DNA of 64,000 bases from Candidatus Bathyarchaeota archaeon. Lineage in GTDB: Archaea > Thermoproteota > Bathyarchaeia > Bathyarchaeales > Bathycorpusculaceae. Positions 1 through 64,000 of the stretch are shown here, one piece after another (the first letter of the stretch is position 1; each line of letters opens with the position of its first letter). The position numbers were made by a program, and so were the translations under genes. The notes beneath the pieces are model-generated. The model made no database searches. It saw only the letters and a list, made by a program, of their open reading frames with translations, and was not told the DNA's origin. The stretch spans positions 256,001 through 320,000 of the forward strand of contig CAWHDT010000001.1 in the NCBI GenBank assembly GCA_963828195.1, read 5' to 3'.

Positions 1-1
1 C

Positions 2-1477
2 AGCAGTCCACTGTACGATTATGACTGGAACATTTCAGTGCTGTGGCTCAACAATATGGGCAACCAAACTCTATCGACTGTGGTTAACGCAGCAGGAAAT
101 GCACAAATTGTTGAAGGCTACAGCGCTACCGGATCCAACCCCGATGCATCGAACCCCGCGACGGTAATTGCAGCTTACTATGGCCAGTTTATGCTTTTCC
201 ACAATGGCACTTTGCCTTCAGGCGGCACACCCTTTTACACAACAAGCTGGGCTCCCTACACATACTTCGCTGTCGACCTTAACGTATCTCACACCGCCAC
301 ATTCGGTACGGTACTATGGTGGAACACGCTTCAACCGCCATCTGACAACGTCACTGTACTAGAAAGCGGAGTCGACCCAGTAGCCGGCGTCTTCTACGAA
401 ACCCTTAAGGAAACTATGCAATACGTAGCATACAGTACCACTACTGGCCAGAAGTTATGGGGGCCAACTCCATCTCAACCAGCTCTCGACTACTACGGCA
501 ACGACTTCGGCGGCGATTTAGACGGGCAACTTGCTTACGGCAACCTTTACAGTGTGGGATTTGCAGGAGTACTCTACTGCTATAATGAAGCCACTGGCAA
601 TTTATTGTGGACTTACGGTAACGGCGGCACAGGCAACAGTACTTACGCTGGCTTCAACACGTTCTACGGCGACTACCCAACCTTCATACAAGCTATCGGC
701 AACGGAGTCATCTACACAGACACCACGGAGCACACCATTAACGACCCAATTTACAAGGGTGCATTAACGCGCGCTATTAACGCGACAGACGGCGCAGAAA
801 TTTGGACGCTTTCTGACTGGACTGGCGGCGGCGGCACACCTGACAGCTATGCTATCGCGGACGGTTATACAACATTCTTCAATGGTTATGACGACCAAGT
901 TTACAGTCTTGGACAGGGACCCAGCGCTACTACAGTATCGGCGCCACAGACTGCTATTACCGCAGGAACCAATGTAGCTATACAGGGCACGGTTATGGAT
1001 ATTTCCGCTGGCACACAGCAAACAGAGCAAAAAGCTGACTTTCCAAATGGCGTACCATGCGCTTCTGACGCTAGCATGGGTGCTTGGATGGGCTACGTTT
1101 ACCAGCAACAGCCAGAACCAACGAACTTCACAGGCGTTACAGTAACGTTAACTGCTATTGATCCCAACGGCAACTTCGTCAGCTTAGGCACTGCAACAAC
1201 CGATACTAACGGCGTGTATCACTACACTTGGACTCCACCGACAATTCCAGGCACCTACTCGGTTACCGCAACGTTCGCTGGCACCAACGGTTACTGGCCG
1301 TCAAAAGCAGAAACCACCCTGATAGTACAAAACGCCCCCACGGTATCACCGACTGCTTCACCTATATCAAACGTAGCAACAACATCTGATCTATTGACGT
1401 ACATGGCTGCTGCAGTAATCGCTATAATCATCGCAATCGCCATAGTCGGCTTGATCTTAGTAAGAAAAAAGCCATAA
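2..1477 (+). CDS. PQQ-like beta-propeller cell-surface protein with C-terminal Ig-like domain and membrane anchor (5'-partial)
   Basis: Frame is open from position 2. Repeated 'A..TG..LW' propeller blades, Thr/Pro linker, C-terminal TM helix followed by RKKP. Confidence 0.8.
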   Translation, partial: SSPLYDYDWNISVLWLNNMGNQTLSTVVNAAGNAQIVEGYSATGSNPDASNPATVIAAYYGQFMLFHNGTLPSGGTPFYTTSWAPYTYFAVDLNVSHTATFGTVLWWNTLQPPSDNVTVLESGVDPVAGVFYETLKETMQYVAYSTTTGQKLWGPTPSQPALDYYGNDFGGDLDGQLAYGNLYSVGFAGVLYCYNEATGNLLWTYGNGGTGNSTYAGFNTFYGDYPTFIQAIGNGVIYTDTTEHTINDPIYKGALTRAINATDGAEIWTLSDWTGGGGTPDSYAIADGYTTFFNGYDDQVYSLGQGPSATTVSAPQTAITAGTNVAIQGTVMDISAGTQQTEQKADFPNGVPCASDASMGAWMGYVYQQQPEPTNFTGVTVTLTAIDPNGNFVSLGTATTDTNGVYHYTWTPPTIPGTYSVTATFAGTNGYWPSKAETTLIVQNAPTVSPTASPISNVATTSDLLTYMAAAVIAIIIAIAIVGLILVRKKP

Positions 1478-1504
1478 GACAAAGACAGTAAAAAATCACA
1501 ATCC

Positions 1505-1520
1505 ACCTTTCCCCTTTTTT
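1505..1520 (+). terminator. Pyrimidine/T-rich archaeal terminator
   Basis: CCTTTCCCCTTTTTTT about 30 nt after the stop codon. Confidence 0.4.
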
Positions 1521-1754
1521 AGTCTTAAAAAAGCAATGAAGAAGAAATTTGGGGCTGAGTAGGCTCTGGTTAAAATTCACGATACACGACATAGTACCGT
1601 GTTACATATTTGCATTTTTCTTTTCCTCAAGAAAAGATCCCCGAGCCTCAGCAAACCCACGCTGTTCTGAAGCCGCCATCAATTTTTTCCGGCATTTTTC
1701 TAATTTCTCTTAAGCCTTCATCTTTTACATTGCGGGTAAAAAAGTAGACTGAAA

Positions 1755-2093
1755 TTAAAGTTTCTCTAGATACTGTTCGAACTGCTTTTTGTCCTGTAAA
1801 CATTGTGGGCATACGCAAGTAAACGGCAAATCTTTAGTGGTGCATAACTCAGTGTATTTGCATTCTGAACATGGAAAGTCTTTGCCGCAGCGAAGGCAAG
1901 TTTGAGAGAAAACGACTTCAGTGTTTAAGATTCCGCTTACGGCGTCTATGAGCTTTTCAATATTGTTATAGTTTTTGATAGAGAACAAACCCAACTCCCG
2001 ATTATAATCTAACCCGAGCCTGATTAGCAGAACAAACTTTTCTTTTTCAACTCTTGGAAGCTTGAAACCCTTCGGATTTAAAGCTATCACCAT
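1755..2093 (-). CDS. Hypothetical Cys-rich (Zn-binding) protein
   Basis: CxxC-x5-CxxC-x4-C-x9-CxCxxC cluster; 14 nt downstream of rfcL. Confidence 0.65.
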   Translation of the reverse strand: MVIALNPKGFKLPRVEKEKFVLLIRLGLDYNRELGLFSIKNYNNIEKLIDAVSGILNTEVVFSQTCLRCGKDFPCSECKYTELCTTKDLPFTCVCPQCLQDKKQFEQYLEKL

Positions 2094-2107
2094 AACTTTG
2101 CTTTCCC

Positions 2108-3343
2108 CTAGTACCTATTCATTTTTATTAGGAAATCAACCTCTTCGGGCGTAAACTTAAACCAAGAAATTAGCTGGCTTGGTTTTTGGTTCTGCAGCAT
2201 CGCTTTGACGAATGGAACAAAATCGTGTTTAGCTATTGAATGGGACACGTGGCATTGGGCTCCGATTTTTCCGCAGATTGAATCCAGCATTGTTCTTTTG
2301 CCTTTAGTCCAAAACAAAGTAATAATTCTGATCGGCGGGGAAATAAATTCGAAGGGCTTGTATGATTCAGGAGCGACCGCTGCTGCTCGCGATAAATCGT
2401 TGAAAAAATATTTTAAGAGAAACCAATGCTCTGTTCCGATTCTTCCTCGAAAAACGTCAGCTTGAGAAACAAAATCGTAGGCGGCTGCAAGCTCGGCTGG
2501 ATCTGTGTAGCGTTTGGGCAGATTATCACTTACCGAAAGCAGGAAATCGTCGTAGTCGACGCTTGAGCGGCTAAGTAAACTTGATACTTCGGCAACAGAT
2601 TTTGCTGAGAAAAACCCCCTTAACGTCTCGTCCATGCTGATGTCTTTGTTTCTTGAAGCAAGACCCATAGTATCTTGAAGTGTGAGGGCATGGTTTTCTT
2701 CGCTTAAGCTCTGCAAGTCGTTTATTGCTGATCGCACGTCGCCTCGGCTGTTTTGTGCAATTCTCTCAAGCGCCTCAAACTCAGCCTTCACATGCTCCGT
2801 CAAGCAGACCCTCTGAAGCAGCGCAATAATTAGCGGTATTCGAACTTGTTGAAACCGGATAAGCAAACAGACTTTCTTTAGAGGTCTTAGCTTCTCTATG
2901 TCAGGATCATTTGCTGCCATAGCAACGGGAACTAGGGATTCCTCCACAATTTTTATTATGGCGCCGACCCCTCCTCTGTCCTCGTTACCCGCAATGCCGT
3001 CCACTTCGTCAAGGAAAAGCAGATTCCCTTTTCCTTTACTTGCAGCTGAAAAATTGTCTAAGGCAACGTAGGAAGTCGCTGGTTTAGCAATTTCATTAAC
3101 CGCTTTTTCAGAGCGTGCGTCGCTTGCGTTCATTTCAATAATTGAAAACCCAAACTCTTTTGAGGCAGCGTTGACCAAAGCTGTTTTCCCAACGCCCGGC
3201 GGTCCATAGAGCAAAACGGCTTTTTTGCTTCGTCGTTTATTTTTTAGCCACTCGAGGAATGTGGCTTTCGCTTCTTCGTTGCCGACAATGTCCTCTATCT
3301 TTTTCGGGCGGTACTTTTCGACCCATAACAGATCATTGGTCAA
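2108..3343 (-). CDS. rfcL: Replication factor C large subunit
   Basis: WVEKYRP, GPPGVGKT Walker A, EMNASD, LDEVD Walker B, GDVRSAINDLQ. Confidence 0.95.
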   Translation of the reverse strand: MTNDLLWVEKYRPKKIEDIVGNEEAKATFLEWLKNKRRSKKAVLLYGPPGVGKTALVNAASKEFGFSIIEMNASDARSEKAVNEIAKPATSYVALDNFSAASKGKGNLLFLDEVDGIAGNEDRGGVGAIIKIVEESLVPVAMAANDPDIEKLRPLKKVCLLIRFQQVRIPLIIALLQRVCLTEHVKAEFEALERIAQNSRGDVRSAINDLQSLSEENHALTLQDTMGLASRNKDISMDETLRGFFSAKSVAEVSSLLSRSSVDYDDFLLSVSDNLPKRYTDPAELAAAYDFVSQADVFRGRIGTEHWFLLKYFFNDLSRAAAVAPESYKPFEFISPPIRIITLFWTKGKRTMLDSICGKIGAQCHVSHSIAKHDFVPFVKAMLQNQKPSQLISWFKFTPEEVDFLIKMNRY

Positions 3344-4353
3344 TAGGTTTCCCCTATGGCTTTACCAAATTTTGCGAATTGCGCAAGCAAAGCACTTAAC
3401 TGGATGTCGCTGTTTGCGCCCTGCGTTAAGCGGTAATCGTATTCGCCGATGACGTTTGACAGGTCGGCTTTTTGTTCAGGAGTAAGATCGGACATTTTGA
3501 ATATCTCCCGCTGCACTTGGCGTATTATTTCCGAGCCTGAAAAGCCGTAAGACCCCATTATTTCATACATAGTTTTCCGCGCCTCAATAAAGTCGCCGAA
3601 TAACGCTTTTCTAATCATTTTTTGAACTTGCATTGGGCTGGCTTCGCCGATGACAAGCGAGACGGTTTTCTCATCCACAACTCCCTCCTTGTAGGCTGAA
3701 GCGGTTTGCAACGCATTTATCGCGTGTCTCAAGTCGCCTTCGGAGTAGTCAACTATTCTCTCAGCTGCTTCAGGCAAAAGATTCACGTTTTCTTTTTTTG
3801 CTATACATTGCAGCTGTTCTTTCATCGCTTGTTTATCCAACCTTGAAAATCGGAATATGGCGCAGCGGCTCTGTATTGGCTCAATTATTTTGCTTGATTG
3901 GTTGCATATGAGAATGAACCTCGATGTGCGGCTGCTGGTTTCCATTATTCTCCTCAGCGCTGTCTGGGCGGGGCCAGTCATTTGGTCGCATTCATCCAGT
4001 ATAATCAGTGCAAACGGTACATTCCCGAAGCCTGATCGGCTGTAACGTGAAAAATCCTTAACTCTATCACGCACCGTGTCGATGCCTCGCTCGTCAGATG
4101 CGTTAAGTTCAAGTGTGAAGCTTTTCCAGTTGGGTCCAAAAAGCTCATGGGCAATGCAAAGTGCAAGGGTCGTTTTCCCAGTGCCTGGTATCCCCGCGAA
4201 CATTAAGTGAGGCATCGTTTTTGGGTTCTTCATGAAAGCTTTCAGGCTTTCAACGATGTCATGTAAATCCACGACCTCGGTTAGGTTTTTCGGGCGGTAC
4301 TTTTCCACCCACATGAGCGCTTCTTCGTTAACTGCCATTAAAGTAACCTTCAC
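3340..4353 (-). CDS. rfcS: Replication factor C small subunit
   Basis: WVEKYRP, GIPGTGKT, ELNASDERGID, SRC motif. Confidence 0.96.
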   Translation of the reverse strand: MKVTLMAVNEEALMWVEKYRPKNLTEVVDLHDIVESLKAFMKNPKTMPHLMFAGIPGTGKTTLALCIAHELFGPNWKSFTLELNASDERGIDTVRDRVKDFSRYSRSGFGNVPFALIILDECDQMTGPAQTALRRIMETSSRTSRFILICNQSSKIIEPIQSRCAIFRFSRLDKQAMKEQLQCIAKKENVNLLPEAAERIVDYSEGDLRHAINALQTASAYKEGVVDEKTVSLVIGEASPMQVQKMIRKALFGDFIEARKTMYEIMGSYGFSGSEIIRQVQREIFKMSDLTPEQKADLSNVIGEYDYRLTQGANSDIQLSALLAQFAKFGKAIGETY

Positions 4354-4447
4354 AACAAATTATACAATAACGTGCTTTGATTTAACTAATTTAACCTTTT
4401 CCATATCCTCTAAAGATAACCTGGAGGTATCTGAAAGTACCTTTCCG

Positions 4448-4795
4448 CTACCCGATTTTGCTTCCTTCAGCAATATCCTTCTCGGGTGCAAGCACAGTTA
4501 CGTTTCCTTCACTGTCTTCAGCGGCTAAAACCATGCATTGCGACTCCACACCCGCTAACACGCGCCTTTGAAGATTCAAGAGAAAAACGCATTTTTTGCC
4601 CACTAATTCTTCAGGCTGATAATATTTTAGTAGACCCGCGACAGCTTGCCTTTTTTCAGCCCCAAAGTCAACAATTATTTTGATCAGTTTTTTTGAATTG
4701 GAAATTGGCGTTGCCTCAACGATTTTTCCTATTCGCAAATCAAGTTTCTGGAATTCGGCAAATGATATTTCTTCAGCCAAATAATTCACGCTCAA
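4448..4795 (-). CDS. tRNA-binding OB-fold protein (Trbp111/CsaA/MetRS C-terminal-like)
   Basis: F.KLDLRIGKI, VDFG.E.RQ.VAG, GVESQ.MVLA motifs. Confidence 0.9.
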   Translation of the reverse strand: MSVNYLAEEISFAEFQKLDLRIGKIVEATPISNSKKLIKIIVDFGAEKRQAVAGLLKYYQPEELVGKKCVFLLNLQRRVLAGVESQCMVLAAEDSEGNVTVLAPEKDIAEGSKIG

Positions 4796-4802
4796 AAGTA
4801 GT

Positions 4803-5492
4803 TTAATTTTCAGTGATATTTACTTTGCTTTCCTGTGCAAGCCTGATTCTTTCTTTCGTCGCTAACTTGTGAGCTTGCAGTAGCGGCTCAGGAATCCGGC
4901 TTATGGCACAGTGCTTAACTATTTTGATGGCTGTTTCAAGAGACACCATGTGGCCAATGCTTACGTAAATGGGTTTATCACCCTGCTTTGTAGTCACAAC
5001 GGCACCGATTACTTCACCATTATCAACCAAAAAAGTCTCCCCATCCTTGTCGGTCGGTGCACCTATTAACCTGCTTTTAGCCGCGCCCACAGTTGGTTTT
5101 CCGATGGCGAGTCCAAGATGGCTGGCAAACCCACACCGATACGGATGGGCAAATCCCTGTGCGTTGACAAGAAACAAGTCGGGTTGAATTTTCAATTTTT
5201 TGATTGCTGCCATAGCTGGAGAAAGCTCTCTGAAAGACAGCAGAGTTGGGATGTATGGCATTTTAATTTGACATGTTGCAACTTGAGTCTCCAAAGTCTT
5301 GAGCGTTTCATAATCTAAAACCGTTAACGCGCCGACGCCGACGTCGTCAAGATACGAGACATCAACGCCAGCGACCGTTCCAATTTTACTGGGCAACCTG
5401 TCTTCTAAAATTATTTTCTTTGACAGACAAAGCTGGGTTTGGTGCGCTTTTTTTACCGAAAAATTTTTCATCAGCTTGCTGGGGCTGCTCAA
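4803..5492 (-). CDS. nfi: Endonuclease V
   Basis: AGVDVSY, PYIPTLLSFRE, G.AHP..CG.ASHLG, YVSIGH, RIPEP...AH; the second catalytic Asp reads Asn (see findings). Confidence 0.93.
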   Translation of the reverse strand: MSSPSKLMKNFSVKKAHQTQLCLSKKIILEDRLPSKIGTVAGVDVSYLDDVGVGALTVLDYETLKTLETQVATCQIKMPYIPTLLSFRELSPAMAAIKKLKIQPDLFLVNAQGFAHPYRCGFASHLGLAIGKPTVGAAKSRLIGAPTDKDGETFLVDNGEVIGAVVTTKQGDKPIYVSIGHMVSLETAIKIVKHCAISRIPEPLLQAHKLATKERIRLAQESKVNITEN

Positions 5493-6163
5493 ATTTTGAC
5501 CTTTTTGGCTCCGCTTTTGGGGGTGCTGCGTTTTAAGGGTTGAAATTTCTTCAAGTAGTCTTCAAGGGATTTTCTGCGGATTTCCAGCGTTACGTCACCG
5601 CGGGTAGATTCGATTATTCTTCTTGCAATGTCAGATTTGTGCCTGAGCCCTGGAACAAGCATGTAAGCCTCGTCAAGAGCTAATAGCTGAATAAACATTT
5701 GATCCATTGTTTCAAGGCATTCTTCTGCACTTTTGACTTCGCCTTCGCGCAGATTATCCAGCGCGAGACGCCTGTATTCGCCTATAACATCCGCTAAGCC
5801 CAGTGCATAATCGACTGAAGGCACACAAATCTCAGCGGGGGTAACAAAACGACCTTCTTTTACAAGCATCAAGAAAATGCGTGCTTCAGAGTATTCCTGG
5901 AGCGCCGCACTAAACATGCCGCCGTAAATAATGTCAGGGTACTCCTTGGATAAATCCTGAAGGCAAGAAACCTTCTCTTTGGCGTCGGCGATGAATTTTT
6001 CCGCCTGACTGTATTTTTTCTGGTGGATCAAAAGAATCGCTTGTTTAGATAGGCTGGTTGCTTTGCGCATGCTTTCATGTGTTTCTTCGCGAATTTTGTT
6101 TTTTTGCATAAGCTCGTTTTTTACTTCTTGAAGAATAGTCTCTAAAGACGACAAACTTATCAT
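5489..6163 (-). CDS. Translin/TRAX (C3PO-like) family protein
   Basis: QEYSEA and DYALGLADVIGEYRR motifs, LRHKSD. Confidence 0.88.
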   Translation of the reverse strand: MISLSSLETILQEVKNELMQKNKIREETHESMRKATSLSKQAILLIHQKKYSQAEKFIADAKEKVSCLQDLSKEYPDIIYGGMFSAALQEYSEARIFLMLVKEGRFVTPAEICVPSVDYALGLADVIGEYRRLALDNLREGEVKSAEECLETMDQMFIQLLALDEAYMLVPGLRHKSDIARRIIESTRGDVTLEIRRKSLEDYLKKFQPLKRSTPKSGAKKVKI

Positions 6164-6315
6164 CTGATTAGATGAATTGCTGGGTTATTTATTTCAATTT
6201 CCCAAAAAATCGATGTAAAACAATTATTCACTACTGTTGACCGTTAGCTTAAACACGCGTTCTCTACCGCCTTTTTCCCATTTATCTCCAAATTTGCCAA
6301 AAACAGCTCTGCGCT

Positions 6316-6496
6316 AATTCAAACACACAAACAAAAGGAACCTAAACAAAACAGAGCAATCAGCCCAGAAGAAGAAGAAGAAAAACAATTTTTCTAGTCT
6401 TCTTCTTCTTTTAAAAAACATTTTTTACCCATTAATCAAACCCAGCCTCACAACGAAAAACAATAGAAAATCAAAAAATGCGACCCAAAATAAGCC
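6316..6496 (+). repeat. Dispersed intergenic hairpin repeat, copy 1
   Basis: AAGAAGAAGAAGA-N16-TCTTCTTCTTCTT-TTAAAAA core; about 180 bp resembles the reverse complement of 31681-31858. Confidence 0.8.
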
Positions 6497-6603
6497 TCCC
6501 GAAAGAAGGGCGAGACACCCTTACCGGCAAAAGGGCTGATCAAAATTCACACACTTACGCGGATTAAAAATTAGGTAAAGAAACCGCAACTATCCATATG
6601 CTG

Positions 6604-7584
6604 CTAGTTGGCTTTAACCTGAATAGGCTTCTCCAGCCTGCTTAACAATACAACTCTGCTCTCTGGCGCTTCATTAAGAATCTTGTACCCCGTTTTCTCC
6701 GCCAGCTGCCTAGCGAAATCTTTAACTTCGCCGTGCATCGGCATGTTTTCAAAACCTAACCGAAGCGTAGAAAACCCGATATGCATGTACGCTTTTGCTT
6801 CAATGTACGTGGGATTGGTTTTTTCAACGATTTTAGCGTATTCTTCCACGTGGTTCATGTTGTGACCTTTAACCAGCGTCATGCGAACTACGGTGGGGCA
6901 ACGGAAACTCTGCAGCAAACCCAGCGTTTCGTTTAGTTTTGCCCAAGCGCCGGGGAACTGAGGACGGCAAACCTGTTTGTACACCTGCTCGTTTGGCGCG
7001 CACAGTGAAATGTAGAGTTGGGTGGGTTCTTGGCTTAGACTTGAAAGTTTAGCGGGAAAAGTGCCGTTGGAAACCAGAAACGTCGTCAAGCCCTTTTGGT
7101 GAAAGGTGCGAATTAACTCTCCGAGAGGCTCGTAAAGGGTTGGTTCACCAGTTAAACTTATGGCAACTTGTTTCGGAATCAGCGCCTCCTGGAATTTGCG
7201 CCAGTTCGTTTTTGGATTGCCTTTATATCCTGTCAAAATTTTTTCTTGAGCCTTAAAACATTCGTTAACAATTTCTTGTGGTTCATCTGTTTTCGGGATT
7301 TTCATCTCATCCCATGTAACCTGTAAGTCTCCGCTTTGGGCTCTCCAGCAAAACAGGCATTGTTGAGTGCAATAGTAGAGGGAAGGCGACATTTGGATGC
7401 AACGATGCGATTCTATCCCGTAAAACTTCTGCTTATAACAATGTCTATCGTTAACGATGGATTCGTAAAGCCACTTGCACCTCTTAACTGCCGAGTGAGC
7501 GCCGACCAAATGGTACTTCTGCTTCTTTAAAGCGCCTGAAAGCGTGGCTGCAGTGTTTTTTTCCAAGATTTCACCGAAATACAT
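6604..7584 (-). CDS. taw1: 4-demethylwyosine synthase TYW1/Taw1 (radical SAM)
   Basis: HSAVKRCKW, CYKQKFYGIESHRC, CTQQCLFCWR, AISLTGEPT. Confidence 0.95.
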   Translation of the reverse strand: MYFGEILEKNTAATLSGALKKQKYHLVGAHSAVKRCKWLYESIVNDRHCYKQKFYGIESHRCIQMSPSLYYCTQQCLFCWRAQSGDLQVTWDEMKIPKTDEPQEIVNECFKAQEKILTGYKGNPKTNWRKFQEALIPKQVAISLTGEPTLYEPLGELIRTFHQKGLTTFLVSNGTFPAKLSSLSQEPTQLYISLCAPNEQVYKQVCRPQFPGAWAKLNETLGLLQSFRCPTVVRMTLVKGHNMNHVEEYAKIVEKTNPTYIEAKAYMHIGFSTLRLGFENMPMHGEVKDFARQLAEKTGYKILNEAPESRVVLLSRLEKPIQVKAN

Positions 7585-7776
7585 TCACTTTGAATCTTCT
7601 GTCCCTTAAAAATCTCGCTGATTAAAAGTAGCCTTCGCCTTTGAAAGAGGCTTTTTCAGTTTGCGTGGTTTATTTCGGGTTTTTTTGTTAATTATTAATG
7701 GCAAAGTTTAAAATCAACTCTTAATTATCTCATTGCATTAAGTCAATTATGACTATCTATCGGGGAGCAATGTAGT

Positions 7777-9909
7777 TTGAATCGAAAAATCGGAGCCTTT
7801 ACCATTTTGGTCTTAATGTTCTTAACTGTTGCGTTTACGCCCTTGGCAGCAGTGTTGGGTCAAAGTAGCAACAGCCTCGGCGTTGAAATTTTGCAGGTTG
7901 CTCCGATAAGCTCTTCAAGCATAGTTACCGGGCAAAGTCAATATAACGGCACTGCCGGGCAAGCATTTAATCTTGAAGGAACCATCTATAACTCCAACAG
8001 TTCTTACCAAGTATTAATTGGCAGCGATGTTGTTGCAAGCGGGACATCTTCAGGATATTTAGTTGACGCGAACTTCAGTGTACCTTACCTTTCAGCCGGA
8101 AGTTATGATATGACGCTTATAGACGTTGCACTTGGCGTTAACTCCACTGGAACTACTCCTGAATCATTCGAAGTGTTAACTGGCTACTACATAAGCGCTG
8201 TTCCTTCACAGGCACAGGAAGGAAGCAATATGGCAATAACAGTTACTGTAACCGGAGGAGCAGCAAGCACTGATTACGGTGCAGATGTCACTGTTGTGGA
8301 TCCATCAAACACAACGTATTCACAGACAGTGTCTATGGGAACAATCAACCAGGAGGGCGTCGCCACAGCGCAAGTCACCTACCCCGGCGCCAGCTTCCAA
8401 CCAAATGGCACCACTGATTATGCAGGCACATACAATATTTACTTTAACCAGTCTACTGGTCTGGCGCAAAACCAATTTACCGTTGGCTTTCTCGATTCAA
8501 CCACCTATCACAGGGGCGACACTGTAACGATTGGAGCGACAGGTTACCAAGCCAGTCAAACTGCAACGTTGACCATTACCAACTCAACCGGCGGCTTAGC
8601 TGCCCCCACTCAAACACGAACCGCTTCGGCTACGGGCATCATCAATTCGACATGGCTGGTTCCCCCAAACGCTGTAATTGGAACCTATACTGTAACAATT
8701 ACTCCTCAGGGAATTCAAAAAGTGGTACCAGACATAGAGAACTTTACGATTCCTGGGTATTCAGTTACGATCGAAACAGTAAACTTAGCTAACGAACTTG
8801 TCTCCCAAATACAAATTAACGCGTTAGATCAAGCAAGCGGAGTAACCTATAACGAAACTAGTGGATCAAATGGCGCCGCAACCTTTAATCTTGAATCAGG
8901 CATTTACCCGTTAACTGCGTTTTGGAACGGCGTTAACGTTGGGGCATCCTCCATAACTGTCACTGGAAACGCAACTTTTACTCTACAATGCCAATTAACT
9001 AACATCCAAATTATAGTTCAAAACGAAAACGGGTCTCCAATGCCTTTTGTGAATTTAGCCATCCTATATCAATATCAACCGAGCAACGGCGGTGCTTCTC
9101 AGTTGGGAAACGTCACGGGTCAAACATATACAAACGGAAGCTACACGTTAGCTTCGGCTCTAACAGGAATAACCTACACGATAAACGCTTCATTATACGG
9201 TCAAGTTTTCAACTCTGAAAACAACACATTTAGCAATATACCTGCGCAGCCAGTGTACCAAATAGTAATCACGTGCCCCAACGAAGCCTTGACCCTTAAT
9301 GTAGTCGGTTACAATCGAGCCCCAATCTCTGGTGCAAGCATAGACCTTGTTGAATTAACCAGCGGCTTATTCTATACTGCCACAACCGACAGCTCAGGGT
9401 CAGCTGCCAGCCAAGTTTCTTTCGGAATGTATAAGCTGCAAATTTATGAAGACAATATTATGATCAATGAAACAACCATCGCCGTCTTCGGTGCAACCCA
9501 GCAGGAAATAGTTTGCAGCCTCTACGGCATTCAGGTTTCAGTTTCAGTTATTGACTTTTTCGGTCAGCCAATCTCAAACGCTAACGTCACATTGAATGGT
9601 CCGTCAACAGAACGGCTTTCAGCCATGACTAACGGCGCTGGAACTGCAACTTTCAATAATGTTGTCGGCGGCAACATGCAAATAGTAGCGTTTCCTCAAG
9701 GAGCCCAAAGTAGCTATCAAGCGGTAACTCAAACAATCGATAATCCAATGACGGTTAAGATACAAATTGACAGATATTTTGTTCTCGGATCACTCTTGAT
9801 ACCAGTAAGTTCACTTATAGCCATAATCATAATAGTGATAGCCATAGTTCTCTTCGCAACCGTGGAAATTTACAGGCGACGAAAAGTTAAGCAATCACCT
9901 GAAAGCTAA
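7777..9909 (+). CDS. Secreted, membrane-anchored surface glycoprotein with repeated Ig/carboxypeptidase-regulatory-like domains
   Basis: Signal peptide, Ser/Thr/Asn-rich with many NxS/T sequons, 'P.S.A.V.L...T..SG.A.F' repeats, C-terminal TM plus RRRK. Confidence 0.75.
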   Translation: MNRKIGAFTILVLMFLTVAFTPLAAVLGQSSNSLGVEILQVAPISSSSIVTGQSQYNGTAGQAFNLEGTIYNSNSSYQVLIGSDVVASGTSSGYLVDANFSVPYLSAGSYDMTLIDVALGVNSTGTTPESFEVLTGYYISAVPSQAQEGSNMAITVTVTGGAASTDYGADVTVVDPSNTTYSQTVSMGTINQEGVATAQVTYPGASFQPNGTTDYAGTYNIYFNQSTGLAQNQFTVGFLDSTTYHRGDTVTIGATGYQASQTATLTITNSTGGLAAPTQTRTASATGIINSTWLVPPNAVIGTYTVTITPQGIQKVVPDIENFTIPGYSVTIETVNLANELVSQIQINALDQASGVTYNETSGSNGAATFNLESGIYPLTAFWNGVNVGASSITVTGNATFTLQCQLTNIQIIVQNENGSPMPFVNLAILYQYQPSNGGASQLGNVTGQTYTNGSYTLASALTGITYTINASLYGQVFNSENNTFSNIPAQPVYQIVITCPNEALTLNVVGYNRAPISGASIDLVELTSGLFYTATTDSSGSAASQVSFGMYKLQIYEDNIMINETTIAVFGATQQEIVCSLYGIQVSVSVIDFFGQPISNANVTLNGPSTERLSAMTNGAGTATFNNVVGGNMQIVAFPQGAQSSYQAVTQTIDNPMTVKIQIDRYFVLGSLLIPVSSLIAIIIIVIAIVLFATVEIYRRRKVKQSPES

Positions 9910-10024
9910 ATATCAGTTTCATCCCTGACTAGAAAAAAGTTTATATGGCTTCCAAATACCATTAAGAAGAACATAAAGACAAAACATCAAAAACTATTTT
10001 GATTTAACAATTGAGGTGTATCTG

Positions 10025-10315
10025 TTGGCTCAATCAAAAGCTTGTTCTCCAGCATGCTCTTCTTTTAAGTGTAGCCAAAACTCTGTTCTCTACAAACGAG
10101 ACTCCGTCTGGTGTAGGCAGACCGAAGAACCGTGTAATGTGGCAAACTGCACATATTCTATGTGCTTAAAAAGGCGGTTGTTGCCCCAAGGCGTATGCGG
10201 CGAAACCGTGCGACGCCAAACCGTTGAAAAAGACATTGATGACGGTCTTCCGGCTGATTCTATAAGACTTAGAGGAAAAGCTTTGCGCAAACTCGGAGAC
10301 AAAGAAATCTATTAA
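10025..10315 (+). CDS. Small Cys-rich hypothetical protein
   Basis: 8 Cys; GAGGTG RBS before TTG at 10025. Confidence 0.65.
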   Translation: MAQSKACSPACSSFKCSQNSVLYKRDSVWCRQTEEPCNVANCTYSMCLKRRLLPQGVCGETVRRQTVEKDIDDGLPADSIRLRGKALRKLGDKEIY

Positions 10316-10370
10316 TATAAACTAAAAACTAAAACTGAGTTACTCGTGCCAAAGTACGAGTATTCCCTTA

Positions 10371-10532
10371 TTATTTTGATTGTACACGTTTAACTACGGG
10401 AGGTTTAACTTTTTTCAGAATCCTGTAGCCGCAGATGATGCATTTGGTTTCTCCGCCTCGTAGTTCTAATTCCTCTGACGGCACTCTTGCCCCGCATCTC
10501 ATGCATTCATATACAATTCCTGACTTTTCCAT
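10371..10532 (-). CDS. rpoP: DNA-directed RNA polymerase subunit P (Rpo12)
   Basis: Hand translation MEKSGIVYECMRCGARVPSEELELRGGETKCIICGYRILKKVKPPVVKRVQSK; Y.C..CG and C..CGYRIL.K zinc ribbon; 53 aa, below the ORF-track cutoff. Confidence 0.93.
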   Translation of the reverse strand: MEKSGIVYECMRCGARVPSEELELRGGETKCIICGYRILKKVKPPVVKRVQSK

Positions 10533-10611
10533 TAGAAACGCCTCTTCCTACAAAGAAAAGTATTTTGCTTTTAAACATTTCCAATATCTTGCTACTAATG
10601 AGGATACAAAC

Positions 10612-11478
10612 TTGCGAAAAAGACTTCGAAAAAAACTCTCAGCCACCCTATCTTCAGCAGAGTCAAACCTGATTTACAGCTCTTTTGACTTAATAGGCGA
10701 TATAGCAATAATTAAAGTGCCAACCGTCAATAGCATCGACGCCGAAAAAGTGGCAAACCAAATAATGGCTGTCCACAAGAGTGTGAAAACAGTTTTTACC
10801 CCAACTAGTCACATTTCGGGTGATTTCAGGGTTAGAAAACTAAGATTGATTGCAGGCGAAGACAAAACAAAAACCAAACATAAAGAGTCAGGCTGCGTTT
10901 TTGCGGTTGATGTCGGAAAATGTTATTTTTCACCTAGACTTTCCCATGAGCGATCACGAATTGCACGCTTGGTAGGGGACGGCGAAACGGTTGTTAACAT
11001 GTTTTCAGGCGTCGGCTGCTTTAGCATACTGATTGCTAAAACGGTCGGCAAAACCAAGGTGTTCTCGATTGATGTTAACCCAATCGCAGTTCAATTTATG
11101 GAGGAGAATGTTAGGGTCAACAGGGTTTACGGTAAAGTAGTTCCTTTGCTTGGCGACTCAAAAGACATTATTAATGCCCGACTGCAAGGTCAAGCTGACC
11201 GCGTCTTGATGCCCTTACCTGAAAAAGCCCTTGAATATCTGCCTTATGCGGTTTCAGCACTTAAGAAATCAGGCGGTTGGATCCACTACTATGATTTTCA
11301 ACATGCAGCAGGCGGCGAAAAACCCGTTGAAAAAACCAAGTTGAAGGTCGCCCAAAAACTTGACAGCCTCGGCGTGGGTTACGTTTTTTCATTTTCTCGT
11401 GTGGTTCGAAGCATAGGTCCTAATTGGTACCAAACTGTCCTCGATATACAGATCACTTATTTGCCAAGCAAGTTTTAA
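10612..11478 (+). CDS. Trm5/Taw2-family (Met-10+) SAM-dependent tRNA-37 methyltransferase
   Basis: FDLIGDIAI, HKESGC.F.VD...YFSPRL..ER.RI, MFSGVG, DVNP.A; start moved to TTG 10612 because the longer ORF overlaps rpoP. Confidence 0.88.
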   Translation: MRKRLRKKLSATLSSAESNLIYSSFDLIGDIAIIKVPTVNSIDAEKVANQIMAVHKSVKTVFTPTSHISGDFRVRKLRLIAGEDKTKTKHKESGCVFAVDVGKCYFSPRLSHERSRIARLVGDGETVVNMFSGVGCFSILIAKTVGKTKVFSIDVNPIAVQFMEENVRVNRVYGKVVPLLGDSKDIINARLQGQADRVLMPLPEKALEYLPYAVSALKKSGGWIHYYDFQHAAGGEKPVEKTKLKVAQKLDSLGVGYVFSFSRVVRSIGPNWYQTVLDIQITYLPSKF

Positions 11479-11515
11479 GTATCTTAACGGTTAATTATCT
11501 ATTTTGTGAGGAAAA

Positions 11516-11794
11516 ATGAAGCGAAAATTAATGGAAATCTTGGCTTGCCCCATAGATAAGTATCATCCACTTGAACTTCACGTTTTCGAAGAAAAAGACG
11601 AAATAGTGGAAGGCTTAATTGTTTGCCCCAAATGTTTACGCTGGTACCCTATACGCGACGAAATTCCAGAAATGTTGCCTGATGAGTTAAGAAAGGAATC
11701 TGAAGATCTGCCTTTCTTGAAGAAATGGAAGGAAAAAGTTCCTGAAAAAATTGTTGCTGAAGGAAAACCCTTCAACCTGAAGCCGCAAGCCTAG
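11516..11794 (+). CDS. trm112: Trm112-family methyltransferase activator
   Basis: LMEILACPIDK..L.L, G.IVCPKC.RWYPI.DEIP.ML. Confidence 0.9.
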   Translation: MKRKLMEILACPIDKYHPLELHVFEEKDEIVEGLIVCPKCLRWYPIRDEIPEMLPDELRKESEDLPFLKKWKEKVPEKIVAEGKPFNLKPQA

Positions 11795-12741
11795 TTTTTT
11801 AGGTTTACAGCCAAATTTTTAGCTGACGACTGCGTAGCCGCTTCAGCTATCTGCAATGCTTTTATGCCGTCAACTCCTGTTATCAACGGTTTCTTCTTCT
11901 CTGTTACGCACTGCGCGAAGTGGTCAAGTTCGACCTTCAATGGTTCCACGCTGGGCTGTCTCGGCTGCACCGTCTGCGTTTGCTGTTCAATCCATAATTC
12001 CTGCGTGATATAATCTAGTTTCATTATGCCTTCAATGCCCGTTACCGTTAGCAATCTTGTTTTGTAGGGAGTTAGCCAGTTGGATTCAATAAAAGCGCTC
12101 TCGCCGTTTTCGTAAGTTAACATAATATGTGCGTAATCCTCAAATTTTTTGATGCGGCGACTGCCCATTTTAGCGTATACGGTTACTGGGTCTTGGCGCG
12201 AAATAAACCGCATAACATCAATGTCGTGAATAGCCGAGTCTTTGACAACTCCAACGTCGCCTATTCGCTCAGGCCATGGATTAACACGTTTTGAAGTAGC
12301 GCAAACCAAGTCGCCGACTTGCTTCTTTTCTATTGCGTCGCGAATAAACTGAACTCCCGGAATAAACCGCGTCAAAAAACCCACAGTTAAATGCAGCCCG
12401 TTCTGTTTGGCAAGTTCATAGAGTTCTTGCGCTTGCTTAGAGTTCGTAGCCATAGGTTTTTCGACAAGCACATGTTTGCCCGCGTTAAGCGCTTTTAAGG
12501 CTTCTTCCGCTAAGAAAGTTGACCACGTGCAAACGCTTACCGCTTGAATATCCTTGTCCTTGAGCATTTGCGTGCTATCAGTGTACGCTTTAACGCAAAA
12601 TTGCTGAGCAACTGCATTTGCTTTTTCAGGGTTAACATCGCAGACGGCAACCAGTTCGGTTGAGGGCAGTTCCTTGTAGATTCTAGCATGGTTTTTTCCC
12701 CAAAAACCTGTGCCAATCACCGCTACTCCAAGTTTCTTCAT
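11791..12741 (-). CDS. Gfo/Idh/MocA oxidoreductase (UDP-HexNAc 3-dehydrogenase-like)
   Basis: GTGFWG, GKHVLVEKP, DSAIHDID. Confidence 0.88.
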   Translation of the reverse strand: MKKLGVAVIGTGFWGKNHARIYKELPSTELVAVCDVNPEKANAVAQQFCVKAYTDSTQMLKDKDIQAVSVCTWSTFLAEEALKALNAGKHVLVEKPMATNSKQAQELYELAKQNGLHLTVGFLTRFIPGVQFIRDAIEKKQVGDLVCATSKRVNPWPERIGDVGVVKDSAIHDIDVMRFISRQDPVTVYAKMGSRRIKKFEDYAHIMLTYENGESAFIESNWLTPYKTRLLTVTGIEGIMKLDYITQELWIEQQTQTVQPRQPSVEPLKVELDHFAQCVTEKKKPLITGVDGIKALQIAEAATQSSAKNLAVNLKN

Positions 12742-12743
12742 AT

Positions 12744-14102
12744 TTATCCGTTTCCTCTTCCTAATCCACGGTATATGAAGCCTTCCCTTTCAACTTCTTT
12801 CGGGTCAAAGGCACCTGCCAAATCCACAATTACTGAAGGTGTCTTCGTCAATGGTTTAAGTTTACGCAGGTTTAAATGTTTAAACTGTTCCTCTCCGGTT
12901 AGCACCACTATGCAGTCTGCGCCTTCCAATGCCTCATTCAAGCTTGTCTTCACAATTCCGGAATCTGCTGTGTCTCTTTTTGACGCTGGGTCATAGAGGC
13001 TCGCTTTAGCGCCCTTCAACTCCAGCATTTTTACAAAAACGACTGTAGCAGTGCTTGGATTAACTGTACCTAAAACAGCAATCCTTGCTCTTCTCAACGT
13101 TTTGCCGCAGCTCCGCAGAGCATCTTGGGTTAAATTTACTGCGTGTTTAACCATATCCTCGTTTATTTGCCTAGCCAACGTTGGGAGCCTGAGTTTAACA
13201 TTCAAGTTTTCCGCGCTTTCAAGCAGAAGATAAGCCACGTTTTTGTTCTCTTCCCCAACGGTTGTGGGCCAAAAACTCGGGTCTTTAAACTCCAACAATT
13301 TTAAAACTTCAAAGTAGTCAATGTTTGCGCTTTCACAGAAAACTGCCAACTCACTTGCTAACGCCGTATTCGCCTCCTGTTTTGCCGCCTTAAACAGCGC
13401 CGCTATTTCCGCTGTTTTAACGTCGTTTATTTGTTTAACGTTTGAGGCTATAGTTTTTATGACGTTTAATGCGGCATCTTGGTCGGGTTTACCGATTGAA
13501 GCAGCCTTCAACTCCAAATTGGCTAATGTCTCAACTGGCTTAACACCTAAGTTATGAATCGGAATGTATGCTAAAGCGAAATCCTGACCTACCTTTAGCC
13601 CCGAGGTGTTCTCCAATGTTTCTTTCATTATTCCTTCAGTAAAACCCAAACCCGCAACATCACCATAAATAACCAAAGTGCCCGAATGGAGTGCAGAGCC
13701 CACTTGCTTACAAGCGTTTAAAGTTTCTGAATGATCAATTTTTTTCTTGTCATCAACCTTTGCCGGGACAGTTATGATAATGATATCGCTTCGGGAAACG
13801 GTTTTTTTAAACTCGCTCGTAACGTCCAATTGACCTGTGTTGATTAAGCCTTTCAGTTTACTTTCCATCTCTTGCTCAGAAAAGGACGTTTTTCCTTTTG
13901 CCAATTTTTTTATTAAACTCGGGTCAGAATCTAAGCAGGCAACTTTAAAGCCGGCGTCAGCAAAGGCGAAAGCATAGAGGATTCCTTTTTGTCCGCATCC
14001 GACAACGCTAACAATGTACTTTGACCTTTTTTCTTTTGTATCAATTTCTTCTGGTTTCAGGTTTAGAACGTTGGGCATTCGCAGGTTTTCTCCAAAGCGC
14101 AA
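12744..14102 (-). CDS. UDP-sugar 6-dehydrogenase (WecC/Ugd)-like protein with a degenerate active site
   Basis: Rossmann GCGQKG, LENTSGLKVG.DF.LAY, ARQINEDM; lacks the GG.C and AE..K motifs. Confidence 0.75.
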   Translation of the reverse strand: MRFGENLRMPNVLNLKPEEIDTKEKRSKYIVSVVGCGQKGILYAFAFADAGFKVACLDSDPSLIKKLAKGKTSFSEQEMESKLKGLINTGQLDVTSEFKKTVSRSDIIIITVPAKVDDKKKIDHSETLNACKQVGSALHSGTLVIYGDVAGLGFTEGIMKETLENTSGLKVGQDFALAYIPIHNLGVKPVETLANLELKAASIGKPDQDAALNVIKTIASNVKQINDVKTAEIAALFKAAKQEANTALASELAVFCESANIDYFEVLKLLEFKDPSFWPTTVGEENKNVAYLLLESAENLNVKLRLPTLARQINEDMVKHAVNLTQDALRSCGKTLRRARIAVLGTVNPSTATVVFVKMLELKGAKASLYDPASKRDTADSGIVKTSLNEALEGADCIVVLTGEEQFKHLNLRKLKPLTKTPSVIVDLAGAFDPKEVEREGFIYRGLGRGNG

Positions 14103-14110
14103 TAGGTTTG

Positions 14111-15478
14111 TTATATGGTTTCAAGGATTTTTTTAAGCCGTGAACTGTAGTCCGCAACTAGCTTTAATGCTTTTTCTTGGTCTTTCGCTTCAGCATATAA
14201 CCTAAACACGGGTTCTGTGCCGCTTGGTCTAATCAGGATGGCGCTGTTGTCGCTAAACCAAACTTTTACGCCATCAATTGTGCTGATATTTTCGTTTTTT
14301 ACCTGCTCATACAGTTTTTGCATCAACAGTTCCTTTTTATCGTTTGGGCAATCAATTTTTCCTTTTTCGATAAAGTATTGCGGTTGTTCAGCCACAAGCA
14401 TGGAAAGTTTTTTTCCCGTTTCAGCCATGGTATTCAATATTAGAGCGGTTGTCATCGTTCCATCCCGAACTGCCTGATGCGGACCATAGAAAATTCCGCC
14501 GTTTTCTTCCCCGCCCAGTTTGGCATCTAATTCTTTCATTTTCTGAGAAACTGTGACACTTCCAACTTTAGTCCAGACAAGCTCTCCCTTGTAAGCCTCT
14601 ACTGTATCTTTGATTAAAGTTGAAGAACTTACAGGCGTTACTATTGTGGCACCGGGGTTTTTGGTCAAGTACTGTTTTATTATTACCGCGAAGGTTTTGT
14701 CTCCCCAGTAAATCACGCCGTTCTCATCAACGAAAATGGACCTGTCAGCGTCCCCATCAAACGCCACGCCTAAGTCAGCTCCAAGCGCCTTAACAGTTAA
14801 AGCTAAATCATTAAGGTCCTCAGGTCTGGGTTCGGGTAAACGTCCTGGGAAAGTGCCGTCAATGTTTGCGTTGATAGTAGTTATTTTGCAGTCAAGATCC
14901 CGCAACATCGGCGGCGCCGTGAGACCTCCAACGCTATTAGCTGCGTCCACCACGACATGAAAGCGTTTTTCGGCGATTTTTTGAGAGTTAACTTGTTTTT
15001 TTATTGCTTCAACGTATTCATCGTTGATTCCAGTCAGTTCCCGCAGTGTTCCAAGATTATTCCATTCTGCCAAAACTGCTTTGTTTTCAAAATAAATCTT
15101 CTCTATTTCAGCTTCCTGCTCATGAGATGTTTCGATGCCGTCGCTCCAAATCACTTTTATGCCGTTGTACTGAGGCGGATTATGCGACGCAGTAATTATT
15201 ACTCCTCCATCCATCTTGTGATTTTTAACGGCGAACTGAAGTGCGGGCGTTGGAGCCATCCCGCCGAAAAACACGTGGCACCCAGCAGCTGTTAAACCCG
15301 AAATTACCGCTTTAGCAAACATTGGTCCACTGGTTCTAGCATCATATCCTAATAGCAAATTTTTTCTTCCAAAAAAAGTTCCGATTGCACAGCCAACTTT
15401 TACAGCCATTTCAGGCGTCAACTCTACGTTGACTAAACCTCTAATTCCGTTTGTTCCAAAAAGCTTTTGTTCGCTCAT
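14111..15478 (-). CDS. glmM: Phosphoglucosamine mutase / phosphomannomutase
   Basis: LFGTNGIRG, ITASHNP, FDGDADR, GGEENG, RPSGTEP. Confidence 0.92.
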   Translation of the reverse strand: MSEQKLFGTNGIRGLVNVELTPEMAVKVGCAIGTFFGRKNLLLGYDARTSGPMFAKAVISGLTAAGCHVFFGGMAPTPALQFAVKNHKMDGGVIITASHNPPQYNGIKVIWSDGIETSHEQEAEIEKIYFENKAVLAEWNNLGTLRELTGINDEYVEAIKKQVNSQKIAEKRFHVVVDAANSVGGLTAPPMLRDLDCKITTINANIDGTFPGRLPEPRPEDLNDLALTVKALGADLGVAFDGDADRSIFVDENGVIYWGDKTFAVIIKQYLTKNPGATIVTPVSSSTLIKDTVEAYKGELVWTKVGSVTVSQKMKELDAKLGGEENGGIFYGPHQAVRDGTMTTALILNTMAETGKKLSMLVAEQPQYFIEKGKIDCPNDKKELLMQKLYEQVKNENISTIDGVKVWFSDNSAILIRPSGTEPVFRLYAEAKDQEKALKLVADYSSRLKKILETI

Positions 15479-15501
15479 AAATTTTGCCTCTTGCTGATTA
15501 T

Positions 15502-16593
15502 CTAACAGTGAATCTTGGGTTTTAAAACGTTTTCAGCCACTTCTTTACCTGGGCAAACCTTACCTGAAAGTTCTAGTTTATCCCTAACTTTTACGTGGTC
15601 CCCGATAATACAGCCGCCGCTGATTTTCACCTGTTTTCCGATACGGGCTCCTTCTCCAATTATCGCTCCATCTATGGAGGCGAAGTCCTCAATCCTCACA
15701 CTGGGAAAAACAACTGAGTTGCTAACACACGCGTTTTTGCCCACCGTTACATCTTTTCCCAAAATCGCATATGGACCAATAACAGAGTTGTCACCTAAGA
15801 TTACTCCTTTGTCAAATGCAACGGGGTCTTTGATTTCTAAATTCTTTGTTTTTTTATGTTTCAACGTGTTGCTTAAGGAATCAAGTATTATTTTGTTTGT
15901 TTCCAAATATTCTTCCGGTTTGCCTATATCCATCCATAATCCGCTGACGAAGTGACCGTAGAGTCTTCCTTCTTCGGCCAGTTTGGGGAAAACCTCACGT
16001 TCCATGGAAACTGATCTTCCACGGGGAATATAATCGAAGACTTTGGGGCTTAGAACGTAGACTCCTGCGTTTATGAGGTTGCTGGGCGCTTTATCCTTTG
16101 GAGGCTTTTCAATGAACCTTTTTATGCAGTTGCCATTCACTATTTCCGCTACACCGTATCTGTAGGGATCTTCAACTTTGCAAAGCGCAATTGTTGCTAA
16201 CGCCTTATTTTTAATGTGCGCCTCCAGAAGTTCTCTGTAGCTTAAATCCGCAAAAATGTCCCCGTTTAAAACAATAAACGGCTCATCGTGGCCTAAGAAT
16301 TTCTCAGCTTTTTTTACGGGCCCCGCCGTTCCCAACGGCATTTTTGGGGGGTCAATTGAAAACTTTATTTTTAACCCATGCCTATGCAGACGCTGCTGTT
16401 TGATATAAAATTGCGTCAACGCATTAACAGCCAGTATAGCTTCTTCAACACCGCTGGAAGATAATCTTTCAAAAATCCATTCAAGTAATGGCTTGTTAAC
16501 TATTGGGAAAAGAGTTTTGGGCCTAGAGCAACTTAATGGTCGAAGCCTTGTTGCGAAGCCGCCTGCTAAGATCAACGCTTTCAGGGTTGTCAC
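15502..16593 (-). CDS. NDP-sugar pyrophosphorylase (mannose-1-phosphate guanylyltransferase-like)
   Basis: LAGGFATRLRPL...PK, LGTAG, NGD, WMDIG, C-terminal hexapeptide repeats. Confidence 0.9.
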   Translation of the reverse strand: MTTLKALILAGGFATRLRPLSCSRPKTLFPIVNKPLLEWIFERLSSSGVEEAILAVNALTQFYIKQQRLHRHGLKIKFSIDPPKMPLGTAGPVKKAEKFLGHDEPFIVLNGDIFADLSYRELLEAHIKNKALATIALCKVEDPYRYGVAEIVNGNCIKRFIEKPPKDKAPSNLINAGVYVLSPKVFDYIPRGRSVSMEREVFPKLAEEGRLYGHFVSGLWMDIGKPEEYLETNKIILDSLSNTLKHKKTKNLEIKDPVAFDKGVILGDNSVIGPYAILGKDVTVGKNACVSNSVVFPSVRIEDFASIDGAIIGEGARIGKQVKISGGCIIGDHVKVRDKLELSGKVCPGKEVAENVLKPKIHC

Positions 16594-16655
16594 CTTTATT
16601 GAGAAGTAACGTATGAGTTGATTTTATATAAAGAATTATGGAGTTTTTCGGCGCT

Positions 16656-18206
16656 TTACTCCCACTCTATAGTTGCAGGCGGCTTATGAGTAATATCGTA
16701 AACCACTCGGGTAACCTGCGGAATCTCATTGGTGATTCTGGTCGAAATTTTTTCAAGAACGGGATACGGAATTTGCGCAAAGTTTGCGGTCATGGCTTCT
16801 CGACTTTCCGCAGCTCGAACCGCCACCACATATCCGTAAGCTCTTGAGTCCCCCTTGACCCCCGTCGCTTTCGTATCAGTCAAAACAGCAAAGTACTGCC
16901 ACAGATTCTCTTCTAAATGGTTTTTCTCGATTTCTTCGCGGACAATCGCGTCGGCTTTTTTTGCAACGCTTACTTTTTCTGCAGTTAATTCGCCTATTAT
17001 TCGAACTGCCAATCCCGGTCCAGGGAAAGGCTGCCGATTAACCAATTCTTTTGGTAAATCCAGCATTTGCGCTACTTTGCGCACTTCGTCTTTGTAGAGG
17101 TCTCGGAGGGGTTCAACTATTTTTTTGAATTTTATGTCAGTTGGCAATCCAGCGACGTTATGATGAGATTTTATCACATCTGAGTTCTTTCGGATACCCG
17201 ATTCAATCCGATCGGGGTAGATCGTGCCTTGAAGCAGATATTGCGCACCTGACTTCTCCGCGATTTCCTCAAAAACACGAATAAACTCTTCCCCAATGAC
17301 CTTACGTTTCCTTTCAGGGTCAGTTACCCCTTTGAGTTTCTGCATGAAGCGGTCCTGAGCGTTCGCCATCACGAAATTTATGGGGAATTTTTTGAATGTT
17401 TCACAGATGGCTTTCGGTTCTCCTTCACGCATGAACCCGTGGTTGACGAAGACTGCTGTGAGTTTGTTGCCTAACGCTTTGGCTGCAAGTGCCGTTGCAA
17501 CCGATGAGTCTATGCCCCCGCTTAAGCCGATGATGGCGTTGGCTGAGCCGACTTCCGTCTTGATTTCTTTAACCATCTTTTCTATGATGTCTTCTACTTT
17601 CCAGTTAGCTTCACACTTGCAGACTTCAAAAATGAAGTTGCGCAGCATGGCGGCGCCTTTTTCTGTGTGGATGACTTCAGGATGCCACTGTAAGCCATAA
17701 ATTGGTTTTTGCTTATGCCTAAAAGCGGCAACTGGGCAGTTTTCCGTGTGGGCAAGCGTCTCGAAATCTTGTGGCAAAGCGTAGACGGTGTCGCCGTGGC
17801 TCATCCAAACTTTCTCTTTTTCACTTAAACCCTCCAAGATGCCCACGGGCTTGTCAATGTCTACCTGCGTTATTCCGTATTCTTTGCAGGCTGCAGGCTT
17901 AACTTTTCCGTTAGTTAACTGAGCCAACAGTTGGTGTCCATAGCATAAACCTAAAATCGGCAAATTTATTTCTAAAATGCGGGGGTTAAGCTTTGGCGCG
18001 TTTGGTTCGTAAACGCTTGAGGGTCCTCCTGAAAGAATTAAGCCTTTAACATTGAATTTTTCGTTTAAAGCCTTAATTTCTTCGGGTGAAATGTCATGGG
18101 CAACTATTTCTGAGTAGACTCCGTTTTCTCTGATTCTTCTTCCTATAAGATGGCAGTATTGCCCCCCAAAATCTAAAACCAGTATAGTGTCATATTTTAC
18201 TTGCAT
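16656..18206 (-). CDS. guaA: GMP synthase (glutamine-hydrolyzing, fused)
   Basis: DFGGQY, GLCYGHQ, QWHPEV, SGGIDS, IKSHHN, KPPATIEWE. Confidence 0.97.
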   Translation of the reverse strand: MQVKYDTILVLDFGGQYCHLIGRRIRENGVYSEIVAHDISPEEIKALNEKFNVKGLILSGGPSSVYEPNAPKLNPRILEINLPILGLCYGHQLLAQLTNGKVKPAACKEYGITQVDIDKPVGILEGLSEKEKVWMSHGDTVYALPQDFETLAHTENCPVAAFRHKQKPIYGLQWHPEVIHTEKGAAMLRNFIFEVCKCEANWKVEDIIEKMVKEIKTEVGSANAIIGLSGGIDSSVATALAAKALGNKLTAVFVNHGFMREGEPKAICETFKKFPINFVMANAQDRFMQKLKGVTDPERKRKVIGEEFIRVFEEIAEKSGAQYLLQGTIYPDRIESGIRKNSDVIKSHHNVAGLPTDIKFKKIVEPLRDLYKDEVRKVAQMLDLPKELVNRQPFPGPGLAVRIIGELTAEKVSVAKKADAIVREEIEKNHLEENLWQYFAVLTDTKATGVKGDSRAYGYVVAVRAAESREAMTANFAQIPYPVLEKISTRITNEIPQVTRVVYDITHKPPATIEWE

Positions 18207-18403
18207 TGCGCGCTCAAATTATTGAGTTTAAGCTGCTGGTAATTTAAGATTGCTATCAGTTTCAAGTTAAAGGCAAAGAGGTTTTTTAAAATTAAAAGCG
18301 TTTTTCTCTTATTTTTAGCGTGCTTTCGTTGCAGGTAAAAGCTAAACTTTTATTAATATAATCATGTGATAATTAAAATAATGTTTCGAAAAAGTGGGTT
18401 TAA

Positions 18404-18874
18404 TTGGAAGAACGTGCAGAGGGTATATTTACGGATTTAAACGAAACCGATCTTAAAATCCTGAAAAGTCTCTTAGAAGATGCGAGATTTTCAAGTAGGC
18501 AAATAGCCAAAAACGTCGGTGTATCAGTTGGAACAGTTTTATCCAGAATTAAAAAAATGGAAGATGAAGGCCTCATCAAAGGCTACTCTGTTCAGCTGGA
18601 CCACGAAAAACTTGGTTACCAATTGACAGTTGTAACTGAAATCACAGTTTCTAAAGGCAGGCTCGTGGAAACTGAAAATGAAATAGCTAAAATCTCCAAT
18701 GTGTGCTGCGTCTACGACGTGACAGGCTTGACGGATGCCATTATTGTTGCAAAGTTTAAAAGCCGAGAGGACCTTGGGGGGTTCACTAAACGATTGTTAT
18801 CTCTGCCGTATATTGAGCGAACAAACACTCATGTAGTTTTGACTACGGTGAAGGAAAACTTCCGTCTGCTCTAA
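18404..18874 (+). CDS. Lrp/AsnC transcriptional regulator
   Basis: D.KIL..L.EDAR.S...IA..VGVS..TV..RIKKME..G.IKGY; C-terminal RAM domain. Confidence 0.93.
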
Positions 18875-19929
18875 CTTGTTTTTTCAGCATCACTTTCTTT
18901 TTTATAGTTCTGCTCTGGCGGCGCAATGCTTATTCTTGTCCCTGAAGCAACTGGAGAGGTTACCCATACGTTTCCGCCTATGACAACGTTATCGCCGATT
19001 ACTGCGTCTGGCCCCAGAAGGGTCGCGCCTGAATAGATAACCACGTTGCTTCCAACTGTCGGGTGCCTCTTTCTTCCTTTTATAATGTTTCCTTTCTCGT
19101 CTTTGGGGAAACTCAGCGCGCCCAAAGTCACGCCTTGGTAGAGCTTGACGTTGTCGCCGATTTCCGTGGTTTCTCCGATTACTACTCCGGTGCCATGATC
19201 AATGAAGAAGTTTTTGCCGATTTTTGCGCCCGGGTGAATATCTATGCCAGTTAAGGAATGAACATGTTCACTCATTATCCTTGGAATCAACGGAACACGG
19301 CTGACGTAGAGCTCGTGGGCTATCCTGTAAGTCGTTATCGCCAAAACGCATGGGTAACTGATAATGACCTCTTCCACGCTTATTGCTGCCGGATCCCCCG
19401 CGAAAGCACTTTGGATATCACTGCTTAACATTGATCTTATTTCAGGCAACTTTTCCAGCAGTTCTTTAACAACTACGTCGGCTCTCCTTTGGCACACGTC
19501 TTGGGGGCATCCATTCATTTTTCGGCAAATGTACTTGAGGCTTTTCGTAACTTCTTGGGTGAGTCGCGTGTGCACCGACGTTAAAGTGTTGCCAAGATAA
19601 TATTTTATATTGGCTTTTGTTATCTCTTCTTTGCCTAAGTAGCCTGGAAAAAGAATCGTGAACAAATCTTCCAGCACTTCAGTAACTACCTTCTTTGATG
19701 GCAGATCGCGTCCTTCAAGGTGATCCATGCCGCCGAAGGTATGATAATTCACCATCATTTCATCTACAAGCGCCGGCAAGCCTTTTTCAACCCAATCCTG
19801 CTCCACTTTATCATGGTTATGCATTAACGTGTCCAACATTTTATCTGGGTTCCAGCAGTCAATGTCTACATTTTTTTCTGCGCATTCTTTGCAGTCTTTC
19901 GGACGGAGCTGATTCGATTTCGACGCCAT
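18871..19929 (-). CDS. cysE: Serine O-acetyltransferase (long N-terminus type)
   Basis: [40 protein letters not shown]. Confidence 0.93.
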
Positions 19930-19994
19930 TTTTACTTCCTCTTCTCATTATGCGGAAAGCAAGAATATAAGAGAAGCGTCTTTTTGGAGGCAAC

Positions 19995-20948
19995 TTAAAT
20001 GTTTGAGTTTGTACTTGGTGGCGGTTCTTGGAATAAAACTGTGCTAAGGTAGCGTTCGCCGGTGTCAGGGAGAATAACAACTATCAGTTTACCTTTGTTT
20101 TCGGATCGTTTGGCTATTTCTAAGGCTGCATAAGTTGCTGCTCCCGAGGATATGCCTGCGAGTAATCCCTCTTTTAGGACAAGTTGCCGTGCGGTTTGTA
20201 CAGCGTCATCGTCTTTTACTTTGAATATCTCATCCACCAAATCAAGTTTAAGTACGTCTGGTTTGAAGCCTGCGCCTATTCCCTGTATTTTATGTGGTCC
20301 TTTCTGGCCACCGCTTAGAACTGGCGAACCTGCCGGTTCAACTGCAACGGCTTTAAAGTCGGGTTTAAGCGGTTTTATGTATTCGGCTATGCCCGTTATT
20401 GTTCCACCCGTGCCAACACCCGCCACTAATATGTCCACTTTGCCGTCTGTATCACTCCAAATTTCAGGTCCAGTAGTTTCTCTGTGGACTTTGGGGTTAG
20501 CTAGGTTTTTGAATTGTTGTGGCATGAAGCTGTTGGATGTGTTTTGGGCGAGTTCTTCAGCTTTTTTGATGGCTCCACCCATGCCCTCTGGTCCGGGCGT
20601 AAGGACAAGTTGTGCTCCATAGGCTTTGAGTAGGCTGCGGCGCTCGACGCTCATGGTTTCTGGCATTGTAAGGATGAGTTTGTAGCCTTTTACGGCTGCC
20701 ACCATGGCTAAGCCGATGCCTGTGTTGCCGCTTGTCGGTTCAATGATGGTGGTGTCTGGTTTGATTAAGCCTTGTTTTTCTGCTTCAACCATCATGCTTT
20801 GGCATATGCGGTCTTTTACGCTTCCGCCTGGGTTTCTCGATTCAAGTTTAGCTACAACAATGGCGTTTGTGCCTTGGGTTAACCGATTTAATTTTATTAA
20901 CGGGGTTTTGCCTATGGTTTCAAGAACGTTGTTGTATATTTTTGTCAC
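19995..20948 (-). CDS. cysK: Cysteine synthase A
   Basis: [40 protein letters not shown]. Confidence 0.96.
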
Positions 20949-21134
20949 GTTAATACCTCTGTTATAACACTGTTATATTCAGCGGGGAATAAATCCCTTT
21001 CCTACACAAAACATTCAGAACTTTCAAAGTAATAAACAAACCTAACCGCGAACACATCAACACGCAAAGTAAAGTCTTTAAATGTCCAACCTAATTCTAT
21101 ATTCCGCACCGCCTCAAAAAGCAAAAACATGATT

Positions 21135-21219
21135 GCGGAGGTCGCCCAGCATGGTCAAAGGCGTAGGACTGAGGCTCCTATCCCGCAGGGGTTCGTGGGT
21201 TCAAATCCCACCCTCCGCA
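21135..21219 (+). tRNA. tRNA-Leu(GAG)
   Basis: Acceptor GCGGAGG/CCTCCGC, anticodon arm TAGGA-CTGAGGC-TCCTA, long variable arm, GGTTCAAATCC T-loop; TTTAAA box upstream. Confidence 0.95.
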
Positions 21220-21401
21220 CTTTCCCCCTTTGCGCGAATTATGGCTTGATTGCTGGCTATTTTAGCAATTGCGGCTTAGAAATCGCTATTGGTTTTATCA
21301 AGAACGCAATTATCTTTAACCTTTTATTTTTCGCATAAATTCCTCTATAACCGTTGATAACAGATTTTATCAAAAACGCTTAAAATGAAGCAAAAGAAAG
21401 C

Positions 21402-22223
21402 ATGAAAGAAGTGATGCGTATGGAACAAGTAGACTGGTCATCCCTGCACAGGATTCTTGGCGATTCTACCAGAAGAAATATTCTGGAACTAATTAAGGAA
21501 AAAGACGCGATAAGCTACACCGAAATAATGTCCATCTTGCGAGTTACAAATACAGGCAGACTTAATTACCATCTCAAGGCGTTGAATGGCCTCATATCTA
21601 AAGACGATCAAGGAAAGTATCATCTAACCGAGAGAGGGCAGCTTGCAGTTAACTTGCTTCAGACTTTCCCCGAGAGACCGCGGATAGAGGAGAAGAATCG
21701 GACCGGAAAAATTATGATTGCTTCGTTTTTAATATTTCTGGGAGTTATTCTAATCTTTGCCACTAATAGATCGTTAGCCACCAACGAAGTCCCGGGAACT
21801 TTTTCCAGTCGGGTTATTCCTCAGAATACGAGTACATTCTTGACGGAAGTGTGGTTCCCGAATAATGGTTCACAATTTACCATTCATTTGGTTGCCTCAA
21901 ATTCAATAAGCCTGTATGTGGTGAATTCAACGCAATATTCTGCTTTAGAACAACAATATAGCCAAGGTTATTTTTTGGTGAATTTCACTGGGATGCCTGC
22001 TTTTTACGTCGATAGATTTACTCTGCAAAGCGCCAGCGTTTCCCTGTCTCTCCCTCAAGGGGTATATTACCTCTTTGTAGGATCAAATACCAGTTCGGTA
22101 TTGGATTCACTCACGCTGGCTCAGCAGCAACATTATCCATTATTAGATGCTGTCCCCGGTGCTCTTGGAATCTTTATGGTATCTCTTGCAATTTTAATTC
22201 TTACCCGTCGGGTTTGGCGATAA
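21402..22223 (+). CDS. ArsR-like winged-HTH protein fused to a membrane-spanning sensor domain
   Basis: ILGD.TRR.IL, LNYHLK.L.GLI.K...G.Y.LT..G; two TM helices flanking an extracytoplasmic domain. Confidence 0.78.
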   Translation: MKEVMRMEQVDWSSLHRILGDSTRRNILELIKEKDAISYTEIMSILRVTNTGRLNYHLKALNGLISKDDQGKYHLTERGQLAVNLLQTFPERPRIEEKNRTGKIMIASFLIFLGVILIFATNRSLATNEVPGTFSSRVIPQNTSTFLTEVWFPNNGSQFTIHLVASNSISLYVVNSTQYSALEQQYSQGYFLVNFTGMPAFYVDRFTLQSASVSLSLPQGVYYLFVGSNTSSVLDSLTLAQQQHYPLLDAVPGALGIFMVSLAILILTRRVWR

Positions 22224-22279
22224 GAAAATTCGGTTAAGAACATTTGAAGCAACGCCAACATACCGAGACCGTTGTCGCG

Positions 22280-22317
22280 TGAAATTTAAATGTGAATGTA
22301 AACCTACCCCTCTGCAC
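22280..22317 (+). repeat. 38-bp conserved cassette-end site, copy 1 (degenerate tRNA-Leu 3'-end-like)
   Basis: TGAAATTTAAATGTGAATGTAAACCTACCCCTCTGCAC; 36/38 identical to the reverse complement of 33053-33090. Confidence 0.85.
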
Positions 22318-22418
22318 CAGAGATTCCGAGAAGTGAAACAAAGTTTTGAGGTAGAGGATCGTCACGCGAGTTACAGAATTCTTATACTAGAAAAACCAAT
22401 TGGTAACAGGGGAAGCGA

Positions 22419-23513
22419 TTGATCAGTTCCGAGGGCTGCAAACCCGAAGCACTTTTGGAGAAAGAAGAGCAGGCTAAAAAGGTCATCGAGGAATGCAGAA
22501 GAGAGAACGGTTTCTACGCTAGTACGCAACGCTATCATGAGTTATGGCTCAGAGACTTGGTCTACTCGGAGGATGTGCTGCTCAAGCTCGGTTACCGAAG
22601 GGAAATAAAAAATCACTTATCTGAATTCATAAAGCTGCGGCGCAGAAATGGCCAGATGCCAACCGTGATCGACTTCAGCGTCAGTAAACTAATTCGACAA
22701 AGGTACCAGTCCTGCCCCTCTGACACAGAAATTCTGTTTGTCATAGGAATGCGCAAATATGCCGAGTTTGCAGGCGACCAGTTCCTTAAAGAAAATGAGG
22801 AAACCGTGAAGTCATGTGTCGCATATGTCGAGAGCAAACTCGATGAACATGGACTTGTTCCCGGCATGGACTGGAGAGATACAATACCCTGTTACAGAGG
22901 AAAGTTTCTCCTCGCTAACCAGATGCTCCTCGTCAACATGTACGAATTGCTCGAAAATCCCAAAGTTGCAAATTCAGTGAAAGAGAATGTAAACAAATTC
23001 TTTCTTTCAAAGAACCTATGTTGCTATGCGGACACCGTTTATTGGGACGGCGAACTGAAGCAGGATCGTAACTTTGACAGCTTCGGAAACGCCTTAGCCG
23101 TCATCAACGGTACCGCTTCCGAAAAAGTTTCTCAGGGCATTCTCAACGGGTTTAAAGCCGCAAAAACACCCTTCGGCTACAGAAACATTATGCCCCCGTA
23201 CGAATTCAACAGGGCAAAGCTGCTGGCAACATGGTATATCAAGTGCGGTGTAGCGAACGGCGCTTTTCTGAGAAACAAACTTGGCTTCTACCAGAACTCA
23301 GCAGTTTGGCCCTTCGTAGAGATAAGAGTGATTCAGGCGTTAACAAAACTGAAAGCGACCAGCGAAGCCGACGCAGCAACCAAGCAGATGATTGAGCGCG
23401 AGGGCTTCAACGAGTTCTATAATCCCTCAACTGGCGAGCCACGCGGAAGCAAGGGGCAGCTTTGGACGGCAGCAGCTATTCTTTCAGCAGTTGACCTTTG
23501 CAGAGTTAGCTAG
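22419..23513 (+). CDS. (alpha/alpha)6-barrel glycoside hydrolase (amylo-alpha-1,6-glucosidase/GH100-like)
   Basis: LWLRD, DWRD, FDSFGN.LA, YQN..VWP, F.EFY...G.P.GS..Q.W.AA. Confidence 0.75.
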   Translation: MISSEGCKPEALLEKEEQAKKVIEECRRENGFYASTQRYHELWLRDLVYSEDVLLKLGYRREIKNHLSEFIKLRRRNGQMPTVIDFSVSKLIRQRYQSCPSDTEILFVIGMRKYAEFAGDQFLKENEETVKSCVAYVESKLDEHGLVPGMDWRDTIPCYRGKFLLANQMLLVNMYELLENPKVANSVKENVNKFFLSKNLCCYADTVYWDGELKQDRNFDSFGNALAVINGTASEKVSQGILNGFKAAKTPFGYRNIMPPYEFNRAKLLATWYIKCGVANGAFLRNKLGFYQNSAVWPFVEIRVIQALTKLKATSEADAATKQMIEREGFNEFYNPSTGEPRGSKGQLWTAAAILSAVDLCRVS

Positions 23514-23637
23514 CAAAAAGCATAGCGTTTCAGTTCAAAAATTGAGAAACTACTCCTCTTTATATCTAACATTCATTTTCTAATTAAAAGCATTGGGAGC
23601 TCAAACGGGAGCTTTTCGTTAGAGAAAAACTAAATCG

Positions 23638-24573
23638 TTGCTGCATAGCATGATTGAGACTGAGAACCTTACAAAAAAATTCGGTGACCTGACTGCAGTT
23701 GACAATCTAACCCTCCGCGTAGACAAGAGCGAAGTCTTCGGCTTCCTCGGACCTAACGGGGCAGGAAAGACCACTACAGTTCGGATGCTCTGCTGCCTGA
23801 TATCTAAAACAAGTGGCAAAGTAAAGATTGGCGATTACGAGGTTGGCAGCCCAGAAAATGCTCTAAATATCAGAAAGATCATCGGGCTTGTCCCTGACAA
23901 CGTTGGCCTCTACGAGTCCCTTACGGCCTATGAGAACCTGGACTATTACGGGACGCTGTACAGGCGCACTGACTCCCAGAGGAAAGAAAGCAATGAATAC
24001 TTCCTCAAGTTGCTGGGGCTCTGGGATAAGAGAGATGCTCTGGCGGGAACATTCTCGAAGGGTATGAAACAAAAGCTCGCCATAGCACGCGCCCTGATCC
24101 ATGACCCCGAGATACTTATCATGGATGAGCCAACCGCAAACCTGGATCCTGAGGCTTCAAAGGCGGTGCGGGAGTTCATCCTCGAACTGAAGAAGGAGAA
24201 AAAAACCATCTTCATCAATACGCACAACCTCGATGAGGCCGAGAGAATCTGCGATAGGATCGGCATCTTGAATACGCGTCTGATGGCCGTGGGTACACCT
24301 GAGGAGCTCGAACGGTCGATCCGCGGAAGAAAGACAGTGATCCAGCTTAAACGGGTGAACGAAGCCATCTTGGATTCGCTCAAGAAACTACAGGTCAAGA
24401 ATCTGGTCAGGGATGGCAATAAGCTGACGATTGATGTCGTTGATTCCGAGGAAGAGAATCCTGACATGGTAAACGCGATTGTCGCTGCGGGAGGACGCGT
24501 CGAGACAGTAACGGTGATCGGCAGCTCGCTAGAAGACGCTTACCTGAAACTAGTGAGGGAGAATGCACAATGA
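23638..24573 (+). CDS. ABC-2 type transporter ATP-binding protein
   Basis: GPNGAGKTT, FSKGMKQK, MDEPT, THNL. Confidence 0.93.
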   Translation: MLHSMIETENLTKKFGDLTAVDNLTLRVDKSEVFGFLGPNGAGKTTTVRMLCCLISKTSGKVKIGDYEVGSPENALNIRKIIGLVPDNVGLYESLTAYENLDYYGTLYRRTDSQRKESNEYFLKLLGLWDKRDALAGTFSKGMKQKLAIARALIHDPEILIMDEPTANLDPEASKAVREFILELKKEKKTIFINTHNLDEAERICDRIGILNTRLMAVGTPEELERSIRGRKTVIQLKRVNEAILDSLKKLQVKNLVRDGNKLTIDVVDSEEENPDMVNAIVAAGGRVETVTVIGSSLEDAYLKLVRENAQ

Positions 24574-25301
24574 CCACATGGATGCCTTGGAAGATAGCAC
24601 GCAAAGAATTGAAGGTGATCAGCAGAAAAAAGAGCATCATTTTCTACACGATTGGGCTTCCCCTTCTCATCTCAATTGTTTTCTCGTTCGTTATCAAGAG
24701 CCAAATAGTTAATGGAATCCCAACGACAATATCACTTGGTGCCGAATCAAGCGTTTACCTCTTCGTTGTTTTAGCAGCTTCCCTGCCCAGTACGATCGCA
24801 GCGTACAGTATAGTGGGTGAAAAGATTGAGAAGACACTGGAACCTTTGCTTGCGACTCCGACTACTGACAATGAAATCCTCCTAGGAAAAAGTATCGCAG
24901 CGTTCATACCGCCAATTATATCGATATGGGCGGCAGCATCAATCTTTATGGCAGCAACGGACTACATACTCTACAACGGAGGGTTAAGCTACTATTATTT
25001 TCCCAACTGGACTGCTGGAGTTATGCTGTTACTTCTTGCTCCTCTTGCAGCGATTTTCAGTATTGAAGTAGGAGTGATGGCGTCATCTCGAGTGAATGAC
25101 GTTCGAGGCGCAAACCAGATCGCAGGTATCATGTTTATCCCATTCATAGTTGTCTTTCTAGCGGCTGTCGAAGGACTTTTCACTTTCAGCATCGGTAACC
25201 TTCTGGTCTTCGCTGCCATAGTAATCGTTGTCGATATAGCTCTTTTCTTCTTAACCAAATCCACTTTCAAACGAGAAGAGATTCTCACAAAGTGGAAATG
25301 A
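24570..25301 (+). CDS. ABC-2 type transporter permease
   Basis: IARKE, SIVGEK..KTLEPLLATP, multiple TM helices. Confidence 0.88.
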   Translation: MTTWMPWKIARKELKVISRKKSIIFYTIGLPLLISIVFSFVIKSQIVNGIPTTISLGAESSVYLFVVLAASLPSTIAAYSIVGEKIEKTLEPLLATPTTDNEILLGKSIAAFIPPIISIWAAASIFMAATDYILYNGGLSYYYFPNWTAGVMLLLLAPLAAIFSIEVGVMASSRVNDVRGANQIAGIMFIPFIVVFLAAVEGLFTFSIGNLLVFAAIVIVVDIALFFLTKSTFKREEILTKWK

Positions 25302-25310
25302 GGTCGTTGA

Positions 25311-26443
25311 TTGGCCGCCGAGTTAATCAGTAACGAAACCCCAGCAGGAAAGAAAGGCTACTCTTCATCGATAATCTAAGACTGCTGGTAATCGTGTTGG
25401 TTGTCACGATCCACTTGGCAGTGACGGTTAGCAACTTTGGCAGTTGGTACTACGTTTACAGTATCCATCTTGATACGCTATCCACCGTTTGGTTCGCCTT
25501 CTACCAGTCGTTCACACAGGGATACTTCTTGGGGCTTTTGTTCATGATTTCTGGCTATTTTGTCGCAGGAAGCTATGACCGGAAAGGCTTCGGCGGGTTC
25601 GTCGGAGACAGATTCAAACGCCTAATCATCCCAACCCTGATTTTCCTGATTGCAATAACGCCGTTCATCGAAATCATCGAACTCAGCAGCAAGCCGTCTG
25701 GCTTCAATTTGGCAGGTTTTCTTTCGGGCACCGGTCCGATGTGGTTCGCTGCGGCACTTTTCGGGTTTTGCTTGATTTACGGGCTATGGCGACTGGTCGC
25801 TCGCAGATTCGCTCCTGAAAGGAAACCGCTCGAACCGACCTGGGGTATGGCAGTCAGCCTAGTCCTGATTATCGCCGTTTTTGCCTTCCTGATTAGGATA
25901 GTTCAGCCGATTGGGGCAAGCATCCTGAACTTTCAGCTCTGCTACTTCTCTTCATATATAGTTCTCTTCATTGTGGGCATCCTAGCTTACAGAAGCAACC
26001 TGTTCGCTAAGATCAGCTATCGAACGGGGAAAAGATGTGTAATAGGTGCCATTGTCTTGGGCTTCTTGGTTTGGTTCGTCTTGGTGGTAATAGTCACGGC
26101 AACTGGGACAACAGGTGCCATTGATGGAGGGCTGACCTGGCAGAGCGCAGCATATTCAGTATGGGAATCCTCGGTCGCGGTTGCCATGAGCATCGGTCTA
26201 ATCGGCGTCTTTAGGGAAAAATTCAACCATCAAGGCAAGTTTGTCAAAACACTTTCAGATAACTCGTTCTCCGTATACCTGTTTCACCCTATGATCATTA
26301 TCCCAGTCACATTGTTGTTTAGCCCGCTTGTGTTGTACCCAGTTGCAAAATGGCTTCTGCTCTGTGTCATTTGCATTCCATTATGCTTTGCCGCAACATA
26401 CTTTATCTTCCGCAGGATACCGTTATTGAAAAAAGTCCTCTGA
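25311..26443 (+). CDS. Acyltransferase-3 (OpgC/OafA-like) membrane acyltransferase; apparent 1-nt frameshift near 25350
   Basis: ERLLFIDNLR...LVV..H, FMISGYF, DRFKRL, WF, SFSVYLFHP; the RBS and TTG at 25311 are one frame off from the body. Confidence 0.8.
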
Positions 26444-26478
26444 AAATGAGCCTGAAGTGTCTTTCGACCTCTCTAAAG

Positions 26479-26955
26479 TCATTTTAGTTCTTTGAGTAAA
26501 GCCTTGGCTTCAGGCGTTATTTTTGGTCTGTTTCTTCGATCAATGACTAAAAACAAAGACCCAATTATAATCAGAGCTATGCCGAAGAACGTTACGCTTA
26601 AGATTGGGACAAGCTTTAGTTCAAGCCCCAAAGTAAAAGCAATTATTCCGATTCCGATAAAGATCATTATCGAGTTGCTTCTGGACGCTGTTGCGTGCAG
26701 GGCAAACTCTTTCTTTCCTTCCTCCGTCACGACATAGTAGCCCTGTTTTTCCTCTATCATGCCGGCGGTCAAAAGATAATTCCAGTCATAGTGGAAGTGG
26801 CCGTCCGACTTATAGCCCAACGCAGAGCTGATGCTTGATTTAACTCCTGGTTCAGCCTTGATTCTGCTGTTAGGAGCGGAGTAGATGAAGTACAGCAGCT
26901 TGGTTCTTGGCGACTGAATATCGGCGCTTATTCCACGTGGCTTTGACACTTGCAT
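26479..26955 (-). CDS. Winged-helix protein with two C-terminal TM helices (membrane-tethered regulator)
   Basis: HFHYDWNYLL.AGMIEE..GYY.VT.EG wing motif, then two hydrophobic helices. Confidence 0.65.
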   Translation of the reverse strand: MQVSKPRGISADIQSPRTKLLYFIYSAPNSRIKAEPGVKSSISSALGYKSDGHFHYDWNYLLTAGMIEEKQGYYVVTEEGKKEFALHATASRSNSIMIFIGIGIIAFTLGLELKLVPILSVTFFGIALIIIGSLFLVIDRRNRPKITPEAKALLKELK

Positions 26956-27050
26956 CCACTGCTCCAGCTATTCGGCATCGGTAAGATAAATGAAGCTCTG
27001 CGGTTAAATTTTCTTTCCATGATTTCACCATAATACTCGTTTTGCTTATG

Positions 27051-27109
27051 ACTCTAACTCTTAGAGGATTTGCTCTAAGTGCCAGAGCGTTTGCTCTAAA
27101 TGTTAGGGC
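27051..27109. promoter_or_regulatory. Three tandem 17-bp palindromic operator-like sites
   Basis: ACTCTAACTCTTAGAGG, GCTCTAAGTGCCAGAGC, GCTCTAAATGTTAGGGC at 21-bp period. Confidence 0.7.
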
Positions 27110-27169
27110 TATAACCAACAGGCAACTTTTATGGTTCCAAGAATCAAAAAGTTAGGAGGAAAACAAAAA

Positions 27170-27871
27170 ATGGGTACAAGTTTCGAATATAGCAAAACTT
27201 TGGCTGGCGAAGGCTCAATACTGCTTTTACTAGGTTTAGTTCCCTACGTAGGCTGGGTATTGGGCATCATTGGTGGAATACTGCTTCTCAGAGGTGTCAA
27301 AGAACTTGCAAATTACTATCACGATAACGAAATCTACCAGAATACACTAACAGGCGTCAAATACTACATAATTGCTTTGATCGCTGCGGCAGTGGCCATT
27401 ACGGGGATATTGATCGGCGTTGGAACCGCAACAGGCTTCAAATATTCATCACACTTCGCGTTAACTGCGGGCTTCGGAATTGGATTAGCAATTTTCTTTG
27501 GCGGGCTTATAATCGCTTTCATATTCTTTGTACTTGCGTCATTGCGCCTAAGAGAAACCTTCAACACGCTCGCGCAGAAGTCAGGAGAGCACTCGTTTAC
27601 AACAACTGCCACTTTACTTTGGTGGGGCTCCCTACTAACCATAATAGGTATCGGCTTAATTCTGATATTCATCGCTTGGATATTCGCAGTAATCGGCTTC
27701 TTCTCCATGAAATCTCAGCAACAAAATGCCACACAACAATACAGTTACACTCCACCTTCCATCTCAGGACCCACAGCAACGCCATCTCAAACGGCACGGT
27801 ACTGTTCATACTGCGGCGCACCAGTAAAGCCCGATGCAATTTATTGCCCTAATTGCGGAAAACAACTATAA
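27170..27871 (+). CDS. DUF996-like membrane protein with C-terminal zinc ribbon
   Basis: K.LAG.GSIL..., F......L.WG..L.II.IG.IL..IAWI...IGFF, YCSYCG...YCPNCG; GGAGG RBS before ATG 27170. Confidence 0.75.
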   Translation: MGTSFEYSKTLAGEGSILLLLGLVPYVGWVLGIIGGILLLRGVKELANYYHDNEIYQNTLTGVKYYIIALIAAAVAITGILIGVGTATGFKYSSHFALTAGFGIGLAIFFGGLIIAFIFFVLASLRLRETFNTLAQKSGEHSFTTTATLLWWGSLLTIIGIGLILIFIAWIFAVIGFFSMKSQQQNATQQYSYTPPSISGPTATPSQTARYCSYCGAPVKPDAIYCPNCGKQL

Positions 27872-28084
27872 CTTAAAACCCTTTTTTTATTTTTTTATAT
27901 TTATCAGATCCTCAGTTTTCACCTTGCATTTACAAGGAATAAGGCAGAAAAATTGATTTTAGGTTAATCAGGAATAATAGATTATTTGCAAGGGCATTTT
28001 TTCATCAAAAAAATGTTTTTTTTTAAGTAACGGTTAAAAGGCAACGATGCACACAATATTCAAACAATCAAAGGCTGATTCAAC

Positions 28085-28705
28085 ATGCAATCTGCTAAAA
28101 CCGAGCAAAAAAGAAAATTTGTAGCCGTTGACCCGGGCAAGTGCATCGGCTGCGGGATCTGCGAGTATGCTTGCACTCTTGAAAAAGGAGAAGGCATCTG
28201 GAACCCAATGAAGTCCCGAATCCGAGTTGTCCGCATGGCTCCACTCTTTAACTTTGCACTCTCATGTCGAGGATGCAAAGACGCCAGATGCGTTAAGGCG
28301 TGTCCGGAAAACGCGATTTCGCAATCAGAAGAAACCGGTTTACTAATCATTGATGACAAAAAATGTAAAGGCTGTGACTGGTGCGTTCAAGCCTGTGAAC
28401 ACGGAGGAATCACAATCAACTGCGACACAGGGAAAGCTATTGCATGCGACCTCTGTCAAGGCGAACCCAAATGCAAAGAAGCGTGCCCAGAAGAAGCCTT
28501 GGAAATCGTGGATTCAGATGAGGCCGCAGAAAAACTCTTCAACGGGGCACTGGAAAAACTGCCCGCACAATGCGACCAGCTAACCGTCACTGTCAAAAAC
28601 AAAGACTGGAAACCCCTGTTGGCAGTTGCAGAGAAACGCTCTGAGAAAGTCACAAAGACGCTTGAAACGTTAAACAAGAAGGCAATGGCTAAAAAACAGA
28701 AATAG
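28085..28705 (+). CDS. 4Fe-4S dicluster electron-transfer protein (CooF/HydN/DmsB-like)
   Basis: CIGCGICEYAC, CRGC..A.CVKACP, CKGCDWCVQAC, CDLC....C..ACP. Confidence 0.88.
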   Translation: MQSAKTEQKRKFVAVDPGKCIGCGICEYACTLEKGEGIWNPMKSRIRVVRMAPLFNFALSCRGCKDARCVKACPENAISQSEETGLLIIDDKKCKGCDWCVQACEHGGITINCDTGKAIACDLCQGEPKCKEACPEEALEIVDSDEAAEKLFNGALEKLPAQCDQLTVTVKNKDWKPLLAVAEKRSEKVTKTLETLNKKAMAKKQK

Positions 28706-28714
28706 CCTCCTTTT

Positions 28715-29566
28715 CTAAATTTTGTTTTCTTCGTAGCCTCTCAAAAACATGTCAATATCTACCCCAACTTTTTCACCTACGTAGCCGCCTTCCAAAACAA
28801 AAAACGCGGGTTTGCCGAGCAAAGCAACCTTTTTTCCAATCTCAAAATAATCCTTTTCGATTAAGCCTAAGGACGCTAAATCGCCCAGATGTGTATCGAA
28901 ACCCGCGGAAACCGCAAGCACCTCAAACCTGCCTAAATCAACTGTTTCCAAGGCCTTGTCCAGCGTTTCCAAGTATCTTTTTCCCCCGCAAGTTGTTGGC
29001 AAAGCAAAATTGACACTGTTGCCCTGAGTGGAAGAGCCTGTTCCAGGATAATTAGGCGATTCGTGCAGCGAAACGTAGAGGATTTTGTCGTCTCCTTGAA
29101 AAATCTCCTGGGTTCCGTTGCCGTGGTGTCCGTCGATGTCCAGAATCAGCGTTTTTTTGTTCAATTTTTTAACGGCTATTGCGATGTTGTTGAGATAGCA
29201 AAACCCACGTGTGTTAACACCCAAAGCAGCGCCATTTCTGCCAACATGGTGCCCCGGCGGACGCATAAGGGAAAACCCGTTAATTTTTGAGGCTAAAAGT
29301 GCGGCGCCGACCGAAAGCTTGGCAAACTCGTAGATTCTGTCGTATGCAGGTGTATCTGGATCTTCAACTAAACCTTTCTTTAGGTTCCAAAGGTAATCTG
29401 AATCATGAACTGTTAACAAGTCTTCTTCGCTTGCAGGTGTTGGCTCCAAAAACTCGTAACCTTTGGCTTTGAGGATTTCAGATGCAATTTTAACACGTTG
29501 AGGTCCTTCAACGTGCCATGTGCCGTAGCCTAAACATTTTTCTGAGTAAACAATCTTTGTCTTCAT
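28715..29566 (-). CDS. Histone deacetylase / acetylpolyamine amidohydrolase family protein
   Basis: H.E.P.R, RPPGHH, GFCYLNN, DIDGHHGNGTQ, SAGFD, LEGGY. Confidence 0.92.
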   Translation of the reverse strand: MKTKIVYSEKCLGYGTWHVEGPQRVKIASEILKAKGYEFLEPTPASEEDLLTVHDSDYLWNLKKGLVEDPDTPAYDRIYEFAKLSVGAALLASKINGFSLMRPPGHHVGRNGAALGVNTRGFCYLNNIAIAVKKLNKKTLILDIDGHHGNGTQEIFQGDDKILYVSLHESPNYPGTGSSTQGNSVNFALPTTCGGKRYLETLDKALETVDLGRFEVLAVSAGFDTHLGDLASLGLIEKDYFEIGKKVALLGKPAFFVLEGGYVGEKVGVDIDMFLRGYEENKI

Positions 29567-29653
29567 TGTTAACTCCATTAAACAGATAAGTGACGCTTTC
29601 ATTTAAAATATCACCTTCCCCAGTTACTCTCCAAGCAATCGGAGACAAATTTA

Positions 29654-31603
29654 ATGATTTCAGAAAATCCCTTTGATCAATTTCGCCAAGAATGCCAGGC
29701 AGCGTTGACGCATGCGTTAAAGAAGGCTTTGCCAGAAATAAAAACGCCCCCTATAACGTTAAGTAAAACGCCAAATATTGAATATGGCCAGTTAGCTTCG
29801 TCTCTATGTTTTGAGTTGGCGAAGAAACTGAACCAAAAGCCGCTGGATCTCGCGGGGGTTCTTGTCGCAGCAATCGACAAATCCAGCTTTAACTTGATTG
29901 AGCAGGTTTCGTGCGCGGGTGCAGGGTACATAAATTTCTATGTTAACTTCGCCAAGTTTTCAGCTTTAACTTTGGAGTCAATTAAGCAGTTAAAGTTCGA
30001 TTATGGCTTTGTCAAGACTGCTGAGCCAACCAAAATCATTGTCGAGCATACAAGCGTTAATCCGCTTCATCCAATCCACATCGGGCAAGCCAGAAACCCC
30101 ATGTTAGGCGACGCTTTAGCACGCATTTTAGAGTGCAGGGGAAACACAGTTTCACGCCACTACTATATTGACGATGTCGGCAGGCAATCATCTGTAGTCG
30201 CCTACGGCTACAATAAGCTCGGCAGGCCAAAGCCAACGGAGAAGCCTGACCTTTTTGTTGGCAAAATCTACACCGTGACCAGTTGCCTTGTAGAAATTAA
30301 CCGTTTGAAGAGACTGCGGGAACTCGCAATTGCTGTTCATTCAAGTGACGATTTAGTTAAAGCAAATAAGGAAATTGACGAGTGGATGTCAATTGCCGCT
30401 GAACTTAAAGAAAAGTACCCTGTGCTTTTTGAAGCGTTAATGGCTAAAATCGGCGAGGACGAAAATCCAGAGGAGGAAATAAACCGGTTGAACCGAGCTT
30501 ACGAGGATGGAGAACCCCGCGCTAAACAGCTTATTCGCGAAGTCAGCGATTTGTGCCTCGAAGGCTTCAGGGAAACGCTGAAGCGGGTTGGAGTTACTTA
30601 CGACTCGTGGGATTGGGAAAGCGACTTTGTATGGAGCACGCAAGTCAGTGAGGTTTTGCGGAAGCTTAAGACTTCGCCCTTTGTTTACAGCGAAAAAGGC
30701 GTGTTGGAGTTTGACGCGGAAAAGGTAGTTGAGGTCCTAAAGTTGAAGCCGAAGTTGGGTTTAAGCGAGAACAACGAGGTTTCCCCTTTAACGCTTGGGC
30801 GTGCCGACGGCACCTCACTATACACAACACGCGATATAGCCTATACACTGTGGAAGTTTAAGCAAGCAAAAAAAGTCATCAATGTAATCGGCATGGAGCA
30901 ATCGCTGGCGCAGCTGCAGCTTAAAATTGCGCTCTACGCCTTAGGCTGCGGCGAATACGCTGGTAATCTGGTTCATTTCGCCTACAACCTGGTTACTTTG
31001 CCCGGTTACAAGATGAGCAGCCGCCGGGGACACTACATCACGTTGGACCAGGTTCTTGACGAAGCGGTTCAACGAGCCTACGAAGAAGTTTCGAAGCGCT
31101 CCCCCCAGCTTTCCGAGGAGGAAAAACGGAAAATCGCCAGCTTCGTCGGTTTAGGGGCGGTGCGTTACGCTCTTGTCGATGTTGACTCGTCTAAGCCAGT
31201 CGTATTTACTTGGGAACGCGTGCTTAACTTCGAAACCAACAGTGCACCATACGTTCAGTACACCCACGCGAGGGCATGCAGCATTTTGCGTAAAGCCGCA
31301 AGAGAACCCGAAAACCCCGATTACAGCCTGCTCAACGAAAAGCTTGAGCGCGAGCTCATCATGAACCTCTCAAGCTTCCCAGACACATTCATCGAAGCCA
31401 CAGAATACCTAAAACCCAACTTAATCGCCGACTACACCAACGCGTTAGCAGACAAATTCAACACCTTCTACAACGCGTTGCCAGTGCTGAAGGCTGGGAC
31501 AGAGGGGCTTGTTGATGCACGTTTGACATTGACGAACGCTATAGAGACTGTGATGCATAATGCTTTGACGCTTATCGGGGTTACGGCACCAGAAAAAATG
31601 TGA
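29654..31603 (+). CDS. argS: Arginine--tRNA ligase
   Basis: VEHTSVNP..P.HIGQARN, RADGTSLY.TRDIAY, KMSSRRG, APYVQY.HAR.CSI. Confidence 0.97.
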   Translation: MISENPFDQFRQECQAALTHALKKALPEIKTPPITLSKTPNIEYGQLASSLCFELAKKLNQKPLDLAGVLVAAIDKSSFNLIEQVSCAGAGYINFYVNFAKFSALTLESIKQLKFDYGFVKTAEPTKIIVEHTSVNPLHPIHIGQARNPMLGDALARILECRGNTVSRHYYIDDVGRQSSVVAYGYNKLGRPKPTEKPDLFVGKIYTVTSCLVEINRLKRLRELAIAVHSSDDLVKANKEIDEWMSIAAELKEKYPVLFEALMAKIGEDENPEEEINRLNRAYEDGEPRAKQLIREVSDLCLEGFRETLKRVGVTYDSWDWESDFVWSTQVSEVLRKLKTSPFVYSEKGVLEFDAEKVVEVLKLKPKLGLSENNEVSPLTLGRADGTSLYTTRDIAYTLWKFKQAKKVINVIGMEQSLAQLQLKIALYALGCGEYAGNLVHFAYNLVTLPGYKMSSRRGHYITLDQVLDEAVQRAYEEVSKRSPQLSEEEKRKIASFVGLGAVRYALVDVDSSKPVVFTWERVLNFETNSAPYVQYTHARACSILRKAAREPENPDYSLLNEKLERELIMNLSSFPDTFIEATEYLKPNLIADYTNALADKFNTFYNALPVLKAGTEGLVDARLTLTNAIETVMHNALTLIGVTAPEKM

Positions 31604-31620
31604 GACGGTTCTTGGCTCTT

Positions 31621-31858
31621 TTTTAAAAGAACAACAACACTCAAAAAACAACTGTTGTTCTTCTAACCGTGATTAAAACGGCTTGTTTTAGGCTGCATTT
31701 TTGAATTTTTCTATTTTGAATTCGTAGCGCTTGGTTTGATTATGGGTTAAAGATGTTTTTTCAAAAGAAGAAGCTTGGAAAAAATGTTTTTCTTCTTCTT
31801 CTTCCTTCTTGGATGATTGTTCTGTTTTAGGTTGTTTTTTGGTTTAGCGTGTTGAATT
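31621..31858 (-). repeat. Dispersed intergenic hairpin repeat, copy 2 (type A and type B hairpins)
   Basis: Reverse complement matches 6316-6496; 31621-31664 matches 61999-62044. Confidence 0.8.
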
Positions 31859-31940
31859 ATGTTGCAGGTGCATTATTGACTGTTTTCTCTACGGCAAATT
31901 TCATATACAAGCCAATTAACATAAAACGAGGTGCATACTA

Positions 31941-33005
31941 ATGAGTAATCCATACTTCAAAAAGAAACTCCAACCAATCAAAGTAAAACAGAAAAGCATC
32001 TCACAGCTTTTAGCCGACATGAGCAAAACCGCTTACCAAGGGCGCAAGCTCGGCGAAGCCGTTGATGTTTGGGAAAACATGCTTAAAGAAAAAGACCTCA
32101 CCATCGCCATGGGCTTTGCTGGCTCCATGAGCACGGCGGGGCAGTGGACAATAATCAACTGGCTTATGGAAAACCGCTTCATCGACGTGCTGGTCTCCAC
32201 CGGCGCCAACGTCTCCGAAGACATCGTTGACGCCATGGGGTTAGGTTACTATCAAGGCAGCCACATGGTAAACGATGAGCAACTTCTCCACGACGACGTC
32301 AACCGATACTACGACGTATACGGCAAAGAAACCGACTACCGAGAAATGGAAACCCTCGTAACAGACTTCGTCATGACCTGCAAAACCGACTACAACTACA
32401 CCTCAGCCGAATTCCTCTATCTGCTAGGCAAATACTTGGAAAAGAAAAAAATCCCCGCCATCTCCGCAGTCGCAGCAGCCAACGGCGTCCCAATCTTCAG
32501 CCCAGCTATGGTTGACAGCGCCTACGGCGAAACCTTCTTGATGGCGAAAAACCAAGGCCACAACGTCACAATTGACTCCGTTAAAGAGTTCGACCAGTTC
32601 GTCAGCATAGGCACAAGAACCAAGGAGGTCGGCGTTGTCTATATCGGCGGCGGAGTCCCCAAAGACCTCACCCAGCTCATCGCCATCTCAGTCTCACCGC
32701 TCACATGTGACCAAGGAGTAAAAGGCAGAAAAGGCGGCTTACGCAAAGGCTTACAGGAATACTACTACCCCCACAAATACGCCATACAAATAACCACAGA
32801 CTCACCCCAATGGGGCGGCTTAAGCGGCTGCACACTGGAAGAAGCCATCAGCTGGGGCAAAATCAACAGCCAAGAAGGAACACGAGCAGTCTGCTACTGC
32901 GACGCAACCATCGCGCTGCCGTTAATAGCCCACGCACTCTGCGAGCGGGTTCCAGAAAAACGCAAAGGACCAGACATGAGCTGGCTATTCAAAGGCGTCC
33001 AATAA
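31941..33005 (+). CDS. Deoxyhypusine synthase paralog (homospermidine synthase/SpeY-like)
   Basis: LVSTGAN, IGGGVPKD, YAIQITTDSPQWGGLSGCTLEEAISWGK, DATIALP. Confidence 0.88.
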   Translation: MSNPYFKKKLQPIKVKQKSISQLLADMSKTAYQGRKLGEAVDVWENMLKEKDLTIAMGFAGSMSTAGQWTIINWLMENRFIDVLVSTGANVSEDIVDAMGLGYYQGSHMVNDEQLLHDDVNRYYDVYGKETDYREMETLVTDFVMTCKTDYNYTSAEFLYLLGKYLEKKKIPAISAVAAANGVPIFSPAMVDSAYGETFLMAKNQGHNVTIDSVKEFDQFVSIGTRTKEVGVVYIGGGVPKDLTQLIAISVSPLTCDQGVKGRKGGLRKGLQEYYYPHKYAIQITTDSPQWGGLSGCTLEEAISWGKINSQEGTRAVCYCDATIALPLIAHALCERVPEKRKGPDMSWLFKGVQ

Positions 33006-33052
33006 ACCACCAATTTTTAATTTTTATTACCTAAACTGATGGCTCAGGTATA

Positions 33053-33090
33053 GTGCAGAGGGTTAGGTTTACATTCACGTTTAAATTTCA
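33053..33090 (-). repeat. 38-bp conserved cassette-end site, copy 2
   Basis: Reverse complement TGAAATTTAAACGTGAATGTAAACCTAACCCTCTGCAC. Confidence 0.85.
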
Positions 33091-33138
33091 GGCAACGAGC
33101 CGCGAGCAGTTTGTCATAATCGAAATTAATCAAAGGTA

Positions 33139-33933
33139 TCAGGAGATGCTCTTTGACTTACGTTTCCTGTTACGAATATACAAAACCGATGCGCCAGCTG
33201 CCACAACTGCTACCACGGCTGCAACGACAACGTAAATGGCAAGAGTTGTGGTTGAAAGAGTGGAAGATGGAGCAAGTGTGGCAATTGGCCCGATGGGACT
33301 TTCCTCCCACCATGCGACAGTCGAATTGACTGTTTCGACTGCCTGAGACATTTCTTGTTGAGTGAGTCCTCCAGAATCAGTAATTGTCTGGTTTGCCTGC
33401 AGCAAGACGGTGCTGTTACTTGCGACGTCTTGAACCTCAACCAAGCCCTCAATTACCATCACATTAGCGCTGCCATTCTCATATGCTGTCGCAGTAAATT
33501 CAGTTCCTCGAATCCCAACAACAGCGCTGTCACCAATATCAGCTTCCCAATTATCGGATCCACCGGTCGCGCTTTGGATGTTTGCCCATTGAGTACCAAG
33601 CCAGAGCAATAAGCGGTAATGGTGGTGAGGGTCTATATAAGTGACATTGGTATTCTGGCCTAATAGGATTTTACCGCCTGAGAATTGCACTAACAGTACA
33701 CTATTCGGTCCTGTCATTATCATGTCCCCTGTACTTATAGTGTCAGAGGGAACTAAAGGTGTCCATTGAATGCCTCCGTTGGTGCTTATCTCCACTGTCC
33801 CAGATATCCCTTGAATGGTAATAGGTTGCTCTGTGGACCCATTAACTGCGGGTACAAGTGCTGGAATTGATGTGAATGCTGCCGCTACTATGATAGCCGC
33901 CATGATTAATGCCATACTATAACTGTAGCCCAC
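33139..33933 (-). CDS. FecR-domain surface protein with signal peptide and C-terminal TM
   Basis: G.VE......W..L.....I.TGD.I.TG.NS, AVVGIRGTEF, V.VIEG.VEV. Confidence 0.78.
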   Translation of the reverse strand: MGYSYSMALIMAAIIVAAAFTSIPALVPAVNGSTEQPITIQGISGTVEISTNGGIQWTPLVPSDTISTGDMIMTGPNSVLLVQFSGGKILLGQNTNVTYIDPHHHYRLLLWLGTQWANIQSATGGSDNWEADIGDSAVVGIRGTEFTATAYENGSANVMVIEGLVEVQDVASNSTVLLQANQTITDSGGLTQQEMSQAVETVNSTVAWWEESPIGPIATLAPSSTLSTTTLAIYVVVAAVVAVVAAGASVLYIRNRKRKSKSIS

Positions 33934-34226
33934 ACTTGCGCCCTCTGCAAAGTTCTTCCAAGTAAAAGCTTTCCATCTCTAATTTAAAACCTTTGCAAAT
34001 ATGCCTAAAGAGTCGGTTAGATACAAAGTTGCACAAATCAAGCAACTTAAGGTTAGATGAGGTGCATCCATCGTATTCGAAGCATGCCGTATCCCATTGA
34101 TCAGGCGCTTGTTAGAATAAGTACATGAACCCTTGAAATCATGTCTAAACTTAGCGCGCGATTCGCGAAAAGGCTTTACTTTCAAAATAGGTAGTATTGA
34201 GGCTTTATTTGGCAAAATGGGCAAAG

Positions 34227-34311
34227 TGCGGAGGGTGGGATTTGAACCCACGAACCCCTGCGGGATAGGCGTCTCAGTCTAACGTTTTGGCTATGTTTAG
34301 CAGAACTCCCG
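34227..34311 (-). pseudogene. tRNA-Leu(GAG) pseudo-copy / att-like site
   Basis: 34223-34269 is identical (47 bp) to 21177-21223; the 5' half is degenerate and the anticodon stem does not pair. Confidence 0.85.
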
Positions 34312-34465
34312 ATTGGTTGATAAGCCGATGCTGCTTTGCTGTTTTTTTGAGCTTGTCTCCACTTGTCTTTTCCACATAGATATGATAGGTTGCTGCGATT
34401 AGTAGAAGTATAATTGATGGGACAAACGTGATGACGGACGAATCTGAGAAGGCGTCAGTGGCCGT
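34312..34465 (-). pseudogene. Remnant of a PIN-domain (VapC) toxin
   Basis: Overlaps the antitoxin stop; reads (ACG)ATDAFSDSSVI, resembling the PIN N-terminal 'D.SV' motif; start lost and body truncated. Confidence 0.45.
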
Positions 34466-34688
34466 GGTCTCTGTCTTCCCTGATAATGTCAGCGGACGAT
34501 GCAGTAACACCTGTCTTTTTTTCAAGCTCAATGCTGAACTTCTCAGTTTCTTTCAAGACGCGCTTTAGCTTCTCAACCTTAACTTTTCTTTCAAGGCATT
34601 CCCTGACATCATCTGCATAGTCTAAATTGAGCTCTTGAAGTTCATCCGTAAGTCTTTTCGGAACTCTGACCACAATTACATCGCTCAT
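34455..34688 (-). CDS. VapB-like ribbon-helix-helix antitoxin
   Basis: MSDVIVVRVPK.L..EL, C-terminal SSADIIREDRD typical of archaeal VapB. Confidence 0.75.
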   Translation of the reverse strand: MSDVIVVRVPKRLTDELQELNLDYADDVRECLERKVKVEKLKRVLKETEKFSIELEKKTGVTASSADIIREDRDHGH

Positions 34689-34778
34689 AATAACAGTTCT
34701 CTGTAAACTAGAATAAAAAAATAATTGTCAACAGAAAGTTAACACGAAAATTAAAAAACAGCTGTCATGCGTTATCTA

Positions 34779-35750
34779 TTAGACATTTTTCTTTTTGTTA
34801 AGTCTATCTATTAGCGACGCCGTCATTATTGGCATTATTACGGTTGCGTCGCCTTCAATCATTATGCGTCGTGCTTTTTCGTTGATTTTTCCCCATGAAA
34901 CCGCTTCGCGTGGGCGTGCACCGCTGAGGCTTCCGTCCCACTCGTCTGCCGTGGTTATGTAGACGACGTAGTCTAAGCCGTCTTTGAATTGGTTCCACCA
35001 GATCGTGTGGTGTTTGCTGATGCCTCCGCCGACGATGAGGGCGCCGCTTTTTTTTGCGTCAAAAACGATATTGTTGAGGTCGCCTTCGTCTTTTAGCAGG
35101 TTAATTCTGAAGTCATGGTGGTCTTGGCTGAAGAACCAGAGTTGGTAGCCTACTGACCCATCAGTTATGCCGGGCACGAAGACGGGGATGCCGTGTTTGG
35201 CTGCCCAATAAAGAATCGAGGTTTCATTGCAGCATCGCAAACCGATTTCGCGGCATAACTCTGTGGTCGAGAGTTCTTTCTTGCCTTCTTTGTACAGTTC
35301 TTCAAGCAGCCCGATAATTTTTTTCTCTATAATCATGCCGTAGCTGTCGTTTGGAACAAGCACGTTTCCCAGGCGGTTTAAGCCTTCACGGTGCAGTTTG
35401 GAGTCGTTCATTATGAAGCTGCCTTTGTAGTAGTCTTTCCAGCAGCGGGCAACATCGTGGTCTAATGTCCCGCAGGTTGTTATGATTACGTTGACGAGTC
35501 TGCGTTTAACCATCTCTTTGATGACGCCTCTGGTTCCCGTGGCTACTATGTCTGCTGGAAACGATAGGAATTTGACGCAGCCCTCCGTTTTAATCATGGA
35601 TTCCATGATGCTGACGCCTGTGGCAAGTTTGCCAGCGGTGAACCCCCATGCCTTATCCATCTGGTTAACAAGCTCGTCCACCGACATCTGCTCGGTAAAC
35701 TGGTAATCTTTCACTGGTTCTTTGTGCTGTTTATGCGCTGTTTTCGGCAT
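34779..35750 (-). CDS. dys: Deoxyhypusine synthase
   Basis: ITTCGTLDHD, NRLGNVLVPN, DGSVG, GGGISKHH, DGSLSGARPREAVSWGK. Confidence 0.93.
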   Translation of the reverse strand: MPKTAHKQHKEPVKDYQFTEQMSVDELVNQMDKAWGFTAGKLATGVSIMESMIKTEGCVKFLSFPADIVATGTRGVIKEMVKRRLVNVIITTCGTLDHDVARCWKDYYKGSFIMNDSKLHREGLNRLGNVLVPNDSYGMIIEKKIIGLLEELYKEGKKELSTTELCREIGLRCCNETSILYWAAKHGIPVFVPGITDGSVGYQLWFFSQDHHDFRINLLKDEGDLNNIVFDAKKSGALIVGGGISKHHTIWWNQFKDGLDYVVYITTADEWDGSLSGARPREAVSWGKINEKARRIMIEGDATVIMPIMTASLIDRLNKKKNV

Positions 35751-35815
35751 AACGAATAGCTCCTTGCACTGGATAAATCAATGTTACAATAAATAGGTGT
35801 CGAAACGTCTCTGAG

Positions 35816-36706
35816 CTATTCTGATAGGTAGCTGATGATTCGCTGGTAAATGTCGTGGTCCATTGAGTCTTCGTAGCCCGCGTAGATGCTTGGGTTATCG
35901 TTAACTTCGACCACAACGTAGTCGCCGTCTACTTCTTTGATGTCCACGCCGTAGAGCCCTTTACCAACTACACTGCAAGCCTTCAACGCTACTTCCCTAA
36001 GTCTCGTCGGCAGTTCTTGCTTATGCAAGCTAACAGTTCTGCCCCAAATAACGGTTGGTTTACCCCGCAGTTTGGCGCCGTGCTTCCATTTACCCTTCGG
36101 AATCATGTACTTGCACACGTAGAGTATATCGTTGTTTAGTACGCCGACTCTCCAGTCAAAAGCCGTGGGAGTAAACTTTTGAATCGCTAAAACATCCGAT
36201 TTCTTAAAGAACCGTTTTGCTACATCTCTAAAGTTGGTTTCGCAGGCGGCTTTCTCGACGTAGCGGGAGAAACTTGTGTAGGGCGCCTTGATGACTACGG
36301 GTTTTCCCAGTGCTTCGAATATGTCGCTGATTTTTTTGTGGTGCAGTTCATCTTTGCTCAAGAAGATGGTGGGTATGTAGGGTACATTGTACTTTTCGAA
36401 TAATGCGTACTGATGGATTTTGTTGCCGCAAATAGTTATGGATTCAGGGTCATCAATAACTCTCAAGCCCAGCTCCCACGCCGTTTTAGACACAACATAG
36501 GCTGTGTTCAACGGGTCAGTTGTTGCCCTAATGAAGACCGCGTCAAATTTAGCGACGTCGGAGATGTCTTCACGAAACAGAAAATGAAATTCGCTTCCCT
36601 GTTTCTCCGCGGCTAACCTGAAGTTTTGGAGTGCGCCTTCCTCTCGGGGGTCAGTAAAATTATATTTCTCAACAAAGCAGGCGATTTTAGACACCGAAGG
36701 GTTCAC
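35816..36706 (-). CDS. RimK-family ATP-grasp ligase
   Basis: FIRATT, VIDDP.SI..C.NK, KAPYTSFS, DWRVGVL, GLYGVDIK, EVNDNP. Confidence 0.9.
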   Translation of the reverse strand: MNPSVSKIACFVEKYNFTDPREEGALQNFRLAAEKQGSEFHFLFREDISDVAKFDAVFIRATTDPLNTAYVVSKTAWELGLRVIDDPESITICGNKIHQYALFEKYNVPYIPTIFLSKDELHHKKISDIFEALGKPVVIKAPYTSFSRYVEKAACETNFRDVAKRFFKKSDVLAIQKFTPTAFDWRVGVLNNDILYVCKYMIPKGKWKHGAKLRGKPTVIWGRTVSLHKQELPTRLREVALKACSVVGKGLYGVDIKEVDGDYVVVEVNDNPSIYAGYEDSMDHDIYQRIISYLSE

Positions 36707-37388
36707 CCTGCTCAGAAATGAGCGAGACCTCTTTTGAAATTATTCGCAAATCTTGTTCGGAAAGCTCCTCTCTACTTACGGGTTGCAGTCCACAAAGATA
36801 AGCTTTTTCAACTGTTTTTTGTATGTGCAGTTTGCAAAGTGGGATTTTGAAGGTTGCAAAAACTTTTTCCGCAATTTTCTGGGTCTGCGAATCTTGGCTG
36901 ACTGTTTTGCCGAAGAAAGATTTGACTGAGAACAATTCGCCTTTTAGGGGTTGGGCGCAGACGGCGAATTTGTAGTTCATACCTAAGCTTTTCATGGCGC
37001 GGTACAGGGAGCTTCGGTTGTTTGCGAGTTTGTAGCCGTCGTAAATGAAGGGATTTACAGCGAACAGGATGACTGGGAATCCAAGTTCGTTGGTTATTTT
37101 TTTGACGGAGTCTGTAACGAGGAAAGGCAGTGTTGGTACCCCGTTTTTGGCTGCTCTGAGAAGAAGAATTGGGGTTCTGCTTGAGTCAATGATGTTTTCG
37201 CAAGAAGGAATCACTTGGCTGCCGAGGATTTCAGCGTGCATAGAAACGTAGTAGCCTGTTTTGAGGTATCGGTATTCGTTGTTGATGTTGAGAGTGGCTT
37301 CTTTGATTGTGGAATCTAGAAACGTCGCGGGCTTCATTACATGCGAATTAGAGGTTAGGTTGATATTTGAGACGACCAACACGGTCAT
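36687..37388 (-). CDS. RLAN (RimK-like ATP-grasp N-terminal) domain protein with a degenerate ATP-grasp
   Basis: N....YRYL.TGYYVS.HAE..G..V.PS motif. Confidence 0.8.
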   Translation of the reverse strand: MTVLVVSNINLTSNSHVMKPATFLDSTIKEATLNINNEYRYLKTGYYVSMHAEILGSQVIPSCENIIDSSRTPILLLRAAKNGVPTLPFLVTDSVKKITNELGFPVILFAVNPFIYDGYKLANNRSSLYRAMKSLGMNYKFAVCAQPLKGELFSVKSFFGKTVSQDSQTQKIAEKVFATFKIPLCKLHIQKTVEKAYLCGLQPVSREELSEQDLRIISKEVSLISEQGEPFGV

Positions 37389-37512
37389 GAGACACCAGGT
37401 TACTTAGAAGGCGTTATTCGTGGAGTTATATTTAAGATTAACTATACGTATATTCGCATCTGCAATTACCGCTAAACAAAAAGAGGCATAGACAACGTAT
37501 AAACCGCTTGAA

Positions 37513-38682
37513 GTGCTTGGGCCCGAACATGAATTTTCACTTGTAAACCCCGAACTGAAAGTTTTGCCCATATCCGACAAAATCATAAAAGAGTACTCTG
37601 GAAAAATAATTAATTTCATTGAGTTGCCCTCTTTTACGTTTGGAAAAGAACTGCAGCTGCATGTGATGGAGATAAAAGCGAACGAGCCGTTCAAGTCACC
37701 GATAGAATTTGAGGAAAGAATGCAGAACGCAGTCTCAACCTTAAACCAAATAGTTCACAGGCACAAGGGCATGCTGCTTGGAACCGGTATGCATCCGCTG
37801 CTTAAACTTGACGAGACCGCGGTTTGGCCTCACTACCACAGGAAAATCTATCAGGAATACGGCAAAATCTTCAACCTGAACCAACACGGATGGCTAAACA
37901 TCCAAAGCTTTCACCTGAACCTTCCATTCCAAAGAGAAGCTGATGGAATCCAGATGCATAATTTGCTCGCTAACCTCTGCGCTTATCTTCCTGCAGTCGC
38001 TGCTTCCTCGCCGATTTACGAAGGCGCAGCTGGCCCCGACGTTGACAATCGACTGCAATTCTACGGGGTGAACCAAAGAGAAATCCCGTCGGTTGCGGGC
38101 GAGGTCATCCCTCAATATGCTGACTCGTTTAGCCAGTATAAGCGCGATGTTATTGGACGGTACTCCGAGGATTTAGCTAAAGCGGGTGCAAGCAAAGCCC
38201 TGCTCTCGCGCGAATGGGTTAATTCAAGAGGTGTAATTTTCCGTTTTGACCGCCGCGCCCTCGAAGTTCGGGTGATGGATGAGCAGGAATGCGTTAAATC
38301 CGATGTTGCTTTGAGCTGTTTCATCCGTGCCGCCCTAAGAGGTTTAGTTGCCACTAAGGCTGAGCTTTTGCCGCATGACTTGTTAGTTAAAGACTTCAAC
38401 GCGGTGGTTAAGGAGGGGTTAAACGCTCAAGTCTCAAATTCCCTTGGCAAAACGGCAAAGCAAGTGTGTCGTGGCTACTTGGATTTAGCCCTTGAATACG
38501 CGGATGAAGATGAGAAAAAGTACCTTTGGATCATTAAGAAGCGGCTGGACCAAGGCAGCTTATCTGACCTCATACGCGCCAGAGTCCTAAAGCGCGCCCA
38601 AAAAACTGATTTTCATCAAGCAGTCATAAACGTATATTCAACCCTTATTAAGTGCCTCTCCGATAATGAACCCTACTTCTAA
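37513..38682 (+). CDS. Glutamate--cysteine ligase (GCS2/YbdK)-family carboxylate-amine ligase
   Basis: GPEHEF, KELQLHVMEIK, GMHP, HGWLNIQSFHLN, NSRG..RFDR.A.EVRVMDEQEC. Confidence 0.88.
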   Translation: MLGPEHEFSLVNPELKVLPISDKIIKEYSGKIINFIELPSFTFGKELQLHVMEIKANEPFKSPIEFEERMQNAVSTLNQIVHRHKGMLLGTGMHPLLKLDETAVWPHYHRKIYQEYGKIFNLNQHGWLNIQSFHLNLPFQREADGIQMHNLLANLCAYLPAVAASSPIYEGAAGPDVDNRLQFYGVNQREIPSVAGEVIPQYADSFSQYKRDVIGRYSEDLAKAGASKALLSREWVNSRGVIFRFDRRALEVRVMDEQECVKSDVALSCFIRAALRGLVATKAELLPHDLLVKDFNAVVKEGLNAQVSNSLGKTAKQVCRGYLDLALEYADEDEKKYLWIIKKRLDQGSLSDLIRARVLKRAQKTDFHQAVINVYSTLIKCLSDNEPYF

Positions 38683-38687
38683 AAGCG

Positions 38688-39242
38688 GTGCCTCAAATGC
38701 CTGAAGACAACAAAGGAGTTACCTACTCGTTTGATGTTTGTAGCCGATGCAAAATTATCTGCTGCCAAGACGCTAAACCGCCGCTGAGCGAAAAAAGAAA
38801 AAAAATAATAAAAAAATACCTTGAAAAGCAAAAGCTAAACATTGAACAACCATTCGCCAAAGAACAATATTCTTACCCTGCAGTTGACGAACAGGTTTTC
38901 TGCGGGCTTTTCAACAAAGAAACAGGAAAATGCTCGGTTCACCCGGTTAAGCCTGAAACTTGCAGAGCTGGACCCGTAACGTTTGACATAAACTTTTCAA
39001 CCAAAAAAATTGAATGGTTCCTCAAAAAACCCGAAATCTGCGGTTACGCGGGCATTTTGTACAGCAACAAAACTGATTTCAAGGATCATTTTGAAGTAGC
39101 TAAAAAAGAACTAACCCAACTTATCAAAGAATTAGATCCGCAGGAGCTACGTGTAATCTTGAAGATTGCTGAGCCCCATACATTCAAAATCGGAGAGGAC
39201 GACTTGCCTTTAGAAGTTGTGAAAAAGCTTGGGCTGAATTAA
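38688..39242 (+). CDS. YkgJ-family (CxxC..CC) Fe-S/Zn cluster protein
   Basis: CSRCKIICC, C.LF......CSVH..KPETCRAGP. Confidence 0.85.
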   Translation: MPQMPEDNKGVTYSFDVCSRCKIICCQDAKPPLSEKRKKIIKKYLEKQKLNIEQPFAKEQYSYPAVDEQVFCGLFNKETGKCSVHPVKPETCRAGPVTFDINFSTKKIEWFLKKPEICGYAGILYSNKTDFKDHFEVAKKELTQLIKELDPQELRVILKIAEPHTFKIGEDDLPLEVVKKLGLN

Positions 39243-39243
39243 C

Positions 39244-39573
39244 TTAGAGGAAGCCTGCGTCCCTTAATTTTAAGGCCAAATTCAGGTTTCCCTCAAAATG
39301 AATTTTGCCACTGAAAAAAGCTGCTTCTACACCAAGTTTTCCGTTTACAACATCAATAAAATCTTTTTCGTTCATTTTCAGAGTTAAGGTGGGGGAAAGT
39401 GTGGTTCCTTCTTTAACCTGCAATTTTTGGTCTTTTATGGCGATTACCCAGTCGCCACCGTTTACGCCGGTTACGTTTATTTGGGCTACGATATCGATTT
39501 CTGCGGCTTTTTCAGGGTTAAATCTTGCCGGTAAAGCTTTTTCGAAGAAATCCTTAGGGTTTTTGGCTTCCAT
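39244..39573 (-). CDS. SCP2 sterol/lipid-binding domain protein
   Basis: GG.W.I.IKD, AFFSGKI.FEGNL.LA.KL. Confidence 0.85.
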   Translation of the reverse strand: MEAKNPKDFFEKALPARFNPEKAAEIDIVAQINVTGVNGGDWVIAIKDQKLQVKEGTTLSPTLTLKMNEKDFIDVVNGKLGVEAAFFSGKIHFEGNLNLALKLRDAGFL

Positions 39574-39630
39574 ACTAGACAGCTCTTGATTGCTATAATT
39601 TATTCTGTTAGGTTATTGAATATAGTGGAT

Positions 39631-40389
39631 TTATCTGAAGAGGTCTTTTTCCTTTGATCGTATAAGGGGAACGGTATGTGCGTCTTCGGTTGTTTGGTAA
39701 CTGTACCCTCGGATAATCGCGGCTGGTATCCCTTCACTCGCTTGACCAATCACTAGTTCCGCTGCAGAAGACAATTCGTCGGCTATTGCAGTTTGCTTTA
39801 TTCTTAGAACATATCCAAAGAGGTCTTTCTCGCCTCGTCGGTCTCTTATAGGCTTGATTCCTGCGACGCCAACTGCCACATTTATTTCCCCCAAACGCAG
39901 CGGTCTTCCATGCGTATCAGAAACGATTACTGCAACATTAGCTCCGGTTAACCGTTTTATTTCTTGTCGTATGTTTTGTGCGGAGGCGTTTGGGTTTTTT
40001 GGCAGTGGAACGACGTTGCTGTCTCCTGAAACATTGGATCTGTCTACCCCGGCGTTGGCGCAAATTACTCCGCTTTTTGTTTCTGTTATAATGCTGTTTT
40101 GTCCGATTCGGACTATTTCTTTGGTTTCTCTAAGGATAACCTCAACTAAAGCCGGATCCTTGTTTGTTTGCTGTGCTATCTCCTTCGCTTTTTTTGAAGG
40201 TTCAACTTCGTTTAGGTTAACTATGTTCCCCTCAGCTTTTGACACAACTACGTGCGTGACTACCATTACATCGTTTTCTTCTATAGGTGTGCCTTGTTTT
40301 TCTGCTGCGTTGCAAAGGAGCTTTGCAAGGGCATCTCCTTTTTTTATCAGCGGCAGATTTTCAATGGCGATTATTTTTATGGCATCCAC
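39631..40389 (-). CDS. cofE: Coenzyme F420-0:L-glutamate ligase
   Basis: PLI.KGD.L, VVSKAEG, ANAGVDRSN, DTHGRPLR.G, DLFG..L, ADEL..AA.LV.G; start is GTG 40389 (the longer ORF runs into the IS). Confidence 0.93.
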   Translation of the reverse strand: MDAIKIIAIENLPLIKKGDALAKLLCNAAEKQGTPIEENDVMVVTHVVVSKAEGNIVNLNEVEPSKKAKEIAQQTNKDPALVEVILRETKEIVRIGQNSIITETKSGVICANAGVDRSNVSGDSNVVPLPKNPNASAQNIRQEIKRLTGANVAVIVSDTHGRPLRLGEINVAVGVAGIKPIRDRRGEKDLFGYVLRIKQTAIADELSSAAELVIGQASEGIPAAIIRGYSYQTTEDAHTVPLIRSKEKDLFR

Positions 40390-40624
40390 TTCTATGTTCC
40401 CCCTGGATTGAGATGGCATACAGAAAATCACATTAAAGCTTATCTGTATTGCTCTCTCTGGAACTGTAAAGTCTGTTCTACATTTATCCCTGATGGTTTT
40501 CTCTGTAAAGTTTTGAGGCATAATTGTTTTTCTGCTTTTTTGGAAGGGGCTGTAACTAAAAAGAACGTCCCAATTTATCCTGTTTTGGCAAAGCCTAAAT
40601 ACGAAATTGGAACAATCAAGTTGC

Positions 40625-41422
40625 ATGCCTGCTCTCCAAGAAATCTGGGGTGTTCTGACCTATATTTTGACATTCATAGCTGGAGTCATATCACTAATGC
40701 TTGCTGATGCCCTGAGCAATTATTTGCACAAACCAAAAATTATCATTGAAACAGTTAGCAAAAAAATAGAAGACACAAATAATCGCCGCATAAGCGATTT
40801 AGGCTTCGTTGTTAGCGTTAAGAGAAAAATGGTGAAAGACGCAAGAGTTCGATGCAATGGTAAAGAATATTCTTGGGTAGGCGAGAAGGATGATACTGTT
40901 GAAAGAAAAGATTTGTATGTAGGTGATATTCCCAGCAAATTTTTCCCTTTTGAAGGCACTCTTGAGTATTTGGAAAATGTCACTGTTGAATACTTGAAAA
41001 ATACATCTAAACTTCCTTCTAATTATCATTGGGCTTTTTTTGCTGATAAGAAACACAAACCCCTTCTTGGTTTGTCGAATAAAGGCGTGTTAATGACACT
41101 TAGAGATAAGGTGACAAAGGAAACTATACTATCAAACGGAATTGTTCTACCGAGGTTTGAAGAACTGCCAAAAGATTTTCATGCTTGGGATGTGCAGGCA
41201 TCTTTAAACGTTAATAGACTTAAAACATTCGATGTTTCTATAAGGTTAATCGGTGAAGGCATCGAAGAAGAAAAGGACTATGTGATGAGCCTTTCTTTTT
41301 ATGCTCTTAATATGTCTGTAATTGAGGATAAATTAGCTTTAAATCAAATTAAAGTGAACTTAAATCTAAAAAGTAAAAAAAGATTTCATTTTAAAAATCA
41401 GGATTTTACGCTTGCGTTTTGA
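40625..41422 (+). CDS. Hypothetical membrane-anchored passenger protein
   Basis: N-terminal TM helix followed by a soluble domain; lies inside the IS ends and overlaps the transposase 3' end. Confidence 0.6.
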   Translation: MPALQEIWGVLTYILTFIAGVISLMLADALSNYLHKPKIIIETVSKKIEDTNNRRISDLGFVVSVKRKMVKDARVRCNGKEYSWVGEKDDTVERKDLYVGDIPSKFFPFEGTLEYLENVTVEYLKNTSKLPSNYHWAFFADKKHKPLLGLSNKGVLMTLRDKVTKETILSNGIVLPRFEELPKDFHAWDVQASLNVNRLKTFDVSIRLIGEGIEEEKDYVMSLSFYALNMSVIEDKLALNQIKVNLNLKSKKRFHFKNQDFTLAF

Positions 41423-42516
41423 ATTAGGGTTTTCCATTTGTTTTCGCCTTCTATTGTTATTCCGCATGCTTCGCTCGGAGTTTTACCATCTAACGCTTCA
41501 TGCGGTCTGATATAGTTGTGGAATAACTGATAACCCGTAAGAATGGTTGTTGCATCCATCTTTAGTCCTCTCATGGTTTTTTCTCTGTCACGGATTTCAC
41601 CGTTCATTCTTTCCATCTTGTTATTGTTGTGGTCGCCTCTCAAAGTGATGTGTCTTACGTGTTGTGTTCTTGGATTCTTCAGTGTCCAAAATTCCTTTTT
41701 GTAAGCATCATGATAAGAGGCTAATCCATCAGTTATGAAAGTCATTGGTTTTTTACCCATCAATTCCTTAGACATCCTGAGAAGGTTTCTTGCATCATGT
41801 TTGTCTTTTGATTGTGCTACCTCTTGCGCTATCCAAAACCTTGTCTCATCATCCATCATTGAAAAGAGGTATTTCATGTTGCCTTTTACCTTGATGTAAA
41901 TTTCATCAGCTCTCCAAATGTCACCAACTTTGGGAACTATTTTTTCAGTGTAGTCTTTCATTAAGGCTATGTACTTTTTAATCCAATTATAGACCGTTTG
42001 ATGTGAAACTTCTACCCCTAAAAGTTGTAATGACTCCATTGTGTTTCTCAAGCTTTCTCCGCTAAAGTACAGTTGCATAGCAGAGGTTATTGCTTGAGGG
42101 TTATGTTTCATGCGTTCAAATCCAATGTTGAAAGTGAAGTCTTTTTGGCAGTTTTTACAGTGGAAAACCTGAATATTCCCAGCCTTGTTTTTCCTTATAC
42201 CGTGCTTCACAATGTTGGGAGAAGCACAATAGATACATTGGGTAAGGTTCTCTATTGGAGAGATTGTTCTAACTTTCACTTCTGCTCTCATTGATAATGA
42301 AAAGTTTACGGCGTGAATGTGTTTGCATTCTACATGTCGATAATTAAAATCGGCACAGTCGCATAACCATTCTCCGTCAACCTTGTTAATGGTGTATTCG
42401 CCATTGTTAGATTGAGATTTCACAACATAGAGATAATCGTCTATTCTGTTTACTTGTCCGTTGTGTTGGGCTATTGCTTGACCCCGCATTTCTCTTGTGG
42501 TTGTTAGTTGTGCCAT
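41398..42516 (-). CDS. IS6/IS240-type DDE transposase with N-terminal SWIM and Zn-ribbon domains
   Basis: C.C.DF.....CKH (SWIM), CxxC...K.G......Q...CxxC, W.ADE.Y.KVKG, ITDG, NN..ER. Confidence 0.92.
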   Translation of the reverse strand: MAQLTTTREMRGQAIAQHNGQVNRIDDYLYVVKSQSNNGEYTINKVDGEWLCDCADFNYRHVECKHIHAVNFSLSMRAEVKVRTISPIENLTQCIYCASPNIVKHGIRKNKAGNIQVFHCKNCQKDFTFNIGFERMKHNPQAITSAMQLYFSGESLRNTMESLQLLGVEVSHQTVYNWIKKYIALMKDYTEKIVPKVGDIWRADEIYIKVKGNMKYLFSMMDDETRFWIAQEVAQSKDKHDARNLLRMSKELMGKKPMTFITDGLASYHDAYKKEFWTLKNPRTQHVRHITLRGDHNNNKMERMNGEIRDREKTMRGLKMDATTILTGYQLFHNYIRPHEALDGKTPSEACGITIEGENKWKTLIQNASVKS

Positions 42517-42644
42517 TTTGCTTACCCTTAAATTTACCTAATAGCACACCCACTTATTAATATTTAGGTGTATTGTTGGGCAAGGGTTTAGGTAAATTAA
42601 TATACTGCTTAACCCATAAATACACCTAACAAGAGGTAAAGAAA

Positions 42645-42830
42645 ATGGGCGAAATAACAAACCTGAACAAAGCAGCCTCAAAAACAGAATCCCTAAGAAC
42701 AACTGTTCCCTCAAGCATCATTCACCAATTCGGCTTAACCGAGTGGGATAAACTTGAGTGGATTCTGAAAGCTGAAGGTGGAGAGCTTATTATTCAAGTT
42801 AAGCCAATAAAGACGGGAAGAACCGAGTAG
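42645..42830 (+). CDS. AbrB/MazE-like DNA-binding protein
   Basis: SLRTTVP..I...FGL...DKLEW; GAGGT RBS. Confidence 0.8.
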   Translation: MGEITNLNKAASKTESLRTTVPSSIIHQFGLTEWDKLEWILKAEGGELIIQVKPIKTGRTE

Positions 42831-42928
42831 ATAATTTATGGCATGCCTCGAAAGTTTACATGGAGAATCAAGCCTTGAGAACTTTACAGAACCCTCTCTC
42901 TTAGCAAACGTGCTAAATTCGGCGGAAA

Positions 42929-45664
42929 TTGATAAGTTTTAAAACAACTTGTTGCCTATACTTAAGTGGCTGGCTGTTTCTTAAGTGGTGGTTAAAACTG
43001 GGCATTGAAAAACTTAACAGCATATTTAATCCTAAACGGATAGCTGTAATTGGTGCCAGTGAAAGGGAAGGTTCCATAGGCGCCAAAATTTTAAGTAATT
43101 TAATAGGTGTAGGCTACAAAGGCGTAGTGTACCCCGTAAACGCGTTCAGGGAGACGGTGCAGGGAATAACTGCTTACCCAAGCGTCAGCAAAATTCCGCG
43201 GACACCCGACTTAGCCATTATTGCCACGCCAGCGCATACTGTGCCGCAGATCATTGAGGAGTGTGGTGAGGCCGGCGTCGGTGGAATTATAATATGTTCT
43301 GCCGGTTTTAGAGAGGTCGGTGAAGAGGGTGTACTTATTGAAAATCGAATCCTTGAATGCAAAAAGAAGTATGGTATGCGGATTGTTGGGCCCAATAGTT
43401 TCGGGGTAATTAGACCCAAAATAAATCTCTACGCTACATTTGCGGATGAGCGAGCTATTCCTGGAAAAATCGCGTTTATCTCCCAAAGTGCTGCTTTGTG
43501 TGCTTCCGCGCTGGATTGGGCGTCAGAGGCTCAGGTTGGATTCAGCGCCGTGGTATCCACGGGGTCGATGCTGGATGTGGACTTCGGCGATTTAATTGAT
43601 TATTTTGGTGCGGATGCTCAAACCAAAAGCATCGTTTTATACGTTGAGTCGATGAAAAACGCGAGGAAATTCATGAGTGCCGCCCGAGGCTTTGCAAGGA
43701 CTAAGCCTATAATAGTTGTCAAGGCAGGTCGCTTTCAGGAAAGTGTTATTCCGACTCTTTGCCACAGCGGTTCTTTAGGTGGGGAGGACGCGGTTTATGA
43801 TTCGGCGTTTAGGCGCGCTGGAGTAGTCCGGGTAGAAACCATGGTTGATTTGTTTAACTGCGCCGAAGCGTTAGCGATGCAGCCTAATCCTACTGGACCT
43901 GAATTGACGATCATCACTAACGCTGGCGGTCCAGGTATAATGGCTACAGACCAACTTATTGCGAAAGGCGGAAAACTCTCGCAGCTAAGTGATGAAACGA
44001 TGCAGGCTTTGAAGAGTGTTCTGCCGCATTACTGCAGCACTGTGAACCCGATTGACATTTTCGAGGAAGCTACACCTGCCCGGTTCAGGGATGTTATGGC
44101 GCTTTGCCTTAAGGATCCGAACAGCAATGGTTTTCTGTTGATTTATTCGCCTCAAGTGGCTTCTGATCCTTTCGTCATAGCAGAAGTAGTGACGGAACTA
44201 TCGGAGCAAACGAAAAAGCCCATCCTAACGTGTTTAATGGGCGAAGATTCCAGATGCCGAAAAGCTCGAAGGTTTCTAAGAAGTCACGGTATTCCAACTT
44301 TTCCATCGCCTGAACAAGCCGTTTCAACGTTTATGTACATGTATCGATACACGCAAGACTTGGAGCTTCTTTACCAAACACCCGAAGAACTGCAGGTGGA
44401 GCCAGCAAATTCAGCAGTTCTCAAATCTATCTTAAAGCAGGCTTACTGTCAAGAGCGGAGGGTCCTTGGTTTATCTGAGTCTCTTCGGTTTTTGGAAGCT
44501 TATAAAATCCCAACAGTCAAGACCGTGGTCGCTAGAACTGCAAGTGAAGCTGAAGATTTAGCTGCAAAAATAGGGTTCCCCGTGGCTATGAAAGCTCTGT
44601 CGCCTCAAGCTTCACATAAATCAAAAGTTGACGGGGTTATCCTTAACGTATGCTCAACTTTAGAAGCTCAAGCCTATTTCGGTGAATTACTTAAAAAAAT
44701 ACTGAAGCTAGGCGATAACGTCGAGTTCCAAGGCGTCGCGATTCAACCAATGATTCGCACAAAAAGCTACGAGCTGCTTGTCGGCTCAAAAAAAGATCCT
44801 CAGTTCGGATCCGTGATCATTTTTGGCAAGGGCGGAACTGACGCTGAAATAGTGAAGGATGTAAGCATAGGGTTCCCGCCGCTAAATCAGGTGCTTGCCA
44901 GAAGACTGATAGAGGGCACAGTTATCTATAAGCAAGCAGCGCTATCGGGAGTTCCTTTAAATGTTAAGCTTATCGAGGAAATACTGGTAAAGTTTTCTCA
45001 GCTCGTTATCGATTTTCCAGAGATCAACGAAATCGACATAAACCCCTTGATTGTGGACAAAACCAGCGCTGTCGCAGTTGATGCGCGTATAGTTGTAGAC
45101 ATTGACCATAAAACACGGCGAAACGGTTTTCATGAACACCTAGTTATCGCTCCTTACCCAAGCAAATACGTTTCAGATTGGAAAATGAGAAATGAAACCG
45201 TCGTGCATCTTCGACCCATAAAACCTGAAGATGAAGGCCGATTCAACGAACTTTTCAAGTCGCTTACTCCTGAAACGATGCGTTTCCGATTTTTCGAAAT
45301 CATAAAAGAGCTTTCGCATGAAACGTTAACTAGATACTGCAATTTGGATTATGACAGGGAAATTGCGGTAGTAGCGGAGCTTCCGGACTGCAAGCGAATA
45401 ATCGGTGTCGCAAGATTAATCATGGATCCGGATGGAAAAAGCGGTGAGTACGCAGTTTTGATTGGCGATCAATGGCAAGGATTTGGGTTAGGCCCGGTGT
45501 TCATGGCGTCTCTTATCGAGATTGCGAAGGATAAGCATTTAGAAAAAATATACGGTTACGTGATGGCTAACAACTACAAGATGCAGAGTCTTTGTAATAG
45601 ACTCGGATTCAAGGCTTGTGAGGTTGATGATGAAACAACCCTGAGGTTCCTCGACATAACCTAA
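42929..45664 (+). CDS. ADP-forming acyl-CoA synthetase fused to GNAT (Pat/YfiQ-like acetyltransferase)
   Basis: FNPK.IAVIGAS, GPNSFG, TNAGGPG, NPID, ATP-grasp, C-terminal RPIKPED and GNAT; true start probably near 42998. Confidence 0.92.
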   Translation: MISFKTTCCLYLSGWLFLKWWLKLGIEKLNSIFNPKRIAVIGASEREGSIGAKILSNLIGVGYKGVVYPVNAFRETVQGITAYPSVSKIPRTPDLAIIATPAHTVPQIIEECGEAGVGGIIICSAGFREVGEEGVLIENRILECKKKYGMRIVGPNSFGVIRPKINLYATFADERAIPGKIAFISQSAALCASALDWASEAQVGFSAVVSTGSMLDVDFGDLIDYFGADAQTKSIVLYVESMKNARKFMSAARGFARTKPIIVVKAGRFQESVIPTLCHSGSLGGEDAVYDSAFRRAGVVRVETMVDLFNCAEALAMQPNPTGPELTIITNAGGPGIMATDQLIAKGGKLSQLSDETMQALKSVLPHYCSTVNPIDIFEEATPARFRDVMALCLKDPNSNGFLLIYSPQVASDPFVIAEVVTELSEQTKKPILTCLMGEDSRCRKARRFLRSHGIPTFPSPEQAVSTFMYMYRYTQDLELLYQTPEELQVEPANSAVLKSILKQAYCQERRVLGLSESLRFLEAYKIPTVKTVVARTASEAEDLAAKIGFPVAMKALSPQASHKSKVDGVILNVCSTLEAQAYFGELLKKILKLGDNVEFQGVAIQPMIRTKSYELLVGSKKDPQFGSVIIFGKGGTDAEIVKDVSIGFPPLNQVLARRLIEGTVIYKQAALSGVPLNVKLIEEILVKFSQLVIDFPEINEIDINPLIVDKTSAVAVDARIVVDIDHKTRRNGFHEHLVIAPYPSKYVSDWKMRNETVVHLRPIKPEDEGRFNELFKSLTPETMRFRFFEIIKELSHETLTRYCNLDYDREIAVVAELPDCKRIIGVARLIMDPDGKSGEYAVLIGDQWQGFGLGPVFMASLIEIAKDKHLEKIYGYVMANNYKMQSLCNRLGFKACEVDDETTLRFLDIT

Positions 45665-45843
45665 AAAACTTGTTCAAAACTGCTTTTGGCAACTTCTAAT
45701 AACTAATTATTTTCGCTTGGCTTAAGAGAAAATGAAGCTATTACAACATTAAACGAAAAGTCCGCCTTATTAAAAAAAATTAAAAAATTAAAGGGAACCA
45801 AAAAGAAAAGAAAGTTAAGACTGCATTTGTAGCGTTGGCTGTT

Positions 45844-46569
45844 TTAGCTCCTGAATTTTTGGAGCTTTCCCAGCATCTCTTTGTCGCCTTCAGCGTCTCC
45901 TGCGCACGTTGCAATTATTCCGTCAACCAAGCCTACTAGCTTTGCCGCTTTCTCTTCCACTGTATCCATTGTTGCCGCCGTGGGCCACCCGATTCTCTTG
46001 ACTATCTCAGCGTTTTTCGATGTGCCGACCAGGAAGTACGCGTAAATCGGCTTGTTCATCTTCTTGCATTCAGCTGCTACTTGCTGGAGAATTGGGAAGG
46101 ATTTGTCTTCAAGCCTCATGAAGTATATGAAGTCCCATGGTTCTTTTGCGCGTTTTATGGCATCCTCTGCGGAGACCCTTGCCGTCAGTAGGCAGCCGAG
46201 TTTAAGGTTCTTTGTTTTAACTGTGTTGCGTATAAAGTCTCTTGCAGCCTCAGATGAAGGTAGCATCTTGATTGGCTCGCCGTATGCGGGTTTATCTCCC
46301 ATGGTGACTGCCAAGCCGTCTAAGCCTATGACGTCGGATGCTAACGCTAAGCCTCCAACTTCAACAGGTCCTTTATAGTGTAGAATGAATATTGGGCAGA
46401 CATATTTTTCTGGGTACTTATTCTTTAAGATGCAACTTACGACGACGCCGCTGGGCGCTGGAAAACCGGCGGCGCTGTCAGTAACGTTCCATCCGTCAAC
46501 TAAATCTTTAATTTCGTCTGCAAGCTTCAAAAATTTGCGTGTAGGGACAAACTCATTTAGTATTTTCAT
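45844..46569 (-). CDS. Methylenetetrahydrofolate reductase-like TIM-barrel protein (short)
   Basis: EF.P, D..NVTD......S, L...GD.P resemble MTHFR N-terminal motifs. Confidence 0.55.
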   Translation of the reverse strand: MKILNEFVPTRKFLKLADEIKDLVDGWNVTDSAAGFPAPSGVVVSCILKNKYPEKYVCPIFILHYKGPVEVGGLALASDVIGLDGLAVTMGDKPAYGEPIKMLPSSEAARDFIRNTVKTKNLKLGCLLTARVSAEDAIKRAKEPWDFIYFMRLEDKSFPILQQVAAECKKMNKPIYAYFLVGTSKNAEIVKRIGWPTAATMDTVEEKAAKLVGLVDGIIATCAGDAEGDKEMLGKLQKFRS

Positions 46570-46788
46570 GGAGATTTCATCTCGGCTAAAGGCTAAACAG
46601 ATTTAGATTAAAAAATCTTTTGCATGCTGTGTTGGGTTTGCGTTATGTGTGGAAATGTATGCATATTATTCGCGCTGACAAAACGGTTAAGGCTGTGCGC
46701 CCATTAAAGAGTAAATATTTTTAGGCAACAAAGAGCATTTCAGAGGTACCAGCGCTGGTTTCCACAGCGACACAGCGTTTCTGGCGGC

Positions 46789-47466
46789 TTGGGCATGTTT
46801 GTCTATGCGATTGTACCTGTCAAAAGCTTAGGCGCCTCGAAGAAGCGTCTTTCCCCAGTTCTAAGTCTGCAAGAACGTGGACAACTAACGTTGGCTATGT
46901 TAGAGGACGTTTTAAACGCGTTGCAAGCATCTTCAGTTGACGAAACTGTTGTGGTCAGCTATGATTCAAGGGTACATGAGCTTGCAGGCAAATTCGGCGC
47001 AATGTACCTCTCCCAAAAAATTGGCGGGTTGAACTCTGCGATTAAAGAGGCAACCCAGTGGTGCATGCGGAAGGGCGCTGAAGCTGTTTTAGTAGTGCCC
47101 GCCGACGTCCCGCTTTTGTCCTCTGCGGACGTGGACAGGATTGTTAATCTGGGAAAGTGTAAAGACCAAACCGTGGTGTTGTCTCCTTCATATGATGGCG
47201 GTACAAACGCTCTTTTCCAGAATCCGCCAAACCTCATTCGGGCGTCTTTTGGACCAAGAAGCTTTGCCAAACACTTTAAAGCGGCACAAAGCAAAGGCTT
47301 CTGCGTGAGGCTTTATTACTCCTCGGGCGTGGGTAAGGATATTGATTCTGCCGAAGACCTGAACCAGCTACTGAAAACAGAAAACAGCACTGCGTGCCGT
47401 CGATTTTTGAGCAATTTTAACTTAAGTGGTAATGGGGCAGAGGTTTCGCAGTCAAAATCTCAGTAG
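46789..47466 (+). CDS. cofC: 2-phospho-L-lactate/PEP guanylyltransferase
   Basis: IVPVK.L...K.RLS, AMLEDV, GLN.A, PADVPL, DGGTNAL, FG..SF.KH, DID..EDL. Confidence 0.93.
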   Translation: MGMFVYAIVPVKSLGASKKRLSPVLSLQERGQLTLAMLEDVLNALQASSVDETVVVSYDSRVHELAGKFGAMYLSQKIGGLNSAIKEATQWCMRKGAEAVLVVPADVPLLSSADVDRIVNLGKCKDQTVVLSPSYDGGTNALFQNPPNLIRASFGPRSFAKHFKAAQSKGFCVRLYYSSGVGKDIDSAEDLNQLLKTENSTACRRFLSNFNLSGNGAEVSQSKSQ

Positions 47467-47539
47467 ACTTCGTAAAATTTAAGGTACCTTATATTAGAAA
47501 ATTGACGTAGGCAGGCTACTTTTTTGGAATTGGAATAAT

Positions 47540-49972
47540 TCATTTCTGCCTGTTTGCGGTGAGGTATGGTAGGATGCGAATTTTAATCTGGTCATTTAAC
47601 AGTAAACCAAACGCGAAGAACCAGCCGAAGGCCAACGCTACATACAATGCGGGTATTGGTGCTAAACCGGGTATTCCAATAATTGAGATTGCCGATGAAA
47701 TGATGATGTCTGCGGTTATTGCAATTAGTAGGGGTTTGCTTGGTTTTGACTTCCAGAAATTGCTTCTTTCTCGAACTACAAATATGGTGAATAATCCGCC
47801 GAAGAGGAGCATGTCAAACGAGAAAGTGTTCAAGGCGGCAGTGTTGGATAGTGCCAGATAGTTCAGCCCAATGTAGAGTAGTCCCAACGACTCAATGACT
47901 GTTGCGACGCCCAGTATCGTGGCTGCCTTAACAAGGTACGTGATATTCCATGATTCAGGTTTCTCTGATGGCCTCACGTTGTCTGTTGAAAGTGAGATGG
48001 TTACGAAGTCCACTAAAAACAGCAATAATACAACTTGAAATGCACCTACAACGAACAATCCCGTAATCAGAAAAGCAACTATTACGAATAGGACGACTTG
48101 GAAGGTTTTGACGATTTTATTGAAGATCCACGTCAAGATTCGCTGGTAAATCATCCTGCCTGTTTGCACCAAATCCACGATGTTGGATAAGCCCTCTTCA
48201 GTCAAAACAGCGCTCGCTGAACCCTTTGCCACATCTGTGGCGTTGCTTACCGCTATCCCAACCTCCGCCTGCTTAAGCGCGGCAGCATCGTTTATGCCGT
48301 CACCAGTCATTCCGACAACGTGTCTTTCAGCCTGCAGACCTTTAACTATGCGGTATTTGCCCTCGGGGTAAATTTCTGCGAAGCCGTCGCTTTGGTCAAC
48401 AATTTCAGCCGCAACAATTGCGTCTTTGTTTGTGGTGCTCTCAACGTCTGCCATGCGGGTGATTTTATCGCCAAGGCCAACTTCTTGAGCGATTTGCTTT
48501 GCAATCGGCTGCGAATCTCCAGTCAGCATCTTGATGGATATTCCCATTGTTCGAAGTTTAGCTATCAGTTTTGAAGAGTCTTTTCTGGGTTTATCATAAA
48601 GCGCCACCAGCCCGACGAAATCCATCTGAGCAGCTTCTTTGCCCGCTGCGACGGCGATAACTCTGTAGCCTTTGTTAGCTAAAGCGTTCGTTATGGTGTC
48701 AATTTCTGTAAGCTCTTCTTTTTTGGGTTGACAAACTCCACACACAGCGGAAACCGCGCCTTTGGTTACCCTCAAAATTTGGCCTTGTTTTTCAACTATG
48801 GCTTCCGTTCTCCTTGTAGACGGGTCAAAAGGTATAAATTTCCTCTGTTTGTATTCGTCAAGACTTATTTTTCTGTCTTCGACAGTGACAAAGAACGCCA
48901 AGTCAATGGGATCCTGATTTGCCTTCTGCGACGCTAATGCACCAAAAATCAAAGCGTCATCTTTCAAGTAATTGCCCATTTCAGCAACCTCAGCTACCGA
49001 CAGCTTGTTTTCTGTAATCGTTCCCGTTTTGTCAACGCATAACACATCCATGAGGGCAGCGTCTTCAGAGGCGCTTAGCCTAGTGACCAGCACCCCTTTT
49101 CTTGAAAGCTCAAAAGAGCCAAGCGACATGGTAATCGTGAACATTGTGGGCAAAGCAACAGGTATTGCAGCTACAATCAGAACTAACGCCAAAGATAAAA
49201 CATCTAAAAGGTTTAGACCTCGCGCCCAAGATACCGCTGCGGCGACAAGAAGCAGAGAAACCACCAAAACAAGAAGCCACTTCATCAGGTTCGAGATAAC
49301 TTCTTCCATGTGCAGTTTTGGTTTGGCTAACTGAACAAGCTGGTTTGTCTTACCGAAATAGGTGTGTGCGCCAGTTGCGGTGATGACGCCTGTGACTTCC
49401 CCCTTTTTAACAAGCGAGCCAGAGTAAACAAGGTCGCCCGCTTTTTTCTCGACGGGTAAGGACTCACCCGTTATTGCTGATTGGTCAACTGTTGCTTCGG
49501 CGTCAACCACCTTAAAGTCCGCGGGAACAAAATCGCCCGACCTGACCCTAATAACATCGCCAGGCACAAGTTCAACCGCGTTTAAAGTTTGCCAGATGCT
49601 ATCTCTCATGACTTTAACCTGTAAATGGAGTTTCTGTTTTAGCGCTGTCACCGCTCTTGTTGCCTGCTGTTCTTGGATAAACCCTAAAACCGCGTTTACA
49701 AGCAGCAGAGCTGCAATTATGTAGACGTCTAAGTATTTGCCTAAAACAAAAGAAAGCACTATCGCAACTTCAAGCATCCAAGGTGCTAGACCCCAGAATT
49801 TCCTTGCAAAAGCCAAGATGGGGCTTGCTTTTTTCTCGGCTACTTCATTGGGTCCGTACTGCTGCCGTTTTTCTTCAACTTGGTTAGAACTCAAACCTTT
49901 TACGTTGTTCACGTCGAAGGAGTCGTCCGCAGGGACCTTTGAATTATCTTTATCGGATTTTTCTGAAGCCAA
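47540..49972 (-). CDS. Plasma-membrane-type (P3A) H+-transporting P-type ATPase
   Basis: DQSAITGES, IPVALP, DKTGT, KGA, MTGDGINDA, D..TI.LSTD. Confidence 0.9.
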   Translation of the reverse strand: MASEKSDKDNSKVPADDSFDVNNVKGLSSNQVEEKRQQYGPNEVAEKKASPILAFARKFWGLAPWMLEVAIVLSFVLGKYLDVYIIAALLLVNAVLGFIQEQQATRAVTALKQKLHLQVKVMRDSIWQTLNAVELVPGDVIRVRSGDFVPADFKVVDAEATVDQSAITGESLPVEKKAGDLVYSGSLVKKGEVTGVITATGAHTYFGKTNQLVQLAKPKLHMEEVISNLMKWLLVLVVSLLLVAAAVSWARGLNLLDVLSLALVLIVAAIPVALPTMFTITMSLGSFELSRKGVLVTRLSASEDAALMDVLCVDKTGTITENKLSVAEVAEMGNYLKDDALIFGALASQKANQDPIDLAFFVTVEDRKISLDEYKQRKFIPFDPSTRRTEAIVEKQGQILRVTKGAVSAVCGVCQPKKEELTEIDTITNALANKGYRVIAVAAGKEAAQMDFVGLVALYDKPRKDSSKLIAKLRTMGISIKMLTGDSQPIAKQIAQEVGLGDKITRMADVESTTNKDAIVAAEIVDQSDGFAEIYPEGKYRIVKGLQAERHVVGMTGDGINDAAALKQAEVGIAVSNATDVAKGSASAVLTEEGLSNIVDLVQTGRMIYQRILTWIFNKIVKTFQVVLFVIVAFLITGLFVVGAFQVVLLLFLVDFVTISLSTDNVRPSEKPESWNITYLVKAATILGVATVIESLGLLYIGLNYLALSNTAALNTFSFDMLLFGGLFTIFVVRERSNFWKSKPSKPLLIAITADIIISSAISIIGIPGLAPIPALYVALAFGWFFAFGLLLNDQIKIRILPYLTANRQK

Positions 49973-50099
49973 CTTCGCTAACCCTTACAAGAACCATGTT
50001 TTTTACGATTAGATAAAATATAAACACACTGGGCTAGCAAAGCATTATGCTTCTGTGATGCTCGCATTAAACACTAAAAAATGAAAAGCGGTAACTGCG

Positions 50100-51614
50100 C
50101 TAACTTTCGTTCTTCGATGGATTTGAACAGACGATTGTCTGAAGTTCTTCCGTGGTTTTCGTGTTGCGGTATTCGCTGAAGCTTAAGCTTGCATCATTTT
50201 TCAGATACGCATCAATGAGGTTGGCGAGCGCAAACTTGACGTGTTCTGCTCTGACTCCGCGTTGAATTAGCTTCCCCAACGAGGGCTCTCCAGTGTTCCC
50301 TCTAATGTGCAGGTTGTAGCCTGGAACGTTTTTGCCTTCAGAAATCAACGCCATCCCCTGCAATCCTACATCCGCGATCAGGTGGCGGGCGCAGCCGTTT
50401 GGGCAGCCGCTAAAACTGACCCGTACCTTTATGTTTCTCAAATTGTCTCCAAAGCGCGCCTCGAGGTAATCTATGGTTTCTTTTGCGTCGTTTTTCGGGT
50501 GCCCGATGGTTTTTCCACAGAAGTTGCCCGCACAAGCGATGGTTGTCCATTTCAAACATGAATTGTTCAGTGAGTACCCGTTTTCTTCAAGGTTTTTCAC
50601 AGCCAAGCTTGCAGATTTGTCTGGGATGTTGGCTAAGATTACGTTTTGGAATGGGGTTAGACGCAACTCTCCGTTGCCAAATTCCTCGGCGGCTTCTGCG
50701 ATCTTTAGCATTTTTTCGCTTGATAATATGCCGCTGACGATTGGTATGTTTATGTATGACTTGCCTTCTTGTTTTTGAGGTTGGACGCCAACGTGTTCTC
50801 CTCTGCAGGATGGCAAACGCTCCAAAACGTATGGTTCAAATGTTTTCCCCATTTTATCTTCCATAGTTTTCCTTAGTTTTTCGGTTCCCCAAGAGTCAAC
50901 TAACCATCTGAAACGTGCTTTCGCCTTGATTTCTCTGGCTCCGAAATCCCTAAAGATTTCAGCTGTGCATTTCGCCACATCCAGGATTTCTTCTGGTTTC
51001 ACTATCACATTTAATTGCCTGGCAAGCTGCGGTACAGCCGCGACAGTTCCTCCGACTAAAACTGCAAAACCTACCTCTCCTGAAGGCCGCCTAACTGCAA
51101 CAAACGCCAAATCCTGGACTTCTGGATTCCCGCAGTGTAAGCTGCATCCTGAAACAGCAATCTTCAATTTTCTAGGCAAGTCAAGAAAATCTTTGTTGCC
51201 GTTAAAGTAACTGTCAAGTTGCTTAACTATCGGCCAAGTGTCGATTAACTCATGTTTATCTATGCCGGCCGCTGGGCAACTTACTACGGCTCGAACGTCG
51301 CCGCAGTGAGCGGTAGGAATTCCTTGGCCTCCATGATCCGTGGAAAAACCGATCTCACCCAGTTTTGTAAAAATCTCTAACGCTTTTTCAGATTCAACCC
51401 AATGCAGCTGTATGTTTTGTCGATCAGTGATTTCAGCATACCCTCTGCCGTACGCCGCGGATAGGTCGGCTATGGCTTTGAGTTGTTCAGCGTTTAGCTT
51501 GCCGTTCGGAATTTTTATCCTCAAAAAATAGTTGGAGTCGTCACACTTGTCCTTGCCTAACACGTATCGGTCGCGGAGAGCGTCAAGGTCTTTAGATGAA
51601 GAGTTTGAACTCAA
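50100..51614 (-). CDS. Siroheme ferredoxin-dependent sulfite/nitrite reductase
   Basis: R.KIP.G, ITDRQNIQLH, LPRK.KIAVSGC, RLTPFQN, AC.G.FC, SGCPNGC. Confidence 0.85.
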   Translation of the reverse strand: MSSNSSSKDLDALRDRYVLGKDKCDDSNYFLRIKIPNGKLNAEQLKAIADLSAAYGRGYAEITDRQNIQLHWVESEKALEIFTKLGEIGFSTDHGGQGIPTAHCGDVRAVVSCPAAGIDKHELIDTWPIVKQLDSYFNGNKDFLDLPRKLKIAVSGCSLHCGNPEVQDLAFVAVRRPSGEVGFAVLVGGTVAAVPQLARQLNVIVKPEEILDVAKCTAEIFRDFGAREIKAKARFRWLVDSWGTEKLRKTMEDKMGKTFEPYVLERLPSCRGEHVGVQPQKQEGKSYINIPIVSGILSSEKMLKIAEAAEEFGNGELRLTPFQNVILANIPDKSASLAVKNLEENGYSLNNSCLKWTTIACAGNFCGKTIGHPKNDAKETIDYLEARFGDNLRNIKVRVSFSGCPNGCARHLIADVGLQGMALISEGKNVPGYNLHIRGNTGEPSLGKLIQRGVRAEHVKFALANLIDAYLKNDASLSFSEYRNTKTTEELQTIVCSNPSKNES

Positions 51615-51753
51615 AATTGTAACACCTATTATTGTTCTGAAGAGTTTAACTAAAATCTCAGTGTTTTGGATGGTTAAATACTATTTGTCTTACAATATTC
51701 GCTTTTGCGCGGGAAAATGTAAATTAATGTTGGCTCAACATCTTTTCTAGTGT

Positions 51754-52551
51754 GTGAACATTATGAAAGTAGCAGTTTCCGGTAAAGGCGGAGTCGGCAA
51801 AACCCTCATTGCAGGCGGCTTAGCCAAAGGCTTTGCTGACCGCGGATTAAAAACCATAGCGATCGACGCAGATTCCTCTCCTAACCTCGGCTTAACTCTG
51901 GGGTTATCGACGGAGGAAACCCGCAAAATCGTTCCCATTTCAGAGAACAAAACGTTGGTTGAATCTAAAACAAGCACGGGTTACTCGGGCGTTTACCGCT
52001 TGCAGTTCACCGTTGACGACATAGTCCGAGATTACTCCGTAAGCACTCCGCTTGGCCCGAACTTGATTGTGATGGGTACCGTACAGTCAATGGACGCAGG
52101 ATGCATGTGCGCACCCAACGCCGTCATACGCGCTCTCCTAAGGCACCTTGTCGTTGAGCGCGACGAAGCGGTTGTTTTAGATTTAGAAGCTGGCGTCGAA
52201 CATATCGGCAGAGGCACAGCAAGGCAAGTTGACGCATTACTTATCGTTGCTGATTCAAATCTGAAATCCTTAGAGATCGCCAAGCACATTCATGATATGG
52301 CTAAAGCCGCTGGGATGCAGCAGCTCTACCTGGTAGGAAACAGAGTTATGAACCCGGCTCAGAAGGAAGCCATCAGCAGTTTCGCAGAAAAAAACGGTTT
52401 AACCCTACTTACCTATGTGCCGTTTGACCAAAAAATCACTGAAGCAGACATGCTGGGCGAAACTCCGCTTAAAAACAAAGAAATCCTAGCAGTTAAAACC
52501 ATAGATGATATATGCGAGCTTTTACTAAAGAAAACATCGGTAACCCTTTGA
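51754..52551 (+). CDS. cooC: CooC/AcsF nickel-insertion ATPase
   Basis: GKGGVGKT, IDAD, GCMC, DLEAGVEH. Confidence 0.9.
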   Translation: MNIMKVAVSGKGGVGKTLIAGGLAKGFADRGLKTIAIDADSSPNLGLTLGLSTEETRKIVPISENKTLVESKTSTGYSGVYRLQFTVDDIVRDYSVSTPLGPNLIVMGTVQSMDAGCMCAPNAVIRALLRHLVVERDEAVVLDLEAGVEHIGRGTARQVDALLIVADSNLKSLEIAKHIHDMAKAAGMQQLYLVGNRVMNPAQKEAISSFAEKNGLTLLTYVPFDQKITEADMLGETPLKNKEILAVKTIDDICELLLKKTSVTL

Positions 52552-52561
52552 GGTTTTTGAA

Positions 52562-53326
52562 ATGAAAACTCTTGTAACTATCGGTCGTGGAGGAACAGGA
52601 AAATCCAGTTTCACCGCCCTTATGGCTAAATCCCTTATCGAATCTGGGCAAGCGCCTCTGCTGCTTGTTGATGCTGACCCAGACCAAAACCTCGCCGAAA
52701 TGCTTGGAATAGACCTTAAAGAGGCAGGAAAATCAACCATAGCCGAACTTCTTGTCAGTACATTCATTGTGCAAGGCGGCACCACAGTGGGTGTTCCTCC
52801 AACTGAGCGAATTGAAAGCAGAATTTGGGAAAACGGCTTGTTCGAGAGCAAAAACTTTGATTTCCTTGCAGTCGGCACCAAATGGGTTGAAGGCTGCTAC
52901 TGCATGCCCAACTCCGCTTTGAAAGGTGCACTAGAATCGTTAACAAAAAACTACAAATACATCCTTGTCAACTCGCCAGCGGGACTTGAAAACCTAAACC
53001 GAAGAATCACCTCAAACGTTAATGACGTATTTGACATTCTTGACCACTCAAAAAAATCGTTGGATCACGTGAAACGCGCCTACAAAATAGCCCAGGAAGT
53101 TGATATGAAGTTTGATAACTTCTATCTGGTTGGCGGCTACCGTTTTCCCGCAGAACTCGGCAAGCAGGCTGAAGCTGATTTGAAGTTCAAGTTTTTAGGA
53201 AAAATCGCTCAGGATGAACAGTTAGATGATTACGTTCTTGACGGGAAGTCGCTGCTTGATTTGCCCTCTGACAACAAAGCGTATGCTTCAGTAAAAGCCA
53301 TCATGAAAACGTTAGGTTATCTATAG
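52562..53326 (+). CDS. CooC/AcsF-type nickel-insertion ATPase, second paralog
   Basis: GRGGTGKS, VDADPD, GCYC, (N)SPAGLE. Confidence 0.85.
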   Translation: MKTLVTIGRGGTGKSSFTALMAKSLIESGQAPLLLVDADPDQNLAEMLGIDLKEAGKSTIAELLVSTFIVQGGTTVGVPPTERIESRIWENGLFESKNFDFLAVGTKWVEGCYCMPNSALKGALESLTKNYKYILVNSPAGLENLNRRITSNVNDVFDILDHSKKSLDHVKRAYKIAQEVDMKFDNFYLVGGYRFPAELGKQAEADLKFKFLGKIAQDEQLDDYVLDGKSLLDLPSDNKAYASVKAIMKTLGYL

Positions 53327-53476
53327 AAAACCTTTACACACCCCCTAAAATAATTTACACAATTTTTTTGAAACCTTACTTTTCTGCAGATTTATCGTAG
53401 CTTTTTCCCAATCTTCTGGAAAGGTTTAAAAAGATTGTAAGGAAGTTTATTCCTAAACCTTTACAGAGGTTTCAAT

Positions 53477-55825
53477 TTGACGACTAAAAACGTTAACATA
53501 AAAATTGATGAAATGAAGACTAACACTGGTTCCATAAAAAACCTTGAAGTGTCCATCGGCAAAGTTATCAACGACAACTATACTGAACCCATGGGGCCAA
53601 CCCCTATGCCCTCCATGACCACCCTGAGGGACTGGGACATGAAACTCCTCAACAAGTACAAGCCTTTCTATATGCCTGATTGTGATCTGTGCTGTCTATG
53701 CACTTTTGGAAAATGTGACCTGACGGCAGGAAAACGCGGTGCATGCGGTTTAGACATTGCAACCCAATCATCTCGTATCGTGATGTTAGCTTGTGCAATC
53801 GGCGCAGCATGCCACTCAGCACATTCACGTCACTTAGTTGAACACTTAATTGAAAAATACGGTCGCAGATACCCATTAGACATCGGTGGCTTAAACATTA
53901 AAGTTGAAGCTCCGGTTACACGCCTTGTAACAGGTATAAAGCCTGAAACTCTTGGTGACTTGGAGGAAGTATTATCTTATGTTGAAGAACAAATCACACA
54001 AGTTCTCGCAGTAGGACACACAGGCCAAGAAGGGCACAACTTAGATTTTGAATCCAAAGCTTTCCACGTCGGCATGATCGACCACGTTGGTATGGAAGTC
54101 GGTGACATTGCACAGATTTCCACCTTGGGTTACCCGAAAGCTGAAGCTGACACACCGCTTGTGAAACTTGGCATCGGCAGTGTTGATCGCGCAAAACCCG
54201 TTATCATGGTCATCGGACACAATGTTGTTCCATCAATTGGAATAATCGATTATGCGAAAGAAACCAAAGCCGATGAAAAAATAGAAATCGTCGGCTTATG
54301 TTGTACAGCACATGACATAACCAGGTACTACAATAAAGCTAGAATAGTAGGACCAATCAGTTGGGAGTTAAGATACATACGTGCAGGATTAGCGGACGTA
54401 GTCGTTCTTGACGAACAATGCATCCGAACAGATGTGTATGAAGAGGCAGCAAAAGTTCACGCTCCAGTAATCGCTGCATCAGAAAAGAATTGCATGGGCT
54501 TCAAAAACCGCACAAATGATCCGGCAGACGAAATTGTCTCTGACCTAGTAAGCGGCAAAGTCCAAGGCGTATTGATCCTTGACCCAGAAAAAGTTGGCGA
54601 AGTCGCGGTTCGTGTTGCCCAGAGCGTTGCTCCAATACGCAAACGAAAGAGCAGCCTCCCGACCTTAGAAGAAATAACACAAATTGCCAAGACCTGTACC
54701 CAATGCAAGAGTTGCCAACGCAACTGCCCACAAGATTACGCTATTCCAGCAGCTATCAAGGCGGCAGCCAAAGGCGATATAACCTTACTTACCGACCTAT
54801 ATGAGACCTGCATTGGCTGCGGAAGATGTGAAGAAGCTTGCCCGCAGAAAATCATGATCCACAGCCTTATCGTTAAAGCAGGCGAAAAAGCCATGTATGC
54901 AGAAAACAACCTTTGCCGTGTAGGTAGAGGTGCAGTTTCAGACGTTGAAATCCGCAATGTCGGCAGCCCCATCGTCCTAGGAGAAATCCCGGGTATCGTT
55001 GCAGTAGTGGGCTGCAGTAACTATCCAAAAGGCGGAAAAGACGTCTATGACATATGCAGAGAATTCGCGCTCAGACGATACATCGTTGTCTTATCAGGCT
55101 GCTCAGCCATGTCAGCAGGCAGCTACCGCAACAGCGAGGGCCAAACAATATACGAAGAATTCCCCGGCGGATTCGAAGCCGGCGGAGTACTCAATGTCGG
55201 CTCATGCGTTGCAAACAGCCACATCGCAGGCGCGGCCATTAAAGTAGCAAACATCTTTGCCAAACGCCCATTAAGAGGTAATTACGAAGAAATCGCAGAT
55301 TACATACATAACCGCTTAGGTGCAGTCGGTTTAGCTTGGGGTGCATATTCACAGAAGGCCGCAGCAATCGGCGCAGGATTCTGGCGGTTAGGCATACCCG
55401 TCCTCGTTGGTCCACACGGCGTAAAATACCGTCGTATGCTCCTTGGCAGAGAAGACCATCCGGAAGACTTCGAAGTTTACGATGCGCGTACAGGTGACAA
55501 AGTTCGAGTTGGACCAGCACCAGAGCACCTTTTCAATTCTGTCGAAACCAAAGAAGAGTGTATGGTTGCAATCGCAAAACTCTGCATTAGACCCAACGAC
55601 ACATGGAAAGGACGAAGCATAAAACTGAGCCACTACGTTGACTTAAGCAAGCGCTACATGGGCGTAATGCCAACCGATCTACATTTGTTCGTGAGAACAA
55701 TGGCTGATGTCCCAATGACCATGAAAGATGAATTCACAAAGATATTAGAAGAGCACGACTGGAAAGAAACAGTAATTCCAGATCCAACCTTGCTTCCAAG
55801 AATGGTTCGAAAAATGAAGGAGTAA
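53477..55825 (+). CDS. cdhA: CODH/ACS complex alpha subunit
   Basis: MGPTP.P, CDLCCLCTFGKC, GLCCTAHD, two CxxCxxC clusters, GSCVANSH, PDPT. Confidence 0.97.
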   Translation: MTTKNVNIKIDEMKTNTGSIKNLEVSIGKVINDNYTEPMGPTPMPSMTTLRDWDMKLLNKYKPFYMPDCDLCCLCTFGKCDLTAGKRGACGLDIATQSSRIVMLACAIGAACHSAHSRHLVEHLIEKYGRRYPLDIGGLNIKVEAPVTRLVTGIKPETLGDLEEVLSYVEEQITQVLAVGHTGQEGHNLDFESKAFHVGMIDHVGMEVGDIAQISTLGYPKAEADTPLVKLGIGSVDRAKPVIMVIGHNVVPSIGIIDYAKETKADEKIEIVGLCCTAHDITRYYNKARIVGPISWELRYIRAGLADVVVLDEQCIRTDVYEEAAKVHAPVIAASEKNCMGFKNRTNDPADEIVSDLVSGKVQGVLILDPEKVGEVAVRVAQSVAPIRKRKSSLPTLEEITQIAKTCTQCKSCQRNCPQDYAIPAAIKAAAKGDITLLTDLYETCIGCGRCEEACPQKIMIHSLIVKAGEKAMYAENNLCRVGRGAVSDVEIRNVGSPIVLGEIPGIVAVVGCSNYPKGGKDVYDICREFALRRYIVVLSGCSAMSAGSYRNSEGQTIYEEFPGGFEAGGVLNVGSCVANSHIAGAAIKVANIFAKRPLRGNYEEIADYIHNRLGAVGLAWGAYSQKAAAIGAGFWRLGIPVLVGPHGVKYRRMLLGREDHPEDFEVYDARTGDKVRVGPAPEHLFNSVETKEECMVAIAKLCIRPNDTWKGRSIKLSHYVDLSKRYMGVMPTDLHLFVRTMADVPMTMKDEFTKILEEHDWKETVIPDPTLLPRMVRKMKE

Positions 55826-55840
55826 ATGGAGAGATAAAAC

Positions 55841-56383
55841 ATGTCCTGTGAACCCTGGCAATGTGCAGAAATCGCTTCAACTAAAAAAGCAAATCCGATT
55901 CAAAAACCCGAGATAGCAGTTGCAATGATCAAAAAAGCGCAACGCCCCATTCTTGTAGTGGGCAGTAACGCTACCGAAAGGTGCTTGGAAGGCAAACAAT
56001 TGATCGAGTACATAATAGATCTCGCTAACGCATCAAAAGTACCAGTAGTCGCAACAGCTCACATGGTCGGCGAATTTATAAAACGCGGATACCAACCGGC
56101 AGCATTTATGAATGCGATGGAAATCGGCAATCTAGTTGTTGATCCAACTTGGCAAGGTTTAGACGGCAAAGGTCACCCAGACCTAGTAATGTTTGTCGGG
56201 TTACCTTACTATGTTGAATCGTTAGTGCTCTGCGGACTCAAACATTTTGCACCCGACCTAAAAACCATGACCCTCGACAACCTGTTCCACGTTCACGCAA
56301 GCTGGTCTTTCCCAAACGCATCCCTTGAAGAATGGGCTGCAAACCTCAAAGTAATGACTTCAAAATTTAATGGAGGAAACTAA
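55841..56383 (+). CDS. cdhB: CODH/ACS complex epsilon subunit
   Basis: AMIKKAQRP, W.GLDG.G..DLV, LKHFAP, A.WSFPN. Confidence 0.95.
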   Translation: MSCEPWQCAEIASTKKANPIQKPEIAVAMIKKAQRPILVVGSNATERCLEGKQLIEYIIDLANASKVPVVATAHMVGEFIKRGYQPAAFMNAMEIGNLVVDPTWQGLDGKGHPDLVMFVGLPYYVESLVLCGLKHFAPDLKTMTLDNLFHVHASWSFPNASLEEWAANLKVMTSKFNGGN

Positions 56384-56386
56384 AAA

Positions 56387-57799
56387 ATGTCTATGTTTAA
56401 AGATATACCCGTTGATGTTGGCGTAATCTACGAAGGAGAACGCATCAGAAGAAACGACATGCAAGTAGAACTCGGTGGACCCACAGTTAAACAAAAGTTT
56501 GAACTGGCAAAAGTAAAACCCATGGATGAGATCGACGATGGAAAAATCACCATCATAGGTCCAGACTTAAAAGATCTGAAGGAAGGCGGCGCATACCCAT
56601 TCGGCATTCTTGTTGAAGCTGCAGGCTCAAAGCTTGATGCAGGCCTTGAAGGTGTCATCGAGCGACGCATTCACGGCTACTTGAACTACATCGAAGGCTT
56701 CATGCACCTAAACCAGCGATATGACATCTGGATACGCATAGGCAAAAAATCATTCCAAAAAGGCTTAAACAGTTTTGAACCAATCGGCAAAGTCCTCTAC
56801 CGCCTATTCAAAAGCGAATTGCCAATCATCGAGAAAGTCCAAATTACCTTCATAACAGACCCAGCTAAACTTGACGAAATGACTCCTGAAGCAATCCAAG
56901 CATATGAATCGCGCGACGCCAAAGCAAGAGGCCTCAAAGACGAGGACGTAGACACATTCTACGGCTGCGCTCTATGCCAATCATTCGCGCCAAGCCACGT
57001 CTGCGTAATCACACCTCAAAGATACAGCAACTGCGGCGCCATCAGTTGGTTCGATGGCAAAGCCTCAGCAAGCATAGATCCGAAAGGTCCAGTCTTCGCA
57101 ATACCCAGAGGTCAAATGATCAACGCGGAGAAAGGCGAATTCTCAGGCGTCAACGAAGCAGCCAAGAAACGCAGCATGGGCGAAGTTAACCAAGTCTGGC
57201 TATACACAGCCTTTGATCACCCACACACTTCGTGTGGATGCTTCGAGGCAGTAACCTTCTACGTACCAGAGGTTGACGGATTAGCAGTAGTGCACAGAAG
57301 CTTCAAAGGCGCAACCGTAAACGGTTTACCATTCAGCACAATCGCAGACTCAGCAGCTGGCGGAAGACAAATCGACGGCTTCCACGGAATGTCTATCGAA
57401 TACATGAGAAGCAAGAAATTCTTCGCAGCAGACGGCGGATGGAACCGTGTAGTTTGGGTGCCTAAAGAAGTTAAAGAACGCGTTAAAGACTTCATTCCAA
57501 CAGAACTCGTTGATAAAATTGCAACTGAAGAAGACGCAAAGAATGTCGATGAACTCAAGGCTTTCCTGACGGCTAAGAATCACCCAGTTGTAGCAAGGTG
57601 GGCAGCCGAAGAAGCAGCAGCACCTGAAGCACAAGCAGTACAAGTTAACGAGGAAGCAGCGGGCACAATGATGCCAGTTGCAACCGCAGCATCACTACCC
57701 ATAATGGCCGGCGGATTCAAAATCATACTCAAAGACGCAAAAATCTACGCTAACAAAGTAATCATAACAACAGTCAAAGACGACAAAGACAAACGGTGA
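56387..57799 (+). CDS. cdhC: CODH/ACS complex beta subunit (acetyl-CoA synthase)
   Basis: YEGERIR, ERRIH, FYGC.LCQSFAP.H.C, PHTSCGCFE. Confidence 0.97.
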   Translation: MSMFKDIPVDVGVIYEGERIRRNDMQVELGGPTVKQKFELAKVKPMDEIDDGKITIIGPDLKDLKEGGAYPFGILVEAAGSKLDAGLEGVIERRIHGYLNYIEGFMHLNQRYDIWIRIGKKSFQKGLNSFEPIGKVLYRLFKSELPIIEKVQITFITDPAKLDEMTPEAIQAYESRDAKARGLKDEDVDTFYGCALCQSFAPSHVCVITPQRYSNCGAISWFDGKASASIDPKGPVFAIPRGQMINAEKGEFSGVNEAAKKRSMGEVNQVWLYTAFDHPHTSCGCFEAVTFYVPEVDGLAVVHRSFKGATVNGLPFSTIADSAAGGRQIDGFHGMSIEYMRSKKFFAADGGWNRVVWVPKEVKERVKDFIPTELVDKIATEEDAKNVDELKAFLTAKNHPVVARWAAEEAAAPEAQAVQVNEEAAGTMMPVATAASLPIMAGGFKIILKDAKIYANKVIITTVKDDKDKR

Positions 57800-59028
57800 T
57801 ATCTACGCCCCAAAACGACGCAGACAAAAAGACAGAAAGCGAAGGACTAAAACTCAGCGACGATCTGCTGAAAGCGCTTGCAAAATTCCAGCAAATTGAG
57901 CTGGAAGATTTCCAAATGGACGTCAAAGACCTAGAAATCGTCTTTGAACCCGGAATGGCTGGGCAAATAATGCCCAAACTTAAGCTTCCAGGCATAGCGG
58001 GCGGAAAACCAGTTTCAATGTTGCAGGCAGCTTTTCTGCCTCCAGTTGAGACCTACCCAAACAAGATCACTGAAGTAAAACTTGGGGCAACCAAAAGCGA
58101 AGGCGGGACACGCGGAAGATCATTCACCATAGGCGGAGAAGTTTCCCCTGCATTCTACAATTTTGAGCGACCAACCACTCATAAACCCGTAATTACCCTT
58201 GACGTTTTCGACATGGAAGTTCCGCTGAGCAAAGCTGTCAAAATGCACGTAAAAGACGTCGTCGGCGACCCAGCAGCATGGGCAAAACTTGCGGTAGACC
58301 AGTTCAAGGCGGATATGGTTACAATTCACTTAATCAGCATCGACCCTCTGCTCAAAGACGCTACGCCGAAAGACGCGGTGAAAACCGTTGAGAAGGTTCT
58401 GCAAGCCGTTGACGTTCCACTCGTTATCGGCGGATGCGGTGACCCAGTTAAAGACGCAGACGTTTTCCAAGCAATATGCGAAGCTTTCCCAGGTGAACGT
58501 TTCCTAATCAGCTCAATAACTCGGGATATGGATGTTGAGCGATGCGCAAAATACGTTAAAAAGAACGGACACGTAGCACTTTCATTCACTCCTATGGACT
58601 TGAATTTGGCACGTGAACTTAACAGGCGACTATACGATTTCTTGGCAAGAGAAGACATAGTCATGGACTTAACCACTGCAGCATTGGGCTACGGCTTAGA
58701 TTACGCGTTCACCAACATGGAGCGTGCAAGACTCGGCGGCTTAATGGGCGACTCTGAATTAGCTCACCCAATGTCCTCAGGAACAACCAACGCTTGGGCA
58801 GCAAGAGAAGCATGGCTAAAAATGTCAGCTGAATGGGAACCAAGAGAACTTCGAGGTCCACTCTGGGAAGTAACAACAGCCTTAACACTGTTGCTCGCTG
58901 GCGTTGACTTATTCATGATGATGCACCCTGCAGCCGTAAAAACACTAAAAGACGTAACAAACTACCTGACCAGCGGCAAAAAAGCAGATGCTTCCAAATT
59001 TGCCGATTGGGTAACATTAAAGGCTTAG
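57796..59028 (+). CDS. cdhD: CODH/ACS complex delta subunit
   Basis: GAT..EGGTR, DVFD, TAALGYGLDY, NAWAAREAW, MMHP. Confidence 0.96.
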   Translation: MISTPQNDADKKTESEGLKLSDDLLKALAKFQQIELEDFQMDVKDLEIVFEPGMAGQIMPKLKLPGIAGGKPVSMLQAAFLPPVETYPNKITEVKLGATKSEGGTRGRSFTIGGEVSPAFYNFERPTTHKPVITLDVFDMEVPLSKAVKMHVKDVVGDPAAWAKLAVDQFKADMVTIHLISIDPLLKDATPKDAVKTVEKVLQAVDVPLVIGGCGDPVKDADVFQAICEAFPGERFLISSITRDMDVERCAKYVKKNGHVALSFTPMDLNLARELNRRLYDFLAREDIVMDLTTAALGYGLDYAFTNMERARLGGLMGDSELAHPMSSGTTNAWAAREAWLKMSAEWEPRELRGPLWEVTTALTLLLAGVDLFMMMHPAAVKTLKDVTNYLTSGKKADASKFADWVTLKA

Positions 59029-59032
59029 GAGT

Positions 59033-60466
59033 TTGATTGACATGACAGAAAAAAAGAAAGCTGGACTCAAAGAATTAAGCCCCATAGACGTTTACAAGCT
59101 TCTTCCAAAAATTAACTGCAAAGAATGCGGCGTCAACAACTGCATGGCTTTTGCGACAAAAATTGTTAACCGCGAAATGAACATTGAGCAGTGCCCACCG
59201 CTGAAAAAGAAGGAAAACGAGAAAGCATACAATCAACTAAAAGAACTGCTAAAACCCGCAGTCAAAGAAGTCATTGTCGGTGCAGGAGAAAATGCGCGCA
59301 AACTCGGCGGCAAACTAGTCATGTACCGCCACGAATTCACCTACGTAAACCCCACAGCCATCGCAATAGACGTCACTGACGAAATGGAGACGCAGGAAGT
59401 TGAAAGCCGAATAAAACGCACAGCAAACTACAGCTTCGAATACATCGGCTACACGCTAAAGCTGGATATGATTGCTGTCCGCTCAACATCAGGTGACGCT
59501 GAGAAATTCAAGGCAGTCGTGAAAAAAGTTGCTGAAACAACCAAGCTGCCAATGGTTCTATGCTCCTTGAACTCCACCGTTCTTGAAGCTGGACTGATGG
59601 CGGCTCCGAAAGCAAGACCTCTACTTTATGCAGCTACCAAAGAAAACTGGAAAGACATGGCGGAACTCGCCTTAATGTACAGTTGCCCACTTGTGGTTTC
59701 TGCGCCAAACGACCTAAACACGCTGGTTTCGCTAGTTAAAACCTTGACTGCTTACGGCGTAACTGACTTGGTTTTAGACCCAGGCACATTCCCAAACGAA
59801 GGCTTACCCGACACAATAAACAACTTTACGATGCTCCGAAGAGCAGCAACTAGAGGCGGCGAAGAACTCGCTGGATTCCCATTGATGGGTGTTCCTATGG
59901 CTGCTTGGGTAGGTAAAGGCGAAACAGCTGACGACCTCATCAAATGGCGTGAAGCATACTTAGCAGCCATGCTTGTTGTACGCTACGCAGACATACTTGT
60001 AATGCACGGAAATGACGGGTGGTCACTTTTGCCCATAACGGTGCTAAGACAAAACATTTACACCGACCCACGCAAACCAGTCGCGGTTGCTCCAGGACTC
60101 AAAGTGTTCGGAACGCCAGACGAAAACTCGCCAGTCATGTTCACCTCGAACTTCGCATTGACCTACTACACTGTCGCCTCAGACTTAGACAGCAACAAAC
60201 TCAACGCCTACCTCATCGTCGTCGAAACTGAAGGCTCAGCCATAGATAGCGGAGTCGCAGGACGCAAACTCACCGCCGAACGAGTCGCAGACGCAATTAA
60301 ATCCTCAGGCATAGAGAGCAAAGTCAAGCACAGAAAAATCATCATCCCAGGAAAAGCCTCACGCATAAGCGGCGAAATCGAAGAACTCAGCGGCTGGAAA
60401 GTCCAAGTTGGACCACGCGACAGCAGCGAAATACCCAAATACCTCATAGAAAAATGGCAACCCTAA
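59033..60466 (+). CDS. cdhE: CODH/ACS complex gamma subunit (corrinoid Fe-S protein)
   Basis: LP..NCKECG...CMAFA, RHEF, RQNIYTDP.KP, NFALTY, GPRDS. Confidence 0.96.
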   Translation: MIDMTEKKKAGLKELSPIDVYKLLPKINCKECGVNNCMAFATKIVNREMNIEQCPPLKKKENEKAYNQLKELLKPAVKEVIVGAGENARKLGGKLVMYRHEFTYVNPTAIAIDVTDEMETQEVESRIKRTANYSFEYIGYTLKLDMIAVRSTSGDAEKFKAVVKKVAETTKLPMVLCSLNSTVLEAGLMAAPKARPLLYAATKENWKDMAELALMYSCPLVVSAPNDLNTLVSLVKTLTAYGVTDLVLDPGTFPNEGLPDTINNFTMLRRAATRGGEELAGFPLMGVPMAAWVGKGETADDLIKWREAYLAAMLVVRYADILVMHGNDGWSLLPITVLRQNIYTDPRKPVAVAPGLKVFGTPDENSPVMFTSNFALTYYTVASDLDSNKLNAYLIVVETEGSAIDSGVAGRKLTAERVADAIKSSGIESKVKHRKIIIPGKASRISGEIEELSGWKVQVGPRDSSEIPKYLIEKWQP

Positions 60467-60536
60467 GCCACCCTTTTCTTTCTCCATTTTCAATTTGGTT
60501 TTTCTTAGGACTTTTTTTAAGGGCATAATGCTTTTT

Positions 60537-60570
60537 ACTTACGGGACGTAAGTACTTACTGGACGTAAGT
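60537..60570. repeat. Two tandem ACTTAC-N5-GTAAGT palindromes, left of the ATPase gene
   Basis: ACTTACGGGACGTAAGT ACTTACTGGACGTAAGT, ending 2 nt before ATG. Confidence 0.9.
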
Positions 60571-60572
60571 AA

Positions 60573-61658
60573 ATGTCGCTATTTAATTTAAACCCAAAAG
60601 ATTCGCCTAAACAGCTTTTTGGAAGAGAGAACGAACTTGATGATCTAGTTCGGATGCTTAAAGCAAGGCGATGGGTCGCCGTTTTAGGTCCAAGAATGGT
60701 CGGCAAAACAAGCCTGCTCAAAGCTGCTACTCCGATACTGACGAAAGAGAAAATAAAAGTGGTTTATGTTAATTTGTGGGGTGCAAAAGGAACTGATGAC
60801 TTCTTAAAGGCGTTAGCTCGAGCGCTCAATGAAGAGAAAAACACAATTAACAAAATCAAGGACATAAAAATCGAAGGTGCAAGCTTCGGATCAGGTGGCA
60901 TAAGTATAACTCTTTCAAAAAGACCGATGGCGACAATATGGGATTTGCTTGGTGCTTTAGGAAGGCAAAAAGAAGATTACGTTATTGAGCTTGACGAAGT
61001 TCAAGAATTAGTTGCTATTTCTGGTCGTTTGCTTAGGATTTTGGCAAATCTGTTTAATACGTATTCAAACCTGACATTTGTATTTACTGGTTCGATATTT
61101 GGTCTGATGAAGACACTTCTTGAGCCTCAGTCTACATCGCCGCTCTACGGGCGTTCACCTGCAAAGTTGCAGCTATTGCCTTTCAACTCCGAATCTTCTA
61201 AACAATTCTTAAGAAAAGGCTTTGAACAATGCAGTAAACCCGCGTTAGAAGATGAAATTACTAATGCTGTGGAACGATTAGACGGTATCCCCGGCTGGCT
61301 AACTCTTTACGGAAACAAAATGTGTGTGCAACGCCTGTCTCATGAAAAAGCGCTTGAAGAAACTGCAACAGAAGCCTTTAGGATAGTTAATGATGAATTG
61401 GAGCATTTCTTTCAAAATAGAGATCGCCAAGCGTACCTTGCCGCACTCAAAGCATCAGCTACTTTTTCTAGTTGGACAGCAATAAAGGGTTCCGTTTCCT
61501 TGGCTAAGGGGTCAGTTGTAAACGACGCCACGGTCTTCAGGATTATAGAGAATCTTAAGGCTGGCATGTTGATTCAGGAGGAAAAAGGCGGTTACCGAGT
61601 TGGGGATCCAATGCTTAGGTCGCTGCTTCTCTCTTCTGCTGTTGCGGATGGGCTGTAA
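60573..61658 (+). CDS. Archaeal AAA+/STAND-like ATPase (ATPase_2 family) with C-terminal winged helix
   Basis: LFGRE.EL, GPRMVGKTSL, LDEVQ, FTGS, PLYGR, DGIPGWL, Y.V.DP. Confidence 0.88.
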   Translation: MSLFNLNPKDSPKQLFGRENELDDLVRMLKARRWVAVLGPRMVGKTSLLKAATPILTKEKIKVVYVNLWGAKGTDDFLKALARALNEEKNTINKIKDIKIEGASFGSGGISITLSKRPMATIWDLLGALGRQKEDYVIELDEVQELVAISGRLLRILANLFNTYSNLTFVFTGSIFGLMKTLLEPQSTSPLYGRSPAKLQLLPFNSESSKQFLRKGFEQCSKPALEDEITNAVERLDGIPGWLTLYGNKMCVQRLSHEKALEETATEAFRIVNDELEHFFQNRDRQAYLAALKASATFSSWTAIKGSVSLAKGSVVNDATVFRIIENLKAGMLIQEEKGGYRVGDPMLRSLLLSSAVADGL

Positions 61659-61695
61659 GTACTTACGTGACGTAAGTAACTTACGGGTCGTAAGT
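61655..61695. repeat. 2.5 ACTTAC-N5-GTAAGT palindromes, right of the ATPase gene
   Basis: GTAAGT ACTTACGTGACGTAAGT A ACTTACGGGTCGTAAGT; the first half-site contains the stop codon. Confidence 0.9.
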
Positions 61696-61702
61696 TCTAA
61701 GT

Positions 61703-61788
61703 AAAGCTCACGTATCGCGGCTGGAAAGTCCAAGTGGGACCACGCGACAGCGGCGAGATACCCCATACCCCATTGAAAAATCATAACT
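61703..61788 (+). repeat. Degenerate direct-repeat copy of the cdhE 3' end
   Basis: GCGGCTGGAAAGTCCAAGTGGGACCACGCGACAGCGGCGAGATACCC matches 60390-60436 with few mismatches. Confidence 0.88.
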
Positions 61789-61940
61789 GCGCTGTTTCGT
61801 TCTATGTTGACGATGTTGAATCATGTTTACGTATATTGGGCTCATCTAGCAGACCGGTGTGTAGGTTGTAGCGTCCACACGAACCGCCTCCTATAGACCT
61901 ACCTGCTATTTGCGCCAAAATTCAACCACAAAAAGCAGCC

Positions 61941-62044
61941 TAAGAAGAAGAAGAAAAAAACTTTCACAGAGCTTCTTCTTCTTTTAAAAAATGTTGCCAA
62001 GAAGAACAACATTTGAATTATAGGTGTTGTTGTTCTTTTAAAAA
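61941..62044 (+). repeat. Dispersed intergenic hairpin repeat, copy 3 (type A and type B hairpins)
   Basis: AAGAAGAAGAAG...CTTCTTCTTCTTTTAAAAA then GAAGAACAAC...GTTGTTGTTCTTTTAAAA. Confidence 0.8.
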
Positions 62045-62238
62045 TTAAAAATGATAACAAAACCAGCCACGAAAAGCGCTTCCCTCACCTGTTTATTTGG
62101 TATTTTTCCCAGCCTTATTCTTCATTTCATTAAGGCTTAAACATGTTAAAATCTCCATGCTTTTTAGCTAAATATGTACTAAAAGCTGATAAAGCAGTAT
62201 TTCACTTCATCCCCCTTTACTGCGAGGGGAAACCGAAA

Positions 62239-63720
62239 ATGGGGTGCGGTATCTTTGGCGTAATAAATTATGAAAATCAACCTGTTTTTCCGTATGTTTA
62301 CTGGGGTCTCCGAGCCCAAAACCATCGGGGTCACCAATCACACGGTTTTCTTACTTTTAGCGACAAGCAATTTTTTGTTTACAAGAACTTGGATTTGGTT
62401 CCTAAAATAAAAACTGATGCCCTGCATGACTGGTTCAGTCGGCTTCCAGGCTCAATCGGCATCGGCAACGTGCGGTACACCACGTCGGGCAAATGCGATG
62501 ATGCCTCGCTGATCAAGGGCACACAGCCAGTAACCGCCTCAGAAAAAGGAATAAACCTTGCGCTCTCATTTAACGGCAACATAGTCAACACGTCGCCGCT
62601 GAAGAAAGAGATGACTGAAAACTTCCAAAACTTCCAGTACGGTTGCGACTCAGACTTAGTAGCTCATAAACTGCTTCTTGGACTTAAGCAGGGCAAAGAC
62701 TTAGCATCCGCCGTCCGCGCCGTCATGGAAAGCTTAGATGGAGCATTCTCAGTCACAGGCATAACTGGAAACGGCGACTTTTTCGCCTTCAAAGACCCAC
62801 TTGGAATAAAACCGCTTTGTGCAGGACACGACCCTGCTGGGAAAACCTACGCTTTTTCCTCCGAAACCGTAAGCTTGGACATGAACAGCTTCGTAAGAGA
62901 CTTCGAATTGAAACCAGGCGAACTGGTCACGGTTTCAAAAGACGGCTTCAAACGCACCCAAATCATCCCGAACCCCCGCCAAGCCTTCTGCGCCTTCGAA
63001 TACGCTTATTTCGCTAGGCCCGATTCGAGGTTCAACGGTAAATACGTCTACGAAATACGCGAGGACTTCGGAAGAAACATCGTGAAGGAGTACCCTGAAA
63101 TTGTGAAGGGCAGTGACATAATTTTGTCGGTGCCTGAAACGGGCGATGACCCCGCTATGGGCGTGCATGCGGCATCAGGCTTACGTTGGGAACGGGCGTC
63201 AAGGCGGCACCGCTACGTTACCGAGCGAGCCTTTATACTTCTAAATGCAGAGCGTTTTTCAACAATCGATAAGAAAATTAACATTTTAGGGTCCAAAGTT
63301 GCTGGAAAACGCGTCATAATAACCGAAGACAGCATAGTTAGAGGCGACACAACCAAAGTAATCATAGATAAGCTGCGTAAATCAGGCGCCAAAAAAGTTT
63401 ATGTTTTCGTTACTTTTCCACGGATTATCGGTCCATGCTTCTACGGGATTGATATGTCAACTTACGGGCAGCTTATCGGCTCAAGACACAATGAAGAGGA
63501 AATAGCTAAAATCATAGGTGCAGACGGTGTATGCTACCAATCCATTGAGGCGCTGATTCAGGCTACGGGTCAAACGGAAGACCAGCTATGTCTAGCCTGC
63601 ATAACAGGCAAGTACCCTACTCCCTGCGCACAAAAAATGGCGGACGCAATGAAGAAGAAATTCCTTGAAGGCTACGAAGAAAAAACAAGAATCTACGAGT
63701 CAACCGAAATTCAGCCATAA
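62239..63720 (+). CDS. purF: Amidophosphoribosyltransferase
   Basis: CGIFG, HRG, RYTTSG, NGNIVN, CAFEYAYFARPDS, DSIVRG, PCFYGID, CLACITGKYP; start at MGCG. Confidence 0.93.
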   Translation: MGCGIFGVINYENQPVFPYVYWGLRAQNHRGHQSHGFLTFSDKQFFVYKNLDLVPKIKTDALHDWFSRLPGSIGIGNVRYTTSGKCDDASLIKGTQPVTASEKGINLALSFNGNIVNTSPLKKEMTENFQNFQYGCDSDLVAHKLLLGLKQGKDLASAVRAVMESLDGAFSVTGITGNGDFFAFKDPLGIKPLCAGHDPAGKTYAFSSETVSLDMNSFVRDFELKPGELVTVSKDGFKRTQIIPNPRQAFCAFEYAYFARPDSRFNGKYVYEIREDFGRNIVKEYPEIVKGSDIILSVPETGDDPAMGVHAASGLRWERASRRHRYVTERAFILLNAERFSTIDKKINILGSKVAGKRVIITEDSIVRGDTTKVIIDKLRKSGAKKVYVFVTFPRIIGPCFYGIDMSTYGQLIGSRHNEEEIAKIIGADGVCYQSIEALIQATGQTEDQLCLACITGKYPTPCAQKMADAMKKKFLEGYEEKTRIYESTEIQP

Positions 63721-63779
63721 GGATTGAGCAAAGCAAATTAAGGATTCCTGAACTCTCTTAGCGTAACGGTGTATCTTTG

Positions 63780-64000
63780 ATGGAGAAAATAGGTGTACTT
63801 GTCGTTTCCTACGGCGCAAGAGAAGTCGCCATGGTTGACGCTCTTCTACAAAGCAAAAAATATCTAGTTGAGCTCTACATCGCCGACAAACAACGCAACC
63901 CTTTCAACGCTGAAAAAGCCACAAAACACGTCGTCATCCCAAATTTGGATGTTGAAGAAATCAGCAAGTTCGCCGAATCCAACAAGGATAAAATCGATTT
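63780..64000 (+). CDS. purD: Phosphoribosylamine--glycine ligase (3'-partial)
   Basis: MEKIGVLVVSYGAREVAMVDAL...RNP resembles the PurD N-terminus; follows purF. Confidence 0.75.
   Translation, partial: MEKIGVLVVSYGAREVAMVDALLQSKKYLVELYIADKQRNPFNAEKATKHVVIPNLDVEEISKFAESNKDKID

Follow-up and report, generated by a model that had tools for sequence, protein, structure and literature searches.

A 64,000-nt stretch of the genome of a Candidatus Bathyarchaeota archaeon (GCA_963828195.1, contig CAWHDT010000001.1, positions 256,001 to 320,000), hereafter the window, contains two cassettes, unit 1 and unit 2. We interpret both, with a probability of about 0.72, as miniature integrase-less integrative elements of a genus-restricted family that integrated at a tRNA gene's 3' end through conservative site-specific recombination. 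Sequence comparison with related genomes showed that the sites form a family whose ends match the local tRNA, located the insertion junctions, and established that the cargo varies and that unit 2 is orthologous to a cassette of a relative. We rate the cassettes as CIME-like accretion arrays, a variant of a known phenomenon. How the abundant but uncultured Bathyarchaeia exchange genes is poorly known. In one large soil and peat genus of these archaea, a few tRNA genes appear to serve as docking sites, at which short integrase-less cassettes accumulate and are reshuffled between species and tRNA loci.

The tRNA-Leu locus and its repeats

The only tRNA in the window is tRNA-Leu(GAG), which was found by ARAGORN and on which Rfam concurs. 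Genes for a PALP enzyme and a hexapeptide transferase (Pfam) lie upstream of it. It has no encoded CCA, which at least 32 of the 46 tRNA genes of this genome possess. The features of the locus are listed below.

21135-21220, +, tRNA-Leu(GAG), intact, without encoded CCA (ARAGORN; Rfam tRNA, 52.5 bits)
21211-21220, +, last 10 nt of tRNA-Leu, CCCTCCGCAC, presumed crossover segment of attL
21221-22319, +, unit 1 cassette, in place, at the usual position after tRNA-Leu
21221-21265, +, P' arm of unit 1, the element-side flank of attL, TTTCCCCCTTTGCGCGAATTATGGCTTGATTGCTGGCTATTTT.. (sequence)
21402-22223, +, unit 1 cargo, winged-helix (DUF7347/ArsR-like) protein with membrane segments, 273 aa (Pfam)
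22268-22319, +, attR-type site of unit 1 (nhmmer E 1.7e-13)
22320-33050, chromosomal segment of 10.7 kb enclosed by two inverted sites (Pfam)
33051-33102, -, attR-type site of unit 2, module + ..AACCCTCTGCAC + TA (nhmmer E 6e-13)
33139-33933, -, unit 2 cargo, FecR-domain-like membrane protein, 264 aa (Pfam, weak match)
34181-34225, -, P' arm of unit 2 (sequence)
34226-34284, -, displaced inverted copy of the tRNA-Leu 3' half, anticodon loop to discriminator (repeat search, blastn)
34285-34688, -, outer junction of unit 2 (comparison with the relative G016)
34285-34431, -, 147 nt of unmatched sequence at the outer junction (sequence comparison)
within 34285-34688, -, vapC-like PIN gene, first ~15 codons only (comparison with G016)
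34455-34688, -, intact vapB-like small ORF (translation)

The first-pass annotation had reported a 47-bp tRNA segment and a 38-bp site, each present twice, and both repeats were recovered. The 47-mer has two exact copies, 21177-21223 (+) and 34223-34269 (-), while the 38-mer is found at 22280-22317 (+) and 33053-33090 (-) with 36 of 38 positions identical and 2 mismatches. For each repeat, two matches were obtained in 0 of 100 shuffles and the chance expectation is 0. Both repeats stand in inverted orientation within the window. In a repeat search, the tRNA-side repeat extends to 85 nt at 85% (21162-21246 / 34200-34284) and the site-side repeat to 44 nt at 91% (22274-22317 / 33053-33096); blastn gives 65 nt at 94% identity for the tRNA side. 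A manual count on the sequence finds the 38-bp site alike to the T-arm and acceptor at 17 of 26 positions.

Structure of the two units

The cargo of unit 1 matches the Pfam families DUF7347 (E 4.1e-11) and HTH_20 (E 1.2e-6), and its paralogues adjoin other tRNA-linked sites. In the site of unit 1, the module extends to 22306 and an acceptor-like core, ..CCCCTCTGCAC, to 22317, followed by CA, which is a remnant of the original CCA. The unit is bracketed by a tRNA 3' repeat with both copies on the + strand, CCCTCCGCAC at 21211-21220 and CCCTCTGCAC at 22308-22317. No exact empty-site partner of unit 1 was found among the relatives compared.

Unit 2 has the same internal order as unit 1, and the whole unit is inverted relative to the tRNA gene. 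It had first been taken for another, independent cassette with a tRNA half as its anchor; the comparison with G016 replaces this by a displaced and inverted former tRNA-proximal cassette. The G016 cassette located directly after tRNA-Leu aligns to unit 2 with 91.35% identity over 1237 nt, with homology that starts inside the tRNA and ends at the GCAC in the site. By this alignment, unit 2 is the orthologue of the tRNA-Leu-proximal cassette of G016. Its P' arm resembles the arm that follows tRNA-Leu in G016, G003, G075, G076 and G101. The FecR match of the cargo is weak (E 1.1e-4; 23 bits, just below the 24-bit cut-off). The cargo is present in one copy in this genome (tblastn), and its homologues are found at tRNA-Leu in G016 and within tRNA-Ser arrays in G123 and G121. 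The cargo proteins of the two units are unrelated (BLASTP E 0.30). The displaced tRNA-Leu 3' half received no tRNA call from ARAGORN or Rfam.

In the window, unit 2 lies between two deoxyhypusine synthase genes, DS1 and DS2, beside a truncated vapC-like gene, and its site faces the 3' end of a convergent gene. At the equivalent place, G016 has vapB, an intact vapC-like gene and one extra small gene; vapB and DS2, which flank unit 2, are syntenic with G016. The names vapB and vapC are a reading of the translations, and the family scan named neither. The outer junction is unlike a clean att junction, as it is composed of 147 nt of unplaced origin and a broken vapC. The 147-nt segment has no match elsewhere in the genome or in the relatives' loci compared.

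A site family across the genus

The 38-bp site is not a decayed tRNA copy; it belongs to a conserved family present in 48 of the 120 genomes of this Bathyarchaeia genus, at 92 or more places. The proposal against independent decay of the two distal sites from the tRNA is upheld: they are copies of a conserved element arm. A reversed-pattern control gave 0 matches in the genus genomes. This genome has six strong copies and one weak copy (nhmmer). In other families of the order, the module was found in 0 of 16 genomes. Exact module matches among 185,579 species genomes amount to 40 stretches, 38 of them titled Bathyarchaeota or Bathyarchaeia. The site is not confined to the window, nor is the cargo fixed in relatives.

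Each copy is composed of a conserved module of ~38 nt, about 10 nt corresponding to the 3' strand of the nearby tRNA's acceptor, and usually CCA. The site ends match whichever tRNA is close by, including Leu-GAG, Ser-GCT, Met and others; they read ..CCCTCCGCACCA at tRNA-Leu(GAG), ..CATCCCGCGCCA at tRNA-Ser(GCT), ..CCCCTGCACCA at tRNA-Met and ..CCCGGCGCCA at tRNA-Ser(GGA). Over 35 aligned sites, conservation begins ~50 nt before the CCA and stops at the CCA, and the left boundary is sharp and common to these sites. A flank of the kind seen in the P' arm of unit 1, ..TTTGCCC.TTTTGCCAAATA.RGCTTGATTA..TATTT, is found genus-wide after tRNA-Leu, tRNA-Ser and tRNA-Met genes that lack CCA, and after many sites. 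Of the 60 sites in loci that have tRNA-Leu, tRNA-Ser or tRNA-Met, 58 are located downstream on the strand of the tRNA. The module could serve as a sequence tag for finding cassettes in metagenomes. An orphan copy lies 87 nt downstream of an RNase P RNA gene, with no tRNA nearby.

Cassettes, arrays and insertion junctions

The median cassette is 1.9 kb long, and as the intervals span 313 to 9241 nt, the term single-gene cassette does not hold strictly. The cargo, which varies between genomes at the same tRNA as first suggested, includes regulators, membrane sensors, redox enzymes, methyltransferases and toxin-antitoxin pairs. The place of a whole cassette in the array can differ from one genome to another. 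A full-length match of 1345 nt at 94.6% is second in the array of G094 and first in G113, and a 1.87-kb cassette is first in G019, G003 and G130 and second in G095. Leu- and Ser-anchored arrays have cargo in common, and tRNA-adjacent insertions differ between fairly close relatives. An island of 7 kb in G003 contains an IS transposase. The P' arm at one end of a unit does not resemble the module at the other, and the inverted repeats are found between units and not within them; a transposon or MITE was rejected because a unit has no terminal inverted repeats.

In three occupied/empty pairs, the point of insertion coincides exactly with the 3' end of the tRNA. In the empty state, seen in G095, tRNA-Leu ends ..GCACCA|ATGATTTTTTCATTTAAG. 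In the occupied state, seen in G004, tRNA-Leu is followed by TTTGCCCC.. plus 2 kb, and the G095-type flank follows the site (84% over 199 nt). The further pairs, G113/G094 and G019/G095, are at tRNA-Ser. As judged from these alignments, the attL junction is made of the tRNA and the P' arm, and the attR junction of module, core and CCA. In 33 parsed tRNA-Leu(GAG) loci, a downstream site was found in 0 of 16 with encoded CCA and in 10 of 17 without it (1.0-6.9 kb away), an association that is inflated because the locus set was partly chosen for the module or a similar flank.

Integrases and mobility

The first-pass annotation described the units as devoid of an integrase, and indeed a Pfam scan of 20 ORFs between 18871 and 37388 gave no match to the integrase domain PF00589. 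This domain is found at five places in the genome, all on other contigs. Within the sequence examined, an integrase is near the site in 2 of 61 genome loci with the site and in 3 of 80 metagenome loci. Co-occurrence with a single recombinase had been suggested as a check, but no recombinase could be tied to the module. The common integrase family of the genus is present in 98 of the 119 other genus genomes, whether or not they have the module, and it is absent from this genome at E<=1e-25. The cassettes of this genome are therefore probably immobile at present. An integrase abuts tRNA-Leu in G069, G126 and G093. In the relatives' loci L110 and L232, an integrase lies directly beside a tRNA-Ser 3' copy, and an older cassette with its site comes after that copy; this accretion is absent from the window. 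Low-depth short contigs from 4 runs contained no circular junction, empty site or inversion isomer, and a search for a free attP on virus-like contigs gave 0 matches in IMG/VR. We infer that a tyrosine integrase performs the recombination and that the small cassettes are movable in trans.

Comparison with known systems

In integrons, attC is an imperfect palindrome that folds as a hairpin, its structure being conserved rather than its sequence. The present arrays resemble integrons in having short cassettes, each closed by a recombination site and carrying variable cargo of mostly one or two genes, and in the entry of new cassettes at the anchor-proximal end. However, the anchor here is a tRNA gene and not an attI beside intI, no IntI-like gene is adjacent, and the closing site is conserved in sequence and forms no hairpin (fold z -0.95, +0.40, +0.75). 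The cargo can also lie on either strand, as shown by the RibD_C ORF of G016 (L029 9586-10194, +), which is opposite to tRNA-Leu (-). An integron was rejected, as there is no intI/attI at the array head and the site is not of the attC type.

The portion consulted of a source on streptococcal ICE/IME systems describes CIMEs and site-specific accretion at tRNA genes (PMC5704250). CIMEs, like the cassettes, keep attL and attR and have lost the integration genes, and decayed elements adjoin integrase-bearing ones (PMC5704250, same portion). In the window, attL and attR are kept while integration and transfer genes are absent, and 59 of 61 site loci are integrase-free. The cassettes differ from CIMEs in being archaeal, smaller (median 1.9 kb, some <1 kb) and without conjugation context; they also pair one conserved arm with cores for several tRNAs, and are known from sequence alone.

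The archaeal elements that integrate into tRNA genes by tyrosine integrases include pTN3/TKV4, SSV-type elements and thaumarchaeal cryptic integrated elements (CIEs). According to the parts consulted of PMC5495485, PMC8371274 and PMC6563490, they share with the cassettes integration in the 3' part of the tRNA, tandem integration and integrase-less forms. The same parts report integrase-driven inversions between att sites and the excision of dormant TKV4 by Int-pTN3 supplied in trans; the thaumarchaeal CIEs, unlike the cassettes, are 2.6-98 kb with an integrase as part of their definition. The cassettes have tRNA 3' repeats in the same orientation at both ends and a precise empty attB in relatives, and they lack an integrase gene inside the element. 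Their attR repeat, in contrast to that of the archaeal elements, is a conserved non-tRNA module with only ~10 nt of tRNA. SSV-type integration was rejected, as no split integrase is found at the units and the repeat-abutting ORFs (33979-34251, 34274-34531 and 34455-34688) have no Pfam match at E<=0.01. According to the excerpt of PMC3146451, the tandem islands at the Dehalococcoides tmRNA gene are likewise integrated site-specifically at the end of a small RNA gene; that system is bacterial, and its islands carry reductive dehalogenase operons.

Proposed mechanism and alternative explanations

The attP of such a miniature element would consist of the ~38-nt module, the right half of which is T-arm-like, ~10 nt identical to the acceptor 3' strand of the target tRNA, and a ~45-nt P' arm. 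Crossover would take place within the acceptor segment. Integration would give an attL made of tRNA and P', depriving the tRNA gene of its encoded CCA, and an attR made of module, acceptor segment, original CCA and former downstream flank. Newcomers would enter beside the tRNA and displace older elements outward, building arrays. For the relocation of unit 2, we infer the following route. Unit 2 probably lay next to the tRNA at one time, where its counterpart in G016 still lies. The duplicated tRNA 3' half would then have joined it, which in relatives seems to occur via a later integrase-bearing element with a longer att core. A later rearrangement may have inverted this piece between DS1 and DS2, truncating vapC. 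A fixed arm with a short tRNA-specific crossover segment would offer a substrate for studying how archaeal integrases choose and change their targets.

A more ambitious and rather doubtful reading sees an integron-like archaeal cassette platform docking at tRNA genes, with one recombinase recognising the T-arm-like module. Strand exchange would occur in the ~10-nt acceptor segment, and another 10-nt core would retarget the cassette (Leu, Ser, Met). New cassettes would enter beside the tRNA, where a BRE/TATA-like box in the module might drive the next one, and the inverted sites and tRNA halves would make a housekeeping segment of 10.7-13 kb invertible.

It is unlikely that the cassettes are inert scars, that is, true att junctions of full-size integrase elements that integrated long ago and later suffered massive deletion, the small cassettes never having been mobile as units and the sites no longer being acted upon. 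Integrase-less integrated elements and tandem integrations are described for archaea in the part of PMC8371274 consulted, and the absence of the common integrase family from this genome and the G003 island with its transposase fit such decay. In the one orthologous pair read in this way, window and G016, conservation of the site does not exceed that of the cassette body. Random deletion, however, would not leave the same sharp ~50-nt boundary beside unrelated cargo at 35 sites, nor would it account for the end-to-end recurrence of cassettes of 0.3-1.4 kb elsewhere in the arrays of other species, or for tRNA-adjacent insertions that differ between fairly close relatives. The module might instead be conserved as a functional cis-element of host or cassette, for example an archaeal promoter or small RNA, since it contains GTGAAATTTAAAC, which resembles a BRE with TATA, oriented to the downstream cassette in all copies, and since the orphan copy beside the RNase P RNA gene has no tRNA nearby. 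This is very improbable: no Rfam family matches the site at E<=1, its folding is no stabler than that of shuffled sequences (z -0.95 to +1.08), the site of unit 2 faces the 3' end of a convergent gene, and a promoter leaves the tRNA-specific last 10 nt and the occupied/empty junctions unexplained. A promoter role could nevertheless be compatible with an att role. Finally, we give hardly any credence to unit 2 as an assembly artefact, or to the units as an ancient inverted segmental duplication with diverged cargo. No independent contig spans the DS1/site junction, and the one contig that crosses the tRNA 3' half (33917-34301) extends just 17 nt past it; yet the contig of the window is 447 kb in an assembly of 9 contigs, the cargo proteins are unrelated, and G016 has the FecR cassette with the same ends and the syntenic vapB and DS2.

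The segment between the units

The mutual inversion of the units, with 10.7 kb of housekeeping genes between them, had been underplayed. The enclosed genes (Pfam) encode a GH-like protein, an ABC transporter (2 genes), an acyltransferase, DUF2207_C and DUF996 proteins, a ferredoxin, an HDAC-like protein, ArgRS and the deoxyhypusine synthase DS1. The inverted pair is a candidate for recombination sites that reorder housekeeping genes, as in Thermococcales. The order Fer4-HDAC-ArgRS-DS1 and its orientation relative to tRNA-Leu are kept in 20 of 27 relatives' loci.

Repeat pairs in the window

The window has a single tRNA gene, tRNA-Leu(GAG), as called by ARAGORN and Rfam. A 47-nt repeat, which consists of the 3' part of this gene and the three next bases, has an exact second copy on the opposite strand, and a 38-nt site downstream of the gene has a second copy with 2 mismatches; none of 100 shuffles reproduces either. 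With the repeat finder, the former grows to 85 nt at 85% and the latter to 44 nt at 91%. Each unit has one gene between the tRNA part and the site, and the two cargo proteins are unrelated. The two repeat pairs with single-gene units, described in the first-pass annotation, are thus confirmed.

Features of the window
21135-21220 (+), tRNA-Leu(GAG) gene
21221-22319 (+), unit 1, the cassette after the tRNA gene
21402-22223 (+), unit 1 cargo, DUF7347/ArsR-type winged-helix protein with membrane segments
22280-22317 (+), 38-nt site
31941-33005 (+), deoxyhypusine synthase paralogue
about 33051-34284 (-), unit 2
33053-33090 (-), second copy of the 38-nt site
33139-33933 (-), unit 2 cargo, weakly FecR-like membrane protein
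34223-34269 (-), second copy of the 47-nt repeat
34779-35750 (-), deoxyhypusine synthase paralogue

The units are mutually inverted and enclose 10.7 kb of ordinary genes, including those for ArgRS and a deoxyhypusine synthase. A scan of 20 ORFs in the interval 18871-37388 detected no integrase domain, and an SSV-type split integrase flanking the units was likewise unsupported by the ORF scan around them. The deoxyhypusine synthase paralogues, which face each other and are about 24% identical by tblastn, form a pair that is conserved throughout the genus, usually as immediate neighbours.

A site family with tRNA-matched ends

A 37-nt site pattern, with up to 3 mismatches, finds only the two window places in the 2.83-Mb, 9-contig genome (G000); further copies were recovered by blastn and then with an nhmmer profile. 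Three lie on contig 3, downstream of tRNA-Ser(GCT), one on contig 5, and a weak one (E 0.14) on contig 6, 570 nt downstream of tRNA-Met. These copies agree over their first ~38 nt (..TTTYTCGYGTGRAATTTAAACGTGRRTGTAAACCTAAC), hereafter the module. The last ~10 nt, the core, vary among copies and equal the acceptor 3' strand of the adjacent tRNA, being CCCTCYGCAC for Leu, CATCCCGCGC for Ser and CCCCTGCAC for Met; after most copies comes CA, making up the full CCA. Relatives have the module attached to ends that fit tRNA-Ser(GGA) and other tRNAs as well.

Allowing up to 2 mismatches, a 24-nt pattern of the module occurs at no fewer than 92 places in 48 of the 120 genomes of the genus, so the 38-mer is not confined to the window; the reversed pattern, used as a control, occurs at none in the same genomes. 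With a 20-nt pattern, 8 of 24 genomes of the genus were positive, against none of 16 from other families of the order. A scan for exact matches, with one genome per species (185,579), returned 40 stretches, 38 of which are titled Candidatus Bathyarchaeota or Bathyarchaeia, the other two coming from metagenome bins bearing other labels. As a free attP, the module had no match in IMG/VR viral contigs. In 35 aligned copies, conservation sets in sharply about 50 nt before CCA and ends at CCA, with nothing conserved upstream.

The contig-5 copy is an orphan Leu-type site (141453-141499, -; locus L019), located 87 nt downstream of an archaeal RNase P RNA gene (141586-141890, -; Rfam 190 bits), and ARAGORN called no tRNA within 27 kb of it. 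The G000 genes for tRNA-Ala(CGC), tRNA-Leu(TAG) and tRNA-Thr(GGT) also have partial 3' copies, spaced by 0.7-2.3 kb and with true T-arms instead of the module (contig 5, 248138-249757; contig 9, 109428-113793), so that short-interval tRNA-end repeats are general in this genome. ARAGORN further called tRNAs with very long introns on contig 7 (257869-258912, 951 nt) and contig 3 (439493-439725, 143 nt), which may be false or unusual genes.

Occupied and empty junctions

Of the 46 tRNA genes in G000, at least 32 encode CCA; tRNA-Leu(GAG) and the contig-6 tRNA-Met lack it. Both CCA-less genes are followed by a T-rich recurrent flank, P' (..TTTGCCC.TTTTGCCAAATA.RGCTTGATTA..TATTT), and the sites downstream of both have CCA. 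We parsed 33 of 34 tRNA-Leu(GAG) loci, a biased set in which only L070-L089 (n = 20) were picked on contig size alone and the others were selected for the module or a long flank match: the 16 CCA-bearing loci have no module site in the 12-17 kb examined downstream, and 10 of the 17 CCA-less loci have at least one same-strand site, 1.0-6.9 kb downstream. Within L070-L089, CCA is missing from 3 of 20 loci, with sites in 2 of those 3.

Pairs of genomes from the same genus reveal both states of the locus (a slash marks the junction). At Leu(GAG), the empty tRNA end of G095 reads ..CCCTCCGCACCA/ATGATTTTTTCATTTAAG..; in the occupied G004, the G095 flank comes after the site (..CTAACACTCTGCACCA/ACGATTCTTTCATTTAAG.., 84% over 199 nt) and the tRNA itself reads ..GCAC/TTTGCCCC.., leading to 2 kb of other DNA. 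At Ser(GCT), a cassette that directly follows the tRNA in G113 is found after the site in G094, where a different cassette lies beside the tRNA, and G019 (empty) and G095 (occupied) have the same relation. The post-site sequence of G003, G075 and G098 corresponds to the post-tRNA sequence of G087 (~80% over ~345 nt), and that of G101 to the sequence after the tRNA 3' copy in G075 (88% over 408 nt).

These pairs are the decisive result. By these pairs, the insert extends from P' up to the module and the acceptor segment is the duplicated, presumed crossover region, which is the signature of conservative site-specific recombination. The tRNA with P' is attL, and the module, core, CCA and old flank form attR. 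The earlier proposal of a conserved recombination site, not a product of tRNA decay, is supported by the genus-wide module family, its tRNA-matched ends and these insertion junctions. The module could possibly be a promoter, since it contains a segment, GTGAAATTTAAAY (22276-22292 and 33078-33094), that resembles an archaeal BRE and TATA box, directed toward the CCA end; however, a promoter role leaves the tRNA-specific end and the junction pairs unexplained. No structured RNA or known RNA family was found at the site.

Cassette sizes, cargo and reshuffling

Units 1 and 2 are members of a family, spread across the genus, of cassettes that lack an integrase and dock at tRNA genes. The 87 annotated loci hold 95 sites, in 61 of them. 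Intervals closed by a site (n = 70) range from 313 to 9241 nt with a median of 1875 nt; 28 are up to 1.5 kb, 26 are 1.5-3 kb and 16 exceed 3 kb. At tRNA-Leu(GAG), relatives keep a backbone of hexapeptide transferase, PALP enzyme, tRNA-Leu, variable island, ferredoxin, HDAC-like protein, ArgRS and the deoxyhypusine synthase DS1, followed by the convergent second synthase gene, DS2, and RimK. The cargo of the island varies by genome, as judged from 20 of about 47 island ORFs.

Cargo of tRNA-Leu islands
G003, peroxiredoxin, catalase-peroxidase, IS transposase and PNPOx-like protein
G096, NHL-repeat protein
G076, two methyltransferases
G118, PQQ propeller
G016, RibD_C protein and flavodoxin
G075 and the window, DUF7347 regulators

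Complete cassettes reappear end to end across species, at differing array positions. A 1345-nt cassette (94.6%) is at position 2 in G094 and position 1 in G113, one of 1.87 kb is at position 1 in G019, G003 and G130 and position 2 in G095, and one of 1.23 kb follows a site in G019 and the tRNA in G098. Leu and Ser arrays have cargo in common: the G003 Leu island shares 2.2 kb at 85% with the first tRNA-Ser interval of G078, and G016 has the FecR gene at tRNA-Leu, with G123 and G121 having it in tRNA-Ser arrays. For unit 1, no orthologue with arms was found, only gene-body homology, the best being 86% over 317 nt to a G016 locus that has no tRNA or site in ~3.3 kb.

DUF7347/ArsR-like membrane proteins, such as that of 21402-22223, recur beside tRNA-linked sites. 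In G000, one such gene follows a tRNA-Arg(TCG) lacking CCA at a distance of ~160 nt (contig 8, 183934-184239) and another follows the tRNA-Met site (contig 6, 41571-41912); others are found in a Ser-type array of G016 (L028, a stretch without a called tRNA) and in the G075 Leu island.

Proposed recombinase and known systems

Tyrosine integrases directly follow tRNA-Leu(GAG) in G069, G126 and G093, where the distal repeat simply copies the tRNA and is not the module. A search of 88 loci with a home-made profile and ORFs of at least 150 aa, which may overlook divergent recombinases and genes that are short or broken, gave 6 integrases, 2 of them within the 61 site-bearing loci. Among 80 mostly short metagenome loci, 3 have an integrase, and none has an obvious free module-core-P' beside an integrase on a circular contig. 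The common integrase family of the genus, that of locus L110, is present in 98 of the 119 other genus genomes, and its distribution therefore does not follow that of the module; G000 lacks it at E ≤ 1e-25, and five other PF00589 matches in G000 are all off the window's contig. The single tyrosine recombinase anticipated to co-occur with the module was thus not identified. From the anatomy of the junctions and from known systems, we infer that a tyrosine integrase may act on the module and that the cassettes may move in trans; such trans-mobilisation is plausible.

The nearest concept to the cassettes is the cis-mobilizable element (CIME) and the accretion model of streptococcal ICEs and IMEs (PMC5704250). 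For archaea, published accounts cover elements integrated in tandem, integrated elements that lack an integrase, inversions driven by integrases, and a dormant element excised by a related integrase (PMC8371274, PMC5495485). Cryptic integrated elements of 2.6-98 kb are defined by an integrase (PMC6563490), and integration-derived tRNA gene fragments are termed pervasive (PMC9897764). Full-text literature searches, at the level of result listings and abstract openings, gave no account of the module, nor of arrays of integrase-less cassettes at Bathyarchaeia tRNA genes.

Origin and displacement of unit 2

Unit 2 aligns with a cassette located directly after tRNA-Leu in G016 (91.35% over 1237 nt); the alignment starts inside the tRNA, and homology stops at the GCAC of the site. 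The G016 cassette is in direct orientation and is followed by a second cassette and site. Its FecR orthologue is split into two overlapping ORFs (L029, 10367-11276; tblastn pieces q1-103 and q108-264), through a frameshift or else a sequencing error.

DS1 and DS2 adjoin in most relatives. In G016 they are separated by three genes, one vapB-like, one PIN-like and a further small one; the window has the same vapB-like gene, and its PIN-like gene ends after ~15 codons, followed by 147 nt, the inverted tRNA half, P', FecR, the site and, 45 nt beyond, DS1. The 45-nt and 147-nt junction sequences have no match in G000 or in the fetched loci of relatives. At loci with a Leu, Ser or Met tRNA, 58 of 60 sites are downstream on the strand of the tRNA, the exceptions being the unit 2 site and one in G010. 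The latter (L036, 6910-9204) is of the Ser type with a P'-like flank, and is head to head with a tRNA-Ser gene 2.1 kb off.

The G016 orthology, the DS1/DS2 context and this orientation argue that unit 2 is a displaced, inverted, former tRNA-proximal cassette, and not a separate insertion. Of the two cassettes first proposed, unit 1 is thus a cassette in place and unit 2 its displaced former neighbour. The tRNA half may have been gained when an element with a longer att core integrated later; this would yield the arrangement of L110 and L232, where a tRNA-Ser 3' copy has an integrase gene immediately on one side and an older cassette with its site on the other. The contig-3 array of G000 has an internal tRNA-Ser half of the same kind, followed by a P' arm.

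Since the cargo is unrelated and G016 has an orthologue, an inverted segmental duplication is excluded. Unit 2 is unlikely to be an assembly artefact. Low-depth contigs of a few hundred nt, from 4 of the 20 read runs identified, contain no joints at the sites and leave the DS1/site junction unbridged. The outer junction of unit 2 is not a clean att junction. For the relocation of the former tRNA-proximal cassette, we considered two nested inversions, as well as excision between two sites with re-insertion of the circle carrying the tRNA half.

Inversions recur beside the tRNA-Leu(GAG) hotspot. The ferredoxin-HDAC-ArgRS block is inverted with respect to the tRNA in 7 of the 27 loci that show both (L071, L074, L083, L084, L086, L088 and L097), and in L086 and L088 DS1 keeps its usual orientation with respect to the tRNA, opposite to the flipped ArgRS.
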